A program made the translations under genes and the position numbers. Source: Candidatus Pacearchaeota archaeon (GTDB lineage: Archaea; Nanobdellota; Nanobdellia; Pacearchaeales; GW2011-AR1). From it: a stretch of DNA of 64,000 nt. The notes under the pieces are model-generated. The model had not been told where the DNA came from. It searched no databases and saw only the letters and a program-made list of their open reading frames with translations. The DNA lies in contig JAVYLW010000004.1 of NCBI GenBank assembly GCA_038740375.1, positions 28,067 to 92,066 on the forward strand, written 5' to 3'. Positions within the stretch are counted from its first letter, which is position 1. Every line of letters starts with the position of its first letter. This document shows positions 1-64,000 of this stretch, in pieces.

Positions 1-377
1 GGCACCCATATAGTTACAGGAAGATTTCTTGGTTTTAGATTCCACTCATCTAGTAATTCTATTTCTCTTTCATTTTTGTATTTCATAGTCCAAAAAATTC
101 CCATAGTATCAAATATTATTGGAGCAATATTTTCTTTTATATTCTCTGGAAGGTCTGATATTTCTTCTGCTAATACTCCTATACTATAACTTTTACCACT
201 TCCCCTTTTACCAGCAATTAATATTACATGACTTCTAATTATATCTAGATAAATTCTATTAGATAAGGATATGTAATTTCCCATCTGAACATATCCTTTG
301 CCTATGTAAATAACCCCTTTGTCTTGAAATTTTTTTTGATCTTCTTTATTTCTTCCTATTATAATGTCATAAACCAT
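1..377 (-). CDS. HerA/DUF87-family P-loop ATPase, N-terminal fragment (gene runs off the window start)
   Basis: My own translation of the minus strand from the ATG at 375-377 to the window edge; it is absent from the ORF track because it is truncated. Sequence: MVYDIIIGRNKEDQKKFQDKGVIYIGKGYVQMGNYISLSNRIYLDIIRSHVILIAGKRGSGKSYSIGVLAEEISDL..IIFDTMGIFW. A Walker A motif (GKRGSGKS) follows an N-terminal segment in the arrangement typical of COG0433/HerA-like ATPases. Confidence 0.55.
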   Translation of the reverse strand, partial: MVYDIIIGRNKEDQKKFQDKGVIYIGKGYVQMGNYISLSNRIYLDIIRSHVILIAGKRGSGKSYSIGVLAEEISDLPENIKENIAPIIFDTMGIFWTMKYKNEREIELLDEWNLKPRNLPVTIWV

Positions 378-659
378 TATTTTGACCTCTTTAATACTTA
401 GTATATCTTTAGTAATAATAGAATGCTCATTGTTTTTTAATGTTTTTTTGTGTGTTTATAAATTTAATATATTTTTATTATTTCTTTAATTTATATTCTT
501 TGATTCTTTAATCTTTGATATTATATAAATATAAATAAAAAATATATCTTTAATAATATATTTTTTTATTTGTTAATGTTTATAAATTATTGCAATTTTA
601 AAAATTTGATGGATTTTTAAGACCACAAGGTTTTTAAATCTTTAAAATTTAAATCTAAA

Positions 660-1751
660 ATGGAAGAAGTTAAAGATGTAAAACTAGCATCTAAAGGAGA
701 ATCTAAAACTGAAAATTATAATAATTTGAATTTTTCTAATTCTAATAATTCTCAAAAGAAATATAATGGATGGATGATTTTAAGTATAATTCTAGGTGTA
801 ATAATAGTTATTCTTTTAGTGGTTTTAGTAAGAGGAGGAATTACAGGAAAGACTGTTATTAAAGGTGATGATGCTGGTAAAAAACTTGTTGATTTTTTAA
901 ATGAAAAGACTGGAGGAGGTGTTGAATATATTAATTACTCTGAAGAGGGAAAAAATCTTTATCAAATTACAGTAAATTATCAAGGACAAAAATTTCCTCT
1001 TTATATTACTAAAGATGGAGAATATTTTGTTCAAGGAGCTATTCCACTTTCAGAAAATTCAAAAAATACTCCTGAGTGCAGCGATGACTCTGATTGTTCT
1101 AATGGAGAAATCTGCAAAAATGGGGTTTGTGTAGCTTCACCAAAACCTGTTCCAAAGACAGCAAAACCTGTTGTAGAAGCTTTTGTATTTTCATATTGTC
1201 CTTATGGAATACAATTTGAAAAAGCATTATTTCCAGTTTATGATTTGTTAAAAAATAAAGTAGATATTAATATAGTTGCAATTGGTGCTATGCATGGAGA
1301 ATATGAAAGAATAGAATCTTTAAGACAAATAAGTATTGAAAAATTGTATGGAAAAGATAAGTTATTTGCTTATTTAAAAGAATTTTCCGCTAGCACGGAT
1401 ATAGGTTCTTGCAGAGGTGATGCAGCATGTCTAGATAAATTCATAACTGATATATTTAAAAAATTAGGAATTGATAAAACAAAAGTTGAAAATTACATGA
1501 AAAATGATGCTCCTAAAATTTATGATGAACAAAATTCAAGAGCTAATAGTTTAGGAATTAGTGGTTCACCAACTTTTGTTATAAACGGAGTTGAAGTTCA
1601 AGTAAATAGAACGCCTGAAGCTATAAAACAAGCAATATGTGATGCTTTTACAACAAAACCTTCTGAATGTTCAAAAAATCTTTCTAGTTCTCCTGTATCA
1701 GCTGGATTTGGAACTTCAAGCAGTAATACAAATAGTGCTGGAAGCTGCTAA
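660..1751 (+). CDS. Membrane-anchored DsbA-like thioredoxin-fold protein (thiol:disulfide oxidoreductase)
   Basis: 363 aa. It has an N-terminal TM helix (WMILSIILGVIIVILLVVLV), a Cys-rich linker (CSDDSDCSNGEICKNGVCV), a CxxC active site in FVFSYCPYGIQFE and the DsbA-type motif GISGSPTFVINGVEV. Confidence 0.65.
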   Translation: MEEVKDVKLASKGESKTENYNNLNFSNSNNSQKKYNGWMILSIILGVIIVILLVVLVRGGITGKTVIKGDDAGKKLVDFLNEKTGGGVEYINYSEEGKNLYQITVNYQGQKFPLYITKDGEYFVQGAIPLSENSKNTPECSDDSDCSNGEICKNGVCVASPKPVPKTAKPVVEAFVFSYCPYGIQFEKALFPVYDLLKNKVDINIVAIGAMHGEYERIESLRQISIEKLYGKDKLFAYLKEFSASTDIGSCRGDAACLDKFITDIFKKLGIDKTKVENYMKNDAPKIYDEQNSRANSLGISGSPTFVINGVEVQVNRTPEAIKQAICDAFTTKPSECSKNLSSSPVSAGFGTSSSNTNSAGSC

Positions 1752-1765
1752 AATTTAATATTTCT

Positions 1766-1927
1766 TTTAATTTTTAACAAGAAATTTAGGCCCTTTAAAG
1801 GTGAAAAGATTGAATTGCATTATAATTAAAAAGCGATGAAGTTTATAGAAAATCAAGAAATACACTATAATCCTATTTTTTAAGTTACTAAGGGCAGCCG
1901 TCCAATTTAGTGGATAGAGGAGTCGCA
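1766..1927 (+). mobile_element. MITE-like repeat, copy 1 of 4 (IS200/IS605-derived family)
   Basis: Aligns by eye over about 160 nt with 12872-13030 (+), 30796-30955 (-) and 39528-39810 (+). Shared blocks are AACAAGAAATTTAGGCCCTTTAAAGGTGAA, GAATTGCATTATAATTAA, ATGAAGTTTATAGAAAATCAAGAAATACAC and TTACTAAGGGCAGCCGTCCAATTTAGTGGATAGAGGAGTCGC. Confidence 0.6.
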
Positions 1928-2056
1928 TAAAATAGAAACATTCTAAAAGATGTTCTATATGTTTAATATGGATAATTTTAAACTTATTACACATTACGCA
2001 ATTTTTCATTAAACAATACCCAAAGATTTATTAATTAATTAATAATTAATGTTAAA

Positions 2057-2551
2057 ATGACAAGTATAGGTGATTTAAAATCAGGACAGGGAAATGTTAA
2101 TGTTGAAGGATTTATTAGAGAACTTGGAGAAGTTAGAATTATAAACAAATATGGAAGAGAGTTGAAGTTATGTAATGCTATTTTAGAAGATGATTCTGGA
2201 AATATTAAGTTAACTTTATGGAATGATGATGCTGTAAGATTTAAGGAAGGTGATAAAATTAAAATTATTAACGGATATGTTGGTGAGTTTAAAGGAGAAC
2301 TTCAGCTTACTTCTGGAAGATTAGGAAGAATGGAAAAAATAACTTCTAATATAATAAAAAATGATGAGGAAGGGGATTTATCTATTATTAAAGAAGAAGT
2401 TGAAGATGAGTTAGATAGTTCAGTTACAAAGAAAGGAATATTTTCTAAAAAAGATTTAAAGAAAGCGACTAAGGAAGTTTATGAAGATAATTCTAAAAAT
2501 ATTTTTGAAGAAAATTCTTCTGATAAATCTATTGATGAAGAATTTTTTTAA
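2057..2551 (+). CDS. Single OB-fold ssDNA-binding protein (SSB/RPA-like) with acidic C-terminal tail
   Basis: 164 aa. The OB-fold pattern is VNVEGFIRELGEVRIINKYGRELKLCNAILEDDSGNIKLTLWNDDA..GDKIKIINGYVGEFKGELQLTSG. It is followed by a low-complexity acidic tail ending SIDEEFF. The gene is convergent with the RFC genes. Confidence 0.6.
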   Translation: MTSIGDLKSGQGNVNVEGFIRELGEVRIINKYGRELKLCNAILEDDSGNIKLTLWNDDAVRFKEGDKIKIINGYVGEFKGELQLTSGRLGRMEKITSNIIKNDEEGDLSIIKEEVEDELDSSVTKKGIFSKKDLKKATKEVYEDNSKNIFEENSSDKSIDEEFF

Positions 2552-2594
2552 TAATTTATAAAATATTATAATGATTTTGTTTTATAATGCAGCC

Positions 2595-3830
2595 TCAAGT
2601 AAATAAGCTTAATTTATTTTCTTTAATTATTCTTTGTTTTTTTTCTTCTATATAATCATATTCTGAGTTTTCTAAGTCAAGTTCATTTTTTATTTTTTGA
2701 TTTATTATAAAAGGTAAAAGAAAGAATTCTTTTGCTGCTTTTCTTTTTGACATATGTGAAATTTCTGCAAATTTTTTAATTATACTATTTTTTTTCATGT
2801 TTGTTTGATTGTTAATCCATATTTTTAAAATTCTTGAAGGACGCCTGTATTGAACAAATTTATTATATTTAATTTTTGTTGCTGATGATATACCTGCTGT
2901 TAAGAAAAAATTTTCATAAATCAAAAATCTCCAAAACTGGTGTCTGTATATTCTACCTTTAAATATATCGGCTTTTGATAGATATTCTTGAGCTTTTGCC
3001 AAAGCTTTACCTTGATATTCTAAGGGAATATTTTCTTCAATCCAGAAAATTATTTCATCAAGTTCTGCGTCTACATTATCAAATACATTTATAATATCTT
3101 TTTCAGTTGGCTTTTGAAAAATTTTTTTTAAAGCATTAAAAATATCTTCTTGTTTTTCTCTTTCAGATATTTTGAATACTTCTTTATCTTTATCATATGT
3201 AAGTATATCTTCTTCTGAGCTAATTAAAGTCTGAAGATCATTTAGAGCAGCTCTTACATCTCCTTTTGATTTTTGTGTTATTAATTTTATTAAATAATCA
3301 TCTATCTCTTTTTTTTCTTTTTTTAATACATTTTTTATTATTTCAATTATAAATTCATCTTTTATTTCTTTTAAATTAATTATTTGACATTTTGATCTTA
3401 ATAAACTAAATTTTTTATCCCAAATATTATTTGTAGTTATTATTATAGGAAATGATGTTTTTGAAATTAATATTATAAGTTCTCCGATACATCCTCTGTC
3501 ATCTCCGCTTATTCCATCTATTTCATCTATTAATATTATTTTTCCTTTTTTGAATAATGATGATTGTTCACTTGCAGGTTTTAATATTTCTTCTAGTTTT
3601 TGTTTATTTCTTAAATCAGATGCGTTTAATTCGAATAATTCTAGATTATTTTCATTTGCAAGTGCAATTGCTAGAGATGTTTTTCCAGTTCCAACAGGAC
3701 CATTAATTATAACTGCTCTTTTTTTTGGAAAAGTTTTATAAAAAATTTTTAAATCTTGGATTGCAAGATCTTGACCTTTAATGTCCTTGAAATATTTTGC
3801 ACGATATTTTTCTATTAATGGAAGTGACAT
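2595..3830 (-). CDS. rfcL: Replication factor C large subunit
   Basis: 411 aa. The N-terminus LIEKYRAKYFKDIKGQDLAIQDLKIF, Walker A in IINGPVGTGKTSLAIALA, ELNASDLR and ILIDEIDG are present. It lies directly downstream of rfcS on the same strand. Confidence 0.85.
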   Translation of the reverse strand: MSLPLIEKYRAKYFKDIKGQDLAIQDLKIFYKTFPKKRAVIINGPVGTGKTSLAIALANENNLELFELNASDLRNKQKLEEILKPASEQSSLFKKGKIILIDEIDGISGDDRGCIGELIILISKTSFPIIITTNNIWDKKFSLLRSKCQIINLKEIKDEFIIEIIKNVLKKEKKEIDDYLIKLITQKSKGDVRAALNDLQTLISSEEDILTYDKDKEVFKISEREKQEDIFNALKKIFQKPTEKDIINVFDNVDAELDEIIFWIEENIPLEYQGKALAKAQEYLSKADIFKGRIYRHQFWRFLIYENFFLTAGISSATKIKYNKFVQYRRPSRILKIWINNQTNMKKNSIIKKFAEISHMSKRKAAKEFFLLPFIINQKIKNELDLENSEYDYIEEKKQRIIKENKLSLFT

Positions 3831-3883
3831 CTTATTTTTTAAGATTTAAAAAATTATTTAAATGATAATATCATTAATTTTTT

Positions 3884-4855
3884 TTATTTTGTAATACCTT
3901 TTCCAGCTAATACAAAACTTGCTAGTAAAGATTCTAGTTGTATAAATTCATCACTACCTTCTACCATTCGAAATTCAATTTCACCAGTTTTTTCTGTTAA
4001 TTTTACTTTTAGTTCATCTTCTATTTGAAGGTTCCATATTTCTTTTTGAATAGATTTTATTATGTCTGTTCCTGAGATAGATTCTTTTAGCATAACTTCA
4101 AGAAGTTTTTCTTTTGCTTTTAGGAAATCTCCTGTTAAAGCGTATTCTAAAACAATTCTTATTTCTGCTGGTTTTGCAGTTGAAATTAAAGTATTTATTA
4201 ATTCAGGAGTAATTGCAGGAGTTATCGAAGCTGCAGCTTGCATTAAATTAATTACTCTTCTACAATCACCTTCTGAAACTTCATATAAAGTTTCTATAGT
4301 TTTTTCTGAAATTTGTAATCCTTCTTTTTCAGATATATATCTTATTCTTTTTTCTATATCTTTTTTTTCTAAAAGTTTAAACCTGAATACTACGCATCTT
4401 GATTGAATTGGATCTATTATTTTTGAAGAATAATTACAAGATAAAATGAATCTGCATGTGCTAGTAAAGTTTTCCATAGTTCTCCTTAATGCTTGTTGTG
4501 CTTCTTTTGTTAAAGCATCTGCTTCATCTAAAAAAATAACTTTGAATGGAACGCTTCCAAGAGCTTTTGTTCTTGCAAAATCTTTTACTTTCTGTCTTAT
4601 TATATCAATTCCTCTTTCATCTGATGCATTTAATTCTAAGAAATTTTCTTTCCAATTATTGCCAAATAAATCTCTTACTACAATTAAAGCCAAAGTTGAT
4701 TTGCCTGTTCCAGCAGGACCTGCAAATAGCATATGAGGAATATTCATAGCTTTTGTTAAATTCTGAACTTTTTTGATTATCTCGTCTTGACCTACAACTT
4801 CTTCAAATTTTTTTGGCCTGTATTTTTCTGTCCAAATAGCTGAATTATATTCCAT
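3884..4855 (-). CDS. rfcS: Replication factor C small subunit
   Basis: 323 aa. Motifs WTEKYRPKKFEEVVGQDEI, MLFAGPAGTGKST, ELNASDERGID, IFLDEADALT (DEAD-like box) and SRC (PIQSRCVVFRF) are present. Confidence 0.9.
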   Translation of the reverse strand: MEYNSAIWTEKYRPKKFEEVVGQDEIIKKVQNLTKAMNIPHMLFAGPAGTGKSTLALIVVRDLFGNNWKENFLELNASDERGIDIIRQKVKDFARTKALGSVPFKVIFLDEADALTKEAQQALRRTMENFTSTCRFILSCNYSSKIIDPIQSRCVVFRFKLLEKKDIEKRIRYISEKEGLQISEKTIETLYEVSEGDCRRVINLMQAAASITPAITPELINTLISTAKPAEIRIVLEYALTGDFLKAKEKLLEVMLKESISGTDIIKSIQKEIWNLQIEDELKVKLTEKTGEIEFRMVEGSDEFIQLESLLASFVLAGKGITK

Positions 4856-5027
4856 CCTTTTAATTATTAAAGCGATTTTTTTGTTTTATAAATATTGTTA
4901 TCATCAAGCATTTATATTTTTTTGATAAAATTTGAGACTGATAAAATAAATAAGAGTAAGTATATCTTAATATTTTTTAAGAATATTTAATTATTTTGTT
5001 ATAAAAACAATTTTTAAGAAAAATTAA

Positions 5028-5138
5028 TTACATTAATTTTTTTTGTTTTCTTTTTCTCATTACACGTCTAAGTCTTTTTCTTTGCCATTTCCAACGCATC
5101 TGATTCTTCTTTTTCCATCTGCGACTAGATCTTTTCAT
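5028..5138 (-). CDS. rpl41e: Ribosomal protein eL41-like micro-ORF (36 codons; the core may start at the internal Met)
   Basis: My own translation; the ORF is below the track's size cutoff. Sequence: MKRSSRRWKKKNQMRWKWQRKRLRRVMRKRKQKKLM. The segment MRWKWQRKRLRRVMRKRKQ parallels eukaryotic/archaeal L41 as I recall it ([22 protein letters not shown]). Confidence 0.5.
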   Translation of the reverse strand: MKRSSRRWKKKNQMRWKWQRKRLRRVMRKRKQKKLM

Positions 5139-5290
5139 AAAATTAACTCGGAAAAAATAGTTTATAAAGCTTTTGGGTTTTACTTATTTTTTAATAAAAT
5201 ATTATTCATCGAGATTTAATGTAATTTTAGAATTTTGTAAATTTTAGTATTTAGAACTTTTTTTGTTAGTGTCTACTAATAGAAAAAATT

Positions 5291-6226
5291 TTATGCTGTT
5301 ATTTTGTTTAAATTTTTTAGGTAATAACAATAAGTTCTGTCTAATCCTTCTTCTAAACTAATTGTAGGTTTCCAATCTAAGTTATTCTTTATTTTTTCAA
5401 AAGAAAAACAATTTTTTTTAATTTCTCCTTTTTTTTCAGGAAGATATATGGGTTCAAATTTATTTTTAAAGTATTTATTTATTTTTGAAAAAATTTCTAT
5501 AATATCTGTCTCTTTTCCAGAACTGACATTATAGATATTACTTTTTTTTTCTTTTAATGATAAAATTAAAGCTTTTACAGCATCTTTTACGTATAAAAAA
5601 TCTCTTGTTTGAGTTCCACCATAGATTTCAGGTTTATTGTTTTTTAGCATTTTGTTTAAAAAAATTGAAATTACACTTCCATGTTCCTCATTAATATTTT
5701 GTCTTGGTCCGTATATATTACTTAGTCTTAAAATAGTGTATTTTAAATTATATTCTTTTTTATAAAAATAAAGATATTTTTCTATTGCTAATTTTGCGCA
5801 TCCGTAAGGAGATCTAGGCTTTGTTTCATGTTCTTCATTTATTGGAGTATATTTTGGTTCTCCATAAATAGCAACAGAAGAAGAAAAAATTATATGTTTA
5901 ACATTATTATTTTTTGCTAATTCTAAAATGTTTATTGATGATAAGATATTATTTTTTGCATCTTGAATAGGATTTTCTATAGATTTTCTTAAATTAATAA
6001 GTCCAGATAAATCAAAAATAATTTCAGGTTTTTCAAATTCAAAAATCTCTTTTATTTTCTCAAAATCTTTTAAATCAGCATTATAAAAAGTTGAGCGAGG
6101 ATTTATATTTTCTATTCTTCCTGAAGATAAATTATCAATTACAATTACTTTGTTATTTTCTTTAACAAGTTCATCAACAAGATGGCTTCCTATGAAGCCT
6201 GCACCTCCGGCAACTAATATTTTCAT
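5291..6226 (-). CDS. NAD-dependent sugar epimerase/dehydratase (extended SDR, GalE/UXS-like)
   Basis: 311 aa. It has the Rossmann motif MKILVAGGAGFIGSHLV and the catalytic YxxxK in SPYGCAKLAIE. It is the last gene of a co-oriented sugar gene string. Confidence 0.8.
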   Translation of the reverse strand: MKILVAGGAGFIGSHLVDELVKENNKVIVIDNLSSGRIENINPRSTFYNADLKDFEKIKEIFEFEKPEIIFDLSGLINLRKSIENPIQDAKNNILSSINILELAKNNNVKHIIFSSSVAIYGEPKYTPINEEHETKPRSPYGCAKLAIEKYLYFYKKEYNLKYTILRLSNIYGPRQNINEEHGSVISIFLNKMLKNNKPEIYGGTQTRDFLYVKDAVKALILSLKEKKSNIYNVSSGKETDIIEIFSKINKYFKNKFEPIYLPEKKGEIKKNCFSFEKIKNNLDWKPTISLEEGLDRTYCYYLKNLNKITA

Positions 6227-6231
6227 CTTTT

Positions 6232-7602
6232 TTAAAAAATATAAATTATTTTATATAAATAATACATCATTACTCCATCAAAAGTAGCACCTGCACCTGT
6301 CATATCTCCTATGATATTTAATAATTTTGGAGAATAAACTCCTATAATTTTTTTTTGTTTTAAATAAGATTCGTCTCCAAATTCTTTTTCAAATTCTTCT
6401 TTATTTAAATTTTTAATTTTGTTACTTGCAATATTTTCAATCATTTCTTTGTTAGGATATATTCCTGATGCTAATCTATATGAAGTTGCTATCACAGAAA
6501 ATTTCAATGCTTCTTCTAATTTTTCTTTTGGTATACTTTCATATTTTCCATAAGTTTTTAGTATAGCTCCATTTGGAGAATGAACGATAAGTATCTTATT
6601 TTCATTAGTTTTTATGTTTTCGCTTTTTGCTTTTTCTTCTAAATCTTCTAATATTTCACCTATTTTTTTATTTTTATCACCATTAACTGATTCATAAAGC
6701 TGTTTAATTTCTACATCATTCATAGATGCAAAATCGCTATTTAATACTATTTCTAGATATTTTTTTCTTTTATCATTATCCTTTGGAAAATCATTTGTTC
6801 CAATGTAAATTAAGTTTGAATCTACTTTGTTTCTTATTTCTTCAATTAAATTTTTATATTCTTCAGGTTCTCCTTTGTTAAGTCCACCTATATTAATTAA
6901 GACTCTTTTATAATTTGTTCCTAATTCTTGTAAGTTCTTAAAAAAAGAGTTTCTTTGTAGTTCTGATAATTCTCTTCCTTCTGAAAAAGTTATCATTATT
7001 CTATATTTTCCTAAATAATCTTCTAGACAAAGAGTTCTAGGTTTTGCTTTAGTAATTTTATTATTTATAAAAACTGGAATTAATTCTGGATTTCTATATA
7101 AAGCATCTATGGTTGTTGAAACAAGATTTCCAACATAAAAAACATCAACGTTTTTATCTTCTTTTGAGTATTCATACATTGAAATTGTTGTTATAGCTGG
7201 ACTTCCTCCTATATTGAGATACCATTCATCTTTTGGACAATATTCGCATACTTTTTTTTCTAATATAGAAATTTCTTGGTTATTTAGTCCTTTAAATTCA
7301 GCATTATTAGTTAAACCTTTTTTAATTTCATCTAATTTTTTAGATAAATCATTATAAAATTTTTTATTGTTTTCAAATTCTTTTTTGGCAAATTCCAATA
7401 CTTCTATGATATTCTCATGACTTATTTTTACAACCTCGTCTTCACAACATTGAAGGCCTGCAGTTAATGCTGTTTTTTCACTTAATTTAATTTTTTCTTT
7501 TAATATTTCTTTAAATTTAACTTTGTATTCTTTATCTTTATTATATGTTAATGCTATTTCACTTAATTCGTTTTTTTCTTGCAATATTTTTTCTAATTCC
7601 AT
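6232..7602 (-). CDS. Ribokinase-superfamily carbohydrate kinase-like protein (ADP-dependent PFK/GK-like), atypical active-site motif
   Basis: 456 aa. It has NIGGSPAITT (GG sugar-binding motif), an NxxE-like SMNDVEIKQL and a C-terminal DMTGAGATFDG where ribokinase/PfkB proteins carry DTxGAGDxF. Its size matches ADP-dependent kinases. Its start overlaps the upstream mutase stop by 10 nt. Confidence 0.4.
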   Translation of the reverse strand: MELEKILQEKNELSEIALTYNKDKEYKVKFKEILKEKIKLSEKTALTAGLQCCEDEVVKISHENIIEVLEFAKKEFENNKKFYNDLSKKLDEIKKGLTNNAEFKGLNNQEISILEKKVCEYCPKDEWYLNIGGSPAITTISMYEYSKEDKNVDVFYVGNLVSTTIDALYRNPELIPVFINNKITKAKPRTLCLEDYLGKYRIMITFSEGRELSELQRNSFFKNLQELGTNYKRVLINIGGLNKGEPEEYKNLIEEIRNKVDSNLIYIGTNDFPKDNDKRKKYLEIVLNSDFASMNDVEIKQLYESVNGDKNKKIGEILEDLEEKAKSENIKTNENKILIVHSPNGAILKTYGKYESIPKEKLEEALKFSVIATSYRLASGIYPNKEMIENIASNKIKNLNKEEFEKEFGDESYLKQKKIIGVYSPKLLNIIGDMTGAGATFDGVMMYYLYKIIYIF

Positions 7603-9092
7603 TTTATATTTTTTACTTTGTTATTTAGCTTATTTCCCAAATCTTTTTCAATTTCATTTAATGTTTCGTATAATTGTTCATAATTTCCTAAAATTTCTTT
7701 TAAATTGTCTCCAAAAGAGATTATTGCAATTTCATTAGGATCGTTGTTTGATGCGTGAACTAGAAATTCTGTTTCATTTATTTTAAATATTGCATCATTA
7801 AAATCCTTGTATTTTTCATAACTTTTGTAATGTTCAACTATATCTTGAATTATTTTTTTATTTTCTTTTTCTGTTTTTATTCTTAACTCTTCGTGAGACT
7901 TTTTTAATCCTTTTTTTGCTTCATCTATTCTTTTCATTAATCCATCTTTTTTTTCTTTTTGAACAATTTCGTAGAATAATAGAGTTGTTTCTATTCCGTC
8001 ATCAATTCCTTCTTCGTTGTAATTATGTAAAGATATTTCAGAACCTCCTAACACAGCTCTATCTTCTTTTAATTCTAATATTTTTTCTATATGGCTAGGT
8101 CTTCCTCTTTTTACTGGAAAAATATCTATTTCATTTTTTAAATATTCATTAATCATAGCATAAAGACAATATTCTGCAACAAAAGCTGGTTTTTCTTTTC
8201 TTTTAGTATTATTTTTTTTGAATTTTTCTAATAAATATTTAGCTCTAACAGCAGTAATTATAGGAGAATCTATTAGTTCATTATTAACTGCAAGACCAAA
8301 TCTATCTCCATCTCCATCCACTATAGCGATAAAATCATAATTTTTTAATTTATTAACATCAATATTTTTCTTTAATAATTCAAAATTTACTTTTTTTAGA
8401 GGATCTGGACCTTCATTTTTATAATCCATATTAAAATAAGCATTAGGATATTGCCTTACTGCATCAAAGGAGTTTAATTTTAAGTTTGACATTATATCTT
8501 TAAAATAATGAAAAGAAATTCCTTGCATTGCATCATATAAAAAGTTTATTTTTGGACCTTTTTTTAAATGTTTAAATTTTTCTGTAATTATTTCAGAATA
8601 ATCTTTGTTTAAATTTGATTGAACGTAATATATATCTGGTTTTTTAACATTTTTCCAAGACTGTTGTATTAAACTCTCTAAATTTTTATTATTCTTTAAA
8701 ACTGAGTATTTATTTTGGAAAGCAATTTTAAAACCATTATATTCGCTTGGCTGATGTGATGCTGTTATAGTTACAGCACTTGTATTATATTTTCTTGTTG
8801 CATATTCAATTGTTTGAGTTAGATTATTATGACCTGCATCTAAAATTTTTATTTTATTTTGCAAGAATATTTTGGCTAATTTGTTCATTATATAAGGAGT
8901 GTTAATTCTTCCATCACCTGAAATTAAAATAATGTTTTGATTCTCTTCTTTTATTTTTTCAGATATTTTCTCAGAAATTTTATTTATATCTTCATCATCA
9001 ATATTTTTTTTTCTTACATCATATAATTCTAATTTTTTAGATTTCTCATAATTTCTTTTTCCTAATTCGTTAATAAATTCATTTATTTGCAT
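7593..9092 (-). CDS. Phosphoglucomutase/phosphomannomutase-family phosphohexomutase
   Basis: 499 aa. The catalytic serine loop is TITASHQPSEYNGFKI (TASHNP-type) and the metal-binding loop is AIVDGDGDRFGL. Confidence 0.8.
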   Translation of the reverse strand: MQINEFINELGKRNYEKSKKLELYDVRKKNIDDEDINKISEKISEKIKEENQNIILISGDGRINTPYIMNKLAKIFLQNKIKILDAGHNNLTQTIEYATRKYNTSAVTITASHQPSEYNGFKIAFQNKYSVLKNNKNLESLIQQSWKNVKKPDIYYVQSNLNKDYSEIITEKFKHLKKGPKINFLYDAMQGISFHYFKDIMSNLKLNSFDAVRQYPNAYFNMDYKNEGPDPLKKVNFELLKKNIDVNKLKNYDFIAIVDGDGDRFGLAVNNELIDSPIITAVRAKYLLEKFKKNNTKRKEKPAFVAEYCLYAMINEYLKNEIDIFPVKRGRPSHIEKILELKEDRAVLGGSEISLHNYNEEGIDDGIETTLLFYEIVQKEKKDGLMKRIDEAKKGLKKSHEELRIKTEKENKKIIQDIVEHYKSYEKYKDFNDAIFKINETEFLVHASNNDPNEIAIISFGDNLKEILGNYEQLYETLNEIEKDLGNKLNNKVKNIKWN

Positions 9093-9439
9093 AATCGAAA
9101 AAATTACATATAGAATTTATTAATTGCCAATATTTTTTTTAAATAAAATATTTTTAGATATTTTCATTATTTTAGTATAAAAAAATAATGATAAGATTTC
9201 GAAATATTCTTTATATTCTAAATATTGAATAAATAACTCAAAATTTAATTATAAATTATTAATTATATATTATTTAAGATAATTTTTAGATTTCATTAAA
9301 GATATATTTTTATTTTTCAAATTATATATTTTATTTTTACTAACTCTCAATTGAAAAAATTTATGTTTGTCATAAGTTTATGTGAAATAAATTTTTAATA
9401 AATTTTAATTTAGAATTTGAATTTAAAGATTTTTTATTT

Positions 9440-10570
9440 TTAAGCTAAGACTACTTTTTCTATATTGTATCTTTTATTGCTGAAATATTTTTTTATTTTT
9501 TGAAATATTTCTTCACTAGGATATAATCCAAGGACAGCTCCGCTTGATCCGGGAAATTTTGCATTTGCTCCAATATTTTGAACAATTCTTATGAGTTTTA
9601 CATCTTCTTCAGGTAAAATATTTTTGTCAAGGGAAACAGAAATTTCAAAATTTTCATCTATTATTTTTCCAAGTTCATAAACATCATAATTTAATATAGC
9701 TTTTTTTGCTAATTTTGATAAATATGTTAATCTTTTCATAGCATTTATAGTTTTTTCTTCTTTTTTTCTATAAGAATCCGCTCTATTAGATAGTTCTTTA
9801 GAGGAATCATTTCCATCTCCTTTAGTGATTATGAAAAAAGGTAATTCTTTTACTGGAATTTTTTCTATTTTTGGTATAGCAGTATATCTAACTTTTCCAT
9901 TATCTTCTACTGGTTGATTTTTTAGATAAGCCTCTTTTTTTGAGTAATCTAGATGAATAACTGCTTCGTTTAGAGCTAATAAATTTTCATTTTTTGATTC
10001 GCTTTTATAAGAATCCTTTGAAAAATCCATGTAGAGAAAATCTTCATTATTTACAGTTAATGAATCTTGAGGTCCTGCAATTCTTTCTAATTCATGAGTT
10101 TCTGCATGTAAAGCCATTGCTTCAAAATCTCTTGGATGAATGTTTGTTTTATAAAATTCGTCTAATGCTCTTAAAATAGATATAGATAGTGCAGTTGAAC
10201 CTGAAAATCCACATGAGTATGGAATGTTTGATTTATATTCTAGTTTAAAAGGTTTTATATCAAAATCTATATTGTTTAATTTACAAAAGTCAAAAAAAGT
10301 TTTTATAACTGCTAAAGCTAATTTATGTTTTTCTAAACTATTGTTAAATTCTTTTGTCGGAAATAATGCAAATATCTTTTTAAGTAAATTAATATTTTTA
10401 ATCTTTAGAATACTTTTATAATTCTTTAAAATAAATTTATTAGAACTTTTTATTGTAGATTCTGTTTTAAAGTTTAAAAAGCAAGCAGATATGCAACTGC
10501 CCCAAAAACCATCAGAAGGATTTCCTGCTATTGATATTCTAGGATATGCTATTTTTTTAATCATTTTCAA
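9440..10570 (-). CDS. GHMP-family sugar kinase, glucuronokinase-like
   Basis: 376 aa. GHMP motif 2 is NIPYSCGFSGSTALSISIL and motif 3 is AKFPGSSGAVLGLY. RISIAGNPSDGFWG, IAGPQD and YMDFSKD resemble the plant glucuronokinase subgroup as I remember it. Confidence 0.65.
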   Translation of the reverse strand: MKMIKKIAYPRISIAGNPSDGFWGSCISACFLNFKTESTIKSSNKFILKNYKSILKIKNINLLKKIFALFPTKEFNNSLEKHKLALAVIKTFFDFCKLNNIDFDIKPFKLEYKSNIPYSCGFSGSTALSISILRALDEFYKTNIHPRDFEAMALHAETHELERIAGPQDSLTVNNEDFLYMDFSKDSYKSESKNENLLALNEAVIHLDYSKKEAYLKNQPVEDNGKVRYTAIPKIEKIPVKELPFFIITKGDGNDSSKELSNRADSYRKKEEKTINAMKRLTYLSKLAKKAILNYDVYELGKIIDENFEISVSLDKNILPEEDVKLIRIVQNIGANAKFPGSSGAVLGLYPSEEIFQKIKKYFSNKRYNIEKVVLA

Positions 10571-11600
10571 ATTTTTTTATATTTTTAGATATGTACATAT
10601 TATATAGTCTATCTTCAAAATTACAATTTTTACATTTTGTGTATTTTTTTAAGTTGTCTCTGATAATTTTAGTTTTTTTCCATAATTTTTTAAATGACAT
10701 AAAATTATGAATATTTTCGAGAAAATATGTAGCATGGAAGTTTGGTTGAGCTTGAAGACAACAAGGAAATACATTTCCATGCATATCTATTGCTATTCTT
10801 TTATATGAAACAAAACATCCATATTTTGATATATTTGGTAAAAATCTTTCTTCAAATCTAGGATTAATATAAAAGTTTTTATCATTATATTTTTCTACGA
10901 GATTTCTTAAGATACGTTCTAATTTTTTAGATTTTTTCTTTTTTTTAATTATGTCATTTTTTATTTCTATTAAATTTATTCCTAGATTTTTCGCTCTTTT
11001 AATTGTATATTCTAAATCTTTGCTACATTCATTAATTAACATTAAACTTATTCCAGTTATTTTATTTTTCCCTGTTCTTAATTTGGTTAATTTTTTTAAA
11101 TTATTTATGACCCTCTCTAAAAATTTTTTGTTTACACCTCTTATTTTTGTATAATTTTCAACTTTAAAGCTGTCTATACTGATTCTTATTTCTTTAAGGT
11201 TGAATAAAATGTTTTTGTTTAAATTATTTATATAATATCCGTTTGTGATCAGTCTTGTTTTAAAATTTAATTTTATTGAAAAATCTAATATTTTTGATAT
11301 ATCTTTATATAACAGAGGTTCTCCGCCTCCTGAAAATGAAATTTTTTTTATATTAAGTTTTTTAAATTCTTTTAAAAGTTCGAATATTTCAGAAGTTTTT
11401 AGAATTTTATTTTTGTTTTTTTGTTTGAATTTGTTATATTTGTTGGATTTATTGAAACAATAAATGCATTTAGAATTACATTTGTCTGTAAGATGAAACT
11501 CTACTGTATCTGGATAAGGATCGTTCCTTATTATATTATCTATTTTTTTTTGAAACTGTTTTTCAATATTGTATAGATTTGCAATTTTTATTTTTTCCAT
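10557..11600 (-). CDS. Radical SAM enzyme with C-terminal auxiliary Cys cluster (twitch/SPASM-like)
   Basis: 347 aa. The Cx3Cx2C motif is in LTDKCNSKCIYCFNK and a GGEP motif is in SFSGGGEPLLY. C-terminal cysteines are GCF..x18..PCC and CKNC. It overlaps ino1 by 38 nt and the kinase gene by 14 nt. Confidence 0.8.
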   Translation of the reverse strand: MEKIKIANLYNIEKQFQKKIDNIIRNDPYPDTVEFHLTDKCNSKCIYCFNKSNKYNKFKQKNKNKILKTSEIFELLKEFKKLNIKKISFSGGGEPLLYKDISKILDFSIKLNFKTRLITNGYYINNLNKNILFNLKEIRISIDSFKVENYTKIRGVNKKFLERVINNLKKLTKLRTGKNKITGISLMLINECSKDLEYTIKRAKNLGINLIEIKNDIIKKKKKSKKLERILRNLVEKYNDKNFYINPRFEERFLPNISKYGCFVSYKRIAIDMHGNVFPCCLQAQPNFHATYFLENIHNFMSFKKLWKKTKIIRDNLKKYTKCKNCNFEDRLYNMYISKNIKKFEND

Positions 11601-12684
11601 ATTTTTTTATAAAATTTTCAAAATCTTCTTTTGATTTTTCATCTGTTTTTTGAATTGGAGGATGTTTAAATGCAAAAGAACATATATCATATAATGGTCC
11701 TTTTAATCCTGAATCCATTGCAATTTTAACAGCTCTTATAACATCTATCATTACACCTGCACTGTTTGGACTATCTTCAACACTTAGTTTTAGTTCGAGA
11801 GTAACCGGAGCATTTCCAAAATTTTCACCTTCTATTCTTATATAACATATCTTATTGTCTTTTTGCCATGGAATATAGTCACTTGGACCTATGTGTATAT
11901 TATTTTTTTCTAATCTTTGTTTTAACTGACTTTGAACTGATTCAGTTTTGCTAATCTTTTTTAAACCTAATCTTTCTTTTGCTAGCATGTTTAAAAAATC
12001 AGTATTTCCTCCAAAATTTAATTGATACGTTCTTAATATTTTGACACCTCTTGATTCAAATAAATGGACTAAAACTCTATGCAAAATTGTTGCTCCGATT
12101 TGAGCTTTTATATCGTCACCAGCACAAATTAAACCTTTTTTTTCAAATTTTTCAGCCCAATTACTATCAGAGCAAATAAATACAGGCATTGCATTTATAA
12201 AAGCGGTGTTTGATTCTAAACATGCATTAGCATAATACTCTACTGCTTTTTGTGAACCAACCGGAAGATAACATATTAACATGTCTGGTTTTATTTTTCT
12301 TAAAACCTCTTTGACATTTACAGGTTTTTCATCTGATTCTACAAATCTTTCATTTTCAGGATATTCTAACATATGTTTCGAAAATCCGTCTAATGTTGGA
12401 CCTCTATTTACAATTACATTTGTCTTTGGAATTTTATGTACTAAATTTAATGTGTTATTAGGTTTAGCATATATAGCTTCACTTAAATCAAAACCTACTT
12501 TTCTTTTGTCAATATCAAAAGCAGCTACAACTTCTATGTCTTTTATTTCATATTCACCTATTTTTGTGTGAAGAATACCTGGAATTATTTCATTTGGATT
12601 TATGTTTTTATATAAATGTAAACCTTGTATAAGACTGCTAGCACAATTTCCTATACCTGCTAGAGCTATTTTGATTTTCTTCAT
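11563..12684 (-). CDS. ino1: myo-Inositol-1-phosphate (inositol-3-phosphate) synthase
   Basis: 373 aa. KIALAGIGNCASSLIQGL, VVAAFDIDKRKVGFDLSEAIYAKPNN and the overall layout match the actinobacterial/archaeal Ino1 type as I recall it (VGNCASSLVQG, AAFDVD.KKVG.DL..AI). Confidence 0.85.
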   Translation of the reverse strand: MKKIKIALAGIGNCASSLIQGLHLYKNINPNEIIPGILHTKIGEYEIKDIEVVAAFDIDKRKVGFDLSEAIYAKPNNTLNLVHKIPKTNVIVNRGPTLDGFSKHMLEYPENERFVESDEKPVNVKEVLRKIKPDMLICYLPVGSQKAVEYYANACLESNTAFINAMPVFICSDSNWAEKFEKKGLICAGDDIKAQIGATILHRVLVHLFESRGVKILRTYQLNFGGNTDFLNMLAKERLGLKKISKTESVQSQLKQRLEKNNIHIGPSDYIPWQKDNKICYIRIEGENFGNAPVTLELKLSVEDSPNSAGVMIDVIRAVKIAMDSGLKGPLYDICSFAFKHPPIQKTDEKSKEDFENFIKKYGKNKNCKSIQY

Positions 12685-12871
12685 TAAATAATTAATTTAA
12701 AAATGTGTTATATTATTTATCAATATTTTTAATAATTAGAAATATTGAATATATATTTTGTTTTTATTAAGAAATTCTTTTAATTAATAGATAAACTATT
12801 TTTATTTAGAATTTAGTTATCTAATAGATTAATAAATATTGATAATAGAATTTTTTTATAAAAATTATTTT

Positions 12872-13030
12872 TTAAATCTTTAACAAAAAATTCAGGCCTT
12901 TTTAAAGGGAAGATGAATTGCATTATGATTAAAGAGCAATGAAATATATAGAGAGTCAAGAAATACACCATAATCTTATTTTTAGGCTAATAAGGATAGC
13001 TATTCCCTTTAGTTGACAGAAGATGTCGTT
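12872..13030 (+). mobile_element. MITE-like repeat, copy 2 of 4
   Basis: TTAAATCTTTAACAAAAAATTCAGGCCTTTTTAAAGGGAAGATGAATTGCATTATGATTAAAGAGCAATGAAATATATAGAGAGTCAAGAAATACACCATAAT...GGCTAATAAGGATAGCTATTCCCTTTAGTTGACAGAAGATGTCGT is collinear with the other copies. Confidence 0.6.
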
Positions 13031-13046
13031 TAAAAAAATGTAATAA

Positions 13047-13511
13047 TCATTTTTTATAATAGTGATTTTTAATCATTTCAAATAGTTTTTTTGCAAGTGG
13101 GTCATTAGAATATAAATTTGTTTGACTTTGCATTGGAGGTGAATAATCTTCTTCATCTGAAAGTGATTCAGGATTGTTAATATGATAATTATAACTTTCA
13201 AATAATATATCTTTTTTTGGATTTTTTATTACAGTTCTATAAAAATCTCTTCCTCTTTCTGATTTAAAATGAATGTCTTCGCCTGTAAATTCCACAATAT
13301 ATTTTATTTCTCCTTTAAAAAATAAACTCAATCCTTTTTTAATTATTTCTTTTTTTCCATTATGACATAATCCTGGATCGTGAAAAAGTTTTTCGTTAAC
13401 TATATAGTATCCTTCCTCGTTAGCTATTTTTTCAATACCTTTGAAAACTTCATCATAAGTAAAATATGCAGGTATGCTCTCTACTGGTTGGAAATTATAT
13501 TCTTTTTCCAT
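13047..13511 (-). CDS. Hypothetical protein
   Basis: 154-aa ORF with non-repetitive, balanced composition. I recognise no motif. Confidence 0.45.
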   Translation of the reverse strand: MEKEYNFQPVESIPAYFTYDEVFKGIEKIANEEGYYIVNEKLFHDPGLCHNGKKEIIKKGLSLFFKGEIKYIVEFTGEDIHFKSERGRDFYRTVIKNPKKDILFESYNYHINNPESLSDEEDYSPPMQSQTNLYSNDPLAKKLFEMIKNHYYKK

Positions 13512-13675
13512 CTTATTTTTAATTTCTTCTTATTTTATATAAGTTGTCAATTGTGAATATAATAATTATATATATCACTTTATAAATATATTTTTATATA
13601 TTTTCACTATTGAATATATTGAGAAAATTTTAAATATAGTGATTTTTTAATTATTAAATAAATCCTGCTAAAAAA

Positions 13676-14674
13676 ATGAAAAGAAAAATTATTAAGCAGG
13701 GGCATAATACTCTAACAATAACTTTGCCAACAGAGTGGACAAGGAAACTTAATCTTTCCGCAGGAGACGAAGTTGATTTAGTGGAAGATGGCGGTTGTTT
13801 ATGTATAAACGGAAAACAACGTAACGGATTTAAATCTACTACTATTGATATTACAGGATTTACAGTTCCTTTAATATGGAGATATTTTCAATCTGCATAT
13901 AGAGAAGGTTGTGATGAAATTATATTGAAATATGATAAAAATCAAAAAGATTATGAAAATGTTTACAATTTTTATGCTTCTCATTTTGAATATGCTCGAT
14001 TTGGAGAAAAACCTTTGAAAAAACCTGCTTTAGAAACTATAACAGACCTTGTTAATAGATTTATTAATGTGGAAATAATTGAACATGGAGAAGGTTATTG
14101 TATTATTAGAGAAATGGGTGAAATTTCAAGTAAAGAGTTTGATAATTCCTTAAGAAGAATCTTTTTATTGTTATTAGATTTATTTGATAAAATTATAAGT
14201 TTAATAAAGGAAAATAAAATAGGAGATATAAGAATATGCAAGACAATACATGCTATGGATATTAATATTGATAGGTTTATTGATTATTGTTGTAGGATAA
14301 ATAATAAAATTAAAGACTCTAGTTTTCAAAAAAATAAACCAATAATGTTTTCTACACTATTTTTATTAGAATTGTTAGGAGATGAGTTTAAGTATATAGG
14401 TGCTCATCTTGCAAGATCTCATAAAAAAATTGATGAAGTATTGCCTTTTGCTGAGAAAGTTAAAGAGCATTTTGAAATGTATTATCATTTATTTTATAAG
14501 TTTAATAGAGAATCTGAAATACAAATAGGATTAAATGACTTAAAAATTTATAACGAACATTTTAAATGGAAAGATTCTAAGAATAAAGATGCTAATAGTA
14601 TTAGGCAACATCTTATGCAGATTTCTAAATTTACATGGTGCCTTAATGAACTTAGAATTGAAATGGAGTTTTAA
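13676..14674 (+). CDS. AbrB/SpoVT-type DNA-binding domain fused to PhoU-like domain (archaeal phosphate-uptake-regulator-like)
   Basis: 332 aa. The N-terminal swapped-hairpin motif is RKIIKQGHNTLTITLPTEWTRKLNLSAGDEVDLVEDGG. It is followed by a helical repeat region of PhoU-like size. This architecture is common in archaea (COG0704-like). Confidence 0.65.
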   Translation: MKRKIIKQGHNTLTITLPTEWTRKLNLSAGDEVDLVEDGGCLCINGKQRNGFKSTTIDITGFTVPLIWRYFQSAYREGCDEIILKYDKNQKDYENVYNFYASHFEYARFGEKPLKKPALETITDLVNRFINVEIIEHGEGYCIIREMGEISSKEFDNSLRRIFLLLLDLFDKIISLIKENKIGDIRICKTIHAMDINIDRFIDYCCRINNKIKDSSFQKNKPIMFSTLFLLELLGDEFKYIGAHLARSHKKIDEVLPFAEKVKEHFEMYYHLFYKFNRESEIQIGLNDLKIYNEHFKWKDSKNKDANSIRQHLMQISKFTWCLNELRIEMEF

Positions 14675-14836
14675 GATTTAGATAGATTTTTTTATAATTT
14701 TATTAATTTATTAATACATATATCTTGTATTTTGTTTATTTTATTTTGCAAAAATTTTATATAGATTTTGTTTTTTTAATAGATTTTTATTTTTATAAGA
14801 TTTTTAGATTAAAAAAGTGTGATATTTAGTAAGATA

Positions 14837-14844
14837 TTTATATC
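14837..14844 (+). promoter_or_regulatory. Candidate archaeal TATA box for tRNA-Gln
   Basis: TTTATATC is centred about 27 nt upstream of the mature tRNA 5' end at 14867, which is the spacing expected for archaeal TBP/TFB promoters. Confidence 0.35.
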
Positions 14845-14866
14845 AATTTTTGTTAAATCTTTGTAT

Positions 14867-14939
14867 AGCCCTGTAGTATAGCGGTCAAGTATACAGGACT
14901 CTGGCTCCTGTGACCCAGGTTCGAATCCTGGCAGGGCTA
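14867..14939 (+). tRNA. tRNA-Gln (anticodon CUG)
   Basis: 73 nt, folded by hand. The acceptor pairs AGCCCTG/CAGGGCT, the anticodon arm is CAGGA-CTCTGGC-TCCTG and the T arm is CCAGG-TTCGAAT-CCTGG. It is a GC-rich island in AT-rich DNA. No CCA is encoded. Confidence 0.9.
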
Positions 14940-15061
14940 TGAAAATAAGTTCATAAAAAGTGAATTAGAAAATAAATCTATATCTATTTGTTATAATAAC
15001 TTTTTCTTTATAATATTCAAATTCTAATAAGGTTTAAATATTTAATATTATTAATTTACAT

Positions 15062-15310
15062 ATGGAAGGTAAATTAATTGGAGAAGTTTTTAACTTTTTT
15101 GAGCATGTTGGAGTAATTGCAGTTGAACTCAAAGAAAATCTTAAAGTTGGAGACACTATAAGAGTTGTTGGAGGTGAAAGAGACTTTAAAGAAGTTGTTA
15201 AAAGTATGCAGATTGAAGGAAAAAATGTCACAGAAGCTAAAAAAGGAGATAGAGTTGGAATTAAAGTAAGTGAAAAAGCTCATAAAGGATATAAAGTTTA
15301 TAAAGTTTAA
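15062..15310 (+). CDS. Small EF-Tu domain-2-like beta-barrel protein
   Basis: 82 aa. GEVFNFFEHVGVIAVELKENLKVGDTIRVVG..IEGKNVTEAKKGDRVGIKV resembles the translation-factor domain II barrel. The two antisense track ORFs over it look spurious. Confidence 0.5.
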   Translation: MEGKLIGEVFNFFEHVGVIAVELKENLKVGDTIRVVGGERDFKEVVKSMQIEGKNVTEAKKGDRVGIKVSEKAHKGYKVYKV

Positions 15311-15553
15311 TTAAATATTTGATAAGAAAAATATCTATTTTGGAATTTAAATATTAGAGAATTTAGATGAGCGTTTTTTTTAAAAAATATATTTTTATTT
15401 GTGATAGATTCATTATTTTTTATTTTACTCTTAATTTTTATTTTTTACATTTTCTTTTTTATAATAACTTATATTAACATATAAAAGTATTTAAAAAACA
15501 AATTTTATGAGATATTAGTTTATTATTTAAGTAAATAAAGTTAAAATTATTCT

Positions 15554-15626
15554 GCCCCTATAGTGTAGAGGCCAAGCATACAGCCTTCTCAAGGCTGTGA
15601 CCCGGGTTCGAATCCCGGTGGGGGCA
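15554..15626 (+). tRNA. tRNA-Glu (anticodon CUC)
   Basis: 73 nt. The acceptor pairs GCCCCTA/TGGGGGC, the anticodon arm is CAGCC-TTCTCAA-GGCTG and the T arm is CCGGG-TTCGAAT-CCCGG. Confidence 0.9.
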
Positions 15627-16106
15627 TTAATCTTTATAATTAAATCCTCGAAAGAAAATTAATGACTAAGAAATTGTTTAGTTTTATGTTAAAAAAGAAG
15701 TTAAAATTTTAAGATTTTTTAAAATTACAAATAATATATTAATAATTATTATAATTATTTATGTTTAATATTAGGATAACTTAAAATTTAATTCATTTAA
15801 TATTCTAGACAACAATAAGAATGAAATCCTCCTCCACCTAATAAGGGTGTAGGTTTCCGTGATGCTTTTTTTAGAGTTCTTACATCAAACTCAGTAATAT
15901 TAATTAAATAAATAAAAATAAATTATTTTAACTATCTATGTTTGATATTAAGATAGCTTAAGATTCTTACTTTATTAAAATTAAGATATATCAAATTAAA
16001 GAATTAAAGAAGAAAAATTAAATTTTTTTATGATTTAGAACACCCGTTAATGTTACAATACACATTTTTAGAAAAGTTTAAATACTAATATCTGTTTTTT
16101 TAATTA

Positions 16107-19100
16107 ATGAATAAAAAGGGGTTAAATAAAATAATTAGTATTATTATTCTTTCTTTTGTTTTTTCAATTTTAGGTATATTAATCATTTATAGTATAATTG
16201 CAATATTCACAAAAAAAGGAAAAGAAGAAACAAAATTAGAACCTATATTAATTGATTTAGATATTCAAAGTGCTTATATAAATAAAAATAATGATACTGC
16301 TATTATTTCTGTTACAAGAACAGGAGAAGGACAAATAAATAAACTAAAATTTATTTTTAATGATAAAAACGGTGTTTCTTATATATATGAATATCCTTAT
16401 GCTGAAGGTTTTCCTAAAGAAGATGAAAAAAAGATTTATGAAATAAAATCCTATTTTATTCCGGGACTTAAAGATTTTTCAAAAATAATTACTGTTTCTA
16501 TAGCTTTTACAGTTTTAACTGAAAGTGGAAATGAATTAACTAGTATAATAAAGGATACTTTTGGAAAACCTCCTGAAGATATAAGAGACCCTAAGAATAA
16601 TTTATCTAGAAATACTCCTATAGTAGTTGGAAGTGGAAGTAGTGGTACTAGTGGAGGAGATGCATCATTTATAGAATGCGTTCCTAATTGTTTAGGAAAA
16701 GAATGTGGAAATGATGGATGTGGAGGAATATGTCCTCCTGGATGTTCTTCTAATGAAATCTGTAATAATGGAAAGTGTAGTTTATTCTTGTCAAATAATT
16801 TAAAAGATATGAATAAATATGATTCTAAAGAATTATTTTTAGTTTCTGATAATGATTGGAAAAAAGTTTTGCCATATATTCCTTTATCAGTCTGGAGTGG
16901 AAATGAAAATTGTCAAAGAGGAACTAACACTCCTAAAAATGTTTGTGTTTATCCTATGTTAATTTATCATGGTGAAAATGATTTTAATATACCTAATACT
17001 CCTTCTTATGAAATTTCAGATTCTGTTTATTCTTTGTTTGGAAAATCATTAGTAAGAATATACCTAGATAATAATTCAATTAAAGATTTTTTAAAAAATG
17101 ATTTAGATATAGTTTCTATTAAAGATAGTTATATAGATGTTGTTATTTCAGATTCTCAAAGGAGATATTATGAAAATAAAGGTTATCATCTTGAAATATT
17201 GCCTGTAACATTACCAAAATTTAATAATTTTGGAAATGATGCTAATTTTTCAGCATATCATACTTATGAGAGTATGGTTAATGAATTAAATTCTATTCAA
17301 CAAAATTATTCTTCTATTGCTAAAGTTTATGTTATTGGAAAATCAATTCAAGGAAGAAATATTTATGGAGTAAAAATATCTGATAATGTTGGAATTAAAG
17401 AAAATGAAACTAGAATACTTATTACGGGTAATCATCATGCAAGAGAAATAATCAGCGTTGAAGTTCCTATGTATATGATAAATTATTTAACTAAAAATTA
17501 TTATTTAAATGAAAAAATTAAAAAAATTGTTGATAATTATGAGTTTTGGTTTGTTCCAATGGTTAATCCTGATGGACATATTATGGTAGAAAAAGGAAAT
17601 CTATGGTGGAGAAAAAATTTAAGGGATAATAATAACAATAATGTAGTTGATGATTATGATGGCGTTGATTTAAACAGAAATTATGGTTATACTTGGGGTT
17701 ATGATGATATAGGTTCTAGTCCAAATTTTTATTCAGAGACTTATAGAGGCACAAAAGCTTTTTCAGAGCCTGAGACTTATGCTATATATAATTTATCTAT
17801 TCAAAACAATTTTTCTTATGTGTTTGATTATCATTCTTATGGAGGATTTATAATTTATCCTTGGGGTCATATAAATTCTTTAACTCCTGATGATAGTCTA
17901 TTTTATAATTTATCAAATAATTTTAAGGTTTATTTAAAAGGATATAATTCTGGCACGATATGTCAAATTTTTGGATATTCAAATGGAGATAGTATTGACT
18001 GGCATTATGGAGATCAAACAAATAAAAGCAAATCAATTGCATTTGGGATAGAGTTAGATTCATCTAATTTTATTCCTCCTTCAAGTGAAATTCTTCCAAT
18101 CTGTAAGAAAAATTTAGCAATGTTACTAAATTTTACAGGATATAATGTTCCAATAGTTAAAGATGCTAATGTAGATATTGATTCTGTTATTTATTTTATG
18201 CAACAATATTCTCCAAACAGACTAACGATTTTAGGCGATACTTCACAAGAAATTGATAATTTGCTTATTGCAAGTCCTCCTGTTGGAGCTGGATTAAATA
18301 TAAGTAAAATAAGAAGAATAAGTGAAGATAACTATTTGAATTACTGGTTAAATTATAGTGATATAATTTATGTTGAAGATAATTATGAAATTGCTTTAGT
18401 AGCCTCAAGTTATGCTTCTTTGATTAATTCTCCATTAATCATTAAAGGAAGTAATTTAGATAAAAATCAAACATTTAATGGAAAGAATGTCATATGTATT
18501 GGAAATATAAGTGGCGAATCTTCAAAGTATTGTTCTATAAAATATGATTTAAAAACTTTGCAAGATGTATACTTAAATTTAACTAAGACAAAAAAAATAA
18601 TTTTAGTTAATCCTGATGATTGGGATATATCTTTATCTGGAAACTTAAAAACTATGAGAACTGCTGGAATTGTTAGAAACCTTTACACCAAAAATTCATT
18701 GATTGCTCCTATTCTTGCAGCTTCAAAACATGAACTGATACTAACAAATGCTTCAAATAATTTACTTGTTTATGACAAATTAATAGAAGATTTTTTTAAT
18801 AGTAATTATAATGAAACAATAACTGAATGTAAATATATAGACTCATGTTCAAGTGGTTTTGATAATAAAAGTTTAAATATGAAAGGTGTTAAAGAAAAAA
18901 TAACCTTTTTTATAAAAACTCTTCCAGATATATTTCCTTATTATATTATTCCTTATGAAGGAAAAGTTAATAAAAAAACTGAATTGAAAATAGGTGTTAA
19001 GAATATTGGTTTTAATGTTTCTAAAAATTGTAGTGTGAGATTATATTTAGTGAATGATTCTAAAGAATTAATACTTATAGGAATGCAAAATTTAGGAGAT

Positions 19101-21206
19101 ATAAACGAAAATGAAGTTAAAGAAGCTGTAATAAACTTAACTTTTGAAAAAGCTGGTTACAAAAAATTATATATAAATGTTTCAACAGATTCTAAAGAAT
19201 TAGATGAAGAAAATAATTTTGAATTTTTTTCTTTTGAAGTTAAAGAACCTTCTCCAGATGTAGAGATCACAGGGCCTGCTTATTTATACATGAAAATAAA
19301 TTCTGCAAATTATTTTAATATAAGTATTTTTAATAATGGTGAAATTCAAACAGGAAAATTTAATTTAAGCTTAATGTATTATAATAATAGTATTATTTAT
19401 GAAAAAGAAATATTAAATCTTAATCCTGGTGAAAATAAATCAGTTCAATTTGAATTTAATCCTAAGGAAATAAAAACATATTATCTTATAGTTTATGCAC
19501 AAGTAACTAATGATTATTATCTGAAGGATAACTATCATTCTATAAAAATATTTGTAACGAGTAGTTTTGAAGATAATTCTATAAATAACAATGATACGTT
19601 CTTTTATAAAAATATCTCTGTTAACGAAAAAACAAAGAATAATTACAAGGTATATGAAAATAAAAGCATTTTTGATTATATTGAACAACCTTATTATTAT
19701 ATTTATCTGAATGGTTTTTTTTATAATTGTAGTAAAGATTTTGTTATTGTAAACATATATTTTAATAATGAACCTCTAGGATATAAAAAGGTATCTTGTT
19801 ATAATGATCTTCCTAGAAATAATTATTCTGAATATTTAGGAGGTTATCCTCATTATTTTTTAAGAAATATAACTTTTGAATTTAATGGTAGTTTAATATT
19901 TCATAATGAAAGCAATATGATGTATTTTTATAAAGATTCTGAATTGTTATTGTCATTTTCAAAAGAAGAAAGCTCTGGAGTTTTAAACATTCCTATTTTA
20001 ATTTCAGGATGGACTTTAAATGAATCTAGTTTTTATGTTCAAAATAAGAATTATAGCACAATCATTGTTAATATAAAAGAATTAGACATATATAATAAAA
20101 CAGATTTTGATGTTTATTTGAACGGGCAATTTATAGGTTTATTAGATTTAAGAAATTCTAATGGAGACAAATCAAAGGAATTTTTAATACCTGAAAATTT
20201 AAAGAAAAGTTCATACCTTAATATAAGTTTAAAACCAAATGGTTCAAATTTTTATATAGCTAATGTTAAGTTAAAAACTGATTTTGACGACTACTATCTT
20301 ACAATTATAGGAAGTCCTGAATCTATTCCTAATGAACAATATTATGAAGACTATTATAGTTATTATGAATCTGATTTTAGAGAACTTGGAGATATTGATA
20401 AAGATAATGAAGGAGAGTTTTCTGTCGGAAGAATCTTTGGATTATCAAGTTCAGATGTTTCTTCATATTTAGCGAGAGTTTTGTTTTATGATAAAATTAC
20501 TAAAAAAAGTGGAGGAACTTTTATGATGGTTGGAGATGGATATACTCAAAGAATTCCATTAATGGAATGTAACAAAAGTTTTTGTAGCTGTTATTTCGAT
20601 GTAGAATGTCCTCAAATATTTAATAGATACAAAAACTATTTTTATCCTTTTGAAAATTGTAATCAAGATTTAATAGATGGCAAAGCACAAGATTATGGAA
20701 CAAGCGATTGTGAAAATGTTAACAGATTAAAGAATAACATATTATTTAATTCAAGCATGACTGCTTACGCAGGTCATGCTGGATTAGAAGGGTGGGATAT
20801 TGATTATAGAATGATGAAAACAAATGAATTAATAGAGATTCCTCCTATGTTTAATTATGCATTCGGATGTGCATCATGCTCTTTTAGAGAAGCTTCTTAT
20901 TACTCTTCTTATTACCCTGGTAGTCTTGAAAACTTGTTTTGTGCTAATATTATTAGAAAAGGTTCTATAGGATATCAAGGTGCTGTTGAAAATATGTATG
21001 GAAATCATTTCTTAAACGAAATATTTGATGAGATTCTCATAAATAACAAATCAATAGGATATGCATTTAAAGTAGCAAAAAATAAAGAAAGAAGATATGA
21101 TTGGGAAACACCTCTTTTGCCTAATTATGCTCAATATAGAGACCTTTTTGGAATTCATGATACATTAATTGGGGATCCGACATTTATCGGAAAATTTGGA
21201 AAATGA
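16107..21206 (+). CDS. Giant membrane-anchored surface protein: Cys-rich module + M14 zinc carboxypeptidase domain + CARDB-like repeats + C-terminal C25/gingipain-like cysteine peptidase domain
   Basis: 1699 aa with an N-terminal TM helix (IISIIILSFVFSILGILIIYSIIAIF). The Cys-rich module is ECVPNCLGKECGNDGCGGICPPGCSSNEICNNGKCS (about nt 16670-16790). The M14 domain (about nt 17250-18150) has YHTYESMVNEL, ITGNHHAREIIS (HxxE), MVNPDGH and FGIELD. CARDB-like segments include LKIGVKNIGFNVSKNCSVRLYL. The C-terminal region (about nt 20290-21206) has the His/Cys dyad context AYAGHAGLEGW and NYAFGCASCSF. Confidence 0.7.
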   Translation: MNKKGLNKIISIIILSFVFSILGILIIYSIIAIFTKKGKEETKLEPILIDLDIQSAYINKNNDTAIISVTRTGEGQINKLKFIFNDKNGVSYIYEYPYAEGFPKEDEKKIYEIKSYFIPGLKDFSKIITVSIAFTVLTESGNELTSIIKDTFGKPPEDIRDPKNNLSRNTPIVVGSGSSGTSGGDASFIECVPNCLGKECGNDGCGGICPPGCSSNEICNNGKCSLFLSNNLKDMNKYDSKELFLVSDNDWKKVLPYIPLSVWSGNENCQRGTNTPKNVCVYPMLIYHGENDFNIPNTPSYEISDSVYSLFGKSLVRIYLDNNSIKDFLKNDLDIVSIKDSYIDVVISDSQRRYYENKGYHLEILPVTLPKFNNFGNDANFSAYHTYESMVNELNSIQQNYSSIAKVYVIGKSIQGRNIYGVKISDNVGIKENETRILITGNHHAREIISVEVPMYMINYLTKNYYLNEKIKKIVDNYEFWFVPMVNPDGHIMVEKGNLWWRKNLRDNNNNNVVDDYDGVDLNRNYGYTWGYDDIGSSPNFYSETYRGTKAFSEPETYAIYNLSIQNNFSYVFDYHSYGGFIIYPWGHINSLTPDDSLFYNLSNNFKVYLKGYNSGTICQIFGYSNGDSIDWHYGDQTNKSKSIAFGIELDSSNFIPPSSEILPICKKNLAMLLNFTGYNVPIVKDANVDIDSVIYFMQQYSPNRLTILGDTSQEIDNLLIASPPVGAGLNISKIRRISEDNYLNYWLNYSDIIYVEDNYEIALVASSYASLINSPLIIKGSNLDKNQTFNGKNVICIGNISGESSKYCSIKYDLKTLQDVYLNLTKTKKIILVNPDDWDISLSGNLKTMRTAGIVRNLYTKNSLIAPILAASKHELILTNASNNLLVYDKLIEDFFNSNYNETITECKYIDSCSSGFDNKSLNMKGVKEKITFFIKTLPDIFPYYIIPYEGKVNKKTELKIGVKNIGFNVSKNCSVRLYLVNDSKELILIGMQNLGDINENEVKEAVINLTFEKAGYKKLYINVSTDSKELDEENNFEFFSFEVKEPSPDVEITGPAYLYMKINSANYFNISIFNNGEIQTGKFNLSLMYYNNSIIYEKEILNLNPGENKSVQFEFNPKEIKTYYLIVYAQVTNDYYLKDNYHSIKIFVTSSFEDNSINNNDTFFYKNISVNEKTKNNYKVYENKSIFDYIEQPYYYIYLNGFFYNCSKDFVIVNIYFNNEPLGYKKVSCYNDLPRNNYSEYLGGYPHYFLRNITFEFNGSLIFHNESNMMYFYKDSELLLSFSKEESSGVLNIPILISGWTLNESSFYVQNKNYSTIIVNIKELDIYNKTDFDVYLNGQFIGLLDLRNSNGDKSKEFLIPENLKKSSYLNISLKPNGSNFYIANVKLKTDFDDYYLTIIGSPESIPNEQYYEDYYSYYESDFRELGDIDKDNEGEFSVGRIFGLSSSDVSSYLARVLFYDKITKKSGGTFMMVGDGYTQRIPLMECNKSFCSCYFDVECPQIFNRYKNYFYPFENCNQDLIDGKAQDYGTSDCENVNRLKNNILFNSSMTAYAGHAGLEGWDIDYRMMKTNELIEIPPMFNYAFGCASCSFREASYYSSYYPGSLENLFCANIIRKGSIGYQGAVENMYGNHFLNEIFDEILINNKSIGYAFKVAKNKERRYDWETPLLPNYAQYRDLFGIHDTLIGDPTFIGKFGK

Positions 21207-22102
21207 AAAAAAAATTTATATTAATATTGTTTGTAATAATTTTTTCAGTTTCAAACGTATATTCTTTAATAACAGTTAGGATTGATGTAAAACCGAGTTT
21301 TAATGTTGGAGAAACTGTGAAATTTGATTATATAATATCTTCTGATAAAAATCAAGAAATCTCTTATATTGCAAGGATAAAATGCCCGGGTTTATTTGAA
21401 AGAATGCTTTTACCAGAAAATGTTGGAATAAGTAAAGATGTTCCATTATCAAGAACTTATGAAGGTTTTAATGTTACAAAAGAAATTAAACCACAGCAAT
21501 GTATTGCTATAGTAGAAATTCAAAAACCTATTAATCTAATACGGCAGGAAGTTTTTGAAATAGTAAATGAACCTCTTATTAATTTTCGATTAAAAATGTG
21601 TAATGATGAAAAATGTAATAAAGAATCAAAAGTTTTTATACAAGGAGAAAAAGTTTATTTTGATTATTCAAGTGATGTTGATAATTTAGTATTAAGTCCT
21701 AAAATAGTTTTTCCGAATTATTCATCAAAAGTAATATCAATTCCTACAAGTATTATTTTTAATGAAATAGGAAGTTATAAAATCGAAGTTAGTGCTTATA
21801 AATCCGGTTATAGATCTTTTGAATTAACTGAGAATTTTGCTATTATTGAGAAAAAATCAATTATTCAAAAAATTATTTTTAGAGGTTCAGAAGAATCATC
21901 AAGTGAAAATATAGATAATTTTGAAAAATCTAAAATAGACAGCAATTATTTATGGATATTTTTAATTATTATAGTTATTATATTGATAATCGTTATTTTT
22001 TCTATATTTTTTATTAATTTTAAAAAACAAAGAGATATTAATAAAAAAGAAAATTTAAAATATCCTAATAATGTAAAAATTAGTAATTTTGAAATTCGTT
22101 AA
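21203..22102 (+). CDS. Secreted, C-terminally membrane-anchored hypothetical protein
   Basis: 299 aa. It has a signal-peptide-like N-terminus (MKKKFILILFVIIFSVSNVYS) and a C-terminal TM helix plus basic tail (YLWIFLIIIVIILIIVIFSIFFINFKKQRD). Its ATG overlaps the giant ORF's stop (ATGA). Confidence 0.55.
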   Translation: MKKKFILILFVIIFSVSNVYSLITVRIDVKPSFNVGETVKFDYIISSDKNQEISYIARIKCPGLFERMLLPENVGISKDVPLSRTYEGFNVTKEIKPQQCIAIVEIQKPINLIRQEVFEIVNEPLINFRLKMCNDEKCNKESKVFIQGEKVYFDYSSDVDNLVLSPKIVFPNYSSKVISIPTSIIFNEIGSYKIEVSAYKSGYRSFELTENFAIIEKKSIIQKIIFRGSEESSSENIDNFEKSKIDSNYLWIFLIIIVIILIIVIFSIFFINFKKQRDINKKENLKYPNNVKISNFEIR

Positions 22103-22240
22103 TTATAAAAATATAAAATTAGAGGATAATGGAGATTTATCATAAGAAATAACAAAAAAATTAAATCCATCTATTTTAATCCAAAACAAAAAGTTTATAT
22201 TTTATAATAAACTTTTAAATTTAGAGTATTATATATTAAA

Positions 22241-22492
22241 ATGGTTAAAAAAGGTCGTATTGAAAAAAAGTTTGTAAAACCTTTTTCTGTTATAATTAAG
22301 TTTGCAGTGTGGATAACAACTATTCTTGTTTCATTAGCTGTAGGATTTTCTATGACAGAAGGTGGAGCATTAAATCAAAGTATTCCTTTTATTTCAAAAA
22401 TAGGAAATGGATTAATTGTTGCAATTGCTGGTTGGATTGTTATTGTTTTAACAATTATAAGTATAATACTTTCAATATTTGAAAGATTATAA
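22241..22492 (+). CDS. Small two-TM membrane protein (hypothetical)
   Basis: 83 aa with two hydrophobic helices (FAVWITTILVSLAVGF and LIVAIAGWIVIVLTIISIILSIF). Confidence 0.45.
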   Translation: MVKKGRIEKKFVKPFSVIIKFAVWITTILVSLAVGFSMTEGGALNQSIPFISKIGNGLIVAIAGWIVIVLTIISIILSIFERL

Positions 22493-22721
22493 CTTAAATA
22501 TAAAGTAAATTAAAACTTTAAAGAATTATTATGATTATGATGATTATTGACTTTTATTTAAAAATAAACATTATGTAATTAATAAATTAAGGCAATAACT
22601 AAATTCTATGTAAAATTTCTTTAATTAAAGAATTTTAAAATTAATTTACCATAAAGTTTTTATATTTGAATTATTTAAAAAAATAAATAAAAAAGATTAA
22701 ATAAAAAGAGGTTAAAAAAGA

Positions 22722-23135
22722 ATGATTAGTTGGTTTGTTATTATCCTTGCTATCATCGGAATTTTTTTTCTATACAAACTTGTTACTTATAAACATAGAA
22801 AACCTAGAATATTTATGGTTATATTCCTTATATTGATAATTTTATTTGTATCTACACTATATTTAGTTACTAAAGCCAATAATGTGGACATGACTACACT
22901 CTCAGGATTTGGAAATGGTATGAAAATATATGGTATTTGGATTCTTAATCAGTTTTCAGGTATAAAATCAATTACTGGAAATGCTGTTAATTTAGATTGG
23001 GCTAAAGTTAATCTTAAAGATACAAAACCTATTTCAAATAATATAACCTCTAATAATAATCAGGCAAATATTGAAGCAAAAACTAATATTTCAAATTCTA
23101 CTAAAAATTTGATGAAGCCAAAACCTCTAAAATAA
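22722..23135 (+). CDS. Membrane protein (hypothetical)
   Basis: 137 aa with two N-terminal TM helices and an Asn/Ser-rich C-terminal tail. Confidence 0.45.
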   Translation: MISWFVIILAIIGIFFLYKLVTYKHRKPRIFMVIFLILIILFVSTLYLVTKANNVDMTTLSGFGNGMKIYGIWILNQFSGIKSITGNAVNLDWAKVNLKDTKPISNNITSNNNQANIEAKTNISNSTKNLMKPKPLK

Positions 23136-23268
23136 AAATAATAAAGAAATTCTCTTATTAAAAAATTTATTTAATAATAAAATTCAATACAAAATTTTTA
23201 TAACACAATAAATAAAACAATAGATATTCTTTTATATTTAGTTATTTATTTTTATTAAAAACTAAAAT

Positions 23269-23342
23269 GCCGCAGTAGCTCAGCTGGTTAGAGCGCTACC
23301 TTGGTAAGGTAGAGGTCCTGAGTTCAAGACTCAGCTGTGGCT
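23269..23342 (+). tRNA. tRNA-Thr (anticodon GGU)
   Basis: 74 nt. The acceptor pairs GCCGCAG/CTGTGGC (one G-U), the D arm contains AGCTCAGCTGGTTAGAGC, the anticodon arm is CTACC-TTGGTAA-GGTAG and the T arm is CTGAG-TTCAAGA-CTCAG. Confidence 0.9.
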
Positions 23343-23424
23343 TTATTAATTTTAATTTACTCTAAAAGTTTAAAAATAAAATACAAAATCAAGTAAAAAA
23401 TAATATTTACCTGTTTATATAATT

Positions 23425-24189
23425 TTAAAAACAATGAGAATCATAGTAAGGATCACAAATCTTGTATAAATACCTGTAATCAGATTTCTCTTTTATATAT
23501 CCTTCTGCTATTTTTAATTCTGTTGAGTTTTCGATTTTATATTCAATTTTTATATCACTATTTATCTTAACTGTAAAATCACAATCAAAGAAAAAGCTTT
23601 TTTTTTCACCAATATCTAAACTTTTGTTAGGTTTTATCTTATCACATTCATCAACTTTAATCATTGTTATTGTAACTTTTTCTTCTCCTATATTTTTTAT
23701 ATCTAAAGTGAGATCTTTCCTTGACACGTCAATTTCTTTTATTTCAAATGGATCATCTATATTTGTCCTATATCTGTTGTTATTAGAATATCTAAATTCA
23801 TAATCATCACATATTTTATTGTAATTTTCATCTAAACAGCACCTAGTTCCTTCTTGAATATAGGGTCTTTGACAAAAAACATTCTCTTCTTTTTTAAACT
23901 CTCTTAAAATTTGCTCTTCTAAATTGTCACATACTCTATTAATATTTTTGTCTAAACAACATATATCTCCTATTTTCACAAAAGGAAAATAACAAACTAT
24001 ATCTTGCTTTTTCTGTATTTCTATTAAAGTTTCTGTTTTAAATGGTTTTTGTTTTTGAGTTGGTTTTATATTTACTGATATAATGTTCGTTTTAAGAATA
24101 ATATAAGTAATTATTGCAGATAATAATATCAAAACAATAACTATTAAAAATATCACTACACCTATAATCTGCGCTTTTTTTCTTTTCAT
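23425..24189 (-). CDS. Membrane-anchored Cys-rich secreted protein (hypothetical)
   Basis: 254 aa with an N-terminal TM helix. A Cys motif is duplicated: VCYFPFVKIGDICCLDKNINRVCDNLEE and FCQRPYIQEGTRCCLDENYNKICDDYE. A CARDB-like beta segment follows (LTLDIKNIGEEKVTITMIKVDEC). Confidence 0.55.
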   Translation of the reverse strand: MKRKKAQIIGVVIFLIVIVLILLSAIITYIILKTNIISVNIKPTQKQKPFKTETLIEIQKKQDIVCYFPFVKIGDICCLDKNINRVCDNLEEQILREFKKEENVFCQRPYIQEGTRCCLDENYNKICDDYEFRYSNNNRYRTNIDDPFEIKEIDVSRKDLTLDIKNIGEEKVTITMIKVDECDKIKPNKSLDIGEKKSFFFDCDFTVKINSDIKIEYKIENSTELKIAEGYIKEKSDYRYLYKICDPYYDSHCF

Positions 24190-24395
24190 AATGATAAATA
24201 TTTAAATATTTATTTAAAATTATCTTACTACTTGTTGTTAATAAAATAACTTATATTTACAAAAATATCTATTACTAAGAGCAATCTGATAAATCTAAAA
24301 AGACATAAAGAATAACAAAGATAATTATTGTAATAAACTATTTTTTATGAGTAGTTAGTTTTAAAAAGCATATTTTCTAAATTTTTTATGTAAAA

Positions 24396-24917
24396 ATGAA
24401 GTTAAAAGAAAATAGAAACAAAGAAATTAAGAATGATACTTTTTCAAATATAAATGAACTTAAAGAAGAATATGAAAAACTAAGAAAAATCTATCATTTA
24501 CCTGAGTTTTCAGAGCTTAATAAATTATTTGATATTGAAGAAGTTGATATTGAAACAGAGTTTCTTCTTAGGAAAATAAGAAGATTAATATCTGAAAGAA
24601 TTGCAAATTATATAAGATTTATTGAAATAATTTTGAATCCAAGCAATGCTCCAATATTTTTCTTTAAATTAAATAAAAAACTAGACATAAGTGATAGAGA
24701 GTCACTAACTAAACTTTATGAATCTTTAGGTTTTTTTGAAATAAATGCTCTATCGCTTGATGTTGATTACTCTGAAAGTAAAGAAGCTGATTTTATACTA
24801 AAATCATATAATTTGTTTAATAATGACATTAAAGTTAAACTTCTCGACTTAATAAAAAAATTAGAAAATGGAGAAAATAATTTTAAAAAAGATAATAATG
24901 GATGTTACTTTGGATAA
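24396..24917 (+). CDS. Hypothetical protein
   Basis: 173-aa ORF, helical and charged. I recognise no motif. Confidence 0.45.
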   Translation: MKLKENRNKEIKNDTFSNINELKEEYEKLRKIYHLPEFSELNKLFDIEEVDIETEFLLRKIRRLISERIANYIRFIEIILNPSNAPIFFFKLNKKLDISDRESLTKLYESLGFFEINALSLDVDYSESKEADFILKSYNLFNNDIKVKLLDLIKKLENGENNFKKDNNGCYFG

Positions 24918-25010
24918 TTTTAACATTAATCAAAAAAATAATGATTAGCATCATTTGATCAATCTTTATTTTTTCAATTATTAGAATAGTATACTCCTAA
25001 AGTTGATATT

Positions 25011-26669
25011 TTATTTAATTGTTTCTATATTTATCTCTATACTTGAAACAGGCATCTTTATTTTATTATTTTTTAACACATTCGGATGTACTTCTCCTAT
25101 AACTCCTGCTATTTTTTTATTTATTATAACCTGACCACATCTTCCATCTATAAACGTAGGATGTGTGATTTCTTTTATTTCATATTTAAAATCAAGCATT
25201 CTTGAAAGATAGTCTAAAATTTGTTTTATTTCAGTAAAATTAGCTTTGTCATGACAAATTGATATACAAAGATTTTCTTTTTCTCCTATTCCTGTTTCTT
25301 TACTATCATCTTCATAAAAAACTTTTCCAATTTCAAAAATTTTTTGAGGATAACTCGCATCGCTATTTTCAGAAAGTATTTTTATTGATTGTGACAATAA
25401 AGAAGTTCTTAAAATATTATTTTCAGTTTTTGAATCTATTATTTCTATAATATCTCCATATTCTTTAAATCCTAATTTTTTATATTCAATTTCTTTAGTT
25501 GTTAAATGATATGTTGATATTTCGAGCATATTTAACCCTATTAATAATTCAGATATTTTTCTTTTTAGAATTGCCATAATATCCTCTTCTCCTATTGTTG
25601 AAATTTTAGGAATTTCAGGTATAAAATTTTCATAACCATATGCTATAGCAATATCTTCTACAATATCTATTTCATGAATTATGTCTGTTCTGTAACTTGG
25701 AATTAATGCATAATATCTTTCCTTATCTTTTTCATAACCTAAACCCATCTTTTCTAATAAGGGTTTTATTTGTTTTTCATTTAGATTTAATCCTAAAGTT
25801 TTATTTACAAAATCAATTGAAAATTCTTTTTTTTCAAGTTCTAAAATAGGTGTTAAATATTTTTTATTTTCTTTTTCATCTATAATCTCCATGGATATTA
25901 TTTTTCCACCCATATCTGAAAGTGCTGTTACTATTATATTAAGAGCTTTTTTTAAATATTCTATATTAAATCCAGAACATTCAATAAAAATTTCTTTTGT
26001 TTCATTTTTTATTTTTCCTGTTTTATGAGAATTTATTATAGGAGGCATAGATAGTATTTCGTTGTTTGCATCTTGAAAAATTGGAAATACTTCGCAGTTG
26101 TCCAATAAATAACCAAATTCTCTACCTTTTGGATGTTGAGATAAAATTTGCCTACCATTAATTTCTTTAGGAAATTCTAAAGGTTGAAATTTAATTTCTT
26201 CAGGTTTTTTTGCTAAAAATCTTATAGGTAATTTTATTTGTTCTAAAGGATAAATACCTATTGCAAGTTTTTTTCTGTTTCTCCCAAATACTAAATGAAG
26301 TTTTTCTTGAATATCAATTATATTCTTTATTCTTTCTTCATCAAATTTTAAGTTTTTTACGATTGCGCACGCTGTAAAAGGTCTTACTTTTTTTACTGAT
26401 TTATCTATTATAACTTTGAAATCTTTCTCAGGTTTCTCAACTATATATTCTGGAATATTTTGTCTTTTCTCTAAAAAATTTAACATTGCTCTTATAAATC
26501 CTTGTAAGGATAACAAATCAGGCCTGTTTGGATAAATTTCTATAGAAATTTCATCATCAGATATTTCTTCTATTGTTGTTCCAAACATTGTTATTTTTTC
26601 TTCTAAATCTTTTGTTATTTTTCCTATGTTTTTTTCTAATTCTTTTCTATTTAATGTGATAATAGCCAT
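25011..26669 (-). CDS. pheT: Phenylalanyl-tRNA synthetase beta subunit (archaeal type)
   Basis: 552 aa. The N-terminal B3/4 region (ISIEIYPNRPDLLSLQGFIRAM), the B5 region (IPSYRTDIIHEIDIVEDIAIAYGYENF) and a class II-like C-terminal domain are present. It shares an operon with pheS. Confidence 0.9.
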   Translation of the reverse strand: MAIITLNRKELEKNIGKITKDLEEKITMFGTTIEEISDDEISIEIYPNRPDLLSLQGFIRAMLNFLEKRQNIPEYIVEKPEKDFKVIIDKSVKKVRPFTACAIVKNLKFDEERIKNIIDIQEKLHLVFGRNRKKLAIGIYPLEQIKLPIRFLAKKPEEIKFQPLEFPKEINGRQILSQHPKGREFGYLLDNCEVFPIFQDANNEILSMPPIINSHKTGKIKNETKEIFIECSGFNIEYLKKALNIIVTALSDMGGKIISMEIIDEKENKKYLTPILELEKKEFSIDFVNKTLGLNLNEKQIKPLLEKMGLGYEKDKERYYALIPSYRTDIIHEIDIVEDIAIAYGYENFIPEIPKISTIGEEDIMAILKRKISELLIGLNMLEISTYHLTTKEIEYKKLGFKEYGDIIEIIDSKTENNILRTSLLSQSIKILSENSDASYPQKIFEIGKVFYEDDSKETGIGEKENLCISICHDKANFTEIKQILDYLSRMLDFKYEIKEITHPTFIDGRCGQVIINKKIAGVIGEVHPNVLKNNKIKMPVSSIEINIETIK

Positions 26670-26684
26670 TTTAACTATATTTTT

Positions 26685-26948
26685 TTAACTAAGTTCAATA
26701 ATATAAAATCCATATTTTTTTATTTCTTCTGGTCTATGCATTCTTGTTGGATTAAACTTAATTATTGATTTTGCTTTTTTCTTTATTTTTCTACCTGTGT
26801 AAGTATTAATTTCAGGATCATATTCTTCTAAAACTAAGATATCTCCTTCTTGAATTTCAAAATCTGCTAATCTTAACTCAAAATTCCTTTTTCCATTTAG
26901 TATTTGTTGAAAATACTCAGGCCAAATTTTCTTTTTAATTTCTTTCAT
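26685..26948 (-). CDS. ASCH/DUF3850-like small PUA-fold protein
   Basis: 87 aa. KKIWPEYFQQILNGKRNFELRLADFEIQEGDILVLEEYD..TGRKIKKKAKSI follows the DUF3850/ASCH pattern. It sits between pheS and pheT. Confidence 0.5.
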   Translation of the reverse strand: MKEIKKKIWPEYFQQILNGKRNFELRLADFEIQEGDILVLEEYDPEINTYTGRKIKKKAKSIIKFNPTRMHRPEEIKKYGFYIIELS

Positions 26949-26987
26949 TTTAATTATTTATTCACCTCCTTACATTTTTTAAAATTT

Positions 26988-28532
26988 TTATTTTTTCCAT
27001 ATTTTTATATCTCTTAGCTTATTGATATCATTAGAATACATATCTCTTAAATCTTTTATGTCAAAATACTCCATTATTATTCTGTCAAATCCAGGGCCCC
27101 ATGCTAAAACTGGGATATGCTTTCCAAAAAAAGGTATTGTTACTTCAGGACGAAACATTCCTGCACCTCCAAGTTCAAGCCATTTTTTAAAAATAGGATG
27201 ATAAACATCAATTTCTAAACTAGGCTCTGTATATGGAAAATAACTAGGTCTAATGCGAATTTTTTCATAACCCATTTTTCTGAAAAATTCAGTTAAATAT
27301 CCTATTAATTGTCTGAAATTCACATTTTCATCTACAACTATTCCTTCTGTCTGATTAAACTCAAAACCATGGGTTGCATCTACTGTTTCATTTCTAAAGC
27401 ATTTTCCTAACGCAAAATATTTAGCAGGATATTCTTTATTTTCTGCAATTTTTTTTAAAGTTTGTGCAGAAACACAAGTTGTGTGAGTTCTTAAAAGAAC
27501 TGATTTTGCAGGTTCTTCTTTCCACTCATATTGCCAACCTATACTTCCTTTAATTTTTCCTTCATGAGAAGCTTTTACTTCACTAACCAATTTTTTATCT
27601 GGAAGTTTGGCAATTTTTCCCATTATAAAAAAAGTGTCCTGCATTTCTCGAACTGGATGATCTTGGGCTGTAAATAAAGCGTCAAAACACCAAAATCCAG
27701 ATACAACTAAATCACCAGTCATTTCTTTAAAACCCATTTCAATCCATATTTTTTTTGCATATTCTGTTGCTTGATTTACAAAATGCCTTTTTCCACCATA
27801 AATCTTTGGAACAGGGCTAACTATATCATATCTTCTAAATTTTTTACCTTTAAAATTACCTGTTTTTAACAAAGCAGGAGTTATAGCTTCAATTAGGTCT
27901 TTAGAAGAAGATAAATTCTCTTTCATAAGAATTTCTCCAAGACTTGTTGGTTTAAATTCTATAACCTTTTTATGATGCAACTCTACTATCTCTTTTCTAT
28001 TTTTAAGATTTTCAAAAGCAAATTTTTCTTCAGGTTTTAAATCTTCTAAATTTTTTGGAAGAGATTCTATAAATTTTTCTTCCAAAAATTTTTCAAAAAT
28101 TTCTTCTCTTTTTCCAGTTAATGTTATGATTTGCTTATCTAAAGTTATTAATAACTTTTTTTTCAAAGTTCCTATTGCTACTTTAAATTCATTATCATTT
28201 AGTTTAGAAAGTTTTTTAGCTTGCTCTAAAGACAAGGTGTTTTTTTCAACTAAAAGATTTATTAATCTACGTTCAGGAAGACCTTGCTTTAGATACAAAA
28301 GTCCATTGATACCAAGTTCAATTCTTTTAACTTCTTTAATATTTAATTCAATTATTTTTTTATTTGAAAGAAATTCTAAAGATCTTAAAACAGAAGTTTT
28401 GTCAAGCCCTGACTTTTCTGCTATTTTTTCAAAATTCTTTTCTTTAATAAATGGCAAAATAGCTCTTTCATTAGGAGATAGAGTTTCTATTAATAGTTGA
28501 ATCTCATTTTTTGTTCTTTTTGTTTCTTTCAT
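26988..28532 (-). CDS. pheS: Phenylalanyl-tRNA synthetase alpha subunit (archaeal/eukaryal type)
   Basis: 514 aa with N-terminal winged-helix repeats. Class II motifs are present: HPVREMQDTFF, LLRTHTTCVSAQ, GKCFRNE, EFNQTEGIVVD and GAGMFRPEV. Confidence 0.9.
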   Translation of the reverse strand: MKETKRTKNEIQLLIETLSPNERAILPFIKEKNFEKIAEKSGLDKTSVLRSLEFLSNKKIIELNIKEVKRIELGINGLLYLKQGLPERRLINLLVEKNTLSLEQAKKLSKLNDNEFKVAIGTLKKKLLITLDKQIITLTGKREEIFEKFLEEKFIESLPKNLEDLKPEEKFAFENLKNRKEIVELHHKKVIEFKPTSLGEILMKENLSSSKDLIEAITPALLKTGNFKGKKFRRYDIVSPVPKIYGGKRHFVNQATEYAKKIWIEMGFKEMTGDLVVSGFWCFDALFTAQDHPVREMQDTFFIMGKIAKLPDKKLVSEVKASHEGKIKGSIGWQYEWKEEPAKSVLLRTHTTCVSAQTLKKIAENKEYPAKYFALGKCFRNETVDATHGFEFNQTEGIVVDENVNFRQLIGYLTEFFRKMGYEKIRIRPSYFPYTEPSLEIDVYHPIFKKWLELGGAGMFRPEVTIPFFGKHIPVLAWGPGFDRIIMEYFDIKDLRDMYSNDINKLRDIKIWKK

Positions 28533-28698
28533 AAAATTTATAGAAATATTAATTTTATAAATTTAGTTATTATAATATTAATGTGATTTATATACTTATT
28601 AAAAACTTTTTTTTACCCAAGTTTTAAAATAATAGGCATATATGAATTAATTAAGCTCTCTTTTCTAAACATTTATCTTTGAATATTTAATAATATAA

Positions 28699-29154
28699 TT
28701 ATTTATCAATAAATTTTATTTGTTCAGTGCTTCCGCCTAATGTTTTCAGTAAACTTAAAGCATCTAGTTTGCTGTATTTTTCTTTTGGAAATAATATTAT
28801 AGGAGTTTTTGTTTTTTTACATAATTGAATATTTTGTTTTATTCTAGCCAAAGCTTTAGCTTTTTCTATTTTTTCTAATTCTTTTAAAGAATCTATATCT
28901 ATAGCTATAAGAATTTTATTTTTTTTTGCAAGTTTACATAAATATTCATTTAATCCTGAATCTCTTTGTTTTAATCTATCTTTTCTATCGTGAATTTCAG
29001 GAGATAAGATTATGTTTATTTCTTTCATTTTAAGCAGTTTATCATTAAAATTCTCATCTCCTGCTTTTACTATAATTATTTCCTCAGGATTTTGTTTTTT
29101 AATTTTTTGAATTTTTGCTCTAATTTCATTTAAATTTTTTGATTCTATTATCAT
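28699..29154 (-). CDS. RNase P protein component 3 (Rpp30)-like, N-terminally short
   Basis: 151 aa. INIILSPEIHDRKDRLKQRDSGLNEYLCKLAKKNKILIAIDIDSL...ARIKQNIQLCKKTKTPIILF...DALSLLKTLGGS parallels the C-terminal two thirds of archaeal Rpp30 as I recall it (ISP..RKD.G.D.VLAKL..KN.VA...L; KYKV..FL.S; DLISLG...G). Confidence 0.4.
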   Translation of the reverse strand: MIIESKNLNEIRAKIQKIKKQNPEEIIIVKAGDENFNDKLLKMKEINIILSPEIHDRKDRLKQRDSGLNEYLCKLAKKNKILIAIDIDSLKELEKIEKAKALARIKQNIQLCKKTKTPIILFPKEKYSKLDALSLLKTLGGSTEQIKFIDK

Positions 29155-29316
29155 AATTTTAAAAATAAAGTTTAATTAATAAAATTATCTTTAATTTTTA
29201 AATACTAAATAAACACTAAATAATAAATATAAGAGATATATTTTGATAATTTTTTATTTATTATAATAAAAATTAAACTAAAAATAAATTTTAAATTATT
29301 AGAAAATTAAAAGATT

Positions 29317-30009
29317 TCATTTACTTATTATAGTTCCTATGAAATGTTTATTGTTTAATAAATTGTCTAAATTTTTGACATCAGGGCCTATAATATATGT
29401 TTTTATATTATATTTTTTTATTATTCTTGCTGCTTTTTTATCTAATACAAAATGCTGTCCTGGTTTAAATTTGATTTTTTTTGCAATTTTATAAAAATCT
29501 TTATGATTAATCTCTGGTATGAATTTAGCATCTTTGAATTTTTTTGGATCTTTGTCATATAAGCCTTGAACATTAGTTATATTAATAAATTCTGTTTTAA
29601 AGTGTCTTGCTAATTTTGCAGAAGTTGAATCTGATGTTTCGTCTTTTTCATATCTCATACCTCCACAAAAAACAAAATTTCTTTCTCTAATTCTTTCTTC
29701 AATATCTTTTATTTCATGAGGCATTCCGTATTTTTCATCTGTTTCAAAGAAATATGTCATAAATCTTGCATTTAATCTAGTTACTGAAATTCCTATCAAG
29801 CATTCAAAATATTTTTTATTTTTTCTTATAGAATTATCAAGAGCATTTATATAATTTCTAGCTATTTTTCCACCTCCGCAAACGATTATAAATTTATATT
29901 TTTTAATATTCTTTAAAATAACTTTTCTAAATTCTTTTAAAAAATCTATACTTATTTTTTCAGGAACTATTAAACTTCCACCAAGACTAATTACAATTAT
30001 TTTCCTCAT
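29317..30009 (-). CDS. pyrH: Uridylate (UMP) kinase, archaeal type
   Basis: 230 aa. MRKIIVISLGGSLIVPE, IVCGGGKIARNYI, ITNVQGLYDKDPKKFKDAKFI and FVLDKKAARIIKKYNIKTYIIG closely follow the archaeal PyrH pattern. Confidence 0.8.
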   Translation of the reverse strand: MRKIIVISLGGSLIVPEKISIDFLKEFRKVILKNIKKYKFIIVCGGGKIARNYINALDNSIRKNKKYFECLIGISVTRLNARFMTYFFETDEKYGMPHEIKDIEERIRERNFVFCGGMRYEKDETSDSTSAKLARHFKTEFINITNVQGLYDKDPKKFKDAKFIPEINHKDFYKIAKKIKFKPGQHFVLDKKAARIIKKYNIKTYIIGPDVKNLDNLLNNKHFIGTIISK

Positions 30010-30261
30010 TATTTAAAAAAATTTTTTATTTATTTAAAATTTGCCCTATTTTTATAAATAAAAATTTTATATTATTTGAGTTTGTAATTTCTTTAAAATT
30101 TTAAATTTTATAATTTTAATACATAATTCTGTATAATAATATAATTTTTTCTTACTTGCCTAAAAAAGATATTATTTTATATATTATTGTAAAAATTATG
30201 TATACAAAAATATACGCTTGAGCATAATAATTATTTTTAATAGGGTTTTTTTATTTATTTT

Positions 30262-30732
30262 ATGGAAGATGCCATCGAACATACGTCTTTATTAGGAGAA
30301 AAAATTGTAAATAAATTTAGAAATGTTTCTAGTATTGGAGGTATTGATGTTGATTTAAAGTTAGTTCGTGGAGGTTATAACAATGAATTTGAAATTGATT
30401 GGAATTATAAAGGAGTTTCTTTTCATGGAAATTTTTATTATGACAAATCAGGTAGAGAATGTTTTTGTTATGGAATAAGGTTTAATAGAGATAAAACTAT
30501 AGAAAAAAGACTTGAAAGTTTACTTTCTGAAAATTGGGAAAATACCCCTCACTTAGAAAAACCTTTTGAACACTCTTTAATTTATGAAGATGATGAAAAA
30601 AAATCTCACTATACAATTAAATTTAGATTAAAGTATAATCCTAATAGTAAGAGAGAAATATCTGACATTTTAAATGATATTATGAGAAGAGTAATATTAC
30701 CTACTATAGGTATTTCTGCAAAAGTTATTTGA
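30262..30732 (+). CDS. Hypothetical protein
   Basis: 156-aa ORF. I recognise no motif. Confidence 0.4.
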   Translation: MEDAIEHTSLLGEKIVNKFRNVSSIGGIDVDLKLVRGGYNNEFEIDWNYKGVSFHGNFYYDKSGRECFCYGIRFNRDKTIEKRLESLLSENWENTPHLEKPFEHSLIYEDDEKKSHYTIKFRLKYNPNSKREISDILNDIMRRVILPTIGISAKVI

Positions 30733-30795
30733 AAAGCTCTAAAAATAACCATTTTCAATTTAAAATAAAATATCTACACTTTAAATAATTTTAAT

Positions 30796-30955
30796 GTAAC
30801 ATCCTCTTCTATTAACTAAAGTGGACAGCTGTCCTTAGTAGCTTAAAATAGGATTATGTTGTATTTCTTGATTATCTATATACTTCATTGCTCTTTAATC
30901 ATAACACAATTCATCTTCACCTTTAAAGAGCCTAAATTTCTTGTTAAAGATTTAA
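30796..30955 (-). mobile_element. MITE-like repeat, copy 3 of 4 (inverted orientation)
   Basis: The reverse complement reads TTAAATCTTTAACAAGAAATTTAGGCTCTTTAAAGGTGAAGATGAATTGTGTTATGATTAAAGAGCAATGAAGTATATAGATAATCAAGAAATACAACATAATCCTATTTTAAGCTACTAAGGACAGCTGTCCACTTTAGTTAATAGAAGAGGATGTTAC. It lies between two convergent gene ends. Confidence 0.6.
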
Positions 30956-30960
30956 AGATA

Positions 30961-31266
30961 TTAGATTGTAAAAAGTTTATCATCCTTCACATCAAAAATT
31001 TTTAATCTCGCACCAGAGTCTAACCATCCATGAGCATAATTTACAGACGCAAATGCATTTATATAGTCTTTATTTTCTTTAAAATAAGTAGCATCAGATA
31101 AATAACATTCTACCATCTTTAAAATTTCTTTTGCTTTTTTTTCATTTTCATCTGAATAACTTTTTTTTGCTATTTCTAAAGCTTTAAAAGTTATTTCAAG
31201 ATATTTCTGTAATTTATTTTTTGTTATTCTATTTTTTAAGACTTTATTTATTTTTTTTGATTTCAT
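30961..31266 (-). CDS. DUF357-family small archaeal protein
   Basis: 101 aa. CYLSDATYFKENKDYINAFASVNYAHGWLDSGARLKIFDV matches the conserved YAHGWLD core of DUF357 as I remember it. Confidence 0.55.
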   Translation of the reverse strand: MKSKKINKVLKNRITKNKLQKYLEITFKALEIAKKSYSDENEKKAKEILKMVECYLSDATYFKENKDYINAFASVNYAHGWLDSGARLKIFDVKDDKLFTI

Positions 31267-31447
31267 TTTTTTTAATCAAATTTTTAATGTTTAAATATAT
31301 TTTCAAATGATTATTTATACAAGAGGTGTTTGTAAAATATTAGTTTTGAAAATATTATTTTGACATTTTAATTTATGTAATAAATATTAAATCACCTAAA
31401 TTATTTAAAAAAGGATATTTTTATAACATTATGTAAAAAGGGGAATT

Positions 31448-31465
31448 GGGGAAGAATTCTTCCCC
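31448..31465. repeat. Perfect 18-nt GC-rich palindrome GGGGAAGAATTCTTCCCC (function unknown)
   Basis: Read directly from the sequence. It is preceded by a partial direct duplication (AAGGGGAATT) and sits in a 430-nt ORF-free spacer (31267-31697). As RNA it would form a 7-bp G/C-rich stem with an AAUU loop on either strand. Confidence 0.8.
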
Positions 31466-31697
31466 TTACCTATAAAATATAAATATTGTTTAAAACATTG
31501 TGAAAAATACTACTTCTTTAAATGCAAAGATTTACCTAAAACTCCTTTTTAAGAAACAAAGAAAAGATCATCTAAAAAAACTAGCTCTTTAAGTAAAGAA
31601 CCTTAAGTGCAGAGAATGTCCTTATTTAGCTAATTATAAAATAAATATTTTTTAAATTCATTATAAGTTTATTTAATTTAAAAAATAATTAATAAAC

Positions 31698-32468
31698 CTA
31701 ACTTATTAGCGAAGGACTAATTTTTTTTAAAACAAATCTTGAACCTGCTTGTTCAGATATAACTGCAGATATTACCAAATCTCCAACAGCAGCTTTTAAA
31801 ATTCCTCCTATAATAGGTATCTTTGAATATTCTGAAAATATTTTTATGATGTTATTAATTTCCTCTTGACTTAAAATGATTTTAGTTACATTTATTCTGT
31901 TGTTTTTTTTAACTAAAACATTTTTTTCAGGACCTGGAGATTCTACTGCTTGAATAAAAGGATCTTTTAAAATTTCATCTATTTTTCCTAAGCTAAAATT
32001 TTCTGGCTTTTGAGAATACTCAGGTTTTATAGATTCTAAAATTTTTGTTTTTTTTAGAATATCTTCTTTTTTTATTTCCTGAATTCCTGAATCTTTATGA
32101 AAAATCGATTCTTTTTTTTGTAATATTTTTGGAATTTGTTTTGGAGGAGGATTTTTTAATAAAGGTTTTTTAGGTTTTATTATTTCTAAATTTTCATTTT
32201 TGACAGTAGTTGGTTCATTATCATATAAATATTCTAATATTTTTGGATATTGTGGAGGTTCTAATATTCGACTATTTAATACTTCTTTAAAAGATTCATT
32301 AATCTCAGAATTTGCTATGGAAGGTTTAAGACCGAATTTTCGTTTTAATTTTTCAATTCTTATCTTTCTTTCAATATCATGTCTTTTTGATAAATTTTTT
32401 ATTATTTCTTCTGTAAATTTAATTAGAAAAATAATTCTCTCAATATGTTTAATCTCTCCTTTTTCCAT
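31698..32468 (-). CDS. Stand-alone FlaI/PilB (GspE)-type secretion-ATPase N-terminal domain protein (no ATPase domain)
   Basis: 256 aa. The C-terminal 85 aa (DPFIQAVESPGPEKNVLVKKNNRINVTKIILSQEEINNIIKIFSEYSKIPIIGGILKAAVGDLVISAVISEQAGSRFVLKK) follow the pattern of the N-terminal domain of archaeal FlaI/VirB11-type ATPases (DP.IEDI..NG....V.V......T.I.F..EEEL....L...SG..I....P..DA.LPDGSR..A......GS.F.IRK). The ORF stops just where the Walker A domain would begin. Confidence 0.45.
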   Translation of the reverse strand: MEKGEIKHIERIIFLIKFTEEIIKNLSKRHDIERKIRIEKLKRKFGLKPSIANSEINESFKEVLNSRILEPPQYPKILEYLYDNEPTTVKNENLEIIKPKKPLLKNPPPKQIPKILQKKESIFHKDSGIQEIKKEDILKKTKILESIKPEYSQKPENFSLGKIDEILKDPFIQAVESPGPEKNVLVKKNNRINVTKIILSQEEINNIIKIFSEYSKIPIIGGILKAAVGDLVISAVISEQAGSRFVLKKISPSLIS

Positions 32469-32473
32469 ATAAT

Positions 32474-32911
32474 TTAATATTTTGGAGCAAATCTTAGATC
32501 TCTTATATTTTGATTTGTTATATTTTGTGGCTGCATTGCAGAAGGCTTTTCTATATTATTATTTCTTTCTCTAATTCTTTCTTCAATAAGCATTATACCT
32601 TTTGATATAATCTTGTTCTGTTCTAGAAGTGTATCTAATTTTTTGATAAATTCTTTATCGATATCACCTTTTTTTTCATCATTTTCTATTGAAGAGTATT
32701 TTTCTGCAAAACTTTTTGCCGAGATTTCGAATAATTGTAATAGTTTTGATATATTAGTAGAAAGTTCATCAAATTTAACAGCTATATTTGTAAGTGCTTT
32801 TTGAAGTTTTATAAAATTATGAATAAGAGCTTCTTGTAGTTCTTCTTTAGTCATAGGTTTTTTTTGAACTTCTTTTAAATCTTTTTTCGGTGTTTCCTCT
32901 TTTGAAGCCAT
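32474..32911 (-). CDS. Coiled-coil hypothetical protein (start moved to the internal Met)
   Basis: The track ORF runs to 32977 but would overlap the uppP start on the other strand. MASKEETPKKDLKEV at 32911 is a more plausible start. It lies 5 nt upstream of the FlaI-N-like ORF, so the two are probably co-transcribed. Confidence 0.4.
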   Translation of the reverse strand: MASKEETPKKDLKEVQKKPMTKEELQEALIHNFIKLQKALTNIAVKFDELSTNISKLLQLFEISAKSFAEKYSSIENDEKKGDIDKEFIKKLDTLLEQNKIISKGIMLIEERIRERNNNIEKPSAMQPQNITNQNIRDLRFAPKY

Positions 32912-32961
32912 AAAGTATTTAAGATTGAATAATTTATAAACATTACCTATATTTATTATAA

Positions 32962-33723
32962 ATGGTTTCAATAACACAAGGAGTAATACTAGGAATTTTG
33001 CAAGGAATTACTGAATGGCTGCCAATATCAAGTACTGGACATTTAGCTATTGCTGAAGAAATTTTTGGGTTAAAAGAATTTTCCTTTGCAGTTTTTTTAC
33101 ATATTGCTTCAATTTTAGCAGTAATCTTTATTTTTTATAGAGACATATTAAATATATTAGATTTTAGAAAAAAAGACAGCTTAAAGTATATTGGACTTAT
33201 TATTATAGCTTTAATACCTGCTGCTTTAGCTGGTTTTTTTCTTGAAAATAAAATAAGATTTATGTTTTCTAATATTTTTTTTGTAGGAATTTTTTTTATT
33301 ATAAGTGGATTTATTATATTTTCGACAAAATTTTTTAAAGAGAAAAAAGATAATGTTGATTTAAAAAGCAGTCTTTTTATCGGAATATTTCAAATTTTCG
33401 GTTTATTTCCAGGTATTTCAAGAAGTGGTTCAACAATATCAGGTGGCATATTTTGTGGTCTAAAAAGATCCGAGGTTATGAAATTTTCCTTCATATTAGC
33501 AATTCCAATAATATTTGGAGCTTTTTTGTTGGAATCAAGAAAAATAGTATTATCAGAAATATCATGGATTATTTTAATAATATCTTTCATAGTAACATTT
33601 TTAACTAGTTTATTCTCAATAAAAATTTTATTGAAACTCGTAAAAGGAAATAAATTTTATTTTTTTGGATTCTATAATCTTATTATAGGAATTTTTGTTT
33701 TAATTTGGAGTTTTTTAAAATGA
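32962..33723 (+). CDS. uppP: Undecaprenyl/polyprenyl-diphosphate phosphatase (UppP/BacA family)
   Basis: 253 aa and polytopic. The signature GILQGITEWLPISSTGHL and the second motif PGISRSGSTISGG are present. Confidence 0.85.
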   Translation: MVSITQGVILGILQGITEWLPISSTGHLAIAEEIFGLKEFSFAVFLHIASILAVIFIFYRDILNILDFRKKDSLKYIGLIIIALIPAALAGFFLENKIRFMFSNIFFVGIFFIISGFIIFSTKFFKEKKDNVDLKSSLFIGIFQIFGLFPGISRSGSTISGGIFCGLKRSEVMKFSFILAIPIIFGAFLLESRKIVLSEISWIILIISFIVTFLTSLFSIKILLKLVKGNKFYFFGFYNLIIGIFVLIWSFLK

Positions 33724-34913
33724 AAACTATTTTCGATATATATTCTAAAGAAGAAATTGAGAAAATAATAAAACAAATTCATATTGCTTTTAATAACGGA
33801 TATAAAGACGATGAGATACTTAAAAAAGTTAATCTTGATATGATAGAAGAGCTAATTTCTTTAGCTAAGGCAAGATTAGAGGCTCAAAAAGAATTTTCAA
33901 AAAAAATTTACAATGTTAAATATTTTAATATTGATGATTTAAGATTTGGAACTCCTGTGTCTGTTGCTGAGTTTAGAGCAAAAAAACTAAAATGTAATAA
34001 AATAGTTGATTTATGTTCTGGAATAGGACTTCAATCATTTGCATTTTCTAAACAATGTTCTGAAGTTCTTTCTGTAGAAATTGATGAAAGAAAATCTAAA
34101 TACTCGATTATGAATTTTGGTGAACAAAAAAATATCACTTTTATTTGCGGCGATGTTCTCTCTAAAGAAATCGTAAAAAAAGTTTCAGATTTCAAACCTG
34201 ATATTATTTTTTGCGATAGTGAAAGACAGGTAAATGAAAAAGAAAGAAGTTTACAAACTATCAAACCTAATCTTAAAGACTTAATTAGCATTTATGAAAA
34301 AATATGTCCAAATATCTGTATTGAAATTCCTCCAAGAATAGATTTAGAAAAACTTAAAGATCTTGATTGTGAAAAAGAATATTTGTCATTAAATTCAAAA
34401 TTAAACAGACTTGACTTAAATTTTGGAAATCTTAAAAAATTTGATGTTAAAGTTGTTGATGTAGAATCTGGAGTTTATATTTTTAAGGATTCTAATGTAA
34501 ATAGTATAAAAGTTACAGATAAGATTAATTCTTTTATATATGAGTTGTCTGAAGCTGTTATTAAGGCAGATTTAATTAATGAAATTGGAGAATTAATCAA
34601 TGCAGATTTATTAAAATTTTGTGAAGAAAATAAAGTTTTGCTTACAAATAAAACTCCTAATGTTGATTTTAAACATCTTGCTGATTGTTATAAGGTTATT
34701 GGAATTTCTAAAAATATCGATAATGCTATTAATATTTTAAAAAAAGAGAGTGTAGGAAAAGTTGTTATTAAATATTCGATTAACCCTAAATATTATTGGA
34801 AGGAAAGAAACAGATATGAAAATAATATTCGAGGTAAAAAAGAAGTATTTATATTCAAAATTTTTAATAAAAAAAGAAAAATTAGCTATGTAATTTGTGA
34901 AAGGTTAACTTGA
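33720..34913 (+). CDS. Class I SAM-dependent methyltransferase (RNA MTase-like) with C-terminal extension
   Basis: The SAM motif I is KIVDLCSGIGLQSFAFS and the post-I acidic residue is in VLSVEIDE. The start is placed at the ATG that overlaps the uppP stop (ATGA) rather than the track's upstream start at 33705. Confidence 0.6.
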   Translation: MKTIFDIYSKEEIEKIIKQIHIAFNNGYKDDEILKKVNLDMIEELISLAKARLEAQKEFSKKIYNVKYFNIDDLRFGTPVSVAEFRAKKLKCNKIVDLCSGIGLQSFAFSKQCSEVLSVEIDERKSKYSIMNFGEQKNITFICGDVLSKEIVKKVSDFKPDIIFCDSERQVNEKERSLQTIKPNLKDLISIYEKICPNICIEIPPRIDLEKLKDLDCEKEYLSLNSKLNRLDLNFGNLKKFDVKVVDVESGVYIFKDSNVNSIKVTDKINSFIYELSEAVIKADLINEIGELINADLLKFCEENKVLLTNKTPNVDFKHLADCYKVIGISKNIDNAINILKKESVGKVVIKYSINPKYYWKERNRYENNIRGKKEVFIFKIFNKKRKISYVICERLT

Positions 34914-34973
34914 GATATAAAAAGTATTTTTTTAAGCTTTTTAATATAATATCTATAAACTCTGATGAATTTA

Positions 34974-36932
34974 TTATAAAATTTCTATATCTCCTATTCT
35001 CTTTTTTAGTTCTTTGATTTTATCCCTGATTTCTATTGCTCTTTCAAATTCAAGATTTTCTGCAGCATCCTCCATTTCTTTTGTTAATTCAATAATCAAA
35101 TTTGGAATTTCTGATTTTGGGATATTTTTTGTATCTTTTATTGTAACTGCTATTGCAAGTTCTTTTATTGGTTTTATTATTTTTTTAGGAATTATTTTAT
35201 TTTTTTTATTATATTCTATTTGAATATTTCTTCTTCTGTTTGTTTCTGTTATAGCGTTTTTAATTGATTCTGTGATTACGTCTGCATAAAGAACGACTTT
35301 AGAATTTATATTTCTAGCTGCTCTTCCAATTATTTGAATTAAGCTTCTTGTGTCTCTTAAAAAACCTTCTTTATCTGCATCTAAAATTCCTATAAAACCA
35401 ACTTCAGGAATGTCTAAACCTTCTCTTAGAAGATTAATTCCTATTAAACAATCAAATTTTCCTAATCTTAATTGTCTTATAAGTTCTGTTCTTTCCAGAG
35501 TTTTTATTTCAGAATGAAGATATCTGCATTTTATTCCTTTAGAAGCTAAAAAATCATTTAGTTCTTCTGCTAATTTTTTAGTTAATGTTGTTATTAAAAT
35601 TCTGTCACCCTTTTTTATTGTTTCATTAATCTCATTTAATAAATCTTCTATTTGATTCTTTGAAGGTTTAACTTCTACTAAAGGATCAATTAAACCTGTG
35701 GGTCTTATTATTTGTTCAACTAAATCTTCTGAATTTTTTATTTCATATTCTGCAGGCGTTGCTGATACATACATCACACAATTATTTTTTAGATATTCTT
35801 CAACTTCTTCAAATTTTAAAGGTCTATTATCATAAGCGCTTGTTAGCCTAAAACCATAATCAATAAGTGCTTTTTTTCTTGTTTTATCTCCATTATACAT
35901 AGCATTTAATTGAGGAATTGTTTGATGAGATTCATCAATAATTATCAAGAAATCCTTTGGAAAATAATCTAAAAGACAATAAGGTTTTTCTCCAGGCTTT
36001 CTTTTATCAAAATGTCTAGAGTAATTCTCTATTCCTTTACAATATCCTGTTTCTCTAATCATTTCTATATCATGCATTGTTCTTTGTTTTAATCTGTGAG
36101 CTTCTATTAATCCAAGATTTTTAATATCTTTTTCTAATTGAATTTCTATATCTTTTAGAACATCTTCCACATCGTTTTCAGGAATTATAAAATGCTTTGC
36201 AGGATATATATAAAAATAATCTATTTTTTCTAAAATTTTTCCAGTATTTTTTTCTATTTCATAAATTCTTTCTATAAGATTGCCAAACATTTCTATTCTT
36301 ATGATATTATTATAGTAACCTGGAATTAAGTCAATTGTTTCACCTTTTACTCTAAATCTTCCACTCATTAACTCTAAGTCATTTCTTTCAAATTGAATAT
36401 TAACTAGTTTCTTCAAAAGATCTTTTCTTTCAATTTTTTGATTAACTTTTATTTCAAAACCAAGTTCTTTGAAATTTTCTGGTTTTCCAAGTCCATAAAT
36501 ACATGATACAGAAGCAACAATTATTGTGTCATTTCTTGAAGTAATGGAAGCTGTTGCAGATAATCTCATTTGTTCTATTTTTGGATTTATAGAAGCGTCT
36601 TTTTCAATATACTGGTCTTTTTGAGGAATATAAGATTCTGGTTGATAATAATCATAATATGAAATAAAATATTCAACTTTATTTTTTGGAAAAAATTCTT
36701 TCATTTCTTCATAAATCTGTGCTGCAAGAGTTTTATTATGGCTTATAATGAGAGTTGGTTTATTTAAAGCTTGAATAACATGAGCCATTGTAAATGTCTT
36801 TCCTGAACCAGTAACTCCAAGCAATACTTGAGATTTTTTTCCAGATTTAAAATTTTCAATTAATTTCTTTATTGCAATTGGTTGACTTCCTGCAGGTTTA
36901 AATTTAGAGATGAGTTGAAATTTGTTTTGCAT
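34974..36932 (-). CDS. uvrB: Excinuclease ABC subunit B
   Basis: 652 aa. GVTGSGKTFTMA, DYYQPE, IIIDESHQT, helicase motifs and a C-terminal UVR domain (AAENLEFERAIEIRDKIKEL) are present. Confidence 0.95.
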   Translation of the reverse strand: MQNKFQLISKFKPAGSQPIAIKKLIENFKSGKKSQVLLGVTGSGKTFTMAHVIQALNKPTLIISHNKTLAAQIYEEMKEFFPKNKVEYFISYYDYYQPESYIPQKDQYIEKDASINPKIEQMRLSATASITSRNDTIIVASVSCIYGLGKPENFKELGFEIKVNQKIERKDLLKKLVNIQFERNDLELMSGRFRVKGETIDLIPGYYNNIIRIEMFGNLIERIYEIEKNTGKILEKIDYFYIYPAKHFIIPENDVEDVLKDIEIQLEKDIKNLGLIEAHRLKQRTMHDIEMIRETGYCKGIENYSRHFDKRKPGEKPYCLLDYFPKDFLIIIDESHQTIPQLNAMYNGDKTRKKALIDYGFRLTSAYDNRPLKFEEVEEYLKNNCVMYVSATPAEYEIKNSEDLVEQIIRPTGLIDPLVEVKPSKNQIEDLLNEINETIKKGDRILITTLTKKLAEELNDFLASKGIKCRYLHSEIKTLERTELIRQLRLGKFDCLIGINLLREGLDIPEVGFIGILDADKEGFLRDTRSLIQIIGRAARNINSKVVLYADVITESIKNAITETNRRRNIQIEYNKKNKIIPKKIIKPIKELAIAVTIKDTKNIPKSEIPNLIIELTKEMEDAAENLEFERAIEIRDKIKELKKRIGDIEIL

Positions 36933-37053
36933 GGAAAAAATATTATACTAAGATTTATAAAACTTAGTTATTTTCTGAAAAATTTTTATTAAAAATATCT
37001 AAATATATTTTTTTAAATTTAATTTATTAATCAAAATATTAAAAATCAATATT

Positions 37054-37659
37054 TTAAATAGAGTCTATTTCTTCTAATGTGGGGATTATATCTTGAAATT
37101 TTGATATTATTTTAAATGGATTTCCAATATACAGTCTTTCTTTTTCATGATATCCGAAGTCTACTGCAATCGTTCTTATATTAAGTTTATTTGCTTCTAA
37201 AATATCTCCTAACGTGTCTGTAATAAATACTATTTCATTTGATGATACATTATAATCTTGCATAACTATTTTAAATTTTTCAATTTTTGATTTGTGAATA
37301 TCAGATCCATAAACAAAGGAAAAAACATTTATTCTATTATTTTTTATATAAGTATTTATTCCTTTACTTTTTCCAGAAGAGATTATTCCAAGAATATATT
37401 CTTTTGATAATTTAATAAGCTCTTCTCTAATTTCAGGCTTTATTATTAATTTTTCCCTTAGATTATCCATACTTTCAGAAACATCAAAACCAGTATCTCT
37501 ATGTCTTAATTTTTCTTTTTGTTCATGAAGATTACCATCGTATAATTTTTTGTGTTCTTCTTTTGTTAAACCTAAAAATTGTTTTTGAAATAATTCAAAA
37601 TTTTGTTCATATGTGTCTTCTATTACACCATCATAATCAAAAACAATTACCTTTATCAT
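37054..37659 (-). CDS. HAD-superfamily hydrolase (phosphatase-like)
   Basis: 201 aa. HAD motif I is VIVFDYDGVIEDT, motif II is GIISSG and motif IV is FITDTLGD. It lies between uvrC and uvrB. Confidence 0.75.
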   Translation of the reverse strand: MIKVIVFDYDGVIEDTYEQNFELFQKQFLGLTKEEHKKLYDGNLHEQKEKLRHRDTGFDVSESMDNLREKLIIKPEIREELIKLSKEYILGIISSGKSKGINTYIKNNRINVFSFVYGSDIHKSKIEKFKIVMQDYNVSSNEIVFITDTLGDILEANKLNIRTIAVDFGYHEKERLYIGNPFKIISKFQDIIPTLEEIDSI

Positions 37660-37910
37660 ATTAAATATCTTTACTTAATTTTACTAAACTTATATTTTAA
37701 TTTGATTATTTAAATCTGTTAAATGAGGTTTAAGATATCCTATTCTTTATCTCTGTAAATAGTCTATAAATAGTCTACAAATAGAGACTTATTTAAATAA
37801 TTTTTCATTAACATTTAAAATAAATCAAAAAAATGGTATAATTTTTTAATGGTTTAGATAACTTTTTATATGTACTTTTTTCAAATAATATTTATTCTAA
37901 ATCTAAAAAA

Positions 37911-39482
37911 TTAATTTTTTTCAAAGAGGCTTTTTTTCCTTAAAAGTTTGTTATAATATATTGCAAACCTATGCGCTTCATCTCTTATTTTTTGTATTAA
38001 TTGTAATGCGATATTCTTTTTTTCTAATTTTAAAGGTTCATTTATATTAGGAAGATAAATCTCTTCAAATTCTTTTGAAATTGATATAACAGGTATATTT
38101 AAGTTCAATTTTTTTAAAGCTTTTAATGCACTATTTAATTGACCTCTGCCTCCGTCTATTATTATTAAGTTTGGAAGGTTCAGTTTTTCTTTTTTGATTC
38201 TATAATATCTTCTAAAAACTATTTCTTCTATTGCTGCAAAATCGTCAATTTGATTAACTGATTTTATCTTGAATCTTCTATAATTAGATTTATCAGGAAT
38301 ACCATTTCTAAACTGAACCATTGAGCCTGTTTGTAAGGTTCCTGATAAATGAGACACATCAAAACATTCAATAACTCGCGGAGTCTCTTCTAAGTTAAGT
38401 TCTTTTTTTAAAGCTTCTAATTTTTCAGTATCACTAAAAAAAACTATTTCTATATTTTTCAAAACTAAATCTAACAAAATTTTTTTATCTCCAATATCTG
38501 GGACAGTTATTTTAACTTTTTTCCCTCTTTTATAACTTAGATATGTTTTCATAGACTCATCTATATGATGAGGAAGAATAATCTCTTTTGGAATAGGATT
38601 TTCTGAGTAATATTGAAGAAGAAATTCTTCAAAAAAATCTTCTGTTTTTTCAAAAACAAATTCTTGCTTATTATTTAATGTTCCTTTATAAATATTAAAT
38701 AACAAAAGATAAACTAAATTATCTTTTATTACATAATTAATTATGTCTTCATTATATTTTTTTTGTCGCTCAACTCTTTGTCTTTCTTTTAAATATTCTA
38801 AAGACTGAATAACGTTTCTTATTTCTAACGCTTTTTCAAAATTTTGAGACTTAGACTCTTTTTTCATTTTTTCATTTAAAAATTTAATTATTCTTTTTAT
38901 TTTTCCTTTTAAAACTGACTCTACGAGTTTTATTTTTTTACTATATTTTTCTTTTGAGATATTGCCTATGCAGGGAGCTTCACAAAGATTTATCGAATAT
39001 CTCAAACATGGTTTTTTTGGAAATTTTTTGCATGTTCTTATTTTAAAAATTCTTGTTAAAGTTTCTAAGATATAATCTCTTTTTTCAGCAGATGTAAAAG
39101 GACCGAAATATTTTCCTTCTTCTTTTTTTTGTCTTGCTATTAATAATCTTGGAAAATCTTCATTTGTTAACTCTAAATAAGCATATCTTTTTGAATCTTT
39201 TAAATTGATATTATATTTTGGAGAATGTTTTTTAATAAGATTATTTTCTAAAATTAAAGATTCTTTTTCTGATTCTGTTACTATAAAATCTATAGTATCT
39301 ATATTTTTTATTAATGCCTTTGTTTTTGAATCATATTCTTCAAGAGGTTTTTGAAAATAACTTAAAACTCTTTTTTTTAAATCTTTAGCTTTACCAATAT
39401 AAAGAATCTTTCCTTCTTTATCTTTGAAAATATAACATCCTGGAAGATTTGGAAGATTTGAATATTTTATTTCATATTCCAT
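37911..39482 (-). CDS. uvrC: Excinuclease ABC subunit C
   Basis: 523 aa. The GIY-YIG N-terminus is PGCYIFKDKEGKILYIGKAKDLKKR..YF. A UVR domain, the endonuclease V-like region IECFDVSHLSG and LIIIDGGRGQ are present. Confidence 0.9.
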   Translation of the reverse strand: MEYEIKYSNLPNLPGCYIFKDKEGKILYIGKAKDLKKRVLSYFQKPLEEYDSKTKALIKNIDTIDFIVTESEKESLILENNLIKKHSPKYNINLKDSKRYAYLELTNEDFPRLLIARQKKEEGKYFGPFTSAEKRDYILETLTRIFKIRTCKKFPKKPCLRYSINLCEAPCIGNISKEKYSKKIKLVESVLKGKIKRIIKFLNEKMKKESKSQNFEKALEIRNVIQSLEYLKERQRVERQKKYNEDIINYVIKDNLVYLLLFNIYKGTLNNKQEFVFEKTEDFFEEFLLQYYSENPIPKEIILPHHIDESMKTYLSYKRGKKVKITVPDIGDKKILLDLVLKNIEIVFFSDTEKLEALKKELNLEETPRVIECFDVSHLSGTLQTGSMVQFRNGIPDKSNYRRFKIKSVNQIDDFAAIEEIVFRRYYRIKKEKLNLPNLIIIDGGRGQLNSALKALKKLNLNIPVISISKEFEEIYLPNINEPLKLEKKNIALQLIQKIRDEAHRFAIYYNKLLRKKSLFEKN

Positions 39483-39527
39483 AATTTTCGTAATAAAAAT
39501 CTATAATTTTAAAATATGTACATCTTA

Positions 39528-39810
39528 TTAAATCTTTAGCAAAAAATTTAAGCCCTTTAGAGGGTGAATACGAATTGCGTCATGATTAACGCCTCTTCTC
39601 TAAAATATTTATTTTTTATATAATGTTCATATTATGCCTGCGTTGAGAAAGAGATATATAAGAGGTCATTTTTGGAGTGAGGGTACTTTTTGTGTAAGTT
39701 GTATAAACAATTATGAAAGAGTAATGAAATATGTAGAAAAAAGAGGCATATTATAATTTATTTTAAGCTACTAAGGAAGGCTGTTCACTTTAGTTGACAG
39801 AGGATTTCAC
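39528..39810 (+). mobile_element. MITE-like repeat, copy 4 of 4: long variant retaining an IS200/IS605 tnpA relic
   Basis: The left end (TTAAATCTTTAGCAAAAAATTTAAGCCCTTTAGAGGGTGAATACGAATTGCGTCATGATTAA) and right end (ATGAAATATGTAGAA..TAAGCTACTAAGGAAGGCTGTTCACTTTAGTTGACAGAGGATTTCAC) match the short copies. About 125 extra internal nt are missing from the short copies. It fills the uvrC-uvrA spacer and ends 3 nt before the uvrA stop codon. Confidence 0.6.
39634..39756 (+). pseudogene. tnpA: Relic of IS200/IS605-family Y1 transposase (TnpA), C-terminal 40 codons only
   Basis: My own translation: MPALRKRYIRGHFWSEGTFCVSCINNYERVMKYVEKRGIL. This parallels the TnpA C-terminus as I recall it (P.LKKRYWG.HLWS.GYF..TVG....E.I.KYIENQ). 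The short copies keep only the ...MK(Y/F)I(E/D)(N/S)QE... codons. Confidence 0.55.
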
Positions 39811-39813
39811 AAA

Positions 39814-42630
39814 TTATTTATTATTAATTTTTTCCTTTTCCCTGAATAAATGATTCTTTAAATATTGTCCTGTGTATGATTTAGGGTTTTCAATTATTTC
39901 TTCTGGAGTTCCTTCTGCAATAACATATCCTCCTTCATCACCTCCTTCAGGACCTAAATCTATTATATAATCAGAACTTTTTATTACATCTAGATTATGC
40001 TCTATAACTAATATTGTGTTTCCTTTATCCACAAGCTCGTTTAAAACTTTTAATAATTTTTTGATATCATGAAAATGTAATCCTGTTGTTGGCTCATCTA
40101 ATATATATAAAGTCTTTCCTGTTCCTCTTTTTGCAAGCTCTTTAGTGAGTTTTATTCTTTGGGATTCTCCTCCAGATAATGTTGTAGATGACTGCCCTAA
40201 TTTTATATAATCTAAACCTACTTTTTTTAACATCTCAAGTTTTCTTTTAATTGATGAAATATTTTCAAAAAGCTCAATTGCTTGTTCAACAGACATTTCT
40301 AACACATCTGATATAGATTTTCCTTTATACTTAATCTCTAATGTTTCTTTATTATATCTTTTTCCTTTGCATTCTTCGCATTCTATATAAATATCTGGAA
40401 GAAAATTCATTTCTATTTTAATTAAGCCGTCTCCTTGACATCTTTCACATCTTCCTCCATAAACATTGAAAGAAAATCTTCCTGGTGGATATCCTCTTAT
40501 TTTTGCTTCTTTTGTTTGTGAAAAAAGATATCTTATTTCATCAAAAGCTTTAATATATGTTGCAGGATTACTTCTAGGAGTTTTTCCAATCGGAGATTGA
40601 TCGATTATGATAACTTTATCTATTTCGTTATTTAATAATATTTTATCATGTTTTCCAGGAGTTTCTTTAGAATCAAAAAATTGTTTCATAAGTGATTTAT
40701 ATAATATCTCATTAACAAGTGTTGATTTTCCAGAACCTGAAACACCTGTTATACATACAAAGATTCCAGTAGGTATTTTTACGTTTATATTTTTTAAGTT
40801 ATTTTCTTTTGCACCTATTATTTCAATATTTCCTTTTGGGATTCTTCTTGTTTTTGGAATTTCAATCTTATATTTTCCAGAAAGATATTTTCCTGTTAAA
40901 GAACTCTCATTATTTTCTATTTCATTTGGAGATCCTGTTGCTACAATTTTTCCTCCATGTATTCCTGCTCCAGGACCTATATCAATTACATAATCTGCGT
41001 TTCTTATTGTATCTTCATCATGTTCCACTACTATCAAAGTATTTCCTAAATTTCTTAATGTATGCAATGTTTCTATTAATTTGTGATTATCTCTTTGATG
41101 AAGACCTATAGAAGGTTCATCTAAAATATATAAAACACCAGTTAATCCAGAACCTATTTGAGTTGCTAGTCTTATTCTTTGAGATTCTCCTCCTGACAAA
41201 GTTCCAGAGTTCCTGCTTAAAGTCAAATATGATAATCCTACTTTATCTAAGAAAGTTAATCTCGACTTTATTTCTTTTAATATTTGTTTTGCAATTTCAA
41301 ATTCTCTTTCTTCAAGTTTTAAATTATCAAAAAATTCAATCAAACTTTTTATAGACAATTCTGTTAAATCAATAATTGATTTATCTTTTATTAAAACAGA
41401 CAATACCTTATCTTTTAATCTTTTTCCATTACATTTTTGGCAAATAGATTCTGACATATATTTTTCAAGTTCTTTTTTTCTATATTCAGATTCTGTTTGT
41501 TTATATAATCTTTCTGATTGAGGTATAATTCCTTCCCAACCTTTGTCAAAATTAAAAAAAGAACCTGTATTTTTAATAGGCTCTTCACTTCCATACATTA
41601 ATATATTAAATTGTTTTTTGGTAAAATCTTTTATTGGAGTATAAAGTTTGAAACCATATTTTTTTCCAACAATTTTTAATTGTTCCGATCTCCAAGAATA
41701 ATCCATTTTTCCATAGACTTTTATAGCACCTTCCATTATGCTTTTTGATTTATCTGGAATAATTAAATCCGGATCAAACTCGATTTTAACACCAAGACCA
41801 TGACATTCTTCACATGCTCCAAAAGGGCTATTAAAGGAAAACATTCTTGGCTGAAGCTCTTCAAAAGAAATTCCACAAATTGGACATGACATTGATGCAG
41901 AATATATCTTTTCAGTATTATTTTCATCTAAAACAATCACTAGTTTATCTTCTGATTTTTTTATAGAGTTTTCTACTGCTTCTGTTAATCGTGATATATC
42001 CTCTGTATTTAATCTGTCTATGACAATTTCTATATCATGTTTTTTATATCTATCTAATTTAATTATTTCATCAGTTCTATAAAAAATCTTATTGATTCTT
42101 ACTCTTGTAAAACCTTCTTTATTTAAATCTGAAATCTTTTTTTCATAGGTTCCTTTTTTTGCTCTTATAATTGGAGACAATATTGTAATCTCTTTTGATT
42201 TAAAATCCTCCTGAATTCTTTTGCTGATTTTTTCAGGTGATTGACCTTGTATTTTTATTTTGTGTTCAGGACAATAAGGTATTCCTATACGCGCATAAAG
42301 TAATCTTAAATAATCATAAATTTCAGTAACGGTTCCAACTGTTGATCTCGGATTTTTTGAAGCTCCTTTTTGTTCAATTGATATAGCAGGAGACAATCCT
42401 TCAATAGAATCAACATCAGGTTTGTTTAATTGCCCTAAAAATTGTCTTGCATATGCAGATAATGATTCTACATATCTTCTTTGACCTTCTGCATATAAAG
42501 TATCAAATGCAAGTGTTGATTTTCCAGAACCTGAAACACCTGTTAAAACTATAAATTTATTTCTTGGTATTACTAAATCTATATTTTTTAAGTTATGTTC
42601 TCTTGCACCTTTTATTATTATTTTATCCAT
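39814..42630 (-). CDS. uvrA: Excinuclease ABC subunit A
   Basis: 938 aa with duplicated ABC ATPase modules: GVSGSGKSTLAFDTLYAEGQRRY and ITGVSGSGKSTLVNE. Signature motifs LSGGESQRIRLA and LSGGESQRIKL and zinc-finger Cys clusters are present. Confidence 0.95.
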   Translation of the reverse strand: MDKIIIKGAREHNLKNIDLVIPRNKFIVLTGVSGSGKSTLAFDTLYAEGQRRYVESLSAYARQFLGQLNKPDVDSIEGLSPAISIEQKGASKNPRSTVGTVTEIYDYLRLLYARIGIPYCPEHKIKIQGQSPEKISKRIQEDFKSKEITILSPIIRAKKGTYEKKISDLNKEGFTRVRINKIFYRTDEIIKLDRYKKHDIEIVIDRLNTEDISRLTEAVENSIKKSEDKLVIVLDENNTEKIYSASMSCPICGISFEELQPRMFSFNSPFGACEECHGLGVKIEFDPDLIIPDKSKSIMEGAIKVYGKMDYSWRSEQLKIVGKKYGFKLYTPIKDFTKKQFNILMYGSEEPIKNTGSFFNFDKGWEGIIPQSERLYKQTESEYRKKELEKYMSESICQKCNGKRLKDKVLSVLIKDKSIIDLTELSIKSLIEFFDNLKLEEREFEIAKQILKEIKSRLTFLDKVGLSYLTLSRNSGTLSGGESQRIRLATQIGSGLTGVLYILDEPSIGLHQRDNHKLIETLHTLRNLGNTLIVVEHDEDTIRNADYVIDIGPGAGIHGGKIVATGSPNEIENNESSLTGKYLSGKYKIEIPKTRRIPKGNIEIIGAKENNLKNINVKIPTGIFVCITGVSGSGKSTLVNEILYKSLMKQFFDSKETPGKHDKILLNNEIDKVIIIDQSPIGKTPRSNPATYIKAFDEIRYLFSQTKEAKIRGYPPGRFSFNVYGGRCERCQGDGLIKIEMNFLPDIYIECEECKGKRYNKETLEIKYKGKSISDVLEMSVEQAIELFENISSIKRKLEMLKKVGLDYIKLGQSSTTLSGGESQRIKLTKELAKRGTGKTLYILDEPTTGLHFHDIKKLLKVLNELVDKGNTILVIEHNLDVIKSSDYIIDLGPEGGDEGGYVIAEGTPEEIIENPKSYTGQYLKNHLFREKEKINNK

Positions 42631-42806
42631 AGACTTATTTCTTTAAAAACCTAAAAATTAATTTTTTCTATATTTAACTTTTAATAATCGTTTTATTATT
42701 TTTATTTAAATAATAATTTTAAAAAATAAAAGTATTACAGATATAAATAATCTTTTTTATAGTAATAATTCTGATAAGTCTTAATTTATAAAATTAATTA
42801 TTTTAA

Positions 42807-42877
42807 GTGGGCGTGGAGAGAATCGAACTCTCAATTTTCGGTCTGGAGCCGAAAGGTTTACCATTAGCCTACACACC
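42807..42877 (-). tRNA. tRNA-Trp (anticodon CCA)
   Basis: 71 nt on the minus strand: GGGTGTGTAGGCTAATGGTAAACCTTTCGGCTCCAGACCGAAAATTGAGAGTTCGATTCTCTCCACGCCCA. The anticodon arm is TTCGG-CTCCAGA-CCGAA and the T arm is GAGAG-TTCGATT-CTCTC. Confidence 0.85.
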
Positions 42878-42922
42878 CTTAAATATTTCAGAAATTTAAG
42901 GTTTTTAAAACCTTTTTATTCC

Positions 42923-43594
42923 TTACATTTTTTTCATTTGTTCAATTTCTATTTCTGAAATTGAACATCCGTGTAATTTTAAAGCCCAGAGAGCTGCATC
43001 TAATGTTCTTGTGTCTTTAATCTCAAAAAAACCTTTTTTGTAAGATATATATGCAAGTTCAGTTGAACGGATTATTTTAAATCTTTTAAAAAATTCATAG
43101 TTTTCTTTTCTTGCCATAATTTTTGTATGAAACTTATTTTCCAACAATTTCTTTAAATTTTCAGGAGATTCGCATAACATTCTCGTTGTTCGTTCATCAA
43201 CTGCTATAATATTTGGTTCTTTTATTATAACAGATAAAGCTAAAGCTGCACATTCACCTTTTTCTAGCAAAGGTATATTATTTTTGTTTGTATAAAAAGT
43301 TGAATTTGCTAAGTTCATTATTTCTTCTCTTATTTTTCTAAGCTCATTAATTTGTTCATCTGTTAAATTAGCGTGTTTTATTATTCCTTTGTTAAAAATA
43401 TCTTGTAATTGCAAAGCTTCATATTCGTATTTTTTTAAGGTAATTGGATAATCAATTATTTCTTGCTTAACTTCTTTTGTTATAAGAAACTCTACTGAAA
43501 AGGACTCTTTTATTTTTATTAAAATTCCTAGCATATTATTCATTGCAAAGTTTATCAAAGGTCCTGAATCAAAAATAATATATTTTCCTGCCAT
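42923..43594 (-). CDS. PIN-like domain protein (predicted nuclease), larger than typical VapC
   Basis: 223 aa. Candidate acidic catalytic positions have PIN-like spacing: IIFDSGPLINF, ITKEVKQEI, EKGECAALAL and IAVDERTTRM. It starts 10 nt downstream of the HTH protein gene. Confidence 0.4.
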   Translation of the reverse strand: MAGKYIIFDSGPLINFAMNNMLGILIKIKESFSVEFLITKEVKQEIIDYPITLKKYEYEALQLQDIFNKGIIKHANLTDEQINELRKIREEIMNLANSTFYTNKNNIPLLEKGECAALALSVIIKEPNIIAVDERTTRMLCESPENLKKLLENKFHTKIMARKENYEFFKRFKIIRSTELAYISYKKGFFEIKDTRTLDAALWALKLHGCSISEIEIEQMKKM

Positions 43595-43604
43595 TTTTTA
43601 ACTA

Positions 43605-44171
43605 TTATCTTTTACTCAAAAAATCCTCCAATAATTTGATTCTGTCTTTTATACTCATTGTTATTGAAATATTTGATTCTGGAACTTTCTTTTGTCCTGC
43701 ATATTCAGCTAATTCCCATATGCTAATACCTAAAATTTTTGCTGTTTTTGACATTGAAATTCCATGTTCATAAATTTTTGATGCTTTGTTAATTTTAGCT
43801 TTTCTAAAAACATCTGAAATAAAATTTTTTAATTCTCCTGAAAGTTTTTCAATTAATCTATTAACATTGGATATTTCTTGAGTATATAATCTTAAATTAT
43901 CTTTTTCCAAAGCTCTGATTATTCTGTCAATTGCATTTATGTAATCTTTATAAAATTCATTCCAATTAGAATATTTTTGATAATAATTTCTTTCAATAAG
44001 TTTACTTAATGAATATATTATTACTGCTGTAAAAATTATATTAGGATCTTGTTCTATTGAAGAAGAATGAACAACCTGATTACTTAAATTTTTAATTTTA
44101 ACATAATCTTTTTTTCTTAAAGCATTTTTAACTTGTTTTAATATTTCTAAGATATGCTCTTTTTCTTCCAT
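43605..44171 (-). CDS. Helical protein with C-terminal helix-turn-helix (putative regulator or antitoxin-like partner of the PIN-like ORF)
   Basis: 188 aa. The HTH-like segment is GISMSKTAKILGISIWELAEYAG. It forms an operon with 42923-43594. Confidence 0.4.
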   Translation of the reverse strand: MEEKEHILEILKQVKNALRKKDYVKIKNLSNQVVHSSSIEQDPNIIFTAVIIYSLSKLIERNYYQKYSNWNEFYKDYINAIDRIIRALEKDNLRLYTQEISNVNRLIEKLSGELKNFISDVFRKAKINKASKIYEHGISMSKTAKILGISIWELAEYAGQKKVPESNISITMSIKDRIKLLEDFLSKR

Positions 44172-44353
44172 TATAAAAAAAAGAATATGTCATTTAAATA
44201 TATTCTTATTATAATTTTGAAAAAATCCTTAAAAAATAATTTAGAGTTTTCTAGATTTAAAAATAAATTATCATTTAAGATTTACAATTTTTTTATATGA
44301 CTTTTTTTATATTTCTTGCATAGTTATTTAAATTAAATATTTTTATTTTATTT

Positions 44354-44743
44354 ATGATAAATGTGATACTTGATACAAACTTTCTGATATATTGTGCTAA
44401 AAATAAACTAGACTATAAAGAAGAAATTTCTAGTCTGTTAAACGAAGATTTTAAATTAGTTACACCTAAACAAGTTGTTGATGAATTAAAGAAATTAATG
44501 AATGATAGATATGGCAAGGTTTCATTTAAGGATAAAAGTGCATGCAAGCTTGCATTACAGCTATTAGAGTTTTATAATGTCAAAATAATAAATGTTTCAG
44601 GAAAAAACGTAGATAATGCAATTTTAAAATTAGCTTTTGAAAATAATAAAAATATTGTTGCAACATTGGATAAAGAAATGAGAAATAAACTTCCACGAGT
44701 TATTTTAATAAATAAATATAAAAAATTGATACTTGCTAAATAA
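44354..44743 (+). CDS. Fcf1/Utp24-like PIN-domain endoribonuclease homologue
   Basis: 129 aa. VILDTNFLIYCAKNKLD, VTPKQVVDELKKL and IVATLDKEMRNKL fit the archaeal Fcf1-type PIN pattern. Confidence 0.6.
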   Translation: MINVILDTNFLIYCAKNKLDYKEEISSLLNEDFKLVTPKQVVDELKKLMNDRYGKVSFKDKSACKLALQLLEFYNVKIINVSGKNVDNAILKLAFENNKNIVATLDKEMRNKLPRVILINKYKKLILAK

Positions 44744-45680
44744 TATCTCTTATTTGCATTTGAAATCTTATTTTTCTTTTAGCTTCATTTGATATCAATC
44801 TAATCATCTCCCTTGAATATCCTAATCTTCTTCCAATTTGAGCATTATTAAGAGGCTCATTTCCATCTAAACCAAATTTCATTATTAAAACAGTTTTTTC
44901 TGTTTCATTTAAACTCTTATCGTTATTTAATATTTCAATTACTATATCTAATTCTTCTTTATTTAAGATATCCTCAAGAGGAGTTTTTAAATTTGAAGGA
45001 TAAATTTCATCTAATTCATATGGTTTAGAATTTTCTAATTTTTTCTCTAGTATATCTTTTATACCTCTTACTTGAATTGATTTTAATGTTTTTTTATTCT
45101 TAAAATCATAAGTTATTTGTTTACCTATTTCTTCATCAGTTGGAGCTCTCTTTAATTTTTCTTTTAGTTCTTTTTCTGTTCTTTCTACATCTTTTATTTT
45201 GTCATTTAAATATTTTGGAACAAAAATAAATCTTGTTCTTGCATTATATACTAAAGCATCTATTTCTTTTTTAATGTAAATTTTAGAATGTGTTGATAAT
45301 TTTCCTTTTGTATAATCCCAATTTGCTGTTGCTTGAAATAGACCCAATCTACCTGCTTGAAATAAGTCATCGTATTCTAATCCTCTACTGAGATAATCCT
45401 TTATAATTTTTTTAATTAATCCCTCATTTTTTTCAACTAAAATTTCTCGAGCATTATTGTAATTTTTTTCTAAATATTTTTTCTCTTCTGCTTTTGCATT
45501 ATTATATTTTTTTATTATTTTACCTAACCTCAAATTTAGTTCTTCTAAGTTTTCTGTTTTATATTTCTTTTTTTTTCTTCTTAAAATAAATGCATAAGGA
45601 AGTTTTACTATTAATAAATCACCTATTCCTAAATCATAATTTTCATTTTCAGGAACTTGTATATGAATTTGAAATGTCAT
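44736..45680 (-). CDS. Bacterial sigma-70-family-like protein (regions 2, 3 and 4) with unique N-terminal extension, in an archaeal context
   Basis: 314 aa. Region 2.1-2.2 is NEGLIKKIIKDYLSRGLEYDDLFQAGRLGLFQA, region 2.3-2.4 is GKLSTHSKIYIKKEIDALVYNARTRFIFVPKYL, region 3 is LKEKLKRAPTDEEIGKQI and region 4 is LNETEKTVLIMKFGLDGNEPLNNAQIGRRLGYSREMIRLISNEAKRKIR. Each is collinear with canonical sigma-70 motifs. Confidence 0.75.
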   Translation of the reverse strand: MTFQIHIQVPENENYDLGIGDLLIVKLPYAFILRRKKKKYKTENLEELNLRLGKIIKKYNNAKAEEKKYLEKNYNNAREILVEKNEGLIKKIIKDYLSRGLEYDDLFQAGRLGLFQATANWDYTKGKLSTHSKIYIKKEIDALVYNARTRFIFVPKYLNDKIKDVERTEKELKEKLKRAPTDEEIGKQITYDFKNKKTLKSIQVRGIKDILEKKLENSKPYELDEIYPSNLKTPLEDILNKEELDIVIEILNNDKSLNETEKTVLIMKFGLDGNEPLNNAQIGRRLGYSREMIRLISNEAKRKIRFQMQIRDII

Positions 45681-45813
45681 AAAAATCTTAAAAAAATTCT
45701 ATTTAAAAACTTTTATCTTTTTTATCATTATAAAATAGTTACAAAATATACTATTAGTTTAATTATCTTTTTTTATATAACTTGTTTAGAGTTGTTTTTA
45801 TTTATTAGGACAA

Positions 45814-45825
45814 GCTTTATAAAGC
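45814..45825. promoter_or_regulatory. 12-nt perfectly palindromic TATA-like element GCTTTATAAAGC in the sigma-like/rpoE divergent spacer
   Basis: Read directly from the sequence. It is centred about 55 nt upstream of the rpoE ATG (45874). A TATA core with symmetric flanks could serve either direction. Its function is inferred only. Confidence 0.3.
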
Positions 45826-45873
45826 CAATTTTTTTAGTTATTAATAAATTTACTAATATAATTATATATTAAA

Positions 45874-46476
45874 ATGTTCTATATAGTAGAAGTTCAGGAT
45901 TATGTAAGAGTAGAGCCAAGATTGTTTGGTCTTTCTACAGCTGACGCAGTTGCAAAACAATTGCAAGAAATATACGAGAATTATCACGATAAAGAAATTG
46001 GAGAAGTTATTGGAATCATATCCATACTTGAAGTTGGTAATGGAATAATTATTCCTGGTGATGGTTCTGCTTATTATAATTCTAGATTTAAACTTTTAGC
46101 ATTTAAACCTGAACTACAAGAGCTTGTATATTGTATAGTTGATGATATAACTAATTTTGGAGCTTTTATGAATATGGGTGTTATGAAAGGAATGATTCAT
46201 ATTTCACAAACAATGGACGATTATGTTAGTTTTTCTTCAAATAATACTTTAGTAGGAAAAGATACTAAAAGAATATTAAAGAAAAAAGATTTATGTTTAG
46301 CTAGAATTGTTGCTATTTCTTATAAAGGAGATGTTCCAAAAATTGGACTTACTATGAGGCAGCCAGGTCTTGGAAAATTAGAATGGTTAAAAGAAGAAAA
46401 ACAAAAAGCTCAAGCTGCAATTAAAAAAATTGCAAAAACATCTAAATCTGAAGATAAAAAGGGAGCAAAGAAATAA
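45874..46476 (+). CDS. rpoE: DNA-directed RNA polymerase subunit E (Rpo7)
   Basis: 200 aa. The N-terminus MFYIVEVQDYVRVEPRLFG and the S1 domain (ELVYCIVDDITNFGAFMNMGVMKGMIHISQ) are present, followed by a Lys-rich tail. Confidence 0.9.
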   Translation: MFYIVEVQDYVRVEPRLFGLSTADAVAKQLQEIYENYHDKEIGEVIGIISILEVGNGIIIPGDGSAYYNSRFKLLAFKPELQELVYCIVDDITNFGAFMNMGVMKGMIHISQTMDDYVSFSSNNTLVGKDTKRILKKKDLCLARIVAISYKGDVPKIGLTMRQPGLGKLEWLKEEKQKAQAAIKKIAKTSKSEDKKGAKK

Positions 46477-46664
46477 TGGCACAAAAAGAAAAAGCTTGTA
46501 AAGGATGTAGATTAATTTATGAAGGAGAAGTTTGTCCTTTTTGCGGAAGAAAAGATTTTTCAGATAATTTTAAGGGTAAAGTTGAAATAATTAATCCAGA
46601 AAAATCAGAGATAGCAAAGCAACTAAAAGTAAACAAAAAGGGTATTTACGCAATTAAATTATAA
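46476..46664 (+). CDS. spt4: Transcription elongation factor Spt4 (RpoE'')
   Basis: 62 aa. The zinc ribbon is CKGCRLIYEGEVCPFCG. Its start overlaps the rpoE stop by 1 nt, the classical rpoE-spt4 arrangement. Confidence 0.8.
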   Translation: MAQKEKACKGCRLIYEGEVCPFCGRKDFSDNFKGKVEIINPEKSEIAKQLKVNKKGIYAIKL

Positions 46665-46689
46665 AAATTCTACAAAGATTAATGGCAAA

Positions 46690-47013
46690 ATGGATATTAA
46701 GAAAGATTTTAGAAATGAGTTATTAAAAAGACAGGAGATATCTTTTGTTTTAGAACATGATAAAACTCCAAGTTTTTCTGAGATGGAAAAATTAATATCT
46801 GAAGAGTTTAAAAAGCCTATTGATACTATTGATGTTTATAATATCAAAGGAAAATTTGGAAGAAAAACTTTTTTAATAAAAGCTTATATTTATGACAGCC
46901 CTGAAATACTTTTAAAAATGAAAGAAATATCAAAGACTAAAAAACAAAGAGATGCTGAAAAAAAGGAAATTGAAAATATTAAAAAAAATTCTGATGATTC
47001 AAAGAAAGAATAA
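46690..47013 (+). CDS. rps24e: Ribosomal protein eS24
   Basis: 107 aa. NELLKRQEISFVLEHDKTPSFSEMEKLISEEF and GKFGRKTFLIKAYIYDS follow the S24e pattern. Confidence 0.85.
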   Translation: MDIKKDFRNELLKRQEISFVLEHDKTPSFSEMEKLISEEFKKPIDTIDVYNIKGKFGRKTFLIKAYIYDSPEILLKMKEISKTKKQRDAEKKEIENIKKNSDDSKKE

Positions 47014-47080
47014 TAAAATTTTTATTTCTAAGATTAAATAATATTTATAAATTTTAAGTTTTTATTATTTTTATAAGTTT

Positions 47081-47476
47081 ATGATAGATAAAAACTTAGA
47101 AAGATTAATAGATATAATAAATGGAAAAATTTTATTTAAAGAGTCATTTGTAATATCTGATATTTCTAAATTTGATTTTAATAATTTTTTAGATAAAATT
47201 ATAAAAAAAATTATTGAATTTAGAGAGTATAGAAACGGTTATAATATGTGTAATTATGAAATTGTTTTTTTTAGAGGGGATTTTTTAGATTATGATATAC
47301 TTGGAAGTATTATTAGTGGAAATTTTACATTAACAGGAAATCCTAATCGCATTAAAGGTAAATTTATGAAACGCTGTTTTGAGATATTTGATGAAATCAA
47401 AGAAGATTATATAGAAAATCCCTGCCTTGTAAATGTTAGCATAGGTATTATAGGATATACTGACAAATTTAAATAA
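47081..47476 (+). CDS. Hypothetical protein
   Basis: 131-aa ORF. I recognise no motif. Confidence 0.4.
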   Translation: MIDKNLERLIDIINGKILFKESFVISDISKFDFNNFLDKIIKKIIEFREYRNGYNMCNYEIVFFRGDFLDYDILGSIISGNFTLTGNPNRIKGKFMKRCFEIFDEIKEDYIENPCLVNVSIGIIGYTDKFK

Positions 47477-47518
47477 TTAGTAATTTTTATATTTTATAAA
47501 TAAGATATTTTTAAAAAA

Positions 47519-47812
47519 ATGGTAATAAAAAAAAAGAGAAAAAATAATAAAATAAAAAATAAAAAAAAATTTAATAAAAAATTTTCAAAAAAAGCTTTTA
47601 TAAGAACAAAAAAAGAAAGTAAAATAGCAAAGATAGAAAAAGAATTTGAAGAAGAACTTAAAAAAGATTTTTTGGAAACAAAAAAATGGATGATTCAAAG
47701 AAAAAAGTTTTTTTTAAAACTAGGCATAATTATTATTTTAATACTTATCTTAATTTTAGTTCTTGTTTTAATTGAAAGATTTACTAGTTTTTCTATATTT
47801 AAATTTTTTTAA
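47519..47812 (+). CDS. Lys-rich protein with C-terminal TM helix (hypothetical)
   Basis: 97 aa. It has a poly-Lys/Asn N-terminus encoded by A-runs and a C-terminal helix LGIIIILILILILVLVLI. The low-complexity coding lowers confidence. Confidence 0.3.
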   Translation: MVIKKKRKNNKIKNKKKFNKKFSKKAFIRTKKESKIAKIEKEFEEELKKDFLETKKWMIQRKKFFLKLGIIIILILILILVLVLIERFTSFSIFKFF

Positions 47813-48113
47813 AATTAGTAATAATTTAGATATTTACTCATTAACAAAATATTAATAAGATAAAAATTAGATAATAAAGAAATATCCTCCTTTTAAACAC
47901 TACACAATTTCAAACTAATGAAAAATTTTTTATTAGTTAATTTTACCATTTTATGAGTATTAAAGTATTTTTTATAAACAGGTTAATAATTATTTACAAG
48001 TTTTAATTAATTAAGATAATCTATACCTAACAAAACGATAAGTTTTATTTTTAGCAAAATTTAAAAAGTTGGTAAATTATCCTTTTTAAAAATATTAATT
48101 AATATTAATTAAG

Positions 48114-48317
48114 ATGGCAGAAAAAAAAGGAAAAGTAGGAGCTGGCAAAAAACCACATAAAAATAAACCTACTTCTAAGAAATATAAGATGTATAAATTA
48201 GAAGGAGATAGAATTATTAGAGAAAGAAGCTGCCCTAGATGTGGACCTGGTATTTTTTTAATGAAGGCTAATAATAGAGTTTATTGTGGTTCTTGTCATT
48301 ATACTGAATTTTTTTAA
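48114..48317 (+). CDS. rps27ae: Ribosomal protein eS31 (S27ae)
   Basis: 67 aa. The zinc ribbon is CPRCGPGIFLMKANNRVYCGSCHYT, preceded by a basic N-terminus. Confidence 0.85.
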   Translation: MAEKKGKVGAGKKPHKNKPTSKKYKMYKLEGDRIIRERSCPRCGPGIFLMKANNRVYCGSCHYTEFF

Positions 48318-48391
48318 AAATAAAGAAATTAATAAATTAATTTTTTAAGGTTTTTTTATTTAAATAAGAAAATTATAATGTCTTTTATAAT

Positions 48392-48560
48392 TAAATTATC
48401 ACCCCTATTTTTTTATCTTTTCTCCCTGAAAGAGTGTTTTATTATCAAGTATTCTAAATAAATTAAGATAAATTTTAAACGAATTTTTAAACCCGAGAAA
48501 AGTCGGTGTCATGCAAAAAAGCATGTCCTGACTCTTCTGGGAAAAAGAGGTGATAATTTA
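48392..48560. ncRNA. Candidate structured RNA (or TIR-bounded element): long closing helix plus internal GC-rich hairpin
   Basis: Base pairing checked by hand. 48392-48403 (TAAATTATCACC) pairs with 48549-48560 (GGTGATAATTTA), giving 12 bp. 48416-48426 (TCTTTTCTCCC) pairs with 48539-48548 (GGGAAAAAGA), giving 10 bp with one bulged C. An internal imperfect hairpin at 48491-48541 (CCCGAGAAAAGTCGGTGTCATGC-AAAAAA-GCATGTCCTGACTCTTCTGGG) would use GGG 48539-48541 and so competes with the 10-bp helix. The region is GC-enriched relative to the surrounding spacer. Confidence 0.35.
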
Positions 48561-48729
48561 TATAGAAATCCTTAGTATTTAAATTTTATGGTGTTGTTGT
48601 AACTATATAATGACATAAAAAATTAAGTTTTTTAAAAGAATTTATATTTAATCCTTTATACTGAATTTATACTAAATTTATAATGTATTAAATAATATAG
48701 TTTAAAAAGTATTATTGTTAATAGATATA

Positions 48730-49809
48730 ATGGATATAAATGAATTTTTGCCAAAAGATTATCGTAAAGGTGAAATTTTAGAAAAAGAAATAGAAAGAAT
48801 TGATGAAAAAATACAGGAAAAAATTAGTCAAGAGCAGTTTTATGATGTAATTACTTCAAAAAAACCTGACTGGCAGCAGATTATTTATGATTTAATTAAT
48901 TCTGAACAACTTGATCCTTGGGATATTGACATTTTAGTTTTAACAAAAAAATATTTTGAAAGAATCCAAGAACTTGAAGAACAGGACTTTTATATTTCAA
49001 GCAAAGTTCTGCTTGCTGCTGCACTTCTTTTAAGAATTAAATCAGAATTTTTATTAAATAAGTATATTAAGAGCATTGATGAAATATTGTTTGGAAAAAA
49101 AGATGAAAAAAAGAACATATTTGAAAGAATAGAAATAAATGAAGAAGAATTACCTTTTTTGATTCCTAGAACTCCTTTACCAAGAGCAAAAAGAGTTACA
49201 TTAGCTGAATTAATGAATGCCTTAAATAAAGCAATTAATACAGAAACAAGAAGAATAAAAAAAGAAGTTCAGCTTAAAAGAGCAAAGAAACTTTCAGAAG
49301 TAGATTTTCCTGAATTTAAGAGAATAGATTTAAAAGACAGAATAAAAAGAATATATGCTAAAATTATTACTGCAATAAAAAAATCTTCAAATAAATCTAA
49401 TGAAAATTTAAATAAAATTTGCTATACAGAACTTGCTGGTAAAGAAAGAGAAGGAAGATTATCATGTTTCTTACCAATTTTACATTTATCTAACAATAAA
49501 AAACTTTGGTTAGAACAAGAAAAACATTTAGAGGAAATATGGATTTATTTATATGAATATTTTGATAAAAATAGAGATAAATTTTTAGATGGACTTGAAA
49601 AAGATATTCTATTCATGAAAGAAGAATTAAAAAATGAATCTTTAGAAGATGGAAGTTATGATTATGATTTAGAAGAAGTAGAATCAAAAAATTTAGAAAA
49701 TTTTGATGAAGTAAATGAAATTAGGTCAGAAATAAATAAAAAAATAGAAGAAATAGAAGAAGATAAAAAAATTGAAAAAATAAGTGGATTTTCTGATGAA
49801 AATATGTAA
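48730..49809 (+). CDS. scpA: Segregation and condensation protein A (ScpA kleisin)
   Basis: LINSEQLDPWDIDILVLTKKYFERIQELEEQDFYISSKVLLAAALLLRIKSEFLL is the conserved ScpA N-terminal domain. The start is placed at the ATG at 48730 rather than the TTG at 48715 used in the track. Confidence 0.8.
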   Translation: MDINEFLPKDYRKGEILEKEIERIDEKIQEKISQEQFYDVITSKKPDWQQIIYDLINSEQLDPWDIDILVLTKKYFERIQELEEQDFYISSKVLLAAALLLRIKSEFLLNKYIKSIDEILFGKKDEKKNIFERIEINEEELPFLIPRTPLPRAKRVTLAELMNALNKAINTETRRIKKEVQLKRAKKLSEVDFPEFKRIDLKDRIKRIYAKIITAIKKSSNKSNENLNKICYTELAGKEREGRLSCFLPILHLSNNKKLWLEQEKHLEEIWIYLYEYFDKNRDKFLDGLEKDILFMKEELKNESLEDGSYDYDLEEVESKNLENFDEVNEIRSEINKKIEEIEEDKKIEKISGFSDENM

Positions 49810-49988
49810 TTAAAAAATTATCTTTTAATCAAACTTAAGGTATTATATTAATCTTATCAAATCTGAAAAATTAATTAATTTTTGCATTATTATTTTAATC
49901 AGCAAAGTTTTTTTAATCATTATTCTTTCTAAAATCTAAAAAATTTTTATAAGATTAGAATTTTTATTAAAAAAACATATATTATAAA

Positions 49989-50414
49989 TTATGAATCTTC
50001 TTGAGTATCAGATAACTTTAGTTTTTTCTTAGCTTTTAATTCTTCTCTTAATCCTTTTTTTACTATAATTTCTAATCTCGAACTTTGCTCTTTTTTTCCA
50101 AGTCTTATTATATCACCAGGAAATAACTGAAGTCTTTTTCTATAAGTTCTTATGTAATCTTGAACATCAATTTCTTCTCCTTTTCTTAAGATATAGGTAT
50201 TATTTGTGCTATTAGTATCTTGAATATATACTGAGCCATCTTTATGATGTATTATTATTGCATGTTTTCCAGAAACTGTAATATCATCAAATTGAATATC
50301 GCAATCAGGATGTCTTCCTATAATTTTTTCTTTTTGATCTGCTTCTAAAATGTATTCTTTTTCAGGTTCATTAGTCTTTGGGTCTTTATATTTTAATATT
50401 TTAGGTTCTGTCAT
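49989..50414 (-). CDS. FHA-domain protein
   Basis: 141 aa. IIGRHPDCDIQFDDITVSGKHAIIIHHKDGSVYIQDTNSTNNTYI is a canonical FHA core (GR...D......S..HA......D..S.NGT-like). Confidence 0.7.
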   Translation of the reverse strand: MTEPKILKYKDPKTNEPEKEYILEADQKEKIIGRHPDCDIQFDDITVSGKHAIIIHHKDGSVYIQDTNSTNNTYILRKGEEIDVQDYIRTYRKRLQLFPGDIIRLGKKEQSSRLEIIVKKGLREELKAKKKLKLSDTQEDS

Positions 50415-50474
50415 TTATAATTTAAAGAGACTAATCTTATAAATATTTATATAATATATTAAATTAATTTTTTT

Positions 50475-51905
50475 ATGACAGTAGATAAAAAATACATTTA
50501 TGCATATACTTTAAAAAATGCCATTGAACATTCTGGTAAGGCTGTTTTAAATTCTGTTATAGCTGGACTTTTTAATCACGGCCTTACTAAAGATAAAATT
50601 AAAGAAATAATACCTGAAGTTAATTCTGTTTTAAAAGAAGTTAATAGTTGGGATTTAACTAAACAAAAATCTGAATTTTTAAAATATTCTGAATTAATTA
50701 GTCATAGACCTGAAAGAGAGGGTTTACCTGAACTTCCAAATGTTAGTAAAAAAGGAGTAATTATGAGATTTGCTCCTGCTGCAACAGGACCCTTACACAT
50801 AGGACATATAATTTCAAGTATGCCAACTTCGTTATATGTTGAAAAATACGGAGGAAAGTTTTATGTTAGAATTGAAGATACTGATCCTGAAAGAACAGAC
50901 CCTGATTCATATTCTAGCTTTAAAATTGATTGTGACTGGCTTTTTGGAAATGTTAGTAAGTATATTATTCAATCTGATAGAATGAATATTTATTATGATT
51001 ATTCTGAAAAATTGATTAATCTAGGTTTTGCTTATGTTTGCACATGCAATAATGAAAAATTTAAAAAATTGATAAATGAAAAAAAATCTTGTCTGTGTAG
51101 AAATAATTCTGTTTCTGAAAATATTAAAAAATGGAAAAAAATGCTTAATTTTAAGGGTTATAAAGATGGAGAAGCAGTTTTAAGATTTAAATCTGATTTA
51201 AATAATCCAAATCCAGCACTTCGTGATTTTCCACTTGCTAGAATTAACAGTCACAAACATCCAAGACAAGGAAAAAAATACAGAGTTTGGCCTTTAATGA
51301 ATCTTTCTGTAGCAGTTGATGATATTGAATTTAAAATGACGCATATCATAAGAGGTAAAGACCATAAAGATAATGCTATTCGTCAAAAAATGATTTATAA
51401 AGCTCTTGGACTAGAGGATATATATCCAAATGTTTTATTTGTTGGAAGAATAAAATTCTCTGATATTGTTTTATCAAAAAGAAAAATAAAAAATGCAATA
51501 AAAGAAGGAAAATTTTCAGGATTTGAAGATATTAGATTACCTACTATTGCAAATCTAAGAAATAGAGGGTATTTACCTGAATCTTTTAAAGAACTTGCAA
51601 TACAAAGAGGAATATCTGAAGTAGATAAAGTAATAACTCAAAAAGATTTTTTTGATGTTTTAAATAGGATTAACAGAGAGTTTTTAAGAAATAGAACAAG
51701 AAAATTTAGTTTTTTAAAATGCTTAGAAAATGAATCTAACATAAAAATATTAATGCCTGATGGAAGTTTTGTTTTTGGAAAAAGCGAAGTTTTAGCTAAA
51801 AAAGATGAGATAATTTATTTTGATAAATTCGGCTATGCAAAATTTAATTTTTTTGAAGGAAGAGGAAAAAATAAGAAAATGATTTTCTGGTTTTGTCATG
51901 ATTAA
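50475..51905 (+). CDS. gltX: Glutamyl-tRNA synthetase (archaeal/eukaryal GlxRS type), comparatively short C-terminus
   Basis: 476 aa. The HIGH motif is in RFAPAATGPLHIGH, followed by VRIEDTDPER and WPLMNLSVAVDD. The KMSKS-like motif is VLSKRK. Confidence 0.85.
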   Translation: MTVDKKYIYAYTLKNAIEHSGKAVLNSVIAGLFNHGLTKDKIKEIIPEVNSVLKEVNSWDLTKQKSEFLKYSELISHRPEREGLPELPNVSKKGVIMRFAPAATGPLHIGHIISSMPTSLYVEKYGGKFYVRIEDTDPERTDPDSYSSFKIDCDWLFGNVSKYIIQSDRMNIYYDYSEKLINLGFAYVCTCNNEKFKKLINEKKSCLCRNNSVSENIKKWKKMLNFKGYKDGEAVLRFKSDLNNPNPALRDFPLARINSHKHPRQGKKYRVWPLMNLSVAVDDIEFKMTHIIRGKDHKDNAIRQKMIYKALGLEDIYPNVLFVGRIKFSDIVLSKRKIKNAIKEGKFSGFEDIRLPTIANLRNRGYLPESFKELAIQRGISEVDKVITQKDFFDVLNRINREFLRNRTRKFSFLKCLENESNIKILMPDGSFVFGKSEVLAKKDEIIYFDKFGYAKFNFFEGRGKNKKMIFWFCHD

Positions 51906-52593
51906 TTTTTGTCATAATCAAAATATAAAAATAAATAAAAATTAAAAATTAATAACACAATTAATAAATTGATATTAATTTGATATTAGATTATAATGCA
52001 TTTTTAGATTCTTCATATTAATTAATCTTTAATAATTAATCTTGCAACTTACACAATAAAATACCTCTTACTCTAAAATATCTTTTTCATATATTTTTTT
52101 AATACTGACATAATCTACTCTTAAAAAATAAATTATTTAAAAAATATTTTACAAGAAATTTTATAAGAAGTAATAATTATTAGTAAAACTATTTTAGTAA
52201 AAAATATTCATCTGTCTAAAAAGCCCAAAAAAAATTTATTATTTTTTAATAAAATTTTTTAACTTATTTTAAAATAAATTAGAGTTTATTAAATTTACAA
52301 ATATAAACTATAAAAATATACTTTTTATCTGGAATTCAAAATAAAATCAAAAATTTTTAATATTTTTTATAGTTTAAAAAGATATAATTAAATGAATTAA
52401 TTCTTTCTAATAATTAGTTTGTAAATAATTTTTATCTAGAAAATTTTGTCTTACATTTTTTATCTTAATTAATTTAATGATGAAAAAAATCTTTTATTTT
52501 AAAAATGAAAAAATAAATAAAAATGTTTATAAATGATGATTTTCTTGTATTTGTATTAAATTTAGGAAAAAAATTGAAAAAAAGAGAGTGAAA

Positions 52594-52600
52594 GGAGGTG
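52594..52600 (+). promoter_or_regulatory. Strong Shine-Dalgarno-like site GGAGGTG for the pilin-like gene
   Basis: GAAAGGAGGTGTTATTAAATG. The motif ends 7 nt before the ATG at 52608 and is the best anti-16S-tail match I noticed in the window. Confidence 0.5.
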
Positions 52601-52607
52601 TTATTAA

Positions 52608-53210
52608 ATGATAAATAAGAAAAAAGCACAATCTGAAATTATTACAGTAATACTAATAATTCTTTTAGTTCTTGCTGCTATAGTGATTGTCTGGCAGGTT
52701 GTTAGCAGAACTATCGCAACCACTAGAGAAAAGATTTTAAACGAAGAATCTTGTGTTGGTTTAAATTTAAGAGTTGTTTCTGCTTCTGCACCTATAGGAA
52801 ATTGTCTATATAAGGATGCAGTAGGTAAGGACTGCCCTGATGTTAATGAAAAGGTTTCTGGCATTCCTAATGGAACAGATTGTAAGGATACTGCAATTAA
52901 TTTAGAGTACGGAAAAACTTGCGATTTTGATAAGTGGGAAATAGATCTAAGTAATCCAAATAACAATGGAAAAGTTGTAGTGCAAAGAGAAAGCGGAACA
53001 TCAAGTGTTGAAGAGATAGAACCAGTATTACTTATTAATGGACAATTATCTCCTGTAACTTTTGATCCTAAAAAAATTAAAACTCTTGAAACAGCTACAG
53101 CAAAAGGAGGACCTTTAAACAATGTCGCTAAAGGAGATAGTGTTAAAGTTGCAGCAAAAATGTATAACGGTAATTTATGTGCTGAAAGTTTAGAAATTAA
53201 ATTTAATTAA
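52608..53210 (+). CDS. Archaeal type IV pilin-like protein (class III signal peptide)
   Basis: 200 aa. MINKKKAQ/SEIITVILIILLVLAAIVIVW is a basic n-region followed by an A/Q-type prepilin cleavage context and a hydrophobic helix. The mature part is Cys-containing and Gly/Thr/Asn-rich. The gene is visibly GC-richer than its surroundings. Confidence 0.7.
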   Translation: MINKKKAQSEIITVILIILLVLAAIVIVWQVVSRTIATTREKILNEESCVGLNLRVVSASAPIGNCLYKDAVGKDCPDVNEKVSGIPNGTDCKDTAINLEYGKTCDFDKWEIDLSNPNNNGKVVVQRESGTSSVEEIEPVLLINGQLSPVTFDPKKIKTLETATAKGGPLNNVAKGDSVKVAAKMYNGNLCAESLEIKFN

Positions 53211-53489
53211 ATTTTTATTTTATTTTTTTATAATTTTAATTTAACATTTTTATTTAATGTAATTAGAATAATAAATTATATTTTATTCTTATAATGAGAA
53301 TTACTTGAATTTTACGGGATTTAGTTAATTTTAATATAACAATATAAAAAGATTAGTTATATTCAAACAAACCTTATATTTTTAAAATATTAAAAAATAA
53401 AAATATTCTTTGAAATTTTAGTTTTTTAACAAGAGCATATTTTTAAGACATTAAGTCATGTTTAAAAATATACATTTTTTATTTTTTAT

Positions 53490-54878
53490 ATGAAACTTCC
53501 AAAATCTAATGAAATAAGAAAACCATCTAAGACTTTAGCAGGTGTTACTCCTATTGCAGTTATGGTTAAACCAAAAAAATGCAAACACGGAACTTGTTTA
53601 TATTGTCCTTCACTTTCTGTTCCTCAATCATATACTCCTAAATCTCCTCCTGTTTTACGAGCACTTAGATATAATTATGACCCTTATCTTCAGGTTGAAT
53701 CAAGATTAAAAGCCTATAGTCTAATGAATCATCCTACTGACAAGATTGAAGTAATTATAATGGGTGGAAATTTTTTAGATTATCCAATTTTCTATCAAAA
53801 AAATTTCATAAAAAAAATTTATGATGCTTTAAACAAAAGAAAATCAAAAAATCTTGAAACTGCTAAAAAATTAAATGAAAAAGCAAAGCATAGATGTGTT
53901 GCATTATGTATTGAATCAAGGCCTGACACTATTTTAAGAAAAGGTGTTATTAAAAGAATACTTTCTTATGGTTGCACAAGAGTTGAATTAGGTGTTCAAT
54001 GTCTTGATGATAAAATCTATAACTTTGTAAATAGAGGACATTTTGTTAAAGATGTTGTTTTTGCAACTAAATTGTTAAAAAATAGTGGATTTAAAATAGG
54101 ATATCATATGATGCTTGGATTACCAAAGTCAAACCCGAAAAAAGATATTTCTATGTTTAGACTTCTTTTCAAAGATGATAGATTTAAACCTGATCAACTT
54201 AAAATATATCCTTGTCAAGTAATTTCTGGAGCAAAGCTTGAAGAACTTTATAAAAAAGGATTGTATAAACCTTATTCACAAGAACAAATTGAAAAAATTC
54301 TTAAAAAAATAATGTTAATTATTCCAAATTATTGCAGAATAATGAGGATAATGAGAGAGATTCCTCCTGAATATTTAACTGCAGGAGTTATTAGAATTGA
54401 TCTTCGCCGTGATTTTGATTCAGCAATGAAAAATTCTAAAATTTCTAAGAAAATAAAGGAAATTCGCTTTAGAGAAGTTGGATTTACAATCAGAGATTCT
54501 AATAAAAAAATAGATGAGAATTTAAAGTTAAAAATAACAAAATATACTGCTTCTGATGGAGAAGAATATTTCTTAGAATTCATAAATAAAGATAATATTT
54601 TATTTGGTCTTTTAAGGTTAAGAATTTTTGATAACAATGCAATTATTCGAGAAGTTCATGTTTATGGAAAATCGCTTGCCATAGGAGAAAAAGCTAAATT
54701 TTTAGGCCAACACTCTGGACTTGGAAAAAAACTTATTTTTAAAGCTGAAGAAATTTGTAAAAAAAATAATATTAAACTTCTTAAGGTTATTTCTGGAGTA
54801 GGTGTTAGAGAGTATTATAAAAAACTTGGTTATAATTTAGATAAAAAAGGAATTTATATGGAAAAAACTATAGAGTAA
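53490..54878 (+). CDS. elp3: Elp3-family radical SAM/GNAT protein (tRNA U34 modification)
   Basis: 462 aa. The Cys cluster is in KKCKHGTCLYCPS. A radical SAM barrel is present (IMGGNF, RVELGVQCLDD, GYHMMLGLP), as is a C-terminal GNAT domain (REVHVYG...QHSGLGKKLIFKAEEI). Confidence 0.85.
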   Translation: MKLPKSNEIRKPSKTLAGVTPIAVMVKPKKCKHGTCLYCPSLSVPQSYTPKSPPVLRALRYNYDPYLQVESRLKAYSLMNHPTDKIEVIIMGGNFLDYPIFYQKNFIKKIYDALNKRKSKNLETAKKLNEKAKHRCVALCIESRPDTILRKGVIKRILSYGCTRVELGVQCLDDKIYNFVNRGHFVKDVVFATKLLKNSGFKIGYHMMLGLPKSNPKKDISMFRLLFKDDRFKPDQLKIYPCQVISGAKLEELYKKGLYKPYSQEQIEKILKKIMLIIPNYCRIMRIMREIPPEYLTAGVIRIDLRRDFDSAMKNSKISKKIKEIRFREVGFTIRDSNKKIDENLKLKITKYTASDGEEYFLEFINKDNILFGLLRLRIFDNNAIIREVHVYGKSLAIGEKAKFLGQHSGLGKKLIFKAEEICKKNNIKLLKVISGVGVREYYKKLGYNLDKKGIYMEKTIE

Positions 54879-55050
54879 ATTTGAATAATTTATTATTTTA
54901 TATAATAAATTGCGTTTAATATAATATTTAAGAAAATTTCAATCTTTTAATTATTATAAATTTATTTAATTTTCTAATTTAATTATAATGTTAAATTATA
55001 TATTCTAATTTACAAATATATTTATAAATTATTTTTATTATCACTTGAAA

Positions 55051-55653
55051 ATGGAAACAAAAAATTCAAATGAAAAAAAATACGAAAAATTAGAGGATTT
55101 TAACCTAATTTATATTGCTGATGTTGTAAAAGAAGAAATTCCAAAGACAATTATTGGTAATCTGATAAAAAGATATCCTGAAAAAGTTATAAAGAAAAAA
55201 CTATTTAGAAAAAAAATGATTTATAATCCTGAATTAAGTGAAGAAGTAATTCAAAGATTTAAATATGGTGAAAATATGGTAGTTATTGACGGTATAGTAT
55301 ACAGAAAATTTGTAGATTCTGATAAAGGAGAAGTATATTATGACGGTTCTTATGATATGACTTCTATAGTTAAAGAAGCATTAGATACTCCTGAAATTAA
55401 AGAAACTTTGCAATTTTTGAAAAAAAATATAGGAAATCCTGTTGTTTCAAAAGAATTGTTAAAATTATCTGGATTTAAACCAATTTCAAAAGAATCTTAC
55501 AAAGTTTTTTTATTCTTAAAAGAACAAGAACCAAAATCTAAAAACCTAAGATCTTCAAAAATTTGTTTATCAATAGTAAAAGGTGAATCTGAATTTACGC
55601 TTGATCTTGGATTTTTAAACTATTATGTTTATGGAAGAAGAGCAATGATTTAG
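55051..55653 (+). CDS. Hypothetical protein
   Basis: About 200-aa ORF. The start is placed at the ATG at 55051 rather than the TTG at 55045. I recognise no motif. Confidence 0.4.
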   Translation: METKNSNEKKYEKLEDFNLIYIADVVKEEIPKTIIGNLIKRYPEKVIKKKLFRKKMIYNPELSEEVIQRFKYGENMVVIDGIVYRKFVDSDKGEVYYDGSYDMTSIVKEALDTPEIKETLQFLKKNIGNPVVSKELLKLSGFKPISKESYKVFLFLKEQEPKSKNLRSSKICLSIVKGESEFTLDLGFLNYYVYGRRAMI

Positions 55654-55987
55654 CACTTATAAAAATGCTTTATCATTTTAATGATTATTATTTTTATGAT
55701 TTATAAAAAATTTATAATTAAAATTTTTAGATAAAAATTTTTTAATTTTTAAAAAATTTCTAATAAACTTAATTTATAAAATTAATATAAATGTCTATTT
55801 TAATAGGTTATAAATAATGTATCCTATTTTATTAGAAAAAATGTTTTAAACAATTTAAATTTAAAAAATTTAAAAATTATATAATAAATTACTTTTTTAT
55901 TATATCTTTTATTTATGTAAAAATATAAAAAATGAAAATATTTTTATTTTTGATATATTTTTAAATGTTTTTTTGTTTTTATTTTAT

Positions 55988-56686
55988 ATGACAGAATCAA
56001 TAAAAATAATATCTGCTAAAGAATTTTTAAAAAAATATAAAAAACCTGAACAAAAAAAAGTTTGGGATAATATTTCTGAACCGTGGGAAGAATTTAGAAA
56101 TAAACCAGTCTCTATTATTTCAGATTTTTTAAAAGATAAAAAAGGTCTTGTTGTTGATTTTGGATGTGGAAATGCTAGAAATATGATTGCTAATAATAAT
56201 CTAACTTATTATGGAATTGATTTTTCTTCTAAACAAATTGAAAATGCTATTTTTAGAACAGAAAAAGAACACATTAATGCTATTTTTTTTCAAGAAGATA
56301 TATCTAAATTGAATAAAGAAATCTTTAAGGATGAGATGTTTGATTACGGATTATTTGTTGCAACTCTTCATTGTCTTGATACTCCTCAAAAAAGAGAAAA
56401 AGCTCTTTTGGAATTTTATAGAATTTTAAAAAGAAAAGGAGAAGCAATAATTACTGTCTGGAACTCTGAAGATTCTAGATTTAATTTAGTAAAAAATCAT
56501 GGAGACATTTACATGTCTTGGAAAAAAAATGGCAAAACATATTATAGATATTATTATCTTTATAATAAAAAAGAGTTTATTTCTCTAATTGAAAGTGTTG
56601 GATTTTTAATTATAGAATTTTACAATAATAATTCAAAAGACAGGTTCGTAAGAAAAAATTGGATTGTTCATGTGAAAAAAGAATAA
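55988..56686 (+). CDS. Class I SAM-dependent methyltransferase (Methyltransf_11-like)
   Basis: Motif I is LVVDFGCGNARN, with GIDFS and LFVATLHCL also present. The start is placed at the ATG at 55988 rather than the TTG at 55973. Confidence 0.75.
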   Translation: MTESIKIISAKEFLKKYKKPEQKKVWDNISEPWEEFRNKPVSIISDFLKDKKGLVVDFGCGNARNMIANNNLTYYGIDFSSKQIENAIFRTEKEHINAIFFQEDISKLNKEIFKDEMFDYGLFVATLHCLDTPQKREKALLEFYRILKRKGEAIITVWNSEDSRFNLVKNHGDIYMSWKKNGKTYYRYYYLYNKKEFISLIESVGFLIIEFYNNNSKDRFVRKNWIVHVKKE

Positions 56687-56730
56687 TCTTTTATAAAAAA
56701 ATTTATAAACTTTAAAAATTAATTTTTAAT

Positions 56731-57192
56731 ATGAAAGACTTAGTCTTGGAGTTAAAAACAAAATCAGGTTCTATGTTTATTTTTGAAAGTTTTTATGGAA
56801 ATAATGGTAAAACTATTGAAGAATCATGGAATTATGTTGACAGAAAAGGCAGAGTTTATCCTCTTGCAAGTGCAATGTATATTTCTCCTGAAACAAAAGA
56901 TGAAGTATTAGAAATGTGTAAAACATTAAACAGATTAAAATTATTCAATCAAGAAAATATTTATAAATTATTAGATTATGTAAGGAAAAAAGGATTTTTT
57001 AATCAAAAAGGTGGATATGTAATTTATGTTCCTAAAGGAGATAAGCCTGATTTGAGATTAGGTCATGAAATAATAGATTATTCCAAAAAAATTGTTTCAG
57101 AAAATTATAATAATAGTTCTTCTAAAAAATCTTTAGAGAATAAAATTAGAGACTCTGGAGAATTAGATTTAGTTAATATTAAAGATATCTGA
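56731..57192 (+). CDS. Hypothetical protein
   Basis: 153-aa ORF. I recognise no motif. Confidence 0.4.
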   Translation: MKDLVLELKTKSGSMFIFESFYGNNGKTIEESWNYVDRKGRVYPLASAMYISPETKDEVLEMCKTLNRLKLFNQENIYKLLDYVRKKGFFNQKGGYVIYVPKGDKPDLRLGHEIIDYSKKIVSENYNNSSSKKSLENKIRDSGELDLVNIKDI

Positions 57193-57340
57193 ATAAATAA
57201 ATTTTAAAAGTATAATTAATATTTCTTAATAATCAAATCATGCATAATTGAATAAATGAGATATATAATTTAATAAAGTATTTTTATAAATTTTGATAAA
57301 AAAAGTTTTATTTTTGCATGAAGAGATATAGACTAACTTA

Positions 57341-58492
57341 TTAATCTATTTTTTCTAATTGTTTTTCTGTTAAATAAGACTCTTTTCCTGTATTCATGTC
57401 TTTTAATTTATATTTTTTCTTTTTAATCTCTTCATCACCTATAAAAATTACTTTTTGAATATTATAAGAATTTGCATAATCTAATGCCTTGCTTGGTTTT
57501 CCAAAAAAAACAGAGCATGAAATATTTTTATTTCTTATTTTTCTTGCTAGTTCTATTGCTAATTTATCTTGATTTAATGATATTATTAAGAATTTTTTAT
57601 TTTCTATTTTTATTTTTGATACAGCTGTTAATCTTTCTATACTTGTAGATATACCTGTGCTTTGAATTCCATTTACTAAATAAGATCCTCCTGCACATAT
57701 TGTTTCTTTGATTTCCTTTGTTTTTATTTCAAAAATATTTCCATTATAATATGAAAGACCTCTTGCCAAAAAAGGACAAAAATTTATTTTTATATCATAT
57801 AATTCACAAGCTTTTTTTAATTCTAAAATCTCTTCATAAGATTTATATTTTTCAAAGAATTTTTCAGGTTTTGAAAAAATTTCTAAAGATTTGTCTGCTT
57901 TTAATTTTTTCAAATTATCATTAACTTCCTCTTTAGGTAATTTATCTAATTTATCAATTTCTCTTATGACCTCAAGTTTTTTGTTTTCAGGAATTTTTAA
58001 TTCTTCTAAGATTTCATTTAATAATTTTCTATTATTTACATTAATGACAAAATCTATATTTAATTTTTTTAATATTTCTGACATTACGTTTAGTATTTCT
58101 GCTTCATCTTTAATTGTTGATCCAACTATGTCTATATCACACTGAGTTATTTGTCTTACTCTATTAACTCCTGTTGGTTCATCTCTAAATACAGGCCCTA
58201 TTTGATACCTTCTATATGGAAGTTTTTTATTTTTAGAAAGCCTTTTTAATTGAAATGTAAATTCATATCTTAAAGCAAGTTTTCTTTTTCCTTTATCTTC
58301 AAGTTTATAAATATCTGAAACTGCTTCATCATTAATATTTTCTCCCTTTACAAATTTTTCTTCCTCAATAATAGGAGTTTCAGCAGGTTCAAAATTATAA
58401 AGTTTAAAAGTTTCAGCTATAATTGATTTTATTTTATCACGTTTTATTGCTTCTTCTCCTGTATAATCTGAAAAACCTTTTATTGGTTCCAT
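57341..58492 (-). CDS. hisS: Histidyl-tRNA synthetase
   Basis: 383 aa. PIKGFSDYTGEEA, LALRYEFTFQLKR, the motif 2 region RRYQIGPVFRDEPTGVNRVRQITQCDIDIVG, the motif 3 region ICAGGSY and a C-terminal anticodon-binding domain are present. Confidence 0.85.
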   Translation of the reverse strand: MEPIKGFSDYTGEEAIKRDKIKSIIAETFKLYNFEPAETPIIEEEKFVKGENINDEAVSDIYKLEDKGKRKLALRYEFTFQLKRLSKNKKLPYRRYQIGPVFRDEPTGVNRVRQITQCDIDIVGSTIKDEAEILNVMSEILKKLNIDFVINVNNRKLLNEILEELKIPENKKLEVIREIDKLDKLPKEEVNDNLKKLKADKSLEIFSKPEKFFEKYKSYEEILELKKACELYDIKINFCPFLARGLSYYNGNIFEIKTKEIKETICAGGSYLVNGIQSTGISTSIERLTAVSKIKIENKKFLIISLNQDKLAIELARKIRNKNISCSVFFGKPSKALDYANSYNIQKVIFIGDEEIKKKKYKLKDMNTGKESYLTEKQLEKID

Positions 58493-58493
58493 G

Positions 58494-58916
58494 TTATTTA
58501 TTTAATTTATTATATAATAAATCTACTTTTTGAATTATTAAGTTTATAATTTCTCTTATGTTTTTTTCATTTAAATACTCTATGTCAGGAATCTTCCAAA
58601 TAATTACTTTTTTAACATAAGAAGGATTATTAAAAATCATTCTTGGTATGTCATTTGCAGTTACTATAATAAGGTCTTGATTACTTAATAATTGTGTTGA
58701 CAAGCCTTTTAGTCTTTTTTTTAATTTTAAACCAAATGTTCTTGCTATTTTTCTTTGAATATTTATAACTTTTTTTTGATATTTATTGAGATGATTTCCT
58801 ATAATCACTCCCGCACTATCTACTCTTATGTTAGGATTTTTATTTATTTTATTAAAATAAGCTTCTGCAATCTTACTTCTAAATAAATTGTGTTTACATA
58901 TAAACAAAATTTTCAT
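58494..58916 (-). CDS. Low-molecular-weight phosphotyrosine phosphatase / ArsC-like protein
   Basis: 140 aa. The N-terminal CX5R(S/T) P-loop is in MKILFICKHNLFRSKIAEAYF. Confidence 0.8.
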   Translation of the reverse strand: MKILFICKHNLFRSKIAEAYFNKINKNPNIRVDSAGVIIGNHLNKYQKKVINIQRKIARTFGLKLKKRLKGLSTQLLSNQDLIIVTANDIPRMIFNNPSYVKKVIIWKIPDIEYLNEKNIREIINLIIQKVDLLYNKLNK

Positions 58917-58950
58917 TTTGCCTCTTTTAAGTTTTAATTAAACTAATACA

Positions 58951-59022
58951 AGCGGAAGGCGTGAATCGAACACGCACCTCGAGAGCCACAGTCTCGCATT
59001 CTACCATTAAACTACATCCGCC
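58951..59022 (-). tRNA. tRNA-His (anticodon GUG) with encoded G-1
   Basis: Minus strand: G-GCGGATGTAGTTTAATGGTAGAATGCGAGACTGTGGCTCTCGAGGTGCGTGTTCGATTCACGCCTTCCGCT. The anticodon arm is CGAGA-CTGTGGC-TCTCG and the T arm is GCGTG-TTCGATT-CACGC. There is one U-U mismatch in the acceptor stem. An extra 5' G precedes position 1, as expected for tRNA-His. Confidence 0.85.
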
Positions 59023-59262
59023 ATATTATACTTAATTTAAGTCTGTATAAAAAACTAACTATTAATGTATATTTAATTATACTTTTTAATAAAAAATTTT
59101 AAGAAAAGATATTTCAAAAAAATTAATAAGTTCTATAAGAGTATTTTTTAAATTTTTATTGTAGGCTATAGATTATAAATATTAATTAATAATTTTTATT
59201 AAATTTTTATTTTTTTATTAATTTTCATTTTATATAATTTTTATTTAAAAGTTTTAACAAGT

Positions 59263-59925
59263 TCATCTTATGTCATTATAAAGATATTGTTCAATCTTTT
59301 TTATTTCTTCTTGATTTTGTCTATTTAGTATTTTTTTAAAAAGAATTTCTCTTATTGCTATTAGCTCAATTGGAGTTTTATTACTTCTTGTTAATCTTTG
59401 ATATAAATTTGATTTTGGTGTTAATCTAAAATTTATAATTGGTTTATCCTCGTAATCAAGATTCTCTTTTTCAAACATTTTTTCTTTTTGAGAACTTGAG
59501 ACTTTGAATTTAGTTCCTCTTAAAATTTTTTTATTAGGTGTATAAATAACTTTTCCAATGTTTATTATTTTATTTGGATTTTGTATATGTCCTGATAAAT
59601 AACCATAAGCAGAGAAAAATAAATCTAAAGGATCTTCATTTCTTCCATAAGATTTTTCTGCAGAAACTTTTCCAATTCCAAATATTTCAATATTTTTATA
59701 TGAAAAGTCTCCATGGCTGTGAAATGTTGAAATAACCTCACCACCTATATAACAACTTATACCATGATTTGTCAAAAAAGATACTAAATTTTCTACAGAC
59801 CTTCTATCTTGTTTTTTAAGCATATGTTTTCTAAAACCTGTAGTTGAAAGTTTTAGAAAATAATCATATCTGCCGTTATTGAATAATTCTAGCATAAGCC
59901 CGTAATCTAATAATTTTAATTCCAT
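59263..59925 (-). CDS. Hypothetical protein
   Basis: 220-aa ORF. I recognise no motif. Confidence 0.4.
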   Translation of the reverse strand: MELKLLDYGLMLELFNNGRYDYFLKLSTTGFRKHMLKKQDRRSVENLVSFLTNHGISCYIGGEVISTFHSHGDFSYKNIEIFGIGKVSAEKSYGRNEDPLDLFFSAYGYLSGHIQNPNKIINIGKVIYTPNKKILRGTKFKVSSSQKEKMFEKENLDYEDKPIINFRLTPKSNLYQRLTRSNKTPIELIAIREILFKKILNRQNQEEIKKIEQYLYNDIR

Positions 59926-60133
59926 TTTTATTAAAAATTATAAATATTTCATTATAAGTTCAATCTAGTATAATCTAACTTAGTATAATCTGATTGTCTA
60001 AACTTAAAACTAATACTATATAAACTTTATTAATAATTCAAATGTATGATAAAGACTATGATATATATTATCAATGAAGATTTTTTATATACAAAAACAA
60101 ATATTTTTTATATTTAAAAAATAAAACTAAATA

Positions 60134-60769
60134 ATGGGTTCAAAATACTTTAGATATTATTTTTTAAAAATATGCCTTATATTGATAATTGTGTTTTTAT
60201 TTGAAATCTGGATTCCAGGATTTGCTGATATGTTTATCTTGACTAAAAGTGCTCAAAATGGAGAATATTGGAGATATTTAACTGCAATTTTCTTACATTT
60301 AAATTTATTACATTTGCTTTTTAATTTACTAGGTTTATTCTTTTTTGGCTGGGCTCTTGAAAAATTAATAGGAAGCAATAGATTCTTAGTTATTTTTTTA
60401 AGTTCTGGAATAATTGCAAATTTAATTTCAGTCAATTTTTACGAAGGAAGTTTAGGTGCTAGTGGAGCTATATATGGAGTTATAGGTTGTTTAACTATAC
60501 TTAGACCTTTAATGTTTACATTTGCTTTTGGACTTATTTTGCCTGTTTTTATAGCTGTAACAATATGGATTATAGGAGACATTATAGGAACAATCTATGG
60601 TTCAAATGGTATTGGGAATATTGCTCATCTATCGGGAATTGGAGTTGGAATATTTTCAGGTATACTTTTTAGAATATTAATGAAAAACGAACTTAAAAGA
60701 ATTAAGAAAAAAAAATTTTATTTTCCTGAAACTTTAATTAGAAAATGGGAAGAGAAATATATAAAATAA
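60134..60769 (+). CDS. Rhomboid-family intramembrane serine protease
   Basis: 211 aa. HLNLLHLLFNLLGLFFFG, the catalytic GASGAIYGVIG (GxSG) and the His in IAHLSGIGVG are present. The protein is polytopic. Confidence 0.8.
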   Translation: MGSKYFRYYFLKICLILIIVFLFEIWIPGFADMFILTKSAQNGEYWRYLTAIFLHLNLLHLLFNLLGLFFFGWALEKLIGSNRFLVIFLSSGIIANLISVNFYEGSLGASGAIYGVIGCLTILRPLMFTFAFGLILPVFIAVTIWIIGDIIGTIYGSNGIGNIAHLSGIGVGIFSGILFRILMKNELKRIKKKKFYFPETLIRKWEEKYIK

Positions 60770-61068
60770 TTTTTAAAATCAGTCTTGTGTTCTTTAAAAA
60801 CATTTTAGTTAAATAGTCAAAAATTATGCTTTTTTTTAGATATTTTGAATAATAACTTTAAAAGAGAAAATTAGAAAAAATATAAAGTTATCTATTATAA
60901 TAGATAAAAATTTATTTTTATCTTAAATTAAATTTTTTTGCATTTTTATTGAGCTGAACAAAAATACTATTATACTTTTATTAAATTTATTAAAAAACTT
61001 TTAATTTTTTCTTGAATATCTAATCTTAATTTTAAAAATAATTTCTTGATATATTTTATATTCTATCG

Positions 61069-61500
61069 TTATCTTATGATTTCTTCAGCTCTGTCAAAAA
61101 TTATAGCTTTTTGTTTATCATCTAATTCTTCATCTAGTTTTGGATAAAAATTCTTATCTTCAAAATTTGCATGACTCCTTAGAAGTTTTTTTAATTCAGA
61201 GATATCAGGTATTTTATTAGCATCTAATTCATCTTCTGTTTTATTTAATAACCAATATATATCTTTATGTTCTTTTAATAATTTTAGAATGTCAATATTA
61301 TCCTCTTCTGAAACTGATTCATAAACACTAAAAATAACTTTTTCTTCTACAAAGAAATGTTTATTTAAATTCCACTTAAATTTGTTAAATAAATTTTTTG
61401 AGTTATCTAAATTTTTTGTTAATTCTCTTTCAAACATACTTAATAATTTCATGATTTGAGCATGATCTTTTAACATTATTTTACAAACTGTTTTTCCCAT
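61069..61500 (-). CDS. Hemerythrin HHE cation-binding domain protein
   Basis: 143 aa. Spaced His/Glu pairs are present: DHAQIMKLL, HFFVEEKVIF, EHKDIYWLL and HANFEDKNFYPKLD. Confidence 0.6.
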   Translation of the reverse strand: MGKTVCKIMLKDHAQIMKLLSMFERELTKNLDNSKNLFNKFKWNLNKHFFVEEKVIFSVYESVSEEDNIDILKLLKEHKDIYWLLNKTEDELDANKIPDISELKKLLRSHANFEDKNFYPKLDEELDDKQKAIIFDRAEEIIR

Positions 61501-61659
61501 ATTTTTAACTTCTCTTTTTTAGTTTAATAATTTTATGTATTAATTTTACTTATTCATTATAAATGAAATTTATTTATTATTAGTAGTGAGAAAGATATTT
61601 AAAGGGTAATTTTTTATTTAAAAGTTATTATAACCTATACAAATTTATTTTGACTTATT

Positions 61660-62820
61660 ATGGTTAAAAAATATTTTATAACATCAGAAAGTGTAACAGA
61701 AGGTCATCCTGATAAAATCTGTGATAATATATCTGATGCTATTTTAGATAACTTAATAGTTCAAGATCCTTATTCTAGAGTTGCAGTTGAGACGTTAGTT
61801 ACAACAGGAAGCGTTCATATTGCAGGAGAAATAACTTCAAGAGGATTTGCTGATTTTCAAACAATAGCAAGAAGAGTTTTAAAAGAAATAGGATATACAG
61901 ATCCAAAATTTGGAATTGATGCTGAAGATGCTGGTGTTTGGGTTTCTATTCATGGTCAAAGTCCAGACATTTCTATGGGAGTAACTGAAACTGAAAATAA
62001 AGATCAGGGTGCTGGTGATCAAGGTATGATGTATGGATTTGCTTGTAATGAAACTCCTGAATTAATGCCATTACCAATAGTTCTTGCTCATAAATTAACC
62101 ATGAGAATGGCAGAAGTTAGAAAAAAAGGAATAATTAAACATTTAGGTCCTGATGGAAAATCTCAGGTTTCTGTTGAGTATCATGATGATAAACCCGTTA
62201 GAATAGATGCTATAGTTATTGCACAGCAACATAAGGAAGAAATATCAGAAGAAGAACTTAGAAAAGAGATTTTAGAAAAAGTGATAAAACCTGTATGCTC
62301 TAATATGATGGATGATAAAACAAAGATTCATATAAATGCAACAGGCAGATTTGTAATAGGAGGTCCTGAGGGAGACACTGGTGTTACTGGAAGAAAAATA
62401 ATTGTTGATAGTTATGGAGGTGTTGGAAGACATGGAGGAGGAGCTTTTTCTGGAAAAGATCCTTCAAAAGTTGATAGAAGTGGAGCTTATATGGCTAGAT
62501 ATGTTGCCAAAAATATTGTAGCTGCAGGTTTAGCTGATAAATGTGAAATTCAGATTTCTTATGCCATTGGAGTTGCAAAACCTACCTCTATAAATGTTGA
62601 TTGTTTTGGAACAAACAAAATACCTGAGGATAAAATTATGGAGCTTGTTGAAAAAAATTTTGATCTTAGACCAAAGGCAATAATTGAGCATTTAAATTTA
62701 AGAAGACCTATATACAGAAAAACAGCTTCATATGGACATTTTGGAAGAAATGATTATGACTTTACTTGGGAAAGAACAGATAAAGCTGAAATTTTAAGAG
62801 AACAAGCTAACTTAAAATGA
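61660..62820 (+). CDS. metK: S-adenosylmethionine synthetase, bacterial/eukaryal MetK type
   Basis: 386 aa. [76 protein letters not shown] and ASYGHFGR are all canonical MetK blocks. Confidence 0.95.
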
Positions 62821-63040
62821 TAAAATAAGTAATAAAGAATTTCTTATAAAAATTAAAAGATTAATTGAAAGGTATTATTATCTAGTTTTATATTAAAAAA
62901 ATAAAATTTAATCAAGTTTAAAAGATTTAAATTTTTAAAATAACAAATGAAAATCTTTAAAAACAATTATCCACAATTTTAATTAAGTTTTATAAGATAT
63001 TATCTTGATATCAATAGTTTCCTTTTTTATTTTTATATTT

Positions 63041-64000
63041 TTATTGATATTCTTCAATTTGTATTGGGGTAGATTTATCTGTTTTAAAAGTGAAAATCCT
63101 TATTATTTCTTTTTCAAAACTCTTTATTTTTGATTTTATTTTCTTGTTATGATTCTTCAATTCTTCTATCAAATAATTTGTAAATTCTTGTTCGTCTACT
63201 TTTCTTACTTCTTTTATTTTTTTACCCATAATTAAAAATGCTATTAATCTTCCTAATGCACTAACTATAAAAACAATTATCAATGAAGGTATTGTTATTA
63301 AATTAAAGGATGCGATTACTCCTCCTATTGTTGCTCCAATAAAAGTTCCAAGTGTATTTATTGAATTATAGTATGCAACACATATTGCTAATCTTTGTCT
63401 AGTTACTGAATCAAAAATAAAATTAGCTGCTGATAAATTAAATCCTGCCCAAATAAATCCTGAAAAACATTCAGTTATTATTAAAATTGGAAATGAGAGT
63501 TGTCCTAAGTTATATTTAATCAAGAAAAATGTAATTACGTATCCTATTGGAACTGTAAATAAGAATAATCCAGTTATTTTCATAACCTTCACAGTTCCGA
63601 CTTTATCAGTATATCTTCCCCAAAAAGGCATAAATATTGAAGTAACTACGATTGAGCATATTGATACTATCGTAAATTCTATATATGAAAAGCCTAAATT
63701 TTTTAACATATATACTGAAAAAAATGGTGCTGCGATTGCTGTTGTTAAAGAAATTAAAGAAATGAATATTACAAATCTTCCAAAATTATTGTTCTTCATT
63801 TTTTTAACAAATTCTGCAAAACTGAAGTAATACTCTTCTTCGAATTTAAACTCAGGCTCGTATTGATTTATAAATAAAAATCCTGAAAAAAGTCTTCCTA
63901 AAAAAGCTATAAAGAAGATTATTGCAAAACCCAATATTACGTTATCATCTTTAAAATGATTTAAAATAATTCCAGTTAATAGCATAGATAGAACAGTTAT
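63041..64000 (-). CDS. MFS-type transporter, C-terminal part (ORF open to the window end)
   Basis: It has six or more hydrophobic helices followed by a charged cytoplasmic tail. My reverse translation of 63986-64000 shows no stop upstream of the track's Met, so the gene likely continues beyond the window. Confidence 0.5.
   Translation of the reverse strand: MTVLSMLLTGIILNHFKDDNVILGFAIIFFIAFLGRLFSGFLFINQYEPEFKFEEEYYFSFAEFVKKMKNNNFGRFVIFISLISLTTAIAAPFFSVYMLKNLGFSYIEFTIVSICSIVVTSIFMPFWGRYTDKVGTVKVMKITGLFLFTVPIGYVITFFLIKYNLGQLSFPILIITECFSGFIWAGFNLSAANFIFDSVTRQRLAICVAYYNSINTLGTFIGATIGGVIASFNLITIPSLIIVFIVSALGRLIAFLIMGKKIKEVRKVDEQEFTNYLIEELKNHNKKIKSKIKSFEKEIIRIFTFKTDKSTPIQIEEYQ

Follow-up and report, generated by a model that had tools for sequence, protein, structure and literature searches.

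A radical SAM gene coupled to a divergent glucuronokinase-family kinase gene and adjoined by ino1 within a Candidatus Pacearchaeota sugar-phosphate island

Organization of the locus

The window analysed here, a 64-kb stretch of DNA (64,000 nt) from an uncultivated Candidatus Pacearchaeota archaeon (DPANN), carries three physically interlocked minus-strand genes, an arrangement proposed in a first-pass annotation and confirmed by the open reading frames (ORFs) and their junctions. These are ino1 (11563..12684), which encodes a 373-aa inositol-3-phosphate synthase (MIPS) of the mycobacterial type; a gene for a 347-aa radical SAM (rSAM) enzyme with a C-terminal Twitch-type auxiliary-cluster domain, from a near-orphan family (10557..11600); and a gene for a 374-aa GHMP kinase that belongs to a divergent DPANN subfamily of the glucuronokinase family (9440..10564, counted from ATG 10564). 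Reading of the sequence places the rSAM start at ATG 11600, with the ino1 stop codon (TGA, 11563) 38 nt within the rSAM ORF, as had been annotated, and the rSAM stop codon (TAA) at 10557. The rSAM and kinase genes do overlap as well, but not by the 14 nt originally given, a value that assumed a start at TTG 10570, to which the full kinase ORF (9440..10570, minus strand) extends. Because the NCBI kinase protein (P0065; 374 aa, N-terminus MIKKIAYPR) and its homologues share a start position corresponding to ATG 10564, this is most likely the start codon, which shortens the overlap to 8 nt (ATGATTAA).

Neighbouring genes often overlap in this compact genome, which indicates co-transcription rather than a shared pathway; 5 of the 32 same-strand neighbour pairs in the window do so, among them BacA and a methyltransferase-like gene unrelated to it (19 nt), and the 38 nt shared by ino1 and the rSAM gene represent the largest overlap. 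The three genes are best explained as a single predicted transcription unit within a sugar-phosphate metabolism island. The 362-nt AT-rich region 5' of ino1 (12685..13046, minus strand) is presumed to be the promoter region of the trio; an Rfam search of this region returned no family, and its sole ORF is a hydrophobic one of 52 aa. A gene for a regulator with an AbrB/MazE-type N-terminal domain (13676..14674, plus strand; Pfam MazE_antitoxin, 2.3e-08) lies in divergent orientation.

Downstream of the kinase gene, a 347-nt gap is followed by three further minus-strand genes, as previously described. The first (7593..9092) encodes a 499-aa phosphohexomutase-like protein of the PGM/PMM family (Pfam PGM_PMM_I/II/III; motifs TASHQP and DGDGDR) and lies in the predicted second transcription unit of this region; at four related loci (L008, L013, L095, and L096) it is found as a pair with the gene for a 456-aa protein. 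In the window, the latter gene (6232..7602), earlier called PfkB-like, appears to encode a divergent ADP-dependent sugar-kinase-like member of the ribokinase superfamily, with conserved motifs IGGSPAI, NDxE, and TGAGATFDG. The third gene (5291..6226) encodes a 311-aa GalE-like SDR NAD-dependent epimerase/dehydratase (Pfam Epimerase, 1.2e-60; 196 bits against TIGR01179 galE, under the cut-off of 262). A regex search and Pfam sweep across the 64-kb window found no nucleotidyltransferase, inositol monophosphatase (IMPase), or glycosyltransferase, in agreement with the earlier annotation, and no CDP-alcohol transferase or myo-inositol oxygenase (MIOX); the Pfam sweep also detected no homologues of IolG, IolE, IolD, or IolB.

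Assignment of the three encoded proteins

Judged by sequence similarity, the ino1 product is a bona fide inositol-3-phosphate synthase, as first annotated. It matches Pfam Inos-1-P_synth (2.9e-36; PF01658, 124 bits versus a cut-off of 27) and aligns over its full length (residues 3-359) with Mycobacterium tuberculosis Ino1 (1GR0; 400 bits, E 8e-119), with which it shares the blocks GNCASSL, GDDIK.Q.GAT, QLN.GGN.DF, and SPNSAG, while the five-membered cyclitol-phosphate synthase 6K96 scores just 186 bits. The protein falls below the NCBIfam TIGR03450 equivalog cut-off (447 versus 638 bits), a lineage-specific threshold for INO1 of the mycothiol lineage.

The kinase is, on sequence grounds, a member of the glucuronokinase family. 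The motifs on which this placement originally rested (RISIAGNPSD, PYSCGFSGSTA, IAGPQD, YMDFSKD, and KFPGSSGAV) were all found in the translation, and sequence comparison upheld the protein as a GHMP kinase of the glucuronokinase (GlcAK) branch; its Pfam match is to GHMP_kinases_N (PF00288, 9.1e-11), and alignment of residues 2-349 with "glucuronokinase 1 [Ziziphus jujuba]" gives 112 bits (E 1e-32, 26% identity), versus at most 25 bits (24.6) for the mevalonate, heptose-phosphate, and galacto-kinases in the PDB, where no solved glucuronokinase structure was found. Homologues carry the JGI annotation "glucuronokinase". Members of the DPANN subfamily (P0066-P0073; 45-52% identical) are characterized by an insert of ~35 aa, by AGPQD instead of AGLQD, and by the lack of GYYGG. 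Glucuronokinase-family enzymes are known to phosphorylate sugars at the anomeric hydroxyl and, as expected for an anomeric kinase, the canonical bacterial homologue P0087 overlaps an NTP_transferase gene; the family profile also retrieves NTP_transferase-kinase fusions, and such fusions of the glucuronokinase type have been described (PMC3938481). By contrast, the DPANN subfamily is accompanied by a phosphohexomutase and glycolytic genes, with no partner nucleotidyltransferase in either the 64-kb window or the other subfamily loci, which argues against a uronate-1-phosphate product.

The rSAM enzyme carries C41NSKC45IYC48 (CX3CX2C) and GGGEP (residues 91-95) and matches Pfam Radical_SAM (1.2e-19; PF04055, 71.5 bits versus a cut-off of 29.5) as well as SPASM (2.6e-07); the previously listed motifs CNSKCIYC and GC..PCC..CKNC are both present in the translation. 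In all four family members the pattern C262-x12-G275-x4-C280(C281)...C323-x2-C326 is invariant, with five conserved Cys, and there is no further Cys motif. The AF2 model (pLDDT 86.9) contains a beta-hairpin at residues 268-278, followed by helices. Pattern and modelled hairpin together correspond to a Twitch domain with a single auxiliary cluster, defined by CX9-15GX4C around a beta-hairpin and a later Cys pair, without the CX5CX3C...C of a full SPASM domain (PMC6231123). Close relatives among 5.8 billion proteins comprise P0002 (48% identity) and P0003/P0004 (about 35%) and no others, and no NCBIfam model of a curated family reaches its cut-off.

Function within the SPASM/Twitch subfamily is not readable from similarity (PMC6231123). 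Foldseek ranked SuiB, DesII, BlsE, SkfB, PqqE, MoaA, viperin, and BtrN with little separation (11-19% identity), a set that includes the sugar-acting enzymes DesII, BlsE, and BtrN (E 1e-13 to 1e-9). Identification as BtrN (2-deoxy-scyllo-inosamine dehydrogenase) itself was rejected (no BtrN chain among PDB matches at E<=0.01; Foldseek rank 21, TM 0.42/0.57, 14% identity), as was identification as viperin (87 bits against NF038283, whose cut-off is 180, with only profile positions 3-148 of 281 aligned). While SuiB, SkfB, and PqqE are among the top Foldseek matches and weak NCBIfam matches to maturases were found, the chance that the protein is a SPASM/Twitch maturase of RiPPs or an enzyme-activating maturase is close to negligible, as every maturase model was 5- to 10-fold under its cut-off, Pfam and the AF2 model place the beginning of the radical SAM core by residue ~30 with no RiPP-recognition domain ahead of it, the flanks contain no credible small precursor ORF, and the conserved neighbours are small-molecule kinases. 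The initial impression that this is not an obvious peptide maturase was thus borne out.

Sequence matches of the rSAM core raise another alternative, in which a nucleotide's ribose is the target of viperin- or MoaA-like chemistry, as is probable for the kinase-coupled relatives of the enzyme, with the GHMP kinase and MIPS being mere neighbours or the kinase handling a pentose derivative. At the sequence level the core indeed scores best against viperin (87-88 bits) and next against MoaA (about 80 bits), "viperins associated with kinases" (pVip, 88 bits) is the top PADLOC model, and relatives of the rSAM gene are located beside dTMP-kinase- or dNK-like genes and SAM synthetase. We nevertheless consider this reading distinctly unlikely; the pVip match covers the N-terminal core only (positions 5-148 of 262) and the Twitch domain stands in place of the NTP-binding C-terminal half, MoaA has a cluster ligated by three Cys that leaves an iron site open (PMC9012708) as opposed to five conserved Cys here, and the conserved pairing is with a sugar kinase.

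Conservation of the gene pair and a proposed kinase-coupled module

A test of whether the trio is conserved in related genomes had been suggested, and such conservation was found in part. The rSAM/kinase adjacency recurs at the locus of the only close rSAM relative (L006), where the rSAM gene lies directly upstream of a kinase of the same subfamily (48% and 60% identity for the rSAM enzyme and the kinase, respectively). The gene upstream of the rSAM gene at L006 is not ino1, but an ADP-kinase-like gene (a homologue of the gene for the 456-aa protein), and no MIPS/ino1 gene was present in any related locus recovered (up to 21 kb in length, in some cases about 2 kb); the proposed link of ino1 to the pair is therefore seen in this window only. 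The rSAM type shared by the window and L006 (rSAM-A) has this kinase subfamily as its neighbour in each of the two genomes where it occurs, even though the sequences have diverged by about 50% and the flanks differ, and at L012 a non-orthologous second rSAM gene precedes the kinase gene. Since the rSAM family has four members, conservation of the adjacency is documented by a single independent close relative and an analogous case. Six of the nine kinase-subfamily loci lack an rSAM gene, and the slot upstream of the kinase gene varies (rSAM-A, rSAM-B, GAPDH-like, HEAT, or DUF362 plus a small ORF) within a recurring DPANN sugar-phosphate island of regulator, phosphohexomutase, ADP-kinase-like gene, variable slot, and kinase. 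Regulator homologues beside the island show 63-72% identity at L007 and L013 and 30-33% at L008, L012, and L095; a regulator homologue is also present at the P0068 locus.

These data bear on the possibility that inositol supply, an unrelated rSAM function, and sugar salvage have simply been squeezed into one transcript of a streamlined genome. Overlaps are frequent and involve unrelated genes, the MIPS adjacency is peculiar to this window, and the slot upstream of the kinase gene is variable; however, the occurrence of rSAM-A beside the kinase subfamily in two of two genomes despite divergence, and of a second, unrelated rSAM gene in the same slot at L012, make coincidental packing rather unlikely. 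The evolutionarily coupled core is best explained as two genes, encoding the Twitch rSAM enzyme and the translationally coupled, divergent glucuronokinase-family kinase, and we tentatively propose, at somewhat under an even chance, that they form a kinase-coupled rSAM module with a phosphorylated sugar or cyclitol as candidate substrate.

In the proposed module, the kinase would supply or consume a phosphorylated hexose-like or cyclitol ring, the rSAM enzyme would cleave SAM at its CX3CX2C cluster, the resulting 5'-deoxyadenosyl radical would take a hydrogen from a ring carbinol carbon, and the auxiliary [4Fe-4S] cluster, for which the conserved Cys would be enough for full ligation, could shuttle an electron. 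The outcome may be oxidation to a ketone (BtrN-like), epimerisation, in which the extra conserved Cys281 could donate a hydrogen, or elimination of a beta-hydroxyl (viperin/DesII-like). Relatives of the rSAM gene at 30-35% identity adjoin genes for nucleoside or nucleotide kinases; a dTMP-kinase-like gene overlaps the related rSAM gene at L001-L003 and a dNK-like gene follows it at L024, while the related rSAM genes at L004 and L005 have no kinase neighbour. Because of this association, kinase first and rSAM enzyme second is the more likely order, and the analogy suggests that the kinase feeds the rSAM enzyme rather than the reverse. Such relatives are also found near SAM synthetase, and, of 80 distant relatives of the rSAM enzyme, about 20 lie near GalE-like SDRs. 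Ino1 would convert glucose-6-phosphate, for which the neighbouring mutase and ADP-kinase-like protein are potential sources, to inositol-3-phosphate; its attachment to the rSAM/kinase pair appears to be genome-specific, and it may provide a cyclitol substrate or merely be co-transcribed.

A more specific reading is that the rSAM enzyme oxidises, epimerises, or dehydrates the MIPS product or free inositol with the ring left intact, the kinase acting before or after, to yield a modified cyclitol phosphate (e.g., a solute or head-group precursor). The close co-transcription, with the largest overlap in the window, the BtrN-like Twitch architecture with sufficient Cys for a fully ligated cluster, and the adjacent glucose-6-phosphate-supplying enzymes are all consistent with such tailoring; BtrN has a four-Cys auxiliary cluster and catalyses the two-electron oxidation of a cyclitol (PMC9012708). 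This reading is nevertheless unlikely, given that MIPS does not co-occur at the other loci recovered, that no downstream cytidylyltransferase, phosphatase, or transferase is encoded within the 64 kb, and that BtrN is not a close relative.

An oxygen-free route from inositol to a uronate is unsupported, and we regard it as very unlikely. MIPS would here produce inositol-3-phosphate, the rSAM enzyme would catalyse an O2-independent ring opening as a functional analogue of MIOX, and the kinase would phosphorylate the uronate or a related sugar at C1. The order of the three overlapping genes, the genuine glucuronokinase-family membership of the kinase, the absence of MIOX from the window, and the use of a cyclitol by BtrN, a Twitch rSAM enzyme, fit this idea. 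On the other hand, converting inositol to glucuronate requires a four-electron cleavage of the ring, for which we know of no rSAM precedent, and there is no positive evidence of inositol ring cleavage; MIPS is missing at all related loci recovered, including the orthologous rSAM/kinase pair at L006; a nucleotidyltransferase for uronate-1-phosphate, fused or adjacent in the canonical family, is not found; the kinase subfamily departs from canonical GlcAK in its motifs and ~35-aa insert; and the phosphohexomutase that accompanies it would be unable to use a C6 carboxylate. As only the rSAM/kinase pairing recurs in relatives, the pathway stays an idea.

Comparison with known systems

Archaeal ADP-dependent glucokinases and phosphofructokinases resemble the 456-aa protein in length and in a ribokinase-type NxxE-like motif and a GAG anion-hole motif, and they account for its top 17 Foldseek matches (E 1e-7 to 3e-5; AF2 model of moderate confidence, pLDDT 67.6); by contrast, this protein has no Pfam or PDB sequence match, including to the PF04587 signature, and the Asp that normally follows GXG is replaced by Ala or Ser (TGAGATFDG). 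The bacterial Iol pathway (IolG/E/D/B/C/J), which converts myo-inositol to 5-deoxy-glucuronate independently of O2 and uses a ribokinase-superfamily kinase, demonstrates that a uronate-like acid can be reached from inositol without oxygen; it contains, to our knowledge, no radical SAM enzyme, and its IolG, IolE, IolD, and IolB have no counterparts detected in the window. Eukaryotes oxidise myo-inositol to UDP-glucuronate through MIPS, IMPase, MIOX, glucuronokinase, and UDP-sugar pyrophosphorylase (PMC3938481). The Pacearchaeota locus likewise combines a genuine MIPS and a genuine glucuronokinase-family member, but its 64-kb window lacks MIOX, IMPase, and pyrophosphorylase, and its kinase is divergent, with an insert and altered motifs.

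The rSAM enzyme shares with BtrN (4M7T), DesII (8HZY), and BlsE (7VOB) the CX3CX2C motif and one auxiliary site (CX12GX4C ... CX2C), and its model reproduces their beta-hairpin followed by a helix; identity across the structural matches is low, however, with none to BtrN by sequence, and RiPP maturases reach equal structural scores. Its core is most similar to that of pVip (PADLOC PDLC02904, NCBIfam NF038283), although only the N-terminal half of that profile is matched, under the NCBIfam cut-off of 180, and a Twitch domain takes the place of the C-terminal NTP-binding part. In both systems the rSAM gene is associated with a kinase, which in Pacearchaeota is a translationally coupled GHMP sugar kinase, while relatives of this rSAM gene are coupled to dTMP-kinase- or dNK-like genes.

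Organization and genomic setting of the gene trio

The three interlocked minus-strand genes described in the first-pass annotation, which encode an inositol-3-phosphate synthase (ino1; 11563..12684 (-)), a radical SAM enzyme of 347 aa (10557..11600 (-)) and a GHMP kinase (9440..10564 (-)), were all found as claimed, and the ino1 stop codon (TGA 11563) indeed lies 38 nt inside the radical SAM ORF, which starts at ATG 11600. An overlap between the radical SAM gene (stop 10557) and the kinase gene also exists, but its length is 8 nt (ATGATTAA) instead of the 14 nt first proposed; the kinase ORF is also readable from TTG 10570, but both the deposited kinase (374 aa, MIKKIAYPR...) and all homologues have their N-terminus at ATG 10564. 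All of the amino acid motifs previously quoted for these proteins are present. As also described, the kinase gene is followed, after a 347-nt gap, by genes for a PGM/PMM mutase (7593..9092 (-)), a 456-aa protein (6232..7602 (-)) and an SDR (5291..6226 (-)), which form a second tight unit in which the first two genes overlap by 10 nt and the last two are 5 nt apart. A 362-nt AT-rich stretch lies 5' of ino1; an Rfam search identified only five tRNAs, and no riboswitch in either the 362-nt or the 347-nt gap. Neither regex matching nor a Pfam sweep across the whole window detected any MIOX, IMPase, nucleotidyltransferase, CDP-alcohol transferase or glycosyltransferase.

The source genome is compact and belongs to a DPANN archaeon that has not been cultivated. 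The G+C content of the window is approx. 23%, and a 117-kb contig of a Candidatus Pacearchaeota archaeon MAG at NCBI (locus tags QXW97_02610, QXW97_02620) encodes proteins with 100% identity to the radical SAM enzyme, to the kinase and to the 456-aa protein. Archaeal markers in the window include replication factor C subunits, the p30 subunit of RNase P and an Rpb7-like subunit, and on this otherwise clearly archaeal contig a gene for a 314-aa sigma-70-like protein (44736..45680 (-); regions 2 [3.8e-09] and 4 [6.3e-08], and weakly region 3) was unexpected for a DPANN archaeon. Other genes encode a probable giant surface protein of 1699 aa (16107..21206 (+)), in which a hydrophobic segment at the N-terminus is combined with CARDB repeats and a zinc carboxypeptidase M14 domain (3.5e-68); a SAM synthetase MetK (61660..62820 (+)) of the bacterial type, not the archaeal PF01941 type; a complete UvrABC set (34974..42630 (-)); and an Elp3-like radical SAM plus GNAT protein (53490..54878 (+)).

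Family placement of the synthase and the kinase

The ino1 product matched Pfam Inos-1-P_synth (2.9e-36) and aligned with Mycobacterium tuberculosis inositol-3-phosphate synthase 1GR0 at 400 bits (E 8e-119; residues 3-359, with long identical blocks), whereas its match to the five-membered cyclitol-phosphate synthase 6K96 reached just 186 bits, which confirms its initial identification as a genuine MIPS and places it in the mycobacterial type.

With regard to the kinase, Pfam identified the GHMP N-terminal domain alone, NCBIfam gave weak matches to mevalonate, heptose-7-P and galacto-kinases with no family assigned, and no GHMP kinase in the PDB scored >25 bits. Among its homologues, P0066-P0073 (45-52% identity) form a tight DPANN subfamily and P0074-P0090 (24-29%) a wider set, and several members of both are named glucuronokinase by JGI. 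A profile of both sets matched 854 cluster representatives at E<=1e-30, including a plant protein that NCBI and UniRef list as glucuronokinase 1, to which the window kinase aligns over its full length (112 bits, E 1e-32), as well as many proteins of ~620-660 aa that begin with an NTP_transferase domain, i.e., the fused NTP_transferase-kinase architecture of animal glucuronokinases (PMC3938481). At a bacterial locus (L101:5058-12589), the gene for a canonical glucuronokinase homologue is overlapped by a separate NTP_transferase gene and adjoined by a TRAP transporter; the same operon also carries a 3-keto-disaccharide-hydrolase-like gene and genes for a GFO/IDH/MocA oxidoreductase and an AP_endonuc_2 (IolE/IolI-like) protein, and may serve to import and activate an acidic sugar or cyclitol derivative. 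A scan of GTDB genomes with the kinase-family alignment yielded two loci only. The profile matches, the plant alignment and the NTP_transferase fusions and neighbour therefore place the kinase in the glucuronokinase family, as had been surmised from its motifs. The DPANN subfamily nevertheless differs from canonical glucuronokinases in that AGPQD replaces AGLQD, the GYYGG block is absent, ~35 extra residues are inserted after MDFSK, and its loci have no nucleotidyltransferase partner. Glucuronate thus cannot be assumed to be its substrate.

A Twitch-type radical SAM enzyme with few relatives

The radical SAM enzyme carries the motifs C41x3C45x2C48 and GGGEP and a C-terminal Cys set (C262-x12-G275-x4-C280(C281) ... 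C323-x2-C326) that is invariant in all four family members. Twitch domains consist of the first half of a SPASM motif plus one Cys pair and bind one auxiliary cluster (PMC6231123), and the Cys pattern of the window enzyme is of this kind. With five conserved Cys, full ligation of the auxiliary cluster would be possible. The ligands of BtrN, which we take to be C169/C187/C232/C235, have a spacing that resembles that of the window enzyme. The full Cys ligation predicted here would resemble that of BtrN, whose fully ligated auxiliary cluster is thought to take up an electron in a two-electron aminocyclitol oxidation (PMC9012708).

No NCBIfam model matched the enzyme at cut-off; the best models were viperin (87 bits against a cut-off of 180, with just the N-terminal half matched), a tungsten-cofactor maturase family and MoaA, and PDB sequence matches agreed with this picture. 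Foldseek comparison of a confident AF2 model (pLDDT 86.9) returned SuiB, DesII, BlsE, SkfB, PqqE, MoaA, viperins and BtrN, barely separated from each other; BlsE had the best target-normalised TM (0.70), and sugar-acting and peptide-acting relatives were not separable. Similarity is no guide to function in the SPASM/Twitch subfamily (PMC6231123). A role as peptide maturase, to which a RiPP precursor gene nearby would have pointed, seems extremely improbable, and a small-ORF search found no such precursor. While the top PADLOC model was 'viperins associated with kinases', the match covered the core only, and membership in a defence system was rejected since the pVip matches were partial.

The family is almost an orphan: a search of 5.8 billion proteins found a single relative with 48% identity and two more with ~35%. 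A JGI metagenome scan with the radical SAM alignment yielded no relative above 31% identity, because its patterns were generic radical SAM motifs, and the relatives found had no GHMP, MIPS, PGM or 456-aa gene nearby. The relatives at ~35% identity lie in a cassette (L001:188-4946; also L002-L005). In that of P0003, the radical SAM gene is overlapped by a dTMP-kinase-like gene, whose product at L001 weakly matches the PADLOC model VakA, and is accompanied by genes for an archaeal-type SAM synthetase, for a 392-aa protein similar to the AlaRS catalytic domain and for a Peptidase_S51/GATase protein; P0004 has the same cassette minus the kinase. GcpE/LytB also occur on the contigs that carry these cassettes. 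The arrangement has the look of a cassette, so far uncharacterised, for nucleotide modification or aminoacyl-nucleotides. Downstream of a metagenomic relative with 30% identity (L024), a dNK-like kinase and methyltransferases are encoded. A nucleotide substrate for the window enzyme, whose partner is a glucuronokinase-family kinase, appears very improbable to us. Approx. 20 of 80 more distant relatives have GalE-like SDRs and a second radical SAM gene nearby. Across these relatives, a radical SAM gene beside a small-molecule kinase or sugar-nucleotide enzymes is a recurring theme.

Conserved neighbourhood and candidate reactions

On a 2-kb contig (L006), a homologue of the 456-aa gene is followed by the 48% radical SAM relative and then by a kinase-subfamily homologue (60% identity to the window kinase across the 40 residues present); hence the radical SAM and kinase pair is kept across ~50% divergence with a different upstream gene. 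Of the proposed trio, this pair is thus conserved in a relative, but ino1 occurs in none of the related loci recovered (<=21 kb each). Five of 32 same-strand neighbour pairs in the window overlap, including BacA and an unrelated methyltransferase-like gene, so overlap shows co-transcription and not a shared pathway; that the trio is merely co-transcribed is a reading that we consider unlikely, and conservation of the pair speaks for a closer relationship of these two genes.

At a second locus (L012:5277-6497 (+)), a different radical SAM protein (406 aa, 19% identical, similar C-terminal Cys spacing) is encoded directly upstream of the kinase, and at a third (L013:3666-4742 (+)) a divergent type I GAPDH/E4P-dehydrogenase-like protein; elsewhere the preceding position holds a HEAT protein gene (L008), a small ORF either with DUF362 (L098) or without it (P0068 locus), or nothing related (L007, L009). 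The slot 5' of the kinase thus holds a redox enzyme at four loci (the window-type radical SAM enzyme twice, the unrelated one and the GAPDH/E4P-dehydrogenase-like protein once each), which could mean that non-orthologous enzymes replace one another in an oxidoreductase step. A presence matrix identified a recurring island of an AbrB/MazE-type regulator, an AsnC regulator, a PGM-like mutase, the 456-aa gene, this variable slot and the kinase, which makes the trio part of a sugar-phosphate metabolism island and, with MIPS missing from the related loci, ino1 a lineage-specific addition. The regulator, a ~330-aa protein with an AbrB/MazE N-terminal domain (13676..14674 (+)), recurs at L007, L013, L012, L008 and L095; its copies at L007 and L013 are 63-72% identical to that of the window, i.e., better conserved than the neighbouring enzymes, and an AsnC-type regulator is often alongside.

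The 456-aa gene and the divergent PGM/PMM mutase, neither with an NCBIfam family assigned, are paired in five DPANN loci, near GPI, ROK, FBA, TIM or GAPDH-like genes. Since the 456-aa protein had no PDB sequence match (and no Pfam match), its structure was predicted; the top 17 structural matches of the model were all archaeal ADP-dependent glucokinases or phosphofructokinases. Its modelled fold appears to resemble these enzymes, but the catalytic Asp of GXGD is replaced (TGAGATFDG), and the protein could prove to be a glycolytic or pentose-phosphate kinase not yet recognised as such.

We tentatively favour a kinase-coupled Twitch radical SAM module with a phosphorylated carbohydrate-like ring as its substrate. 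The gene structure, family placements, cluster motifs and synteny are shown by the data above; the substrate class, step order and chemistry we infer as follows. The kinase would make (or, less probably, consume) a phosphorylated species, from which the 5'-deoxyadenosyl radical would abstract a carbinol hydrogen; the auxiliary cluster would then handle the electron, leading to oxidation, epimerisation or beta-elimination, with Cys281 as a possible hydrogen donor for epimerisation. That the ring is the MIPS product and is tailored as a cyclitol we regard as quite unlikely; ino1 overlaps the radical SAM gene in the window and is missing from the related loci. It is improbable that the radical SAM enzyme converts the MIPS product or free inositol, independently of O2, into a new compound (a uronate-like acid formed by ring opening, or a novel cyclitol arising by oxidation, epimerisation or deoxygenation) that the glucuronokinase-like enzyme then phosphorylates. 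Ring-opening to a uronate, as the first-pass annotation envisaged, is highly improbable, although the kinase family would fit: MIPS does not co-occur with the radical SAM and kinase pair in the related loci recovered, a nucleotidyltransferase is absent, the associated mutase would be unable to use a C6-carboxylate sugar, and a four-electron ring cleavage would be needed, for which we know of no radical SAM precedent. The evidence for an O2-independent equivalent of inositol oxygenase consists of the gene order of one genome, and that for a new pathway of this gene order plus one conserved gene pair.

The trio, at present an uncharacterised operon of an uncultivated organism, the DPANN kinase subfamily and the radical SAM clade had no description in the literature searched, which yielded nothing relevant on radical SAM plus MIPS plus GHMP, archaeal glucuronokinase, DPANN or Pacearchaeota plus inositol, or viperin plus sugar kinase; the pairing of a Twitch radical SAM enzyme with a glucuronokinase-family kinase is likewise unreported there. 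Bacteria possess an O2-independent route from inositol to 5-deoxyglucuronate, the Iol pathway, and oxygen independence alone would therefore not be new. An O2-independent conversion of inositol would represent a previously unknown anaerobic cyclitol pathway in DPANN archaea, and with a uronate-like product the radical SAM enzyme would be a functional analogue of MIOX. Carbohydrate-acting Twitch radical SAM enzymes form a short list, mostly from antibiotic pathways. Activity of the radical SAM and kinase pair on a sugar or cyclitol phosphate would extend this list to primary metabolism in an archaeal host and define a function for the glucuronokinase-like subfamily conserved in DPANN sugar-phosphate islands. 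Taken with the relatives that are coupled to nucleotide kinases, such activity would suggest a general design in which a kinase feeds a radical SAM enzyme, extending beyond viperins.

Follow-up and report, generated by a model that had tools for sequence, protein, structure and literature searches.

Gingipains, the cysteine endopeptidases of Porphyromonas gingivalis, process themselves as well as other surface proteins, and a further member of their peptidase family (C25), PorU, acts as a sortase. At the same surface they are joined by a metallocarboxypeptidase of family M14, CPG70; gingipains and CPG70 are separate proteins secreted by the T9SS. In the Cwp proteins of Clostridioides difficile, a variable enzyme head is combined with three CWB2 repeats. 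CPG70 removes C-terminal Lys and Arg and so trims gingipain-processed fragments in P. gingivalis (PMC4674972, PMC10319874). The gingipains Kgp and RgpB (MEROPS C25, clan CD; PDB 4rbm, 6i9a, 4ief) are large multi-domain proteins with accessory beta-sandwich or adhesin domains, a feature shared with the archaeal protein described below. For the M14 domain of that protein, the closest solved relative is carboxypeptidase T of Thermoactinomyces vulgaris (MEROPS M14A; 3qnv, 1obr).

DPANN archaea rely on other cells or on external nutrients, and to our knowledge very little is known of their surface machinery. Here we describe a concrete two-gene module in a window of 64,000 nucleotides (the whole stretch of DNA that was analysed) from a Candidatus Pacearchaeota archaeon, consisting of a predicted protease scaffold that tolerates large insertions, even inside its catalytic domain, and an anchored partner. 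The giant protein encoded here (P0001) would combine an endopeptidase and a nested carboxypeptidase in one polypeptide, whereas bacteria divide the same labour between separate proteins. We consider that P0001 probably works as a proteolytic machine at the cell surface, on a gingipain-like scaffold (C25, clan CD) that is specific to DPANN archaea. The constituent protein families are already known; the window contributes the M14 payload and the nesting, and the literature searched contained no description of the nested architecture or of the partner.

A nested architecture on a three-piece scaffold

The features of the locus are listed in the table. P0001 is the product of the longest open reading frame in the window, well ahead of the runner-up (938 aa), and is thus the largest coding investment there, as a first-pass annotation had noted. 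The reading frame, its ATGA coupling to the next gene and all motifs quoted in that annotation are present: HHARE (residue 443), NPDGH (487), FGIELD (646), YYLTIIGSPESIP (1396), AYAGHAGLEGW (1553), NYAFGCASCSF (1583) and the Cys-rich module that starts at residue 191. The C-terminal segment also holds a GRI motif (1441-1443) and GDP (1689-1691).

Table. Features of the giant gene and of the gene that follows it, in window coordinates.
Feature	Coordinates	Strand	Remarks
Whole gene P0001, stop codon included	16107..21206	+	1699 aa
N-terminal hydrophobic segment, residues 5-37	16119..16217	+	sole hydrophobic segment (Kyte-Doolittle scan)
N-terminal domain without family match, residues ~45-150	16239..16556	+	common to P0004
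Cys-rich module, residues 191-224, 8 Cys	16677..16778	+	kept in P0002 and P0017
Scaffold segment A, residues 228-292	16788..16982	+	matches A+B profile positions 5-69
PRE segment, residues 293-380	16983..17246	+	accompanies M14 throughout
Predicted M14 zinc carboxypeptidase domain, residues 381-680	17247..18146	+	Pfam, carboxypeptidase T alignment
Scaffold segment B, residues 681-896	18147..18794	+	A+B profile match, family identity
Inserted block, residues 897-1389	18795..20273	+	absent where B and C contiguous
Predicted C25 (gingipain-like) catalytic segment, residues 1390-1699	20274..21203	+	Pfam, profile, AF2, Foldseek
Conserved partner gene, 299 aa	21203..22102	+	start overlaps the giant gene's stop

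The first-pass annotation had described a plain fusion of an M14 carboxypeptidase with a gingipain-like peptidase. Judged by alignment with its relatives, however, the protein is a series of nested insertions in a conserved scaffold of three pieces (A, B and C) and not an end-to-end fusion. The joint between A and B carries a cassette composed of the PRE segment and the M14 domain, and the joint between B and C, which lies within the C25 domain, carries a block of ~490 aa of Ig-like/CARDB character. In most relatives the scaffold is uninterrupted, and each joint is seen without its insertion elsewhere: B and C are contiguous in P0009 and 104 relatives, in which the inserted block is absent, whilst P0017, P0025, P0026, P0029, P0033 and P0036 join A directly to B. 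Ten proteins carry the PRE and M14 cassette at the A/B joint, and P0012 carries it at the B/C joint. Moreover, an hhalign comparison with a canonical C25 domain (94% probability, E 1.5e-7) begins at the helix preceding the B/C joint.

Segment A is kept in nearly all homologs and segment B shows 44-52% identity across the family, with the A+B profile matching P0001 at E 1.1e-81. In segment B, an alpha/beta module (681-828) is followed by the N-terminal part of the C25 domain (829-~900, KKIILVNPDD...); strands and helices of the segment alternate in the AF2 model. The A+B module has no match in the PDB. Variable heads on a constant alpha/beta surface-attachment module recall, by analogy, the Cwp proteins, and a weak CWB2 signal recurs in segment B. 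Membership of CWB2 (PF04122) was nevertheless rejected, as segment B of P0001 falls short of the cutoff of 24.9 bits with a score of 14.5 (E 0.055), only three of seven homologs give a match, likewise below threshold with E of at least 0.097 (the matches span E 0.055 to 0.1), and the PDB holds no match. We know of no cell-wall polymer in these archaea.

The inserted block was modelled by AF2 as Ig-like/CARDB beta-sandwiches (~919-1151), a low-confidence linker (1152-1193) and all-beta domains (~1196-1390), and Foldseek returned Ig-like multi-domain matches for it. CARDB (PF07705) is found by Pfam in two stretches, the best at 1063-1136 (49.9 bits, cutoff 22.7, E 4e-13). The CARDB repeats proposed at first are therefore present, but their placement between the two peptidases does not hold, since the block interrupts the C25 domain itself.

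The A/B/C scaffold defines a DPANN family, whose named members carry annotations from archaea of the Nanoarchaeota, Woesearchaeota and Diapherotrites. The heads of the relatives are very diverse, including papain, subtilisin, beta-helix, propeller, LamG, dockerin and F5/8-C domains, and many are non-enzymatic. The N-terminal domain of P0001, for which Pfam searches gave no family match, shares 28% identity with residues 1-141 of P0004. No NCBIfam family covers either the giant protein or the partner. The combination of two peptidase classes had not been recognised in the first-pass annotation as a described one; it is shared by about ten metagenomic proteins. P0023, a metagenomic protein, likewise bears M14 and C25 on one secreted chain, and its M14 domain is 43% identical to that of P0001. 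In contrast to P0001, its domains follow in linear order (propeller, M14, gingipain propeptide, full C25, dockerin), the C25 domain is canonical with a propeptide (E 4e-59) and there is no match to the A+B profile. By this comparison P0023 is an independent origin of the combination.

Two predicted peptidase domains in one chain

When full-length P0001 was scanned, Pfam missed the C25 domain. The isolated C-terminal 308 aa (1392-1699) match C25 (PF01364) with 51.2 bits (cutoff 23, E 1.4e-13) over profile positions 68-371 of 374, and a six-frame search of the genome recovers the same match at 50.2 bits. Searches of the PDB depended on the query: phmmer of the C-terminal 308 aa gave a chance match only, the whole-alignment profile (A1) found M14 relatives only, and Foldseek on a 1010-residue model was swamped by Ig-like, complement and transglutaminase beta-sandwiches and is uninformative for C25. 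The family profile found Kgp (4tkx/4rbm, E 1.9e-7) and pairs His1557 with Kgp His444 and Cys1588 with Kgp Cys477, matching 'DHG..W' to 'AHGSETAW' and setting the invariant Cys opposite the second Cys of Kgp 'GNCCITA'. An AF2 model of the C segment alone (pLDDT 90.6, pTM 0.89) has Kgp 6i9a, RgpB 4ief_D and Kgp 4rbm as its top three Foldseek matches (E 2.3-4.4e-6, TMq 0.57-0.60), followed by clan-CD CHAT proteases. The His is kept in 31 of 31 sequences and the Cys in 29; the exceptions, P0022 and P0023, have an apparent Ser at the nucleophile, which in P0023 is an alignment artefact. On these alignments and the model, the C-terminal region is gingipain-like with a retained His/Cys dyad, and the caspase/gingipain fold that had been read from the motifs is borne out.

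Beyond the fold and the aligned dyad, we infer that P0001 shares a surface location with the gingipains. Identity to them is only 13-14%, the catalytic domain is split by the 490-aa insertion and preceded by the A+B module, which has no known relative, and the protein is archaeal, anchored at its N-terminus and lacking a T9SS C-terminal domain. Unlike in the gingipains, no propeptide (PF08126) was detected in P0001 by Pfam, and there is no Ig-like domain in cis past the catalytic domain, the chain ending 8 residues after GDPTF. No third catalytic residue equivalent to Kgp Asp388 or RgpB Glu152 could be assigned by alignment; Asp1477 ('MVGDGY') adjoins the aligned position of Kgp 'IAGADY' and is kept only in the closest clade.

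Since one C25 peptidase, PorU, is a sortase (PMC4560394), and an anchored partner is encoded beside the scaffold, the C25 domain might instead be a PorU-like sortase or transpeptidase that covalently attaches the giant protein, or others, to the partner or to a surface polymer. We regard this as highly improbable: the listed Foldseek matches are headed by Kgp and RgpB and do not include PorU, P0001 has its own N-terminal anchor, and no sorting-signal motif was identified.

The M14 domain is matched by Pfam over almost its entire profile (PF00246, residues 391-671, profile positions 2-285 of 286; E 3.5e-68, 230.8 bits, cutoff 21.6), and scores 236.5 bits in the genome search. Its best PDB match is carboxypeptidase T (3qnv, E 5e-50, over residues 382-656). 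The zinc ligands His444, Glu447 and His576, equivalent to His69, Glu72 and His196 of carboxypeptidase A (HxxE and a distal His), align with those of carboxypeptidase T and are invariant in 17 sequences. Likewise invariant in these 17 are the substrate-carboxylate binders Arg502, Asn523 and Arg524 and the catalytic Glu649, equivalents of Arg127, Asn144, Arg145 and Glu270. The candidate equivalent of Tyr248 on the mobile loop is Tyr624, which in contrast to carboxypeptidase T stands one residue past the canonical position (Gly623); close kin have Y or YY there. Taken together, these alignments describe a carboxypeptidase-T/A-like domain in which the residues for zinc binding and catalysis are all present; unlike carboxypeptidase T, it is inserted in a loop of another protein. 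Judging motif spacing by eye and not by structural alignment, we take Asp628 to occupy the position of the Asp that binds basic side chains in carboxypeptidase T, and Ile630 that of residue 255 of carboxypeptidase A. With both profiles matched and the residues intact, the proposal of two peptidase classes on one anchored giant stands.

The PRE segment (~90 aa) precedes M14 in 11 of 11 M14-bearing scaffold proteins and lies near the N-terminus in P0038 and P0039, the two bacterial homologs in which it was recovered. It may be a pro-segment of M14, although, in contrast to what precedes carboxypeptidase T, it shows no similarity in the PDB or Pfam to any known prodomain or pro-segment. A constant companion of pro-segment size, together with a constant C25 scaffold under diverse, often non-catalytic heads and the self-processing of gingipains and their processing of other surface proteins, is what would be expected of a dedicated cis-acting maturation protease. 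The C25 domain would then cut its own chain or the partner to activate the payload or set it free, as by taking PRE off M14, which would leave M14 as the sole enzyme acting on external substrates. This reading appears unlikely, as PRE has no detectable likeness to known prodomains and no cleavage site was identified. Moreover, the dyad is still intact in family members that lack an enzymatic head, an observation that points to the cutting of external targets as a function in its own right.

The anchored partner and the genomic setting

The start codon of the downstream gene (21203) overlaps the stop codon of the giant gene (21204-21206). Its product has a predicted signal peptide (residues 4-27) and a C-terminal transmembrane helix (243-276), and its middle region, predicted to be extracellular, aligns across all seven orthologs without a family match. 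Searches of the PDB and Pfam gave weak Ig-domain matches only (CEACAM1, E 0.004), at positions ~171-252 of the A2 profile. A partner homolog lies directly downstream of six scaffold homologs, including some with subtilisin heads or heads without a recognisable domain, and the 4-nt overlap recurs in three of the six. In a phylum sample of 301 genomes (300 relatives and the source genome), strong matches to scaffold and partner occur in the same 10 genomes, with 14 adjacent pairs on the same strand. Moreover, three proteins (a paralog in the same genome, P0142 and P0146) combine the scaffold and a partner-like domain in one chain; in the paralog alone this domain follows C25, at the point where P0001 ends. 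The first-pass annotation had called this product simply another anchored protein. Anchored and ATGA-coupled it is, but these sequences identify it as a conserved partner of the scaffold, and the gene linkage and fusions suggest that it binds the giant protein.

At the N-terminus of P0001, the single transmembrane anchor proposed at first agrees with the Kyte-Doolittle scan (see table). We read that segment as a signal-anchor or, alternatively, as a class III (pilin-type) signal. The N-termini of P0001 (KKG|LNKIISIIIL) and P0004 (RG|ISNIIVVV) resemble the latter by eye only; neither Pilin_N nor Class_IIIsignal gave a Pfam match at E <= 10 on the N-termini of P0001, P0004, P0006 and P0008. A prepilin peptidase gene is present in the source genome.

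At 0.97 Mb and 85% completeness, the source genome is small. Searching it for Opp-type binding proteins (PF00496) and for APC permeases (PF13520) gave no hits; given that completeness, this makes a simple nutritional role, such as the nutrient scavenging raised in the first-pass annotation, somewhat less likely. The scaffold module is patchy, occurring in 13 of the 301 sampled genomes including the source, and was not found in two genomes of the same genus. Their divergence from the source genome (36-38% identity for a protein encoded nearby) precludes an empty-site comparison. A genomic island was considered and rejected, as no att-like direct repeats lie between the flanking tRNA genes.

Could the locus be a tool with which an episymbiont attacks or remodels the envelope of its host (S-layer, peptidoglycan or pseudomurein peptides) for attachment or access? 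The small genome and the absence from it of hits to two common amino-acid/peptide uptake families would fit, as would a patchy accessory distribution of the kind seen in fast-evolving interaction genes and the adhesin-type domains among the heads of relatives. Nothing at the locus ties P0001 to cell-wall hydrolases, however, and the top PDB matches of its M14 domain are carboxypeptidases T, A and B, with no murein-peptide enzyme among the matches listed. The earlier idea of an activity on murein or peptidoglycan stem peptides accordingly gains no support, and we consider the host-directed reading as a whole unlikely.

Proposed activity and exchange of payloads

In the proteolytic machine that we favour, the N-terminal helix of the giant protein would keep it at the membrane, and the anchored partner would bind it. 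Extracellular or host-surface proteins would be cut internally by the cysteine endopeptidase, and the carboxypeptidase would trim the C-termini newly made in this way, for which gingipains and CPG70 offer a precedent. The beta-sandwich block would act as a spacer or binding stalk. The products may feed the cell, or the activity may remodel a host envelope. A point against this machine is that many heads in the family are non-enzymatic, so the protease may serve the scaffold, in maturation, and not digestion.

A broader and more tentative possibility is that A, B and C25 form, with the anchored partner, a DPANN-specific surface display platform. Two permissive loops, one of them inside the protease, would serve as sites for swapping payloads, which the scaffold protease would mature or activate, giving episymbionts a rapidly diversifying toolkit for hosts or substrates. 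If true, this would account for some of the many giant genes labelled "hypothetical" in DPANN genomes and would be a natural example of nested-domain protein engineering. The payloads that can be named for such a platform are PRE with M14, papain, subtilisin, beta-helix adhesins, propellers and Ig-like stalks.

Catalytic domains of P0001

The giant protein under study, P0001 (1699 aa), is encoded by the longest ORF of the window (G+C ~24%), in keeping with its description in the first-pass annotation as the largest coding investment, and each motif quoted there was found at its position in the protein. A hydropathy scan of the whole protein gave a sole hydrophobic segment, at the N-terminus, in line with the proposed single TM anchor. 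By eye, a TTTAAATA box lies ~20-28 nt 5′ of the ATG and there is no obvious ribosome-binding site upstream of it, suggesting that the transcript may be leaderless or near-leaderless.

Pfam Peptidase_M14 matched P0001 with E = 3.5e-68, and the closest solved structures in a PDB search were carboxypeptidase T (3qnv, 1obr; E 5e-50), then carboxypeptidases A4, A and B. HHARE, WRKN, NRNY, the His of YHSYG and the Glu of GIEL are kept in a residue-level alignment with carboxypeptidase T. Invariant in a 17-sequence M14 alignment are R502, N523, R524, E649 and the zinc ligands H444, E447 and H576, the last three being those whose loss was to count against the earlier reading. In the same alignment the Tyr248 equivalent is displaced one residue later (G623-Y624), close kin having Y or YY. 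The domain is of the T/A/B carboxypeptidase type. No murein-peptide enzyme was among the listed PDB matches and therefore the idea of activity on peptidoglycan stem peptides gains no support. A search of the genome (G000; 0.97 Mb, 15 contigs, 85% complete) found one M14 gene, that of P0001.

C25 was not picked up by a Pfam scan of full-length P0001. The last 308 residues alone matched it at 51.2 bits (cutoff 23 bits; E 1.4e-13; profile positions 68-371 of 374), and a six-frame search of the genome recovered the same match. A profile of 20 diverse relatives matched Lys-gingipain Kgp (4tkx, 4rbm; E 1.9e-7), with the family's 'DHG..W' in register with Kgp 'AHGSETAW' (His444 position) and its invariant Cys with the second Cys of 'GNCCITA' (Cys477 position); separase was a weak third match in the same register. 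The corresponding residues of P0001, His1557 and Cys1588, are kept in 31/31 and 29/31 sequences respectively, the apparent exceptions for Cys being P0022 and P0023, of which the latter is an alignment artefact. No third catalytic residue could be assigned in P0001. An AlphaFold2 model of residues 1388-1699 (pLDDT 90.6, pTM 0.89) had Kgp 6i9a, RgpB 4ief_D and Kgp 4rbm as its top three Foldseek matches in the PDB (E 2.3-4.4e-6, TMq 0.57-0.60), with clan-CD CHAT proteases ranking next; the matches listed did not include PorU. Because the M14 residues are intact and the C25 profile, dyad and fold are matched, both tests set for the dual-peptidase reading came out in its favour. Less probable roles for the C25 module would be cis-maturation protease or sortase, the latter gaining no support from the Foldseek and partner results.

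Nested insertions in a conserved scaffold

BLAST comparison of P0001 with 36 homologs revealed three conserved pieces, A, B and C (see table), the end of B and C being the N-terminal and catalytic parts of the C25 domain. B and C adjoin without insertion in most relatives (104 fetched proteins), as do A and B in P0017, P0025, P0026, P0029, P0033 and P0036. Local HMM searches found C in 165 of 175 fetched proteins and A+B too in 144 of these, including every C-containing protein of at least 700 aa. The A+B module had no match in a PDB search and only sub-threshold CWB2 matches in Pfam.

Coordinates of features in the window, in P0001 and at two further loci (L008, L015)
Feature	Position	Strand	Remark
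332-aa protein	window 13676-14674	+	SpoVT domain
tRNA-Gln(CTG), tRNA-Glu(CTC)	window 14866-15627		upstream of P0001/partner pair
TTTAAATA box	window 16078-16087		
P0001 gene	window 16107-21206	+	ATG 16107
Partner gene	window 21203-22102		299 aa
83-aa protein	window 22241-22492	+	predicted membrane protein
137-aa protein	window 22722-23135	+	predicted membrane protein
tRNA-Thr(GGT)	window 23269-23342		downstream of the pair
254-aa protein	window 23425-24189	-	N-terminally anchored
Hydrophobic segment	P0001 5-37		
Piece A	P0001 ~228-292		identity 31-67% where aligned
M14 domain	P0001 391-671		Pfam
Piece B	P0001 681-896		identity 44-52% in most, 37-53% overall
Extra ~490 aa	P0001 895-1383		relative to P0009
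Disordered linker	P0001 1152-1193		the only one in the beta-sandwich run
Piece C	P0001 1390-1699		identity 23-46%
216-aa protein	L015 1581-2231		N-terminally anchored
1146-aa paralog	L015 2233-5673	-	G000 contig C1
140-aa gene	L008 3582-4004		upstream of P0037

By hhalign, a profile in which the end of B runs directly into C aligned with the canonical C25 domain of P0023 (probability 94%, E 1.5e-7). The alignment begins at the helix preceding the B/C joint; a CARDB and Ig-like block therefore splits the C25 catalytic domain of P0001. The AlphaFold2 model of residues 690-1699 (pLDDT 86.2, pTM 0.74) has in order an alternating strand-helix module, a beta-sandwich run and the alpha/beta C25 part. 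M14 always follows a ~90-aa segment, PRE; ten proteins have the two at the A/B joint, whereas P0012 has them at the B/C joint. Elsewhere in the family the place of M14 is taken by papain, subtilisin, DPP-IV-like, beta-helix, propeller, LamG, F5/8-C or dockerin domains. The proposed fusion therefore stands as two peptidase classes on one anchored protein but not as an end-to-end arrangement, and we now read it as insertions nested within a conserved DPANN scaffold that has an obligate partner.

The anchored partner and a possible surface complex

The P0001 stop overlaps the partner start (ATG 21203, TGA 21204-21206), confirming the ATGA coupling noted earlier. The partner has a signal peptide and a C-terminal TM helix; the region between has no family match and only weak Ig-domain matches in the PDB. 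Partner homologs (up to 37% identity, E 3e-66) are encoded directly downstream of six scaffold homologs, including subtilisin-headed ones and ones without a recognisable head, with the same 4-nt overlap at 3/6 loci. Among 301 sampled genomes of the phylum (300 relatives plus G000), the scaffold occurs in 13 and the partner in 11, the strong matches of each falling in an identical set of 10; these figures are plain counts over related, non-independent genomes. All 14 full-length partner matches sit 2-3 kb downstream of a scaffold match on the same contig and strand. Three proteins have a partner-like domain joined to the scaffold in one chain, after C25 (the 1146-aa G000 paralog), at the N-terminus (P0142) or partially (P0146). 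The gene order and coupling, with the co-occurrence and these fusions, point to a probable physical complex of scaffold and partner.

The scaffold spans 11/224 genera, with at most three ORFs per genome, and was not found in the two same-genus genomes searched; the module is accessory. Homologs with a named source are assigned to Nanoarchaeota, Woesearchaeota and Diapherotrites archaea, and public records call family members 'hypothetical protein' or 'beta-helix repeat protein'. The literature searched yielded only general mentions of C25 peptidases secreted by DPANN (PMC9563170), gingipain-like peptidases of sediment archaea (PMC6461988) and a different carboxypeptidase of Pacearchaeota (PMC11537232). 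The component families are already known; for the nested arrangement, the A+B module or the partner no description turned up in the papers searched.

On the best-supported reading, P0001 and its partner constitute a proteolytic complex tethered at the cell surface. Its core would be the gingipain-like endopeptidase, with the carboxypeptidase as payload and the Ig-like domains as stalk, and P0001 would be tethered by its own N-terminal helix and the anchored partner. Of this, the analysis establishes what the domains are, their fold and catalytic residues, the nesting, the topology signals and the linkage to the partner, whereas enzymatic activity, substrates, purpose and the complex itself are inferred. 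Gingipains and CPG70 offer a documented precedent for such endo-plus-exo division of labour (PMC4674972, PMC10319874). Two common uptake families (PF00496, PF13520) were not found in the 85% complete genome, and a purely nutritional role is therefore not favoured over host-surface remodelling. Service in host attack is a less probable rival to the reading as a whole.

Relatives and neighbouring genes

The 1146-aa paralog in the same genome comprises a signal peptide, small head, A+B, C25, the partner-like domain and a further C-terminal domain. Its C25 retains His and Cys, whereas in the CxxC motif the second Cys is lost. The gene of the 216-aa anchored protein starts at or just within the end of the paralog gene, and its product is not a partner homolog. 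P0023 (metagenomic, NCBI, 43-kb contig) is linear, with a PQQ-type propeller, M14, gingipain propeptide, canonical full-length C25 (E 4e-59) and dockerin. The A+B profile does not match it, and it joined M14 and C25 independently. At L008 a faint Class_IIIsignal (pilin-type) match falls in the 140-aa gene, which overlaps the scaffold gene start by 4 nt; four M14-scaffold proteins including P0001 begin instead with a pilin-like hydrophobic N-terminus unrecognised by Pfam.

The two small predicted membrane proteins that come right after the partner did not recur as neighbours at the homolog loci inspected, and no att-like direct repeats surround the P0001/partner pair. Just past tRNA-Thr lies the gene of the 254-aa protein, which has a duplicated Cys motif (C..P......CCLD.N.N..CD), a beta-rich C-terminal part and no family match. 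The first 40 residues of the 332-aa protein match the AbrB/MazE-type SpoVT domain (PF04014, E 2.3e-8), and family relatives have conserved counterparts of this protein with 36-40% identity.

Follow-up and report, generated by a model that had tools for sequence, protein, structure and literature searches.

What does a sigma-70-family gene do in an archaeal genome? Sigma factors are a hallmark of bacterial transcription, and TBP, TFB and TFE are the archaeal hallmark; a sigma gene long resident in an archaeon amounts to a natural experiment on a sigma factor without its cognate polymerase. The window analyzed here, a stretch of 64,000 nucleotides from Candidatus Pacearchaeota (DPANN archaea of the small symbiotic type), carries such a gene, which is real, yet optional, and often lost or broken in relatives.

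The phenomenon of a sigma-bearing archaeon is itself already known. A single paragraph in Castelle et al., 2021 (PMC8204110) describes sigma-70 genes (fam00359) of DPANN archaea as "particularly prevalent in Woesearchaeota," rules out mis-binning, notes the lack of an anti-sigma factor and gives the mechanism as unknown. NCBI likewise names the protein of the window (MEM0465604.1) [quoted passage not shown] The lack of precedent implied by the sequence-only reading, from which we started, does not hold. The DPANN sigmas of Castelle et al. and the one studied here are alike in being sigma-70-type genes on archaeal scaffolds, a likeness drawn from the description of fam00359 only. Nowhere in the literature we searched did we see mention of the fixed position beside rpoE, the evolutionary rate, the pattern of presence and absence, the pseudogenes or the N-terminal element. 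We add the details of family, locus and history: a single family, a fixed site, a fast rate, a patchy presence, disrupted copies and the universal loss of W433.

The gene occupies positions 44736..45680 of the minus strand and encodes 314 residues from an ATG start. Its translation contains every motif string quoted in the sequence-only reading, which had proposed collinearity with bacterial sigma-70. Pfam profiles bear out this proposal for region 2 (Sigma70_r2, PF04542; 3.8e-9, 36.6 bits against a cut-off of 24, aa 81-140) and for region 4 (Sigma70_r4, PF04545; 6.3e-8, 32.4 bits against 24.1, aa 256-305). The region 3 profile (Sigma70_r3, PF04539) covers aa 161-188 only and stays below its cut-off (3.3e-4, 21.1 bits against 25.3); the AF2 model does show the helices of region 3, through which the full-length SigA alignment also runs. 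Sigma70_r1_2 (PF00140) gave no match in the ORF. The NCBIfam RpoD/SigA subfamily models match aa 39-305 with 3.3e-34, far under every curated cut-off. The best NCBIfam score was that of TIGR02997 (118.5 bits against 384.5), RpoS scored 95.6 against 378.7, and none of the NCBIfam group 1/2 equivalog or subfamily cut-offs for RpoD, SigA and RpoS was reached. Thermus SigA matched aa 54-307 in a search of PDB sequences (8e-23), and the protein aligns to SigA, RpoD and RpoS over its full length. With the AF2 model (pLDDT 83.8), the top 50 Foldseek matches were all sigma-A or sigma-S chains or one modelled SigA (E-values of 1e-11 to 1e-8), the best being SigA chains from initiation complexes with E-values of about 1e-11. 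Judged by its sequence and its predicted model, the ORF is a true sigma-70-family protein with the overall sigma-2/sigma-3/sigma-4 fold.

The protein begins with a family-specific element of aa 1-44 (45549..45680, minus strand), which lacks the acidic region 1.1. Four β-strands are predicted at aa 3-33 with a pLDDT of 60-71 (AF2, family-only alignment), followed by the basic linker RRKKKKYK. The motif Y.L..GD.LIG....PY.F is conserved in this element among five other copies (P0024, P0025, P0027, P0033 and L023). A search of PDB sequences returned no relative of the element, and a profile built from it alone had zero matches in a protein search. A unique N-terminal extension of ~80 residues had been proposed; it is indeed family-specific, but we revised its length to about 44 residues because aa 45-84 are helical and match sigma region 1.2/2.1 in the alignment, leaving the small predicted β-domain at aa 1-33. 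The equivalents of regions 1.2 and 2.1 span aa 45-99 (45384..45548, minus strand), with AF2 helices at 45-61, 64-84 and 86-99, and NCBIfam profile alignments begin at aa 36-45. Family signatures in this segment are N-x-R-L-G-x-I-I-x-x-Y and Y-x-x-A-R, helix 45-61 bearing the family-specific N.RLG..I..Y motif at the place of region 1.2, and N49, G53, I56, Y74 and N85 are invariant across the family.

Regions 2.2-2.4 follow at aa 100-150 (45231..45383, minus strand). As the sequence-only reading had it, the region 2.2 scaffold is retained in the window copy: D105, L106, Q108, G110, G113 and L114 correspond to D403, L404, Q406, G408, G411 and L412. The residues for melting and for contacting position -12 are altered (Y430H, W433I, W434Y, Q437K, T440D and R441A, E. 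coli numbering), so the change of the melting aromatics noticed earlier is real, and none of the canonical -10 recognition and melting set (Y430, W433, W434, Q437, T440, R441) is kept in the window copy. W433 is missing from 16 of 16 family copies. Across the family, most members keep the equivalents of D403 and Q406, and all copies but one have N383; E407, N409, G408 and G411 vary freely. Regions 3.0-3.1 (aa 151-216; 45033..45230, minus strand) form the least conserved domain, with an identity of 17-34% among syntenic copies. They lead to a region 3.2-like linker of low pLDDT ending in a conserved TPLE motif (aa 217-240; 44961..45032, minus strand).

The best conserved domain of the family is the region 4 helix-turn-helix (aa 241-314; 44739..44960, minus strand). 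Divergence of its -35 reading helix, already remarked on, is seen in the window copy as R586M and Q589L, though the equivalents of R584, E585 and R588 are kept. Altogether the window copy retains 16 of 29 key sigma positions, R584, E585 and R588 among them, as well as 24 of the 30 positions that are at least 90% conserved across alignment A3 (101 sequences, 10 of them from the archaeal family). The window copy also shows erosion at residues whose conservation in the 91 non-family sigmas of A3 is 85% or higher. Most members retain the whole sigma-2/sigma-3/linker/sigma-4 layout along with the greater part of the region 2.2 scaffold, and some members (P0137, P0038, L023 and L030) have kept Y430 and W434 together with all of R584, E585, R588 and Q589.

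The sigma gene lies in the order PIN_9, sigma, Rpo7-Spt4-S24e-S27ae. The Fcf1-like PIN_9 gene (44354..44743, plus strand; Pfam) is convergent with it, and rpoE, encoding Rpo7 (45874-46476, plus strand; Pfam Rpb7-N/S1), and the downstream spt4 (46476-46664, plus strand; Pfam Spt4) are divergent from it. Both the PIN overlap of 8 nt and the distance of 193 bp to rpoE (start at 45874) are exactly as claimed earlier. The surroundings are archaeal, as had been stated, with Pfam matches to PIN_9, Rpb7-N/S1, Spt4, S24e and S27a beside the sigma gene and with RFC and an archaeal-type PheRS elsewhere, and the AT-rich style shared with the neighbors is reflected in a uniform GC content of 21-28% across the window. 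Downstream of PIN_9, a 188-residue protein with a C-terminal HTH (UPF0175-like) and a 223-residue DUF3368-like protein are encoded (42923..44171, minus strand). This pair belongs to a block conserved in sigma-bearing and sigma-less relatives and is therefore not sigma-specific. We found no TFE, TFB or TBP gene among the scanned window ORFs of at least 100 aa (four ORFs at 60134-63985 lie outside the scan), no bacterial core RNAP genes in the window, and neither viral genes, flanking repeats nor a mobile-element signature at the sigma locus.

As for promoters, the spacer between sigma and rpoE contains a palindromic TATA box with its flank, TTTATAAAGCTT (45812..45823, minus strand), which is conserved and lies 50 nt ahead of the rpoE start codon. 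We considered this 12-mer as a target of the sigma protein and rejected it; it stays with rpoE in L009, where the sigma gene lies apart from rpoE, and fits an archaeal TATA box, and for these reasons we assigned it to rpoE. It is the archaeal-type promoter of rpoE-spt4. Archaeal TATA-like boxes were also found upstream of sigma genes, and in the window TTTTTAAATA (45700..45709, minus strand; -29 to -20 from the ATG) is a candidate TATA box of the sigma gene in an AT-rich background. Canonical sigma-70-type promoters (TTGACA-N17-TATAAT) were not enriched near the sigma gene or over 20 kb, with 149 observed against 149.6 ± 13.4 expected, and our motif searches returned no target DNA motif for the protein.

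The synteny with rpoE-spt4 extends to every related sigma-bearing locus. A sigma gene divergent from Rpo7 and adjoining PIN_9 occurs in the window and in L009, L011, L012, L013, L014 and L016, that is, in seven independently assembled loci, as well as in 12 metagenome (JGI) loci, and the 8-nt overlap with PIN is found in both the window and L009. At the same PIN_9-rpoE site, 23 of the 35 informative related loci with a sequenced interval carry no sigma gene, a count made at this site and not strict proof of absence from the genome. In the sigma-less relatives PIN_9 sits directly upstream of rpoE, many of these loci having <70 nt between PIN_9 and Rpo7, and no sigma remnants were detected in the gaps. 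The insertion spot is variable and also holds unrelated genes in relatives. Two copies are disrupted, one by an in-frame stop (L032) and one by a frameshift (L034), and both pseudogenes fall in an apparent sister lineage of the window copy. The ORF is intact in the sub-lineage of the window, L009, P0025 and L011, the last three homologues being 33-47% identical, intact and of the same length, and the sub-lineage has the motifs NWDYT, STH, FGLDGNEPLNN.QIG and SRE.IRL in common. The family as a whole is too divergent for its alignment to yield search patterns. Protein-pattern scans of metagenome and viral contigs, based on the close-clade alignment, returned no relatives; a scan of genome contigs gave bacterial sigmas only, via chance patterns. 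Word-index protein searches yielded either an overwhelming number of bacterial sigmas or no match.

Ten archaeal-type sequences form one clade against the 91 other top-scoring sigmas (NJ bootstrap 83%), of which the few looked up are bacterial, and they have family-only motifs in common. By their sequences, the archaeal copies are a single family with its own predicted N-terminal β-domain, always located between the Fcf1-like PIN gene and rpoE. No non-family sigma stands out as donor lineage (best about 33-38% identical). Identity within the family is 30%, against 40% among the 91 non-family sigmas. Between loci, the sigma proteins are 26-47% identical as opposed to 56-88% for the neighbor genes (in the same loci, Rpo7 79-86%, DUF3368-like 56-81%, p186 58-71% and PIN_9 58-67%), which makes sigma the fastest-evolving gene in the conserved block. 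The NG86 dN between the window and L009 is 0.42 for sigma and 0.09-0.23 for its neighbors, and overall the dN of sigma is 2-5 times that of its neighbors; its dN/dS of about 0.5-0.7 is a rough value with dS near saturation. All sigma-bearing loci were monophyletic in 1% of the Rpo7 bootstraps. By our estimate, stops make up ~9% of random codons at 23% GC; that the window copy nonetheless keeps all 314 codons open makes it probable that it is still under selection.

We favor, with a probability of about one half, a once-acquired and dispensable accessory DNA-binding regulator, as opposed to a general initiation factor. An ancestor within a narrow Pacearchaeota-type DPANN clade would have captured a group-1/2-type bacterial sigma-70 gene once; the gene would have landed between the Fcf1-like PIN gene and rpoE, been passed on vertically as an accessory gene, and probably relies on an ordinary archaeal promoter of the TATA type for its transcription. 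Its job as a general initiation factor was presumably lost in the archaeal cell, or never held there. The very fast evolution, the loss of the -10 melting tryptophan wedge and the repeated deletion and inactivation argue against a general initiation factor. The sub-lineage of the window conserves a remodelled sigma-2 pocket (NWDYTKG.LSTH, a clade-specific region 2 motif) and, best of all, the sigma-4 HTH, from which we infer a stand-alone DNA-binding regulator. Such a non-essential, lineage-specific regulator would rely mainly on sigma-4 to read DNA, perhaps with the help of sigma-2, and would adjust a small regulon instead of guiding polymerase to promoters across the genome. Several observations sit uneasily with a regulator. 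The members P0137, P0038, L023 and L030 look as if canonical contacts were still selected. The sister-lineage pseudogenes would also fit a window copy on its way out. Free bacterial sigma without core enzyme binds promoter DNA poorly, and our searches returned no target motif. Furthermore, the full sigma layout and the region 2.2 scaffold would be superfluous for a plain HTH regulator, which hints at docking on a polymerase-sized partner.

That partner might be the archaeal polymerase; no other multisubunit polymerase is expected in such a cell. Sigma-2 would then dock on the Rpo1 clamp coiled-coil, the TFE/Spt5 site, and the protein would serve as an alternative initiation or open-complex factor. 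The complete architecture, the linker length and the retained TPLE segment speak for it, together with the D403 and Q406 equivalents in most members, the nearly invariant N383, several near-canonical members (P0137, L023 and L030) and the adjoining genes for the clamp- and stalk-associated Spt4 and Rpo7. Insertion into a variable spot, where unrelated genes occur as well, accounts for the adjacency to rpoE, however; sigma is the fastest-evolving gene of the block, E407, N409, G408 and G411 vary freely, W433 is lost everywhere, and we know of no flap-tip helix in the archaeal polymerase of the kind that sigma-4 binds in bacteria. An important RNAP-clamp regulator, as had been suggested, is further weakened by the absence of sigma at 23 of 35 sites, the two disrupted copies, a dN 2-5 times that of neighbors and the variable region 2.2. 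We consider continued work on the archaeal polymerase rather unlikely, and improbable the specific arrangement with sigma-2 on the clamp coiled-coil, perhaps the N-terminal β-element on the Rpo4/7 stalk, and a lineage-specific alternative initiation or open-complex role; if true, a sigma would for the first time be seen at work on an archaeal/eukaryotic-type polymerase. It is also unlikely that the gene is a relic of horizontal transfer in slow decay, without a present function in this genome. The very high substitution rate with dN/dS of about 0.5-0.7, the repeated loss with two independent disruptions in related lineages, and the erosion of residues at least 85% conserved in the 91 non-family sigmas would all fit decay. 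A relic is, on the other hand, hard to reconcile with the open 314-codon frame in 23% GC DNA, the equally intact and equally long homologues in L009, P0025 and L011 (33-47% identical), and the clade-specific motifs kept in common; reduced DPANN genomes also tend to purge dead genes.

Fast, arms-race-like evolution, canonical contacts kept in some members of a family whose cells are expected to have no bacterial core enzyme, and a conserved N-terminal element that could be a delivery tag would suit an effector against the bacterial polymerase of a host or neighbor, as phage sigmas redirect host RNAP. This purely speculative idea is very improbable, as there is no signal peptide, secretion gene or known bacterial host, viral collections hold no close relatives, and all copies have lost W433. 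An anti-virus defence component like the sigma-containing MzaA would share the fast evolution and patchy presence typical of defence genes, and MzaA models do match (NCBIfam 1.5e-30, PADLOC 8.7e-15). The match is limited to the generic sigma part (profile positions 425-659 of 683 and 445-704 of 726), with 106.7 bits against an NCBIfam cut-off of 800; the N-terminal part of MzaA, roughly 440 aa, is missing, and neither the full-length MzaA architecture (about 700 aa), partner Mza genes nor further defence components nearby were found, which leaves defence scarcely credible. An assembly or binning artefact, with a bacterial fragment joined to archaeal DNA, has nothing but the bacterial affinity of the protein family in its favor. 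We exclude a chimera because the arrangement recurs in the 7 independently assembled and 12 metagenome loci, in agreement with the earlier argument against one. Independent NCBI, Logan and JGI assemblies show the same gene order, the 8-nt PIN overlap is shared with L009, GC is uniform, and the family is monophyletic without a close bacterial relative (best non-family matches about 31-34% identical); for practical purposes the artefact is refuted.

What had been a one-paragraph mention in the literature has become a defined system, one family at one fixed insertion site next to rpoE, and is therefore testable for DNA binding alone, binding to the archaeal polymerase, or no function. Near-canonical and strongly remodelled versions occur in close relatives, and the losses and pseudogenes are natural knock-outs. 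An optional and fast-evolving sigma lowers the expectation of a rewired archaeal initiation.

Among known systems, the bacterial group 1/2 sigmas (RpoD/SigA, RpoS) are the best profile and structure matches and share the order of 1.2-like helix, sigma-2, sigma-3, linker and sigma-4. Unlike them, the window protein has an archaeal host, lacks region 1.1, possesses the family-specific N-terminal β-element, carries Y430H, W433I, W434Y, Q437K, R441A and Q589L, and scores 118 against 384 bits at the cut-off. Primary bacterial sigmas are also essential and slow to change, unlike this dispensable and very fast-evolving gene. Phage sigmas (PHROG 351; profile match 7e-29) are likewise sigma-70-family proteins outside the bacterial chromosome and are only 29-32% identical to the window protein, just as the bacterial ones are, but the locus has no viral genes and IMG/VR yielded no relative. 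TFE and TFB are functional analogues of sigma-2 (clamp coiled-coil, open complex) and of sigma-3.2/sigma-4 (PMC7289017), without a sequence or fold relationship to the window sigma. The archaeal sigma-4-like/LuxR-type HTH regulators (Tfx, HTH_10; PMC5413776) share the mode proposed here, a sigma-4-type HTH reading double-stranded DNA, but consist of the HTH domain only, whereas the window protein has the full-length sigma architecture.

The 314-residue ORF at window 44736-45680 (minus strand) is beyond reasonable doubt a true member of the sigma-70 family. All motif strings quoted in the sequence-only reading were found in its translation, which scores above the curated Pfam thresholds for Sigma70_r2 (36.6 bits, cut-off 24) and Sigma70_r4 (32.4, cut-off 24.1) and slightly below that for Sigma70_r3 (21.1, cut-off 25.3). 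Residues 39–305 align with the RpoD/SigA subfamily of NCBIfam (3.3e-34) and residues 36–311 with RpoS, with scores nowhere near any curated NCBIfam cut-off. The sequence search of the PDB matched Thermus SigA over residues 54–307 (8e-23). The AF2 model, based on an alignment of 101 sigma sequences, has a pLDDT of 83.8 with the expected helices at residues 45–313, and the top Foldseek matches were SigA and RpoS chains of initiation complexes. Profiles, structure comparisons, and the archaeal neighbors confirm the earlier observation of a sigma-70-type gene in an archaeal setting. Its interpretation is supported in part: the residence of this gene in a non-chimeric archaeal locus stands, but not the premise that a sigma in archaea is unprecedented. 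An identical protein is annotated at NCBI (MEM0465604.1, 117-kb contig) as [quoted passage not shown]. Sigma-70 genes of DPANN archaea, "particularly prevalent in Woesearchaeota", were reported with mis-binning excluded, no anti-sigma factors found, and the mechanism stated as unknown (Castelle et al., 2021, PMC8204110). Full-text literature searching found no further characterization. The present family is a well-delimited new case of a kind already reported.

The gene is flanked by PIN_9 (Fcf1-like, window 44354-44743, plus strand), Rpo7, Spt4, S24e, and S27ae, while RFC and an archaeal-type PheRS are encoded elsewhere in the window. As had been proposed, it shares the AT-rich style of its neighbors (GC 21–28% across the whole window). 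The stated distances are exact: sigma overlaps the convergent PIN gene by 8 nt, and 193 bp separate it from rpoE. The PIN_9 gene adjoins sigma in every family member having flanking DNA. Wherever upstream DNA is present (the window and the related loci L009, L011, L012, L013, L014, and L016), sigma is divergent from Rpo7-Spt4-S24e(-S27ae); the contig of the sigma relative P0025 contains the PIN_9 side, with the upstream gene cut. The insertion site is fixed. An assembly chimera, against which the sequence-only reading had argued, is excluded because the same arrangement recurs in independent NCBI, Logan, and JGI assemblies. The same 8-nt overlap occurs at window 44736-44743 and L009 5070-5077, where the two sigmas are only 47% identical. 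The convergent transcripts must be antisense to each other at their ends.

The 12-mer TTTATAAAG[CG]TT, a palindromic TATA box with its flank, occurs at window 45812-45823 (minus strand) and exactly once in each of seven archaeal loci (L009 3270-3281; L010 102-113; L011 793-804; L012 6456-6467; L013 79-90; L014 2858-2869; L016 52-63), preceding the Rpo7 start codon by 21–55 nt. It remains with rpoE in L009, where a gene intervenes between rpoE and sigma. We read it as the putative conserved archaeal BRE/TATA promoter of rpoE-spt4. In the compact loci L016 and L014, the palindromic TATA lies ~24 nt from both divergent start codons (sigma and Rpo7) and may fire in both directions. TATA-like boxes 23–38 nt upstream of sigma start codons are, the DNA being AT-rich, weak evidence for sigma-gene promoters. 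Canonical sigma-70 promoters were not enriched near the gene or across 20 kb.

An exhaustive phmmer search against 1.84 billion representatives returned 35,096 sigma relatives, only three of them close (P0024, 46%; P0025, 43%; P0026, 34%), beneath which extends a continuum of sigmas at ~31–34%. A motif and BLAST screen of the best 150 of these relatives added P0027, P0029, P0033, P0137, P0038, and P0052. An NJ tree that includes 91 other sigmas unites these ten archaeal-type sequences in one clade (bootstrap 83%); the archaeal copies form a single family. The few non-family matches checked by name or context were bacterial (Limisphaera, Bacilli), and no bacterial donor lineage stands out in the comparison with non-family sigmas. 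Phage sigmas are no nearer to the window sigma than bacterial ones, and no relatives were found in IMG/VR. The family carries an N-terminal element (Y.L..GD.LIG....PY.F), a helix at the region 1.2 position (N.RLG..I..Y), and the motifs Y..AR, LK..QV.G...LEKE, and TPLE, all without counterpart in bacterial sigmas. AF2 with a family-only alignment predicts four β-strands at residues 3–33 with modest confidence (pLDDT 60–71), and the N-terminal element has no sequence relative in the PDB. Individual members show further peculiarities: extra sequence inserted after the 1.2-like helix and before region 2.1, which recalls a non-conserved region (L023 8370-9506, minus strand; L055), long proline-rich N-terminal extensions (L030 2686-3783, minus strand; L054 984-2024, plus strand), and a degenerate region 4.2 with K..QNINQ replacing TRERIRQ (L019 and L051).

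A DNA probe composed of the conserved rpoE promoter and the Rpo7 N-terminus, which makes retrieval independent of sigma, yielded 41 JGI loci belonging to this clade (Rpo7 73–88% identical to that of the window). The family HMM detected sigma in 12, always divergent and directly upstream of Rpo7; 23 have the interval sequenced and lack sigma, and six are uninformative. The frequency of 12/35 is biased, as the spacer limit of the probe under-samples window-type loci. PIN_9 lies upstream of Rpo7 in 21 of the 23 sigma-less loci, often with a gap of <70 nt; other gaps hold a ~200-residue family (called proteasome-like in L009), a DDE transposase (L050), or ORFs of ~131 or 186–198 residues. These gaps showed no remnants of sigma, and the unrelated 131–198-residue ORFs matched no Pfam family. 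Absence was scored at the PIN_9-Rpo7 locus and does not thereby prove genome-wide absence. Two copies are disrupted, by an in-frame TAA in region 2.1 between "KTQLY" and "LNKGL" (L032 ~590-1470, plus strand) and by a frameshift between regions 3 and 4 (L034 960-1863, minus strand); barring assembly errors, these are independent inactivations. The Rpo7 NJ tree brings the sigma-bearing loci together in a single region that also contains nested sigma-less lineages; its deep nodes are weak, and only 1% of bootstraps recover all sigma-bearing loci as monophyletic. Combined with monophyly of the sigma proteins themselves, this pattern makes one gain followed by repeated loss the most parsimonious history.

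The sigma gene evolves at a very high rate. Pairwise comparison of five syntenic loci gives identities of 26–47% for sigma, 58–67% for PIN_9, 58–71% for a neighboring 188-residue protein (p186), 56–81% for a DUF3368-like protein, and 79–86% for Rpo7. Between the window and L009, the NG86 dN is 0.42 for sigma and 0.09–0.23 for six neighbors; the dN/dS ratios (~0.5 and 0.07–0.21, respectively) are rough because dS is near saturation. Mean identity is 30% inside the archaeal family, whose hosts are closely related, versus 40% among the 91 non-family sigmas. Sigma-4 is the best and sigma-3 the worst conserved segment.

Mapped onto E. coli sigma-70 numbering, the window sigma retains N383, L386, S428, and T429, as well as D403, L404, Q406, G408, G411, and L412, in agreement with the claim of a well-kept core-binding region 2.2 segment. 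The promoter-melting aromatics have indeed diverged (Y430H, W433I, and W434Y) and, judged by the aligned residues, the melting wedge is lost. Further changes are E407A, N409R, F419W, Q437K, T440D, R441A, and R451F. The proposed divergence of the −35 helix holds for R586M and Q589L, but R584, E585, and R588 are unchanged; K597 and R599 are also retained. Of the 30 positions conserved at ≥90% among the 101 aligned sequences, the protein holds 24, and the six departures (V89I, A93I, Y131H, A132S, W135Y, and Q295L in its own numbering) cluster in regions 2.3 and 4.2. Among 16 family copies, none retains W433, four retain W434 (P0137, P0038, L023, and L030), and region 2.2 and −35 helix positions differ lineage by lineage; near-canonical and strongly remodelled sigmas thus stand side by side in close relatives. 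The sub-lineage of the window has conserved motifs of its own, NWDYTKG.LSTH and FGLDGNEPLNN.QIG..L..SRE.IRL.

The gene is patchily present, occurs as pseudogenes, and is best conserved in sigma-4; we infer a dispensable accessory factor, not a general initiation factor. In the lineage of the window, the protein would most likely be a DNA-binding regulator working chiefly through the sigma-4 helix-turn-helix, a reading to which we assign a probability of about 0.5. The losses and pseudogenes would also be consistent with a relic, which we regard as rather unlikely, and the retained full-length architecture with its partly retained region 2.2 would suit docking on the archaeal polymerase, which we find distinctly improbable. 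Action as an effector on a bacterial RNAP or as a defence gene is speculative. The sigma family constitutes a moderately interesting, testable natural experiment.

What lies between PIN_9 and Rpo7 varies across the clade (window 44744-45873; L009 3310-4011; L021, L026, L028, L039, L041, L045, L050, L052, and L057), the interval being empty (<70 nt) or occupied by sigma, the ~200-residue ORF, both, other ORFs, or a transposase; L009 has sigma together with the conserved ~200-residue ORF called proteasome-like. The same conserved block includes the 188-residue protein, with a C-terminal HTH and weak UPF0175 and HTH_7 matches, and the 223-residue DUF3368-like (PIN-like) protein (window 42923-44171, minus strand). 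Their layout is toxin-antitoxin-like, yet the pair is unusually conserved (56–81% identity) and syntenic clade-wide, with sigma present or not. Between the DUF3368-like and Methyltransf_15/BacA genes lies a bacterial-type excision-repair block (window 34974-42878), comprising UvrB (34974-36932), a HAD hydrolase (37054-37659), UvrC (37911-39482), UvrA (39814-42630), and tRNA-Trp (42807-42878); since these flanking genes are adjacent in the syntenic L014, the block looks inserted in the lineage of the window. Two ORFs of 131 and 97 residues (window 47081-47476 and 47519-47812, plus strand), inserted between S24e and S27ae, matched no Pfam or PADLOC family; the 97-residue product is rich in lysine at its N-terminus and has a hydrophobic tail. 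The very large ORF at window 16107-21206 (plus strand; 1699 residues) combines CARDB repeats with an M14 zinc-carboxypeptidase domain, and its product is probably secreted by the symbiont or located on its surface.
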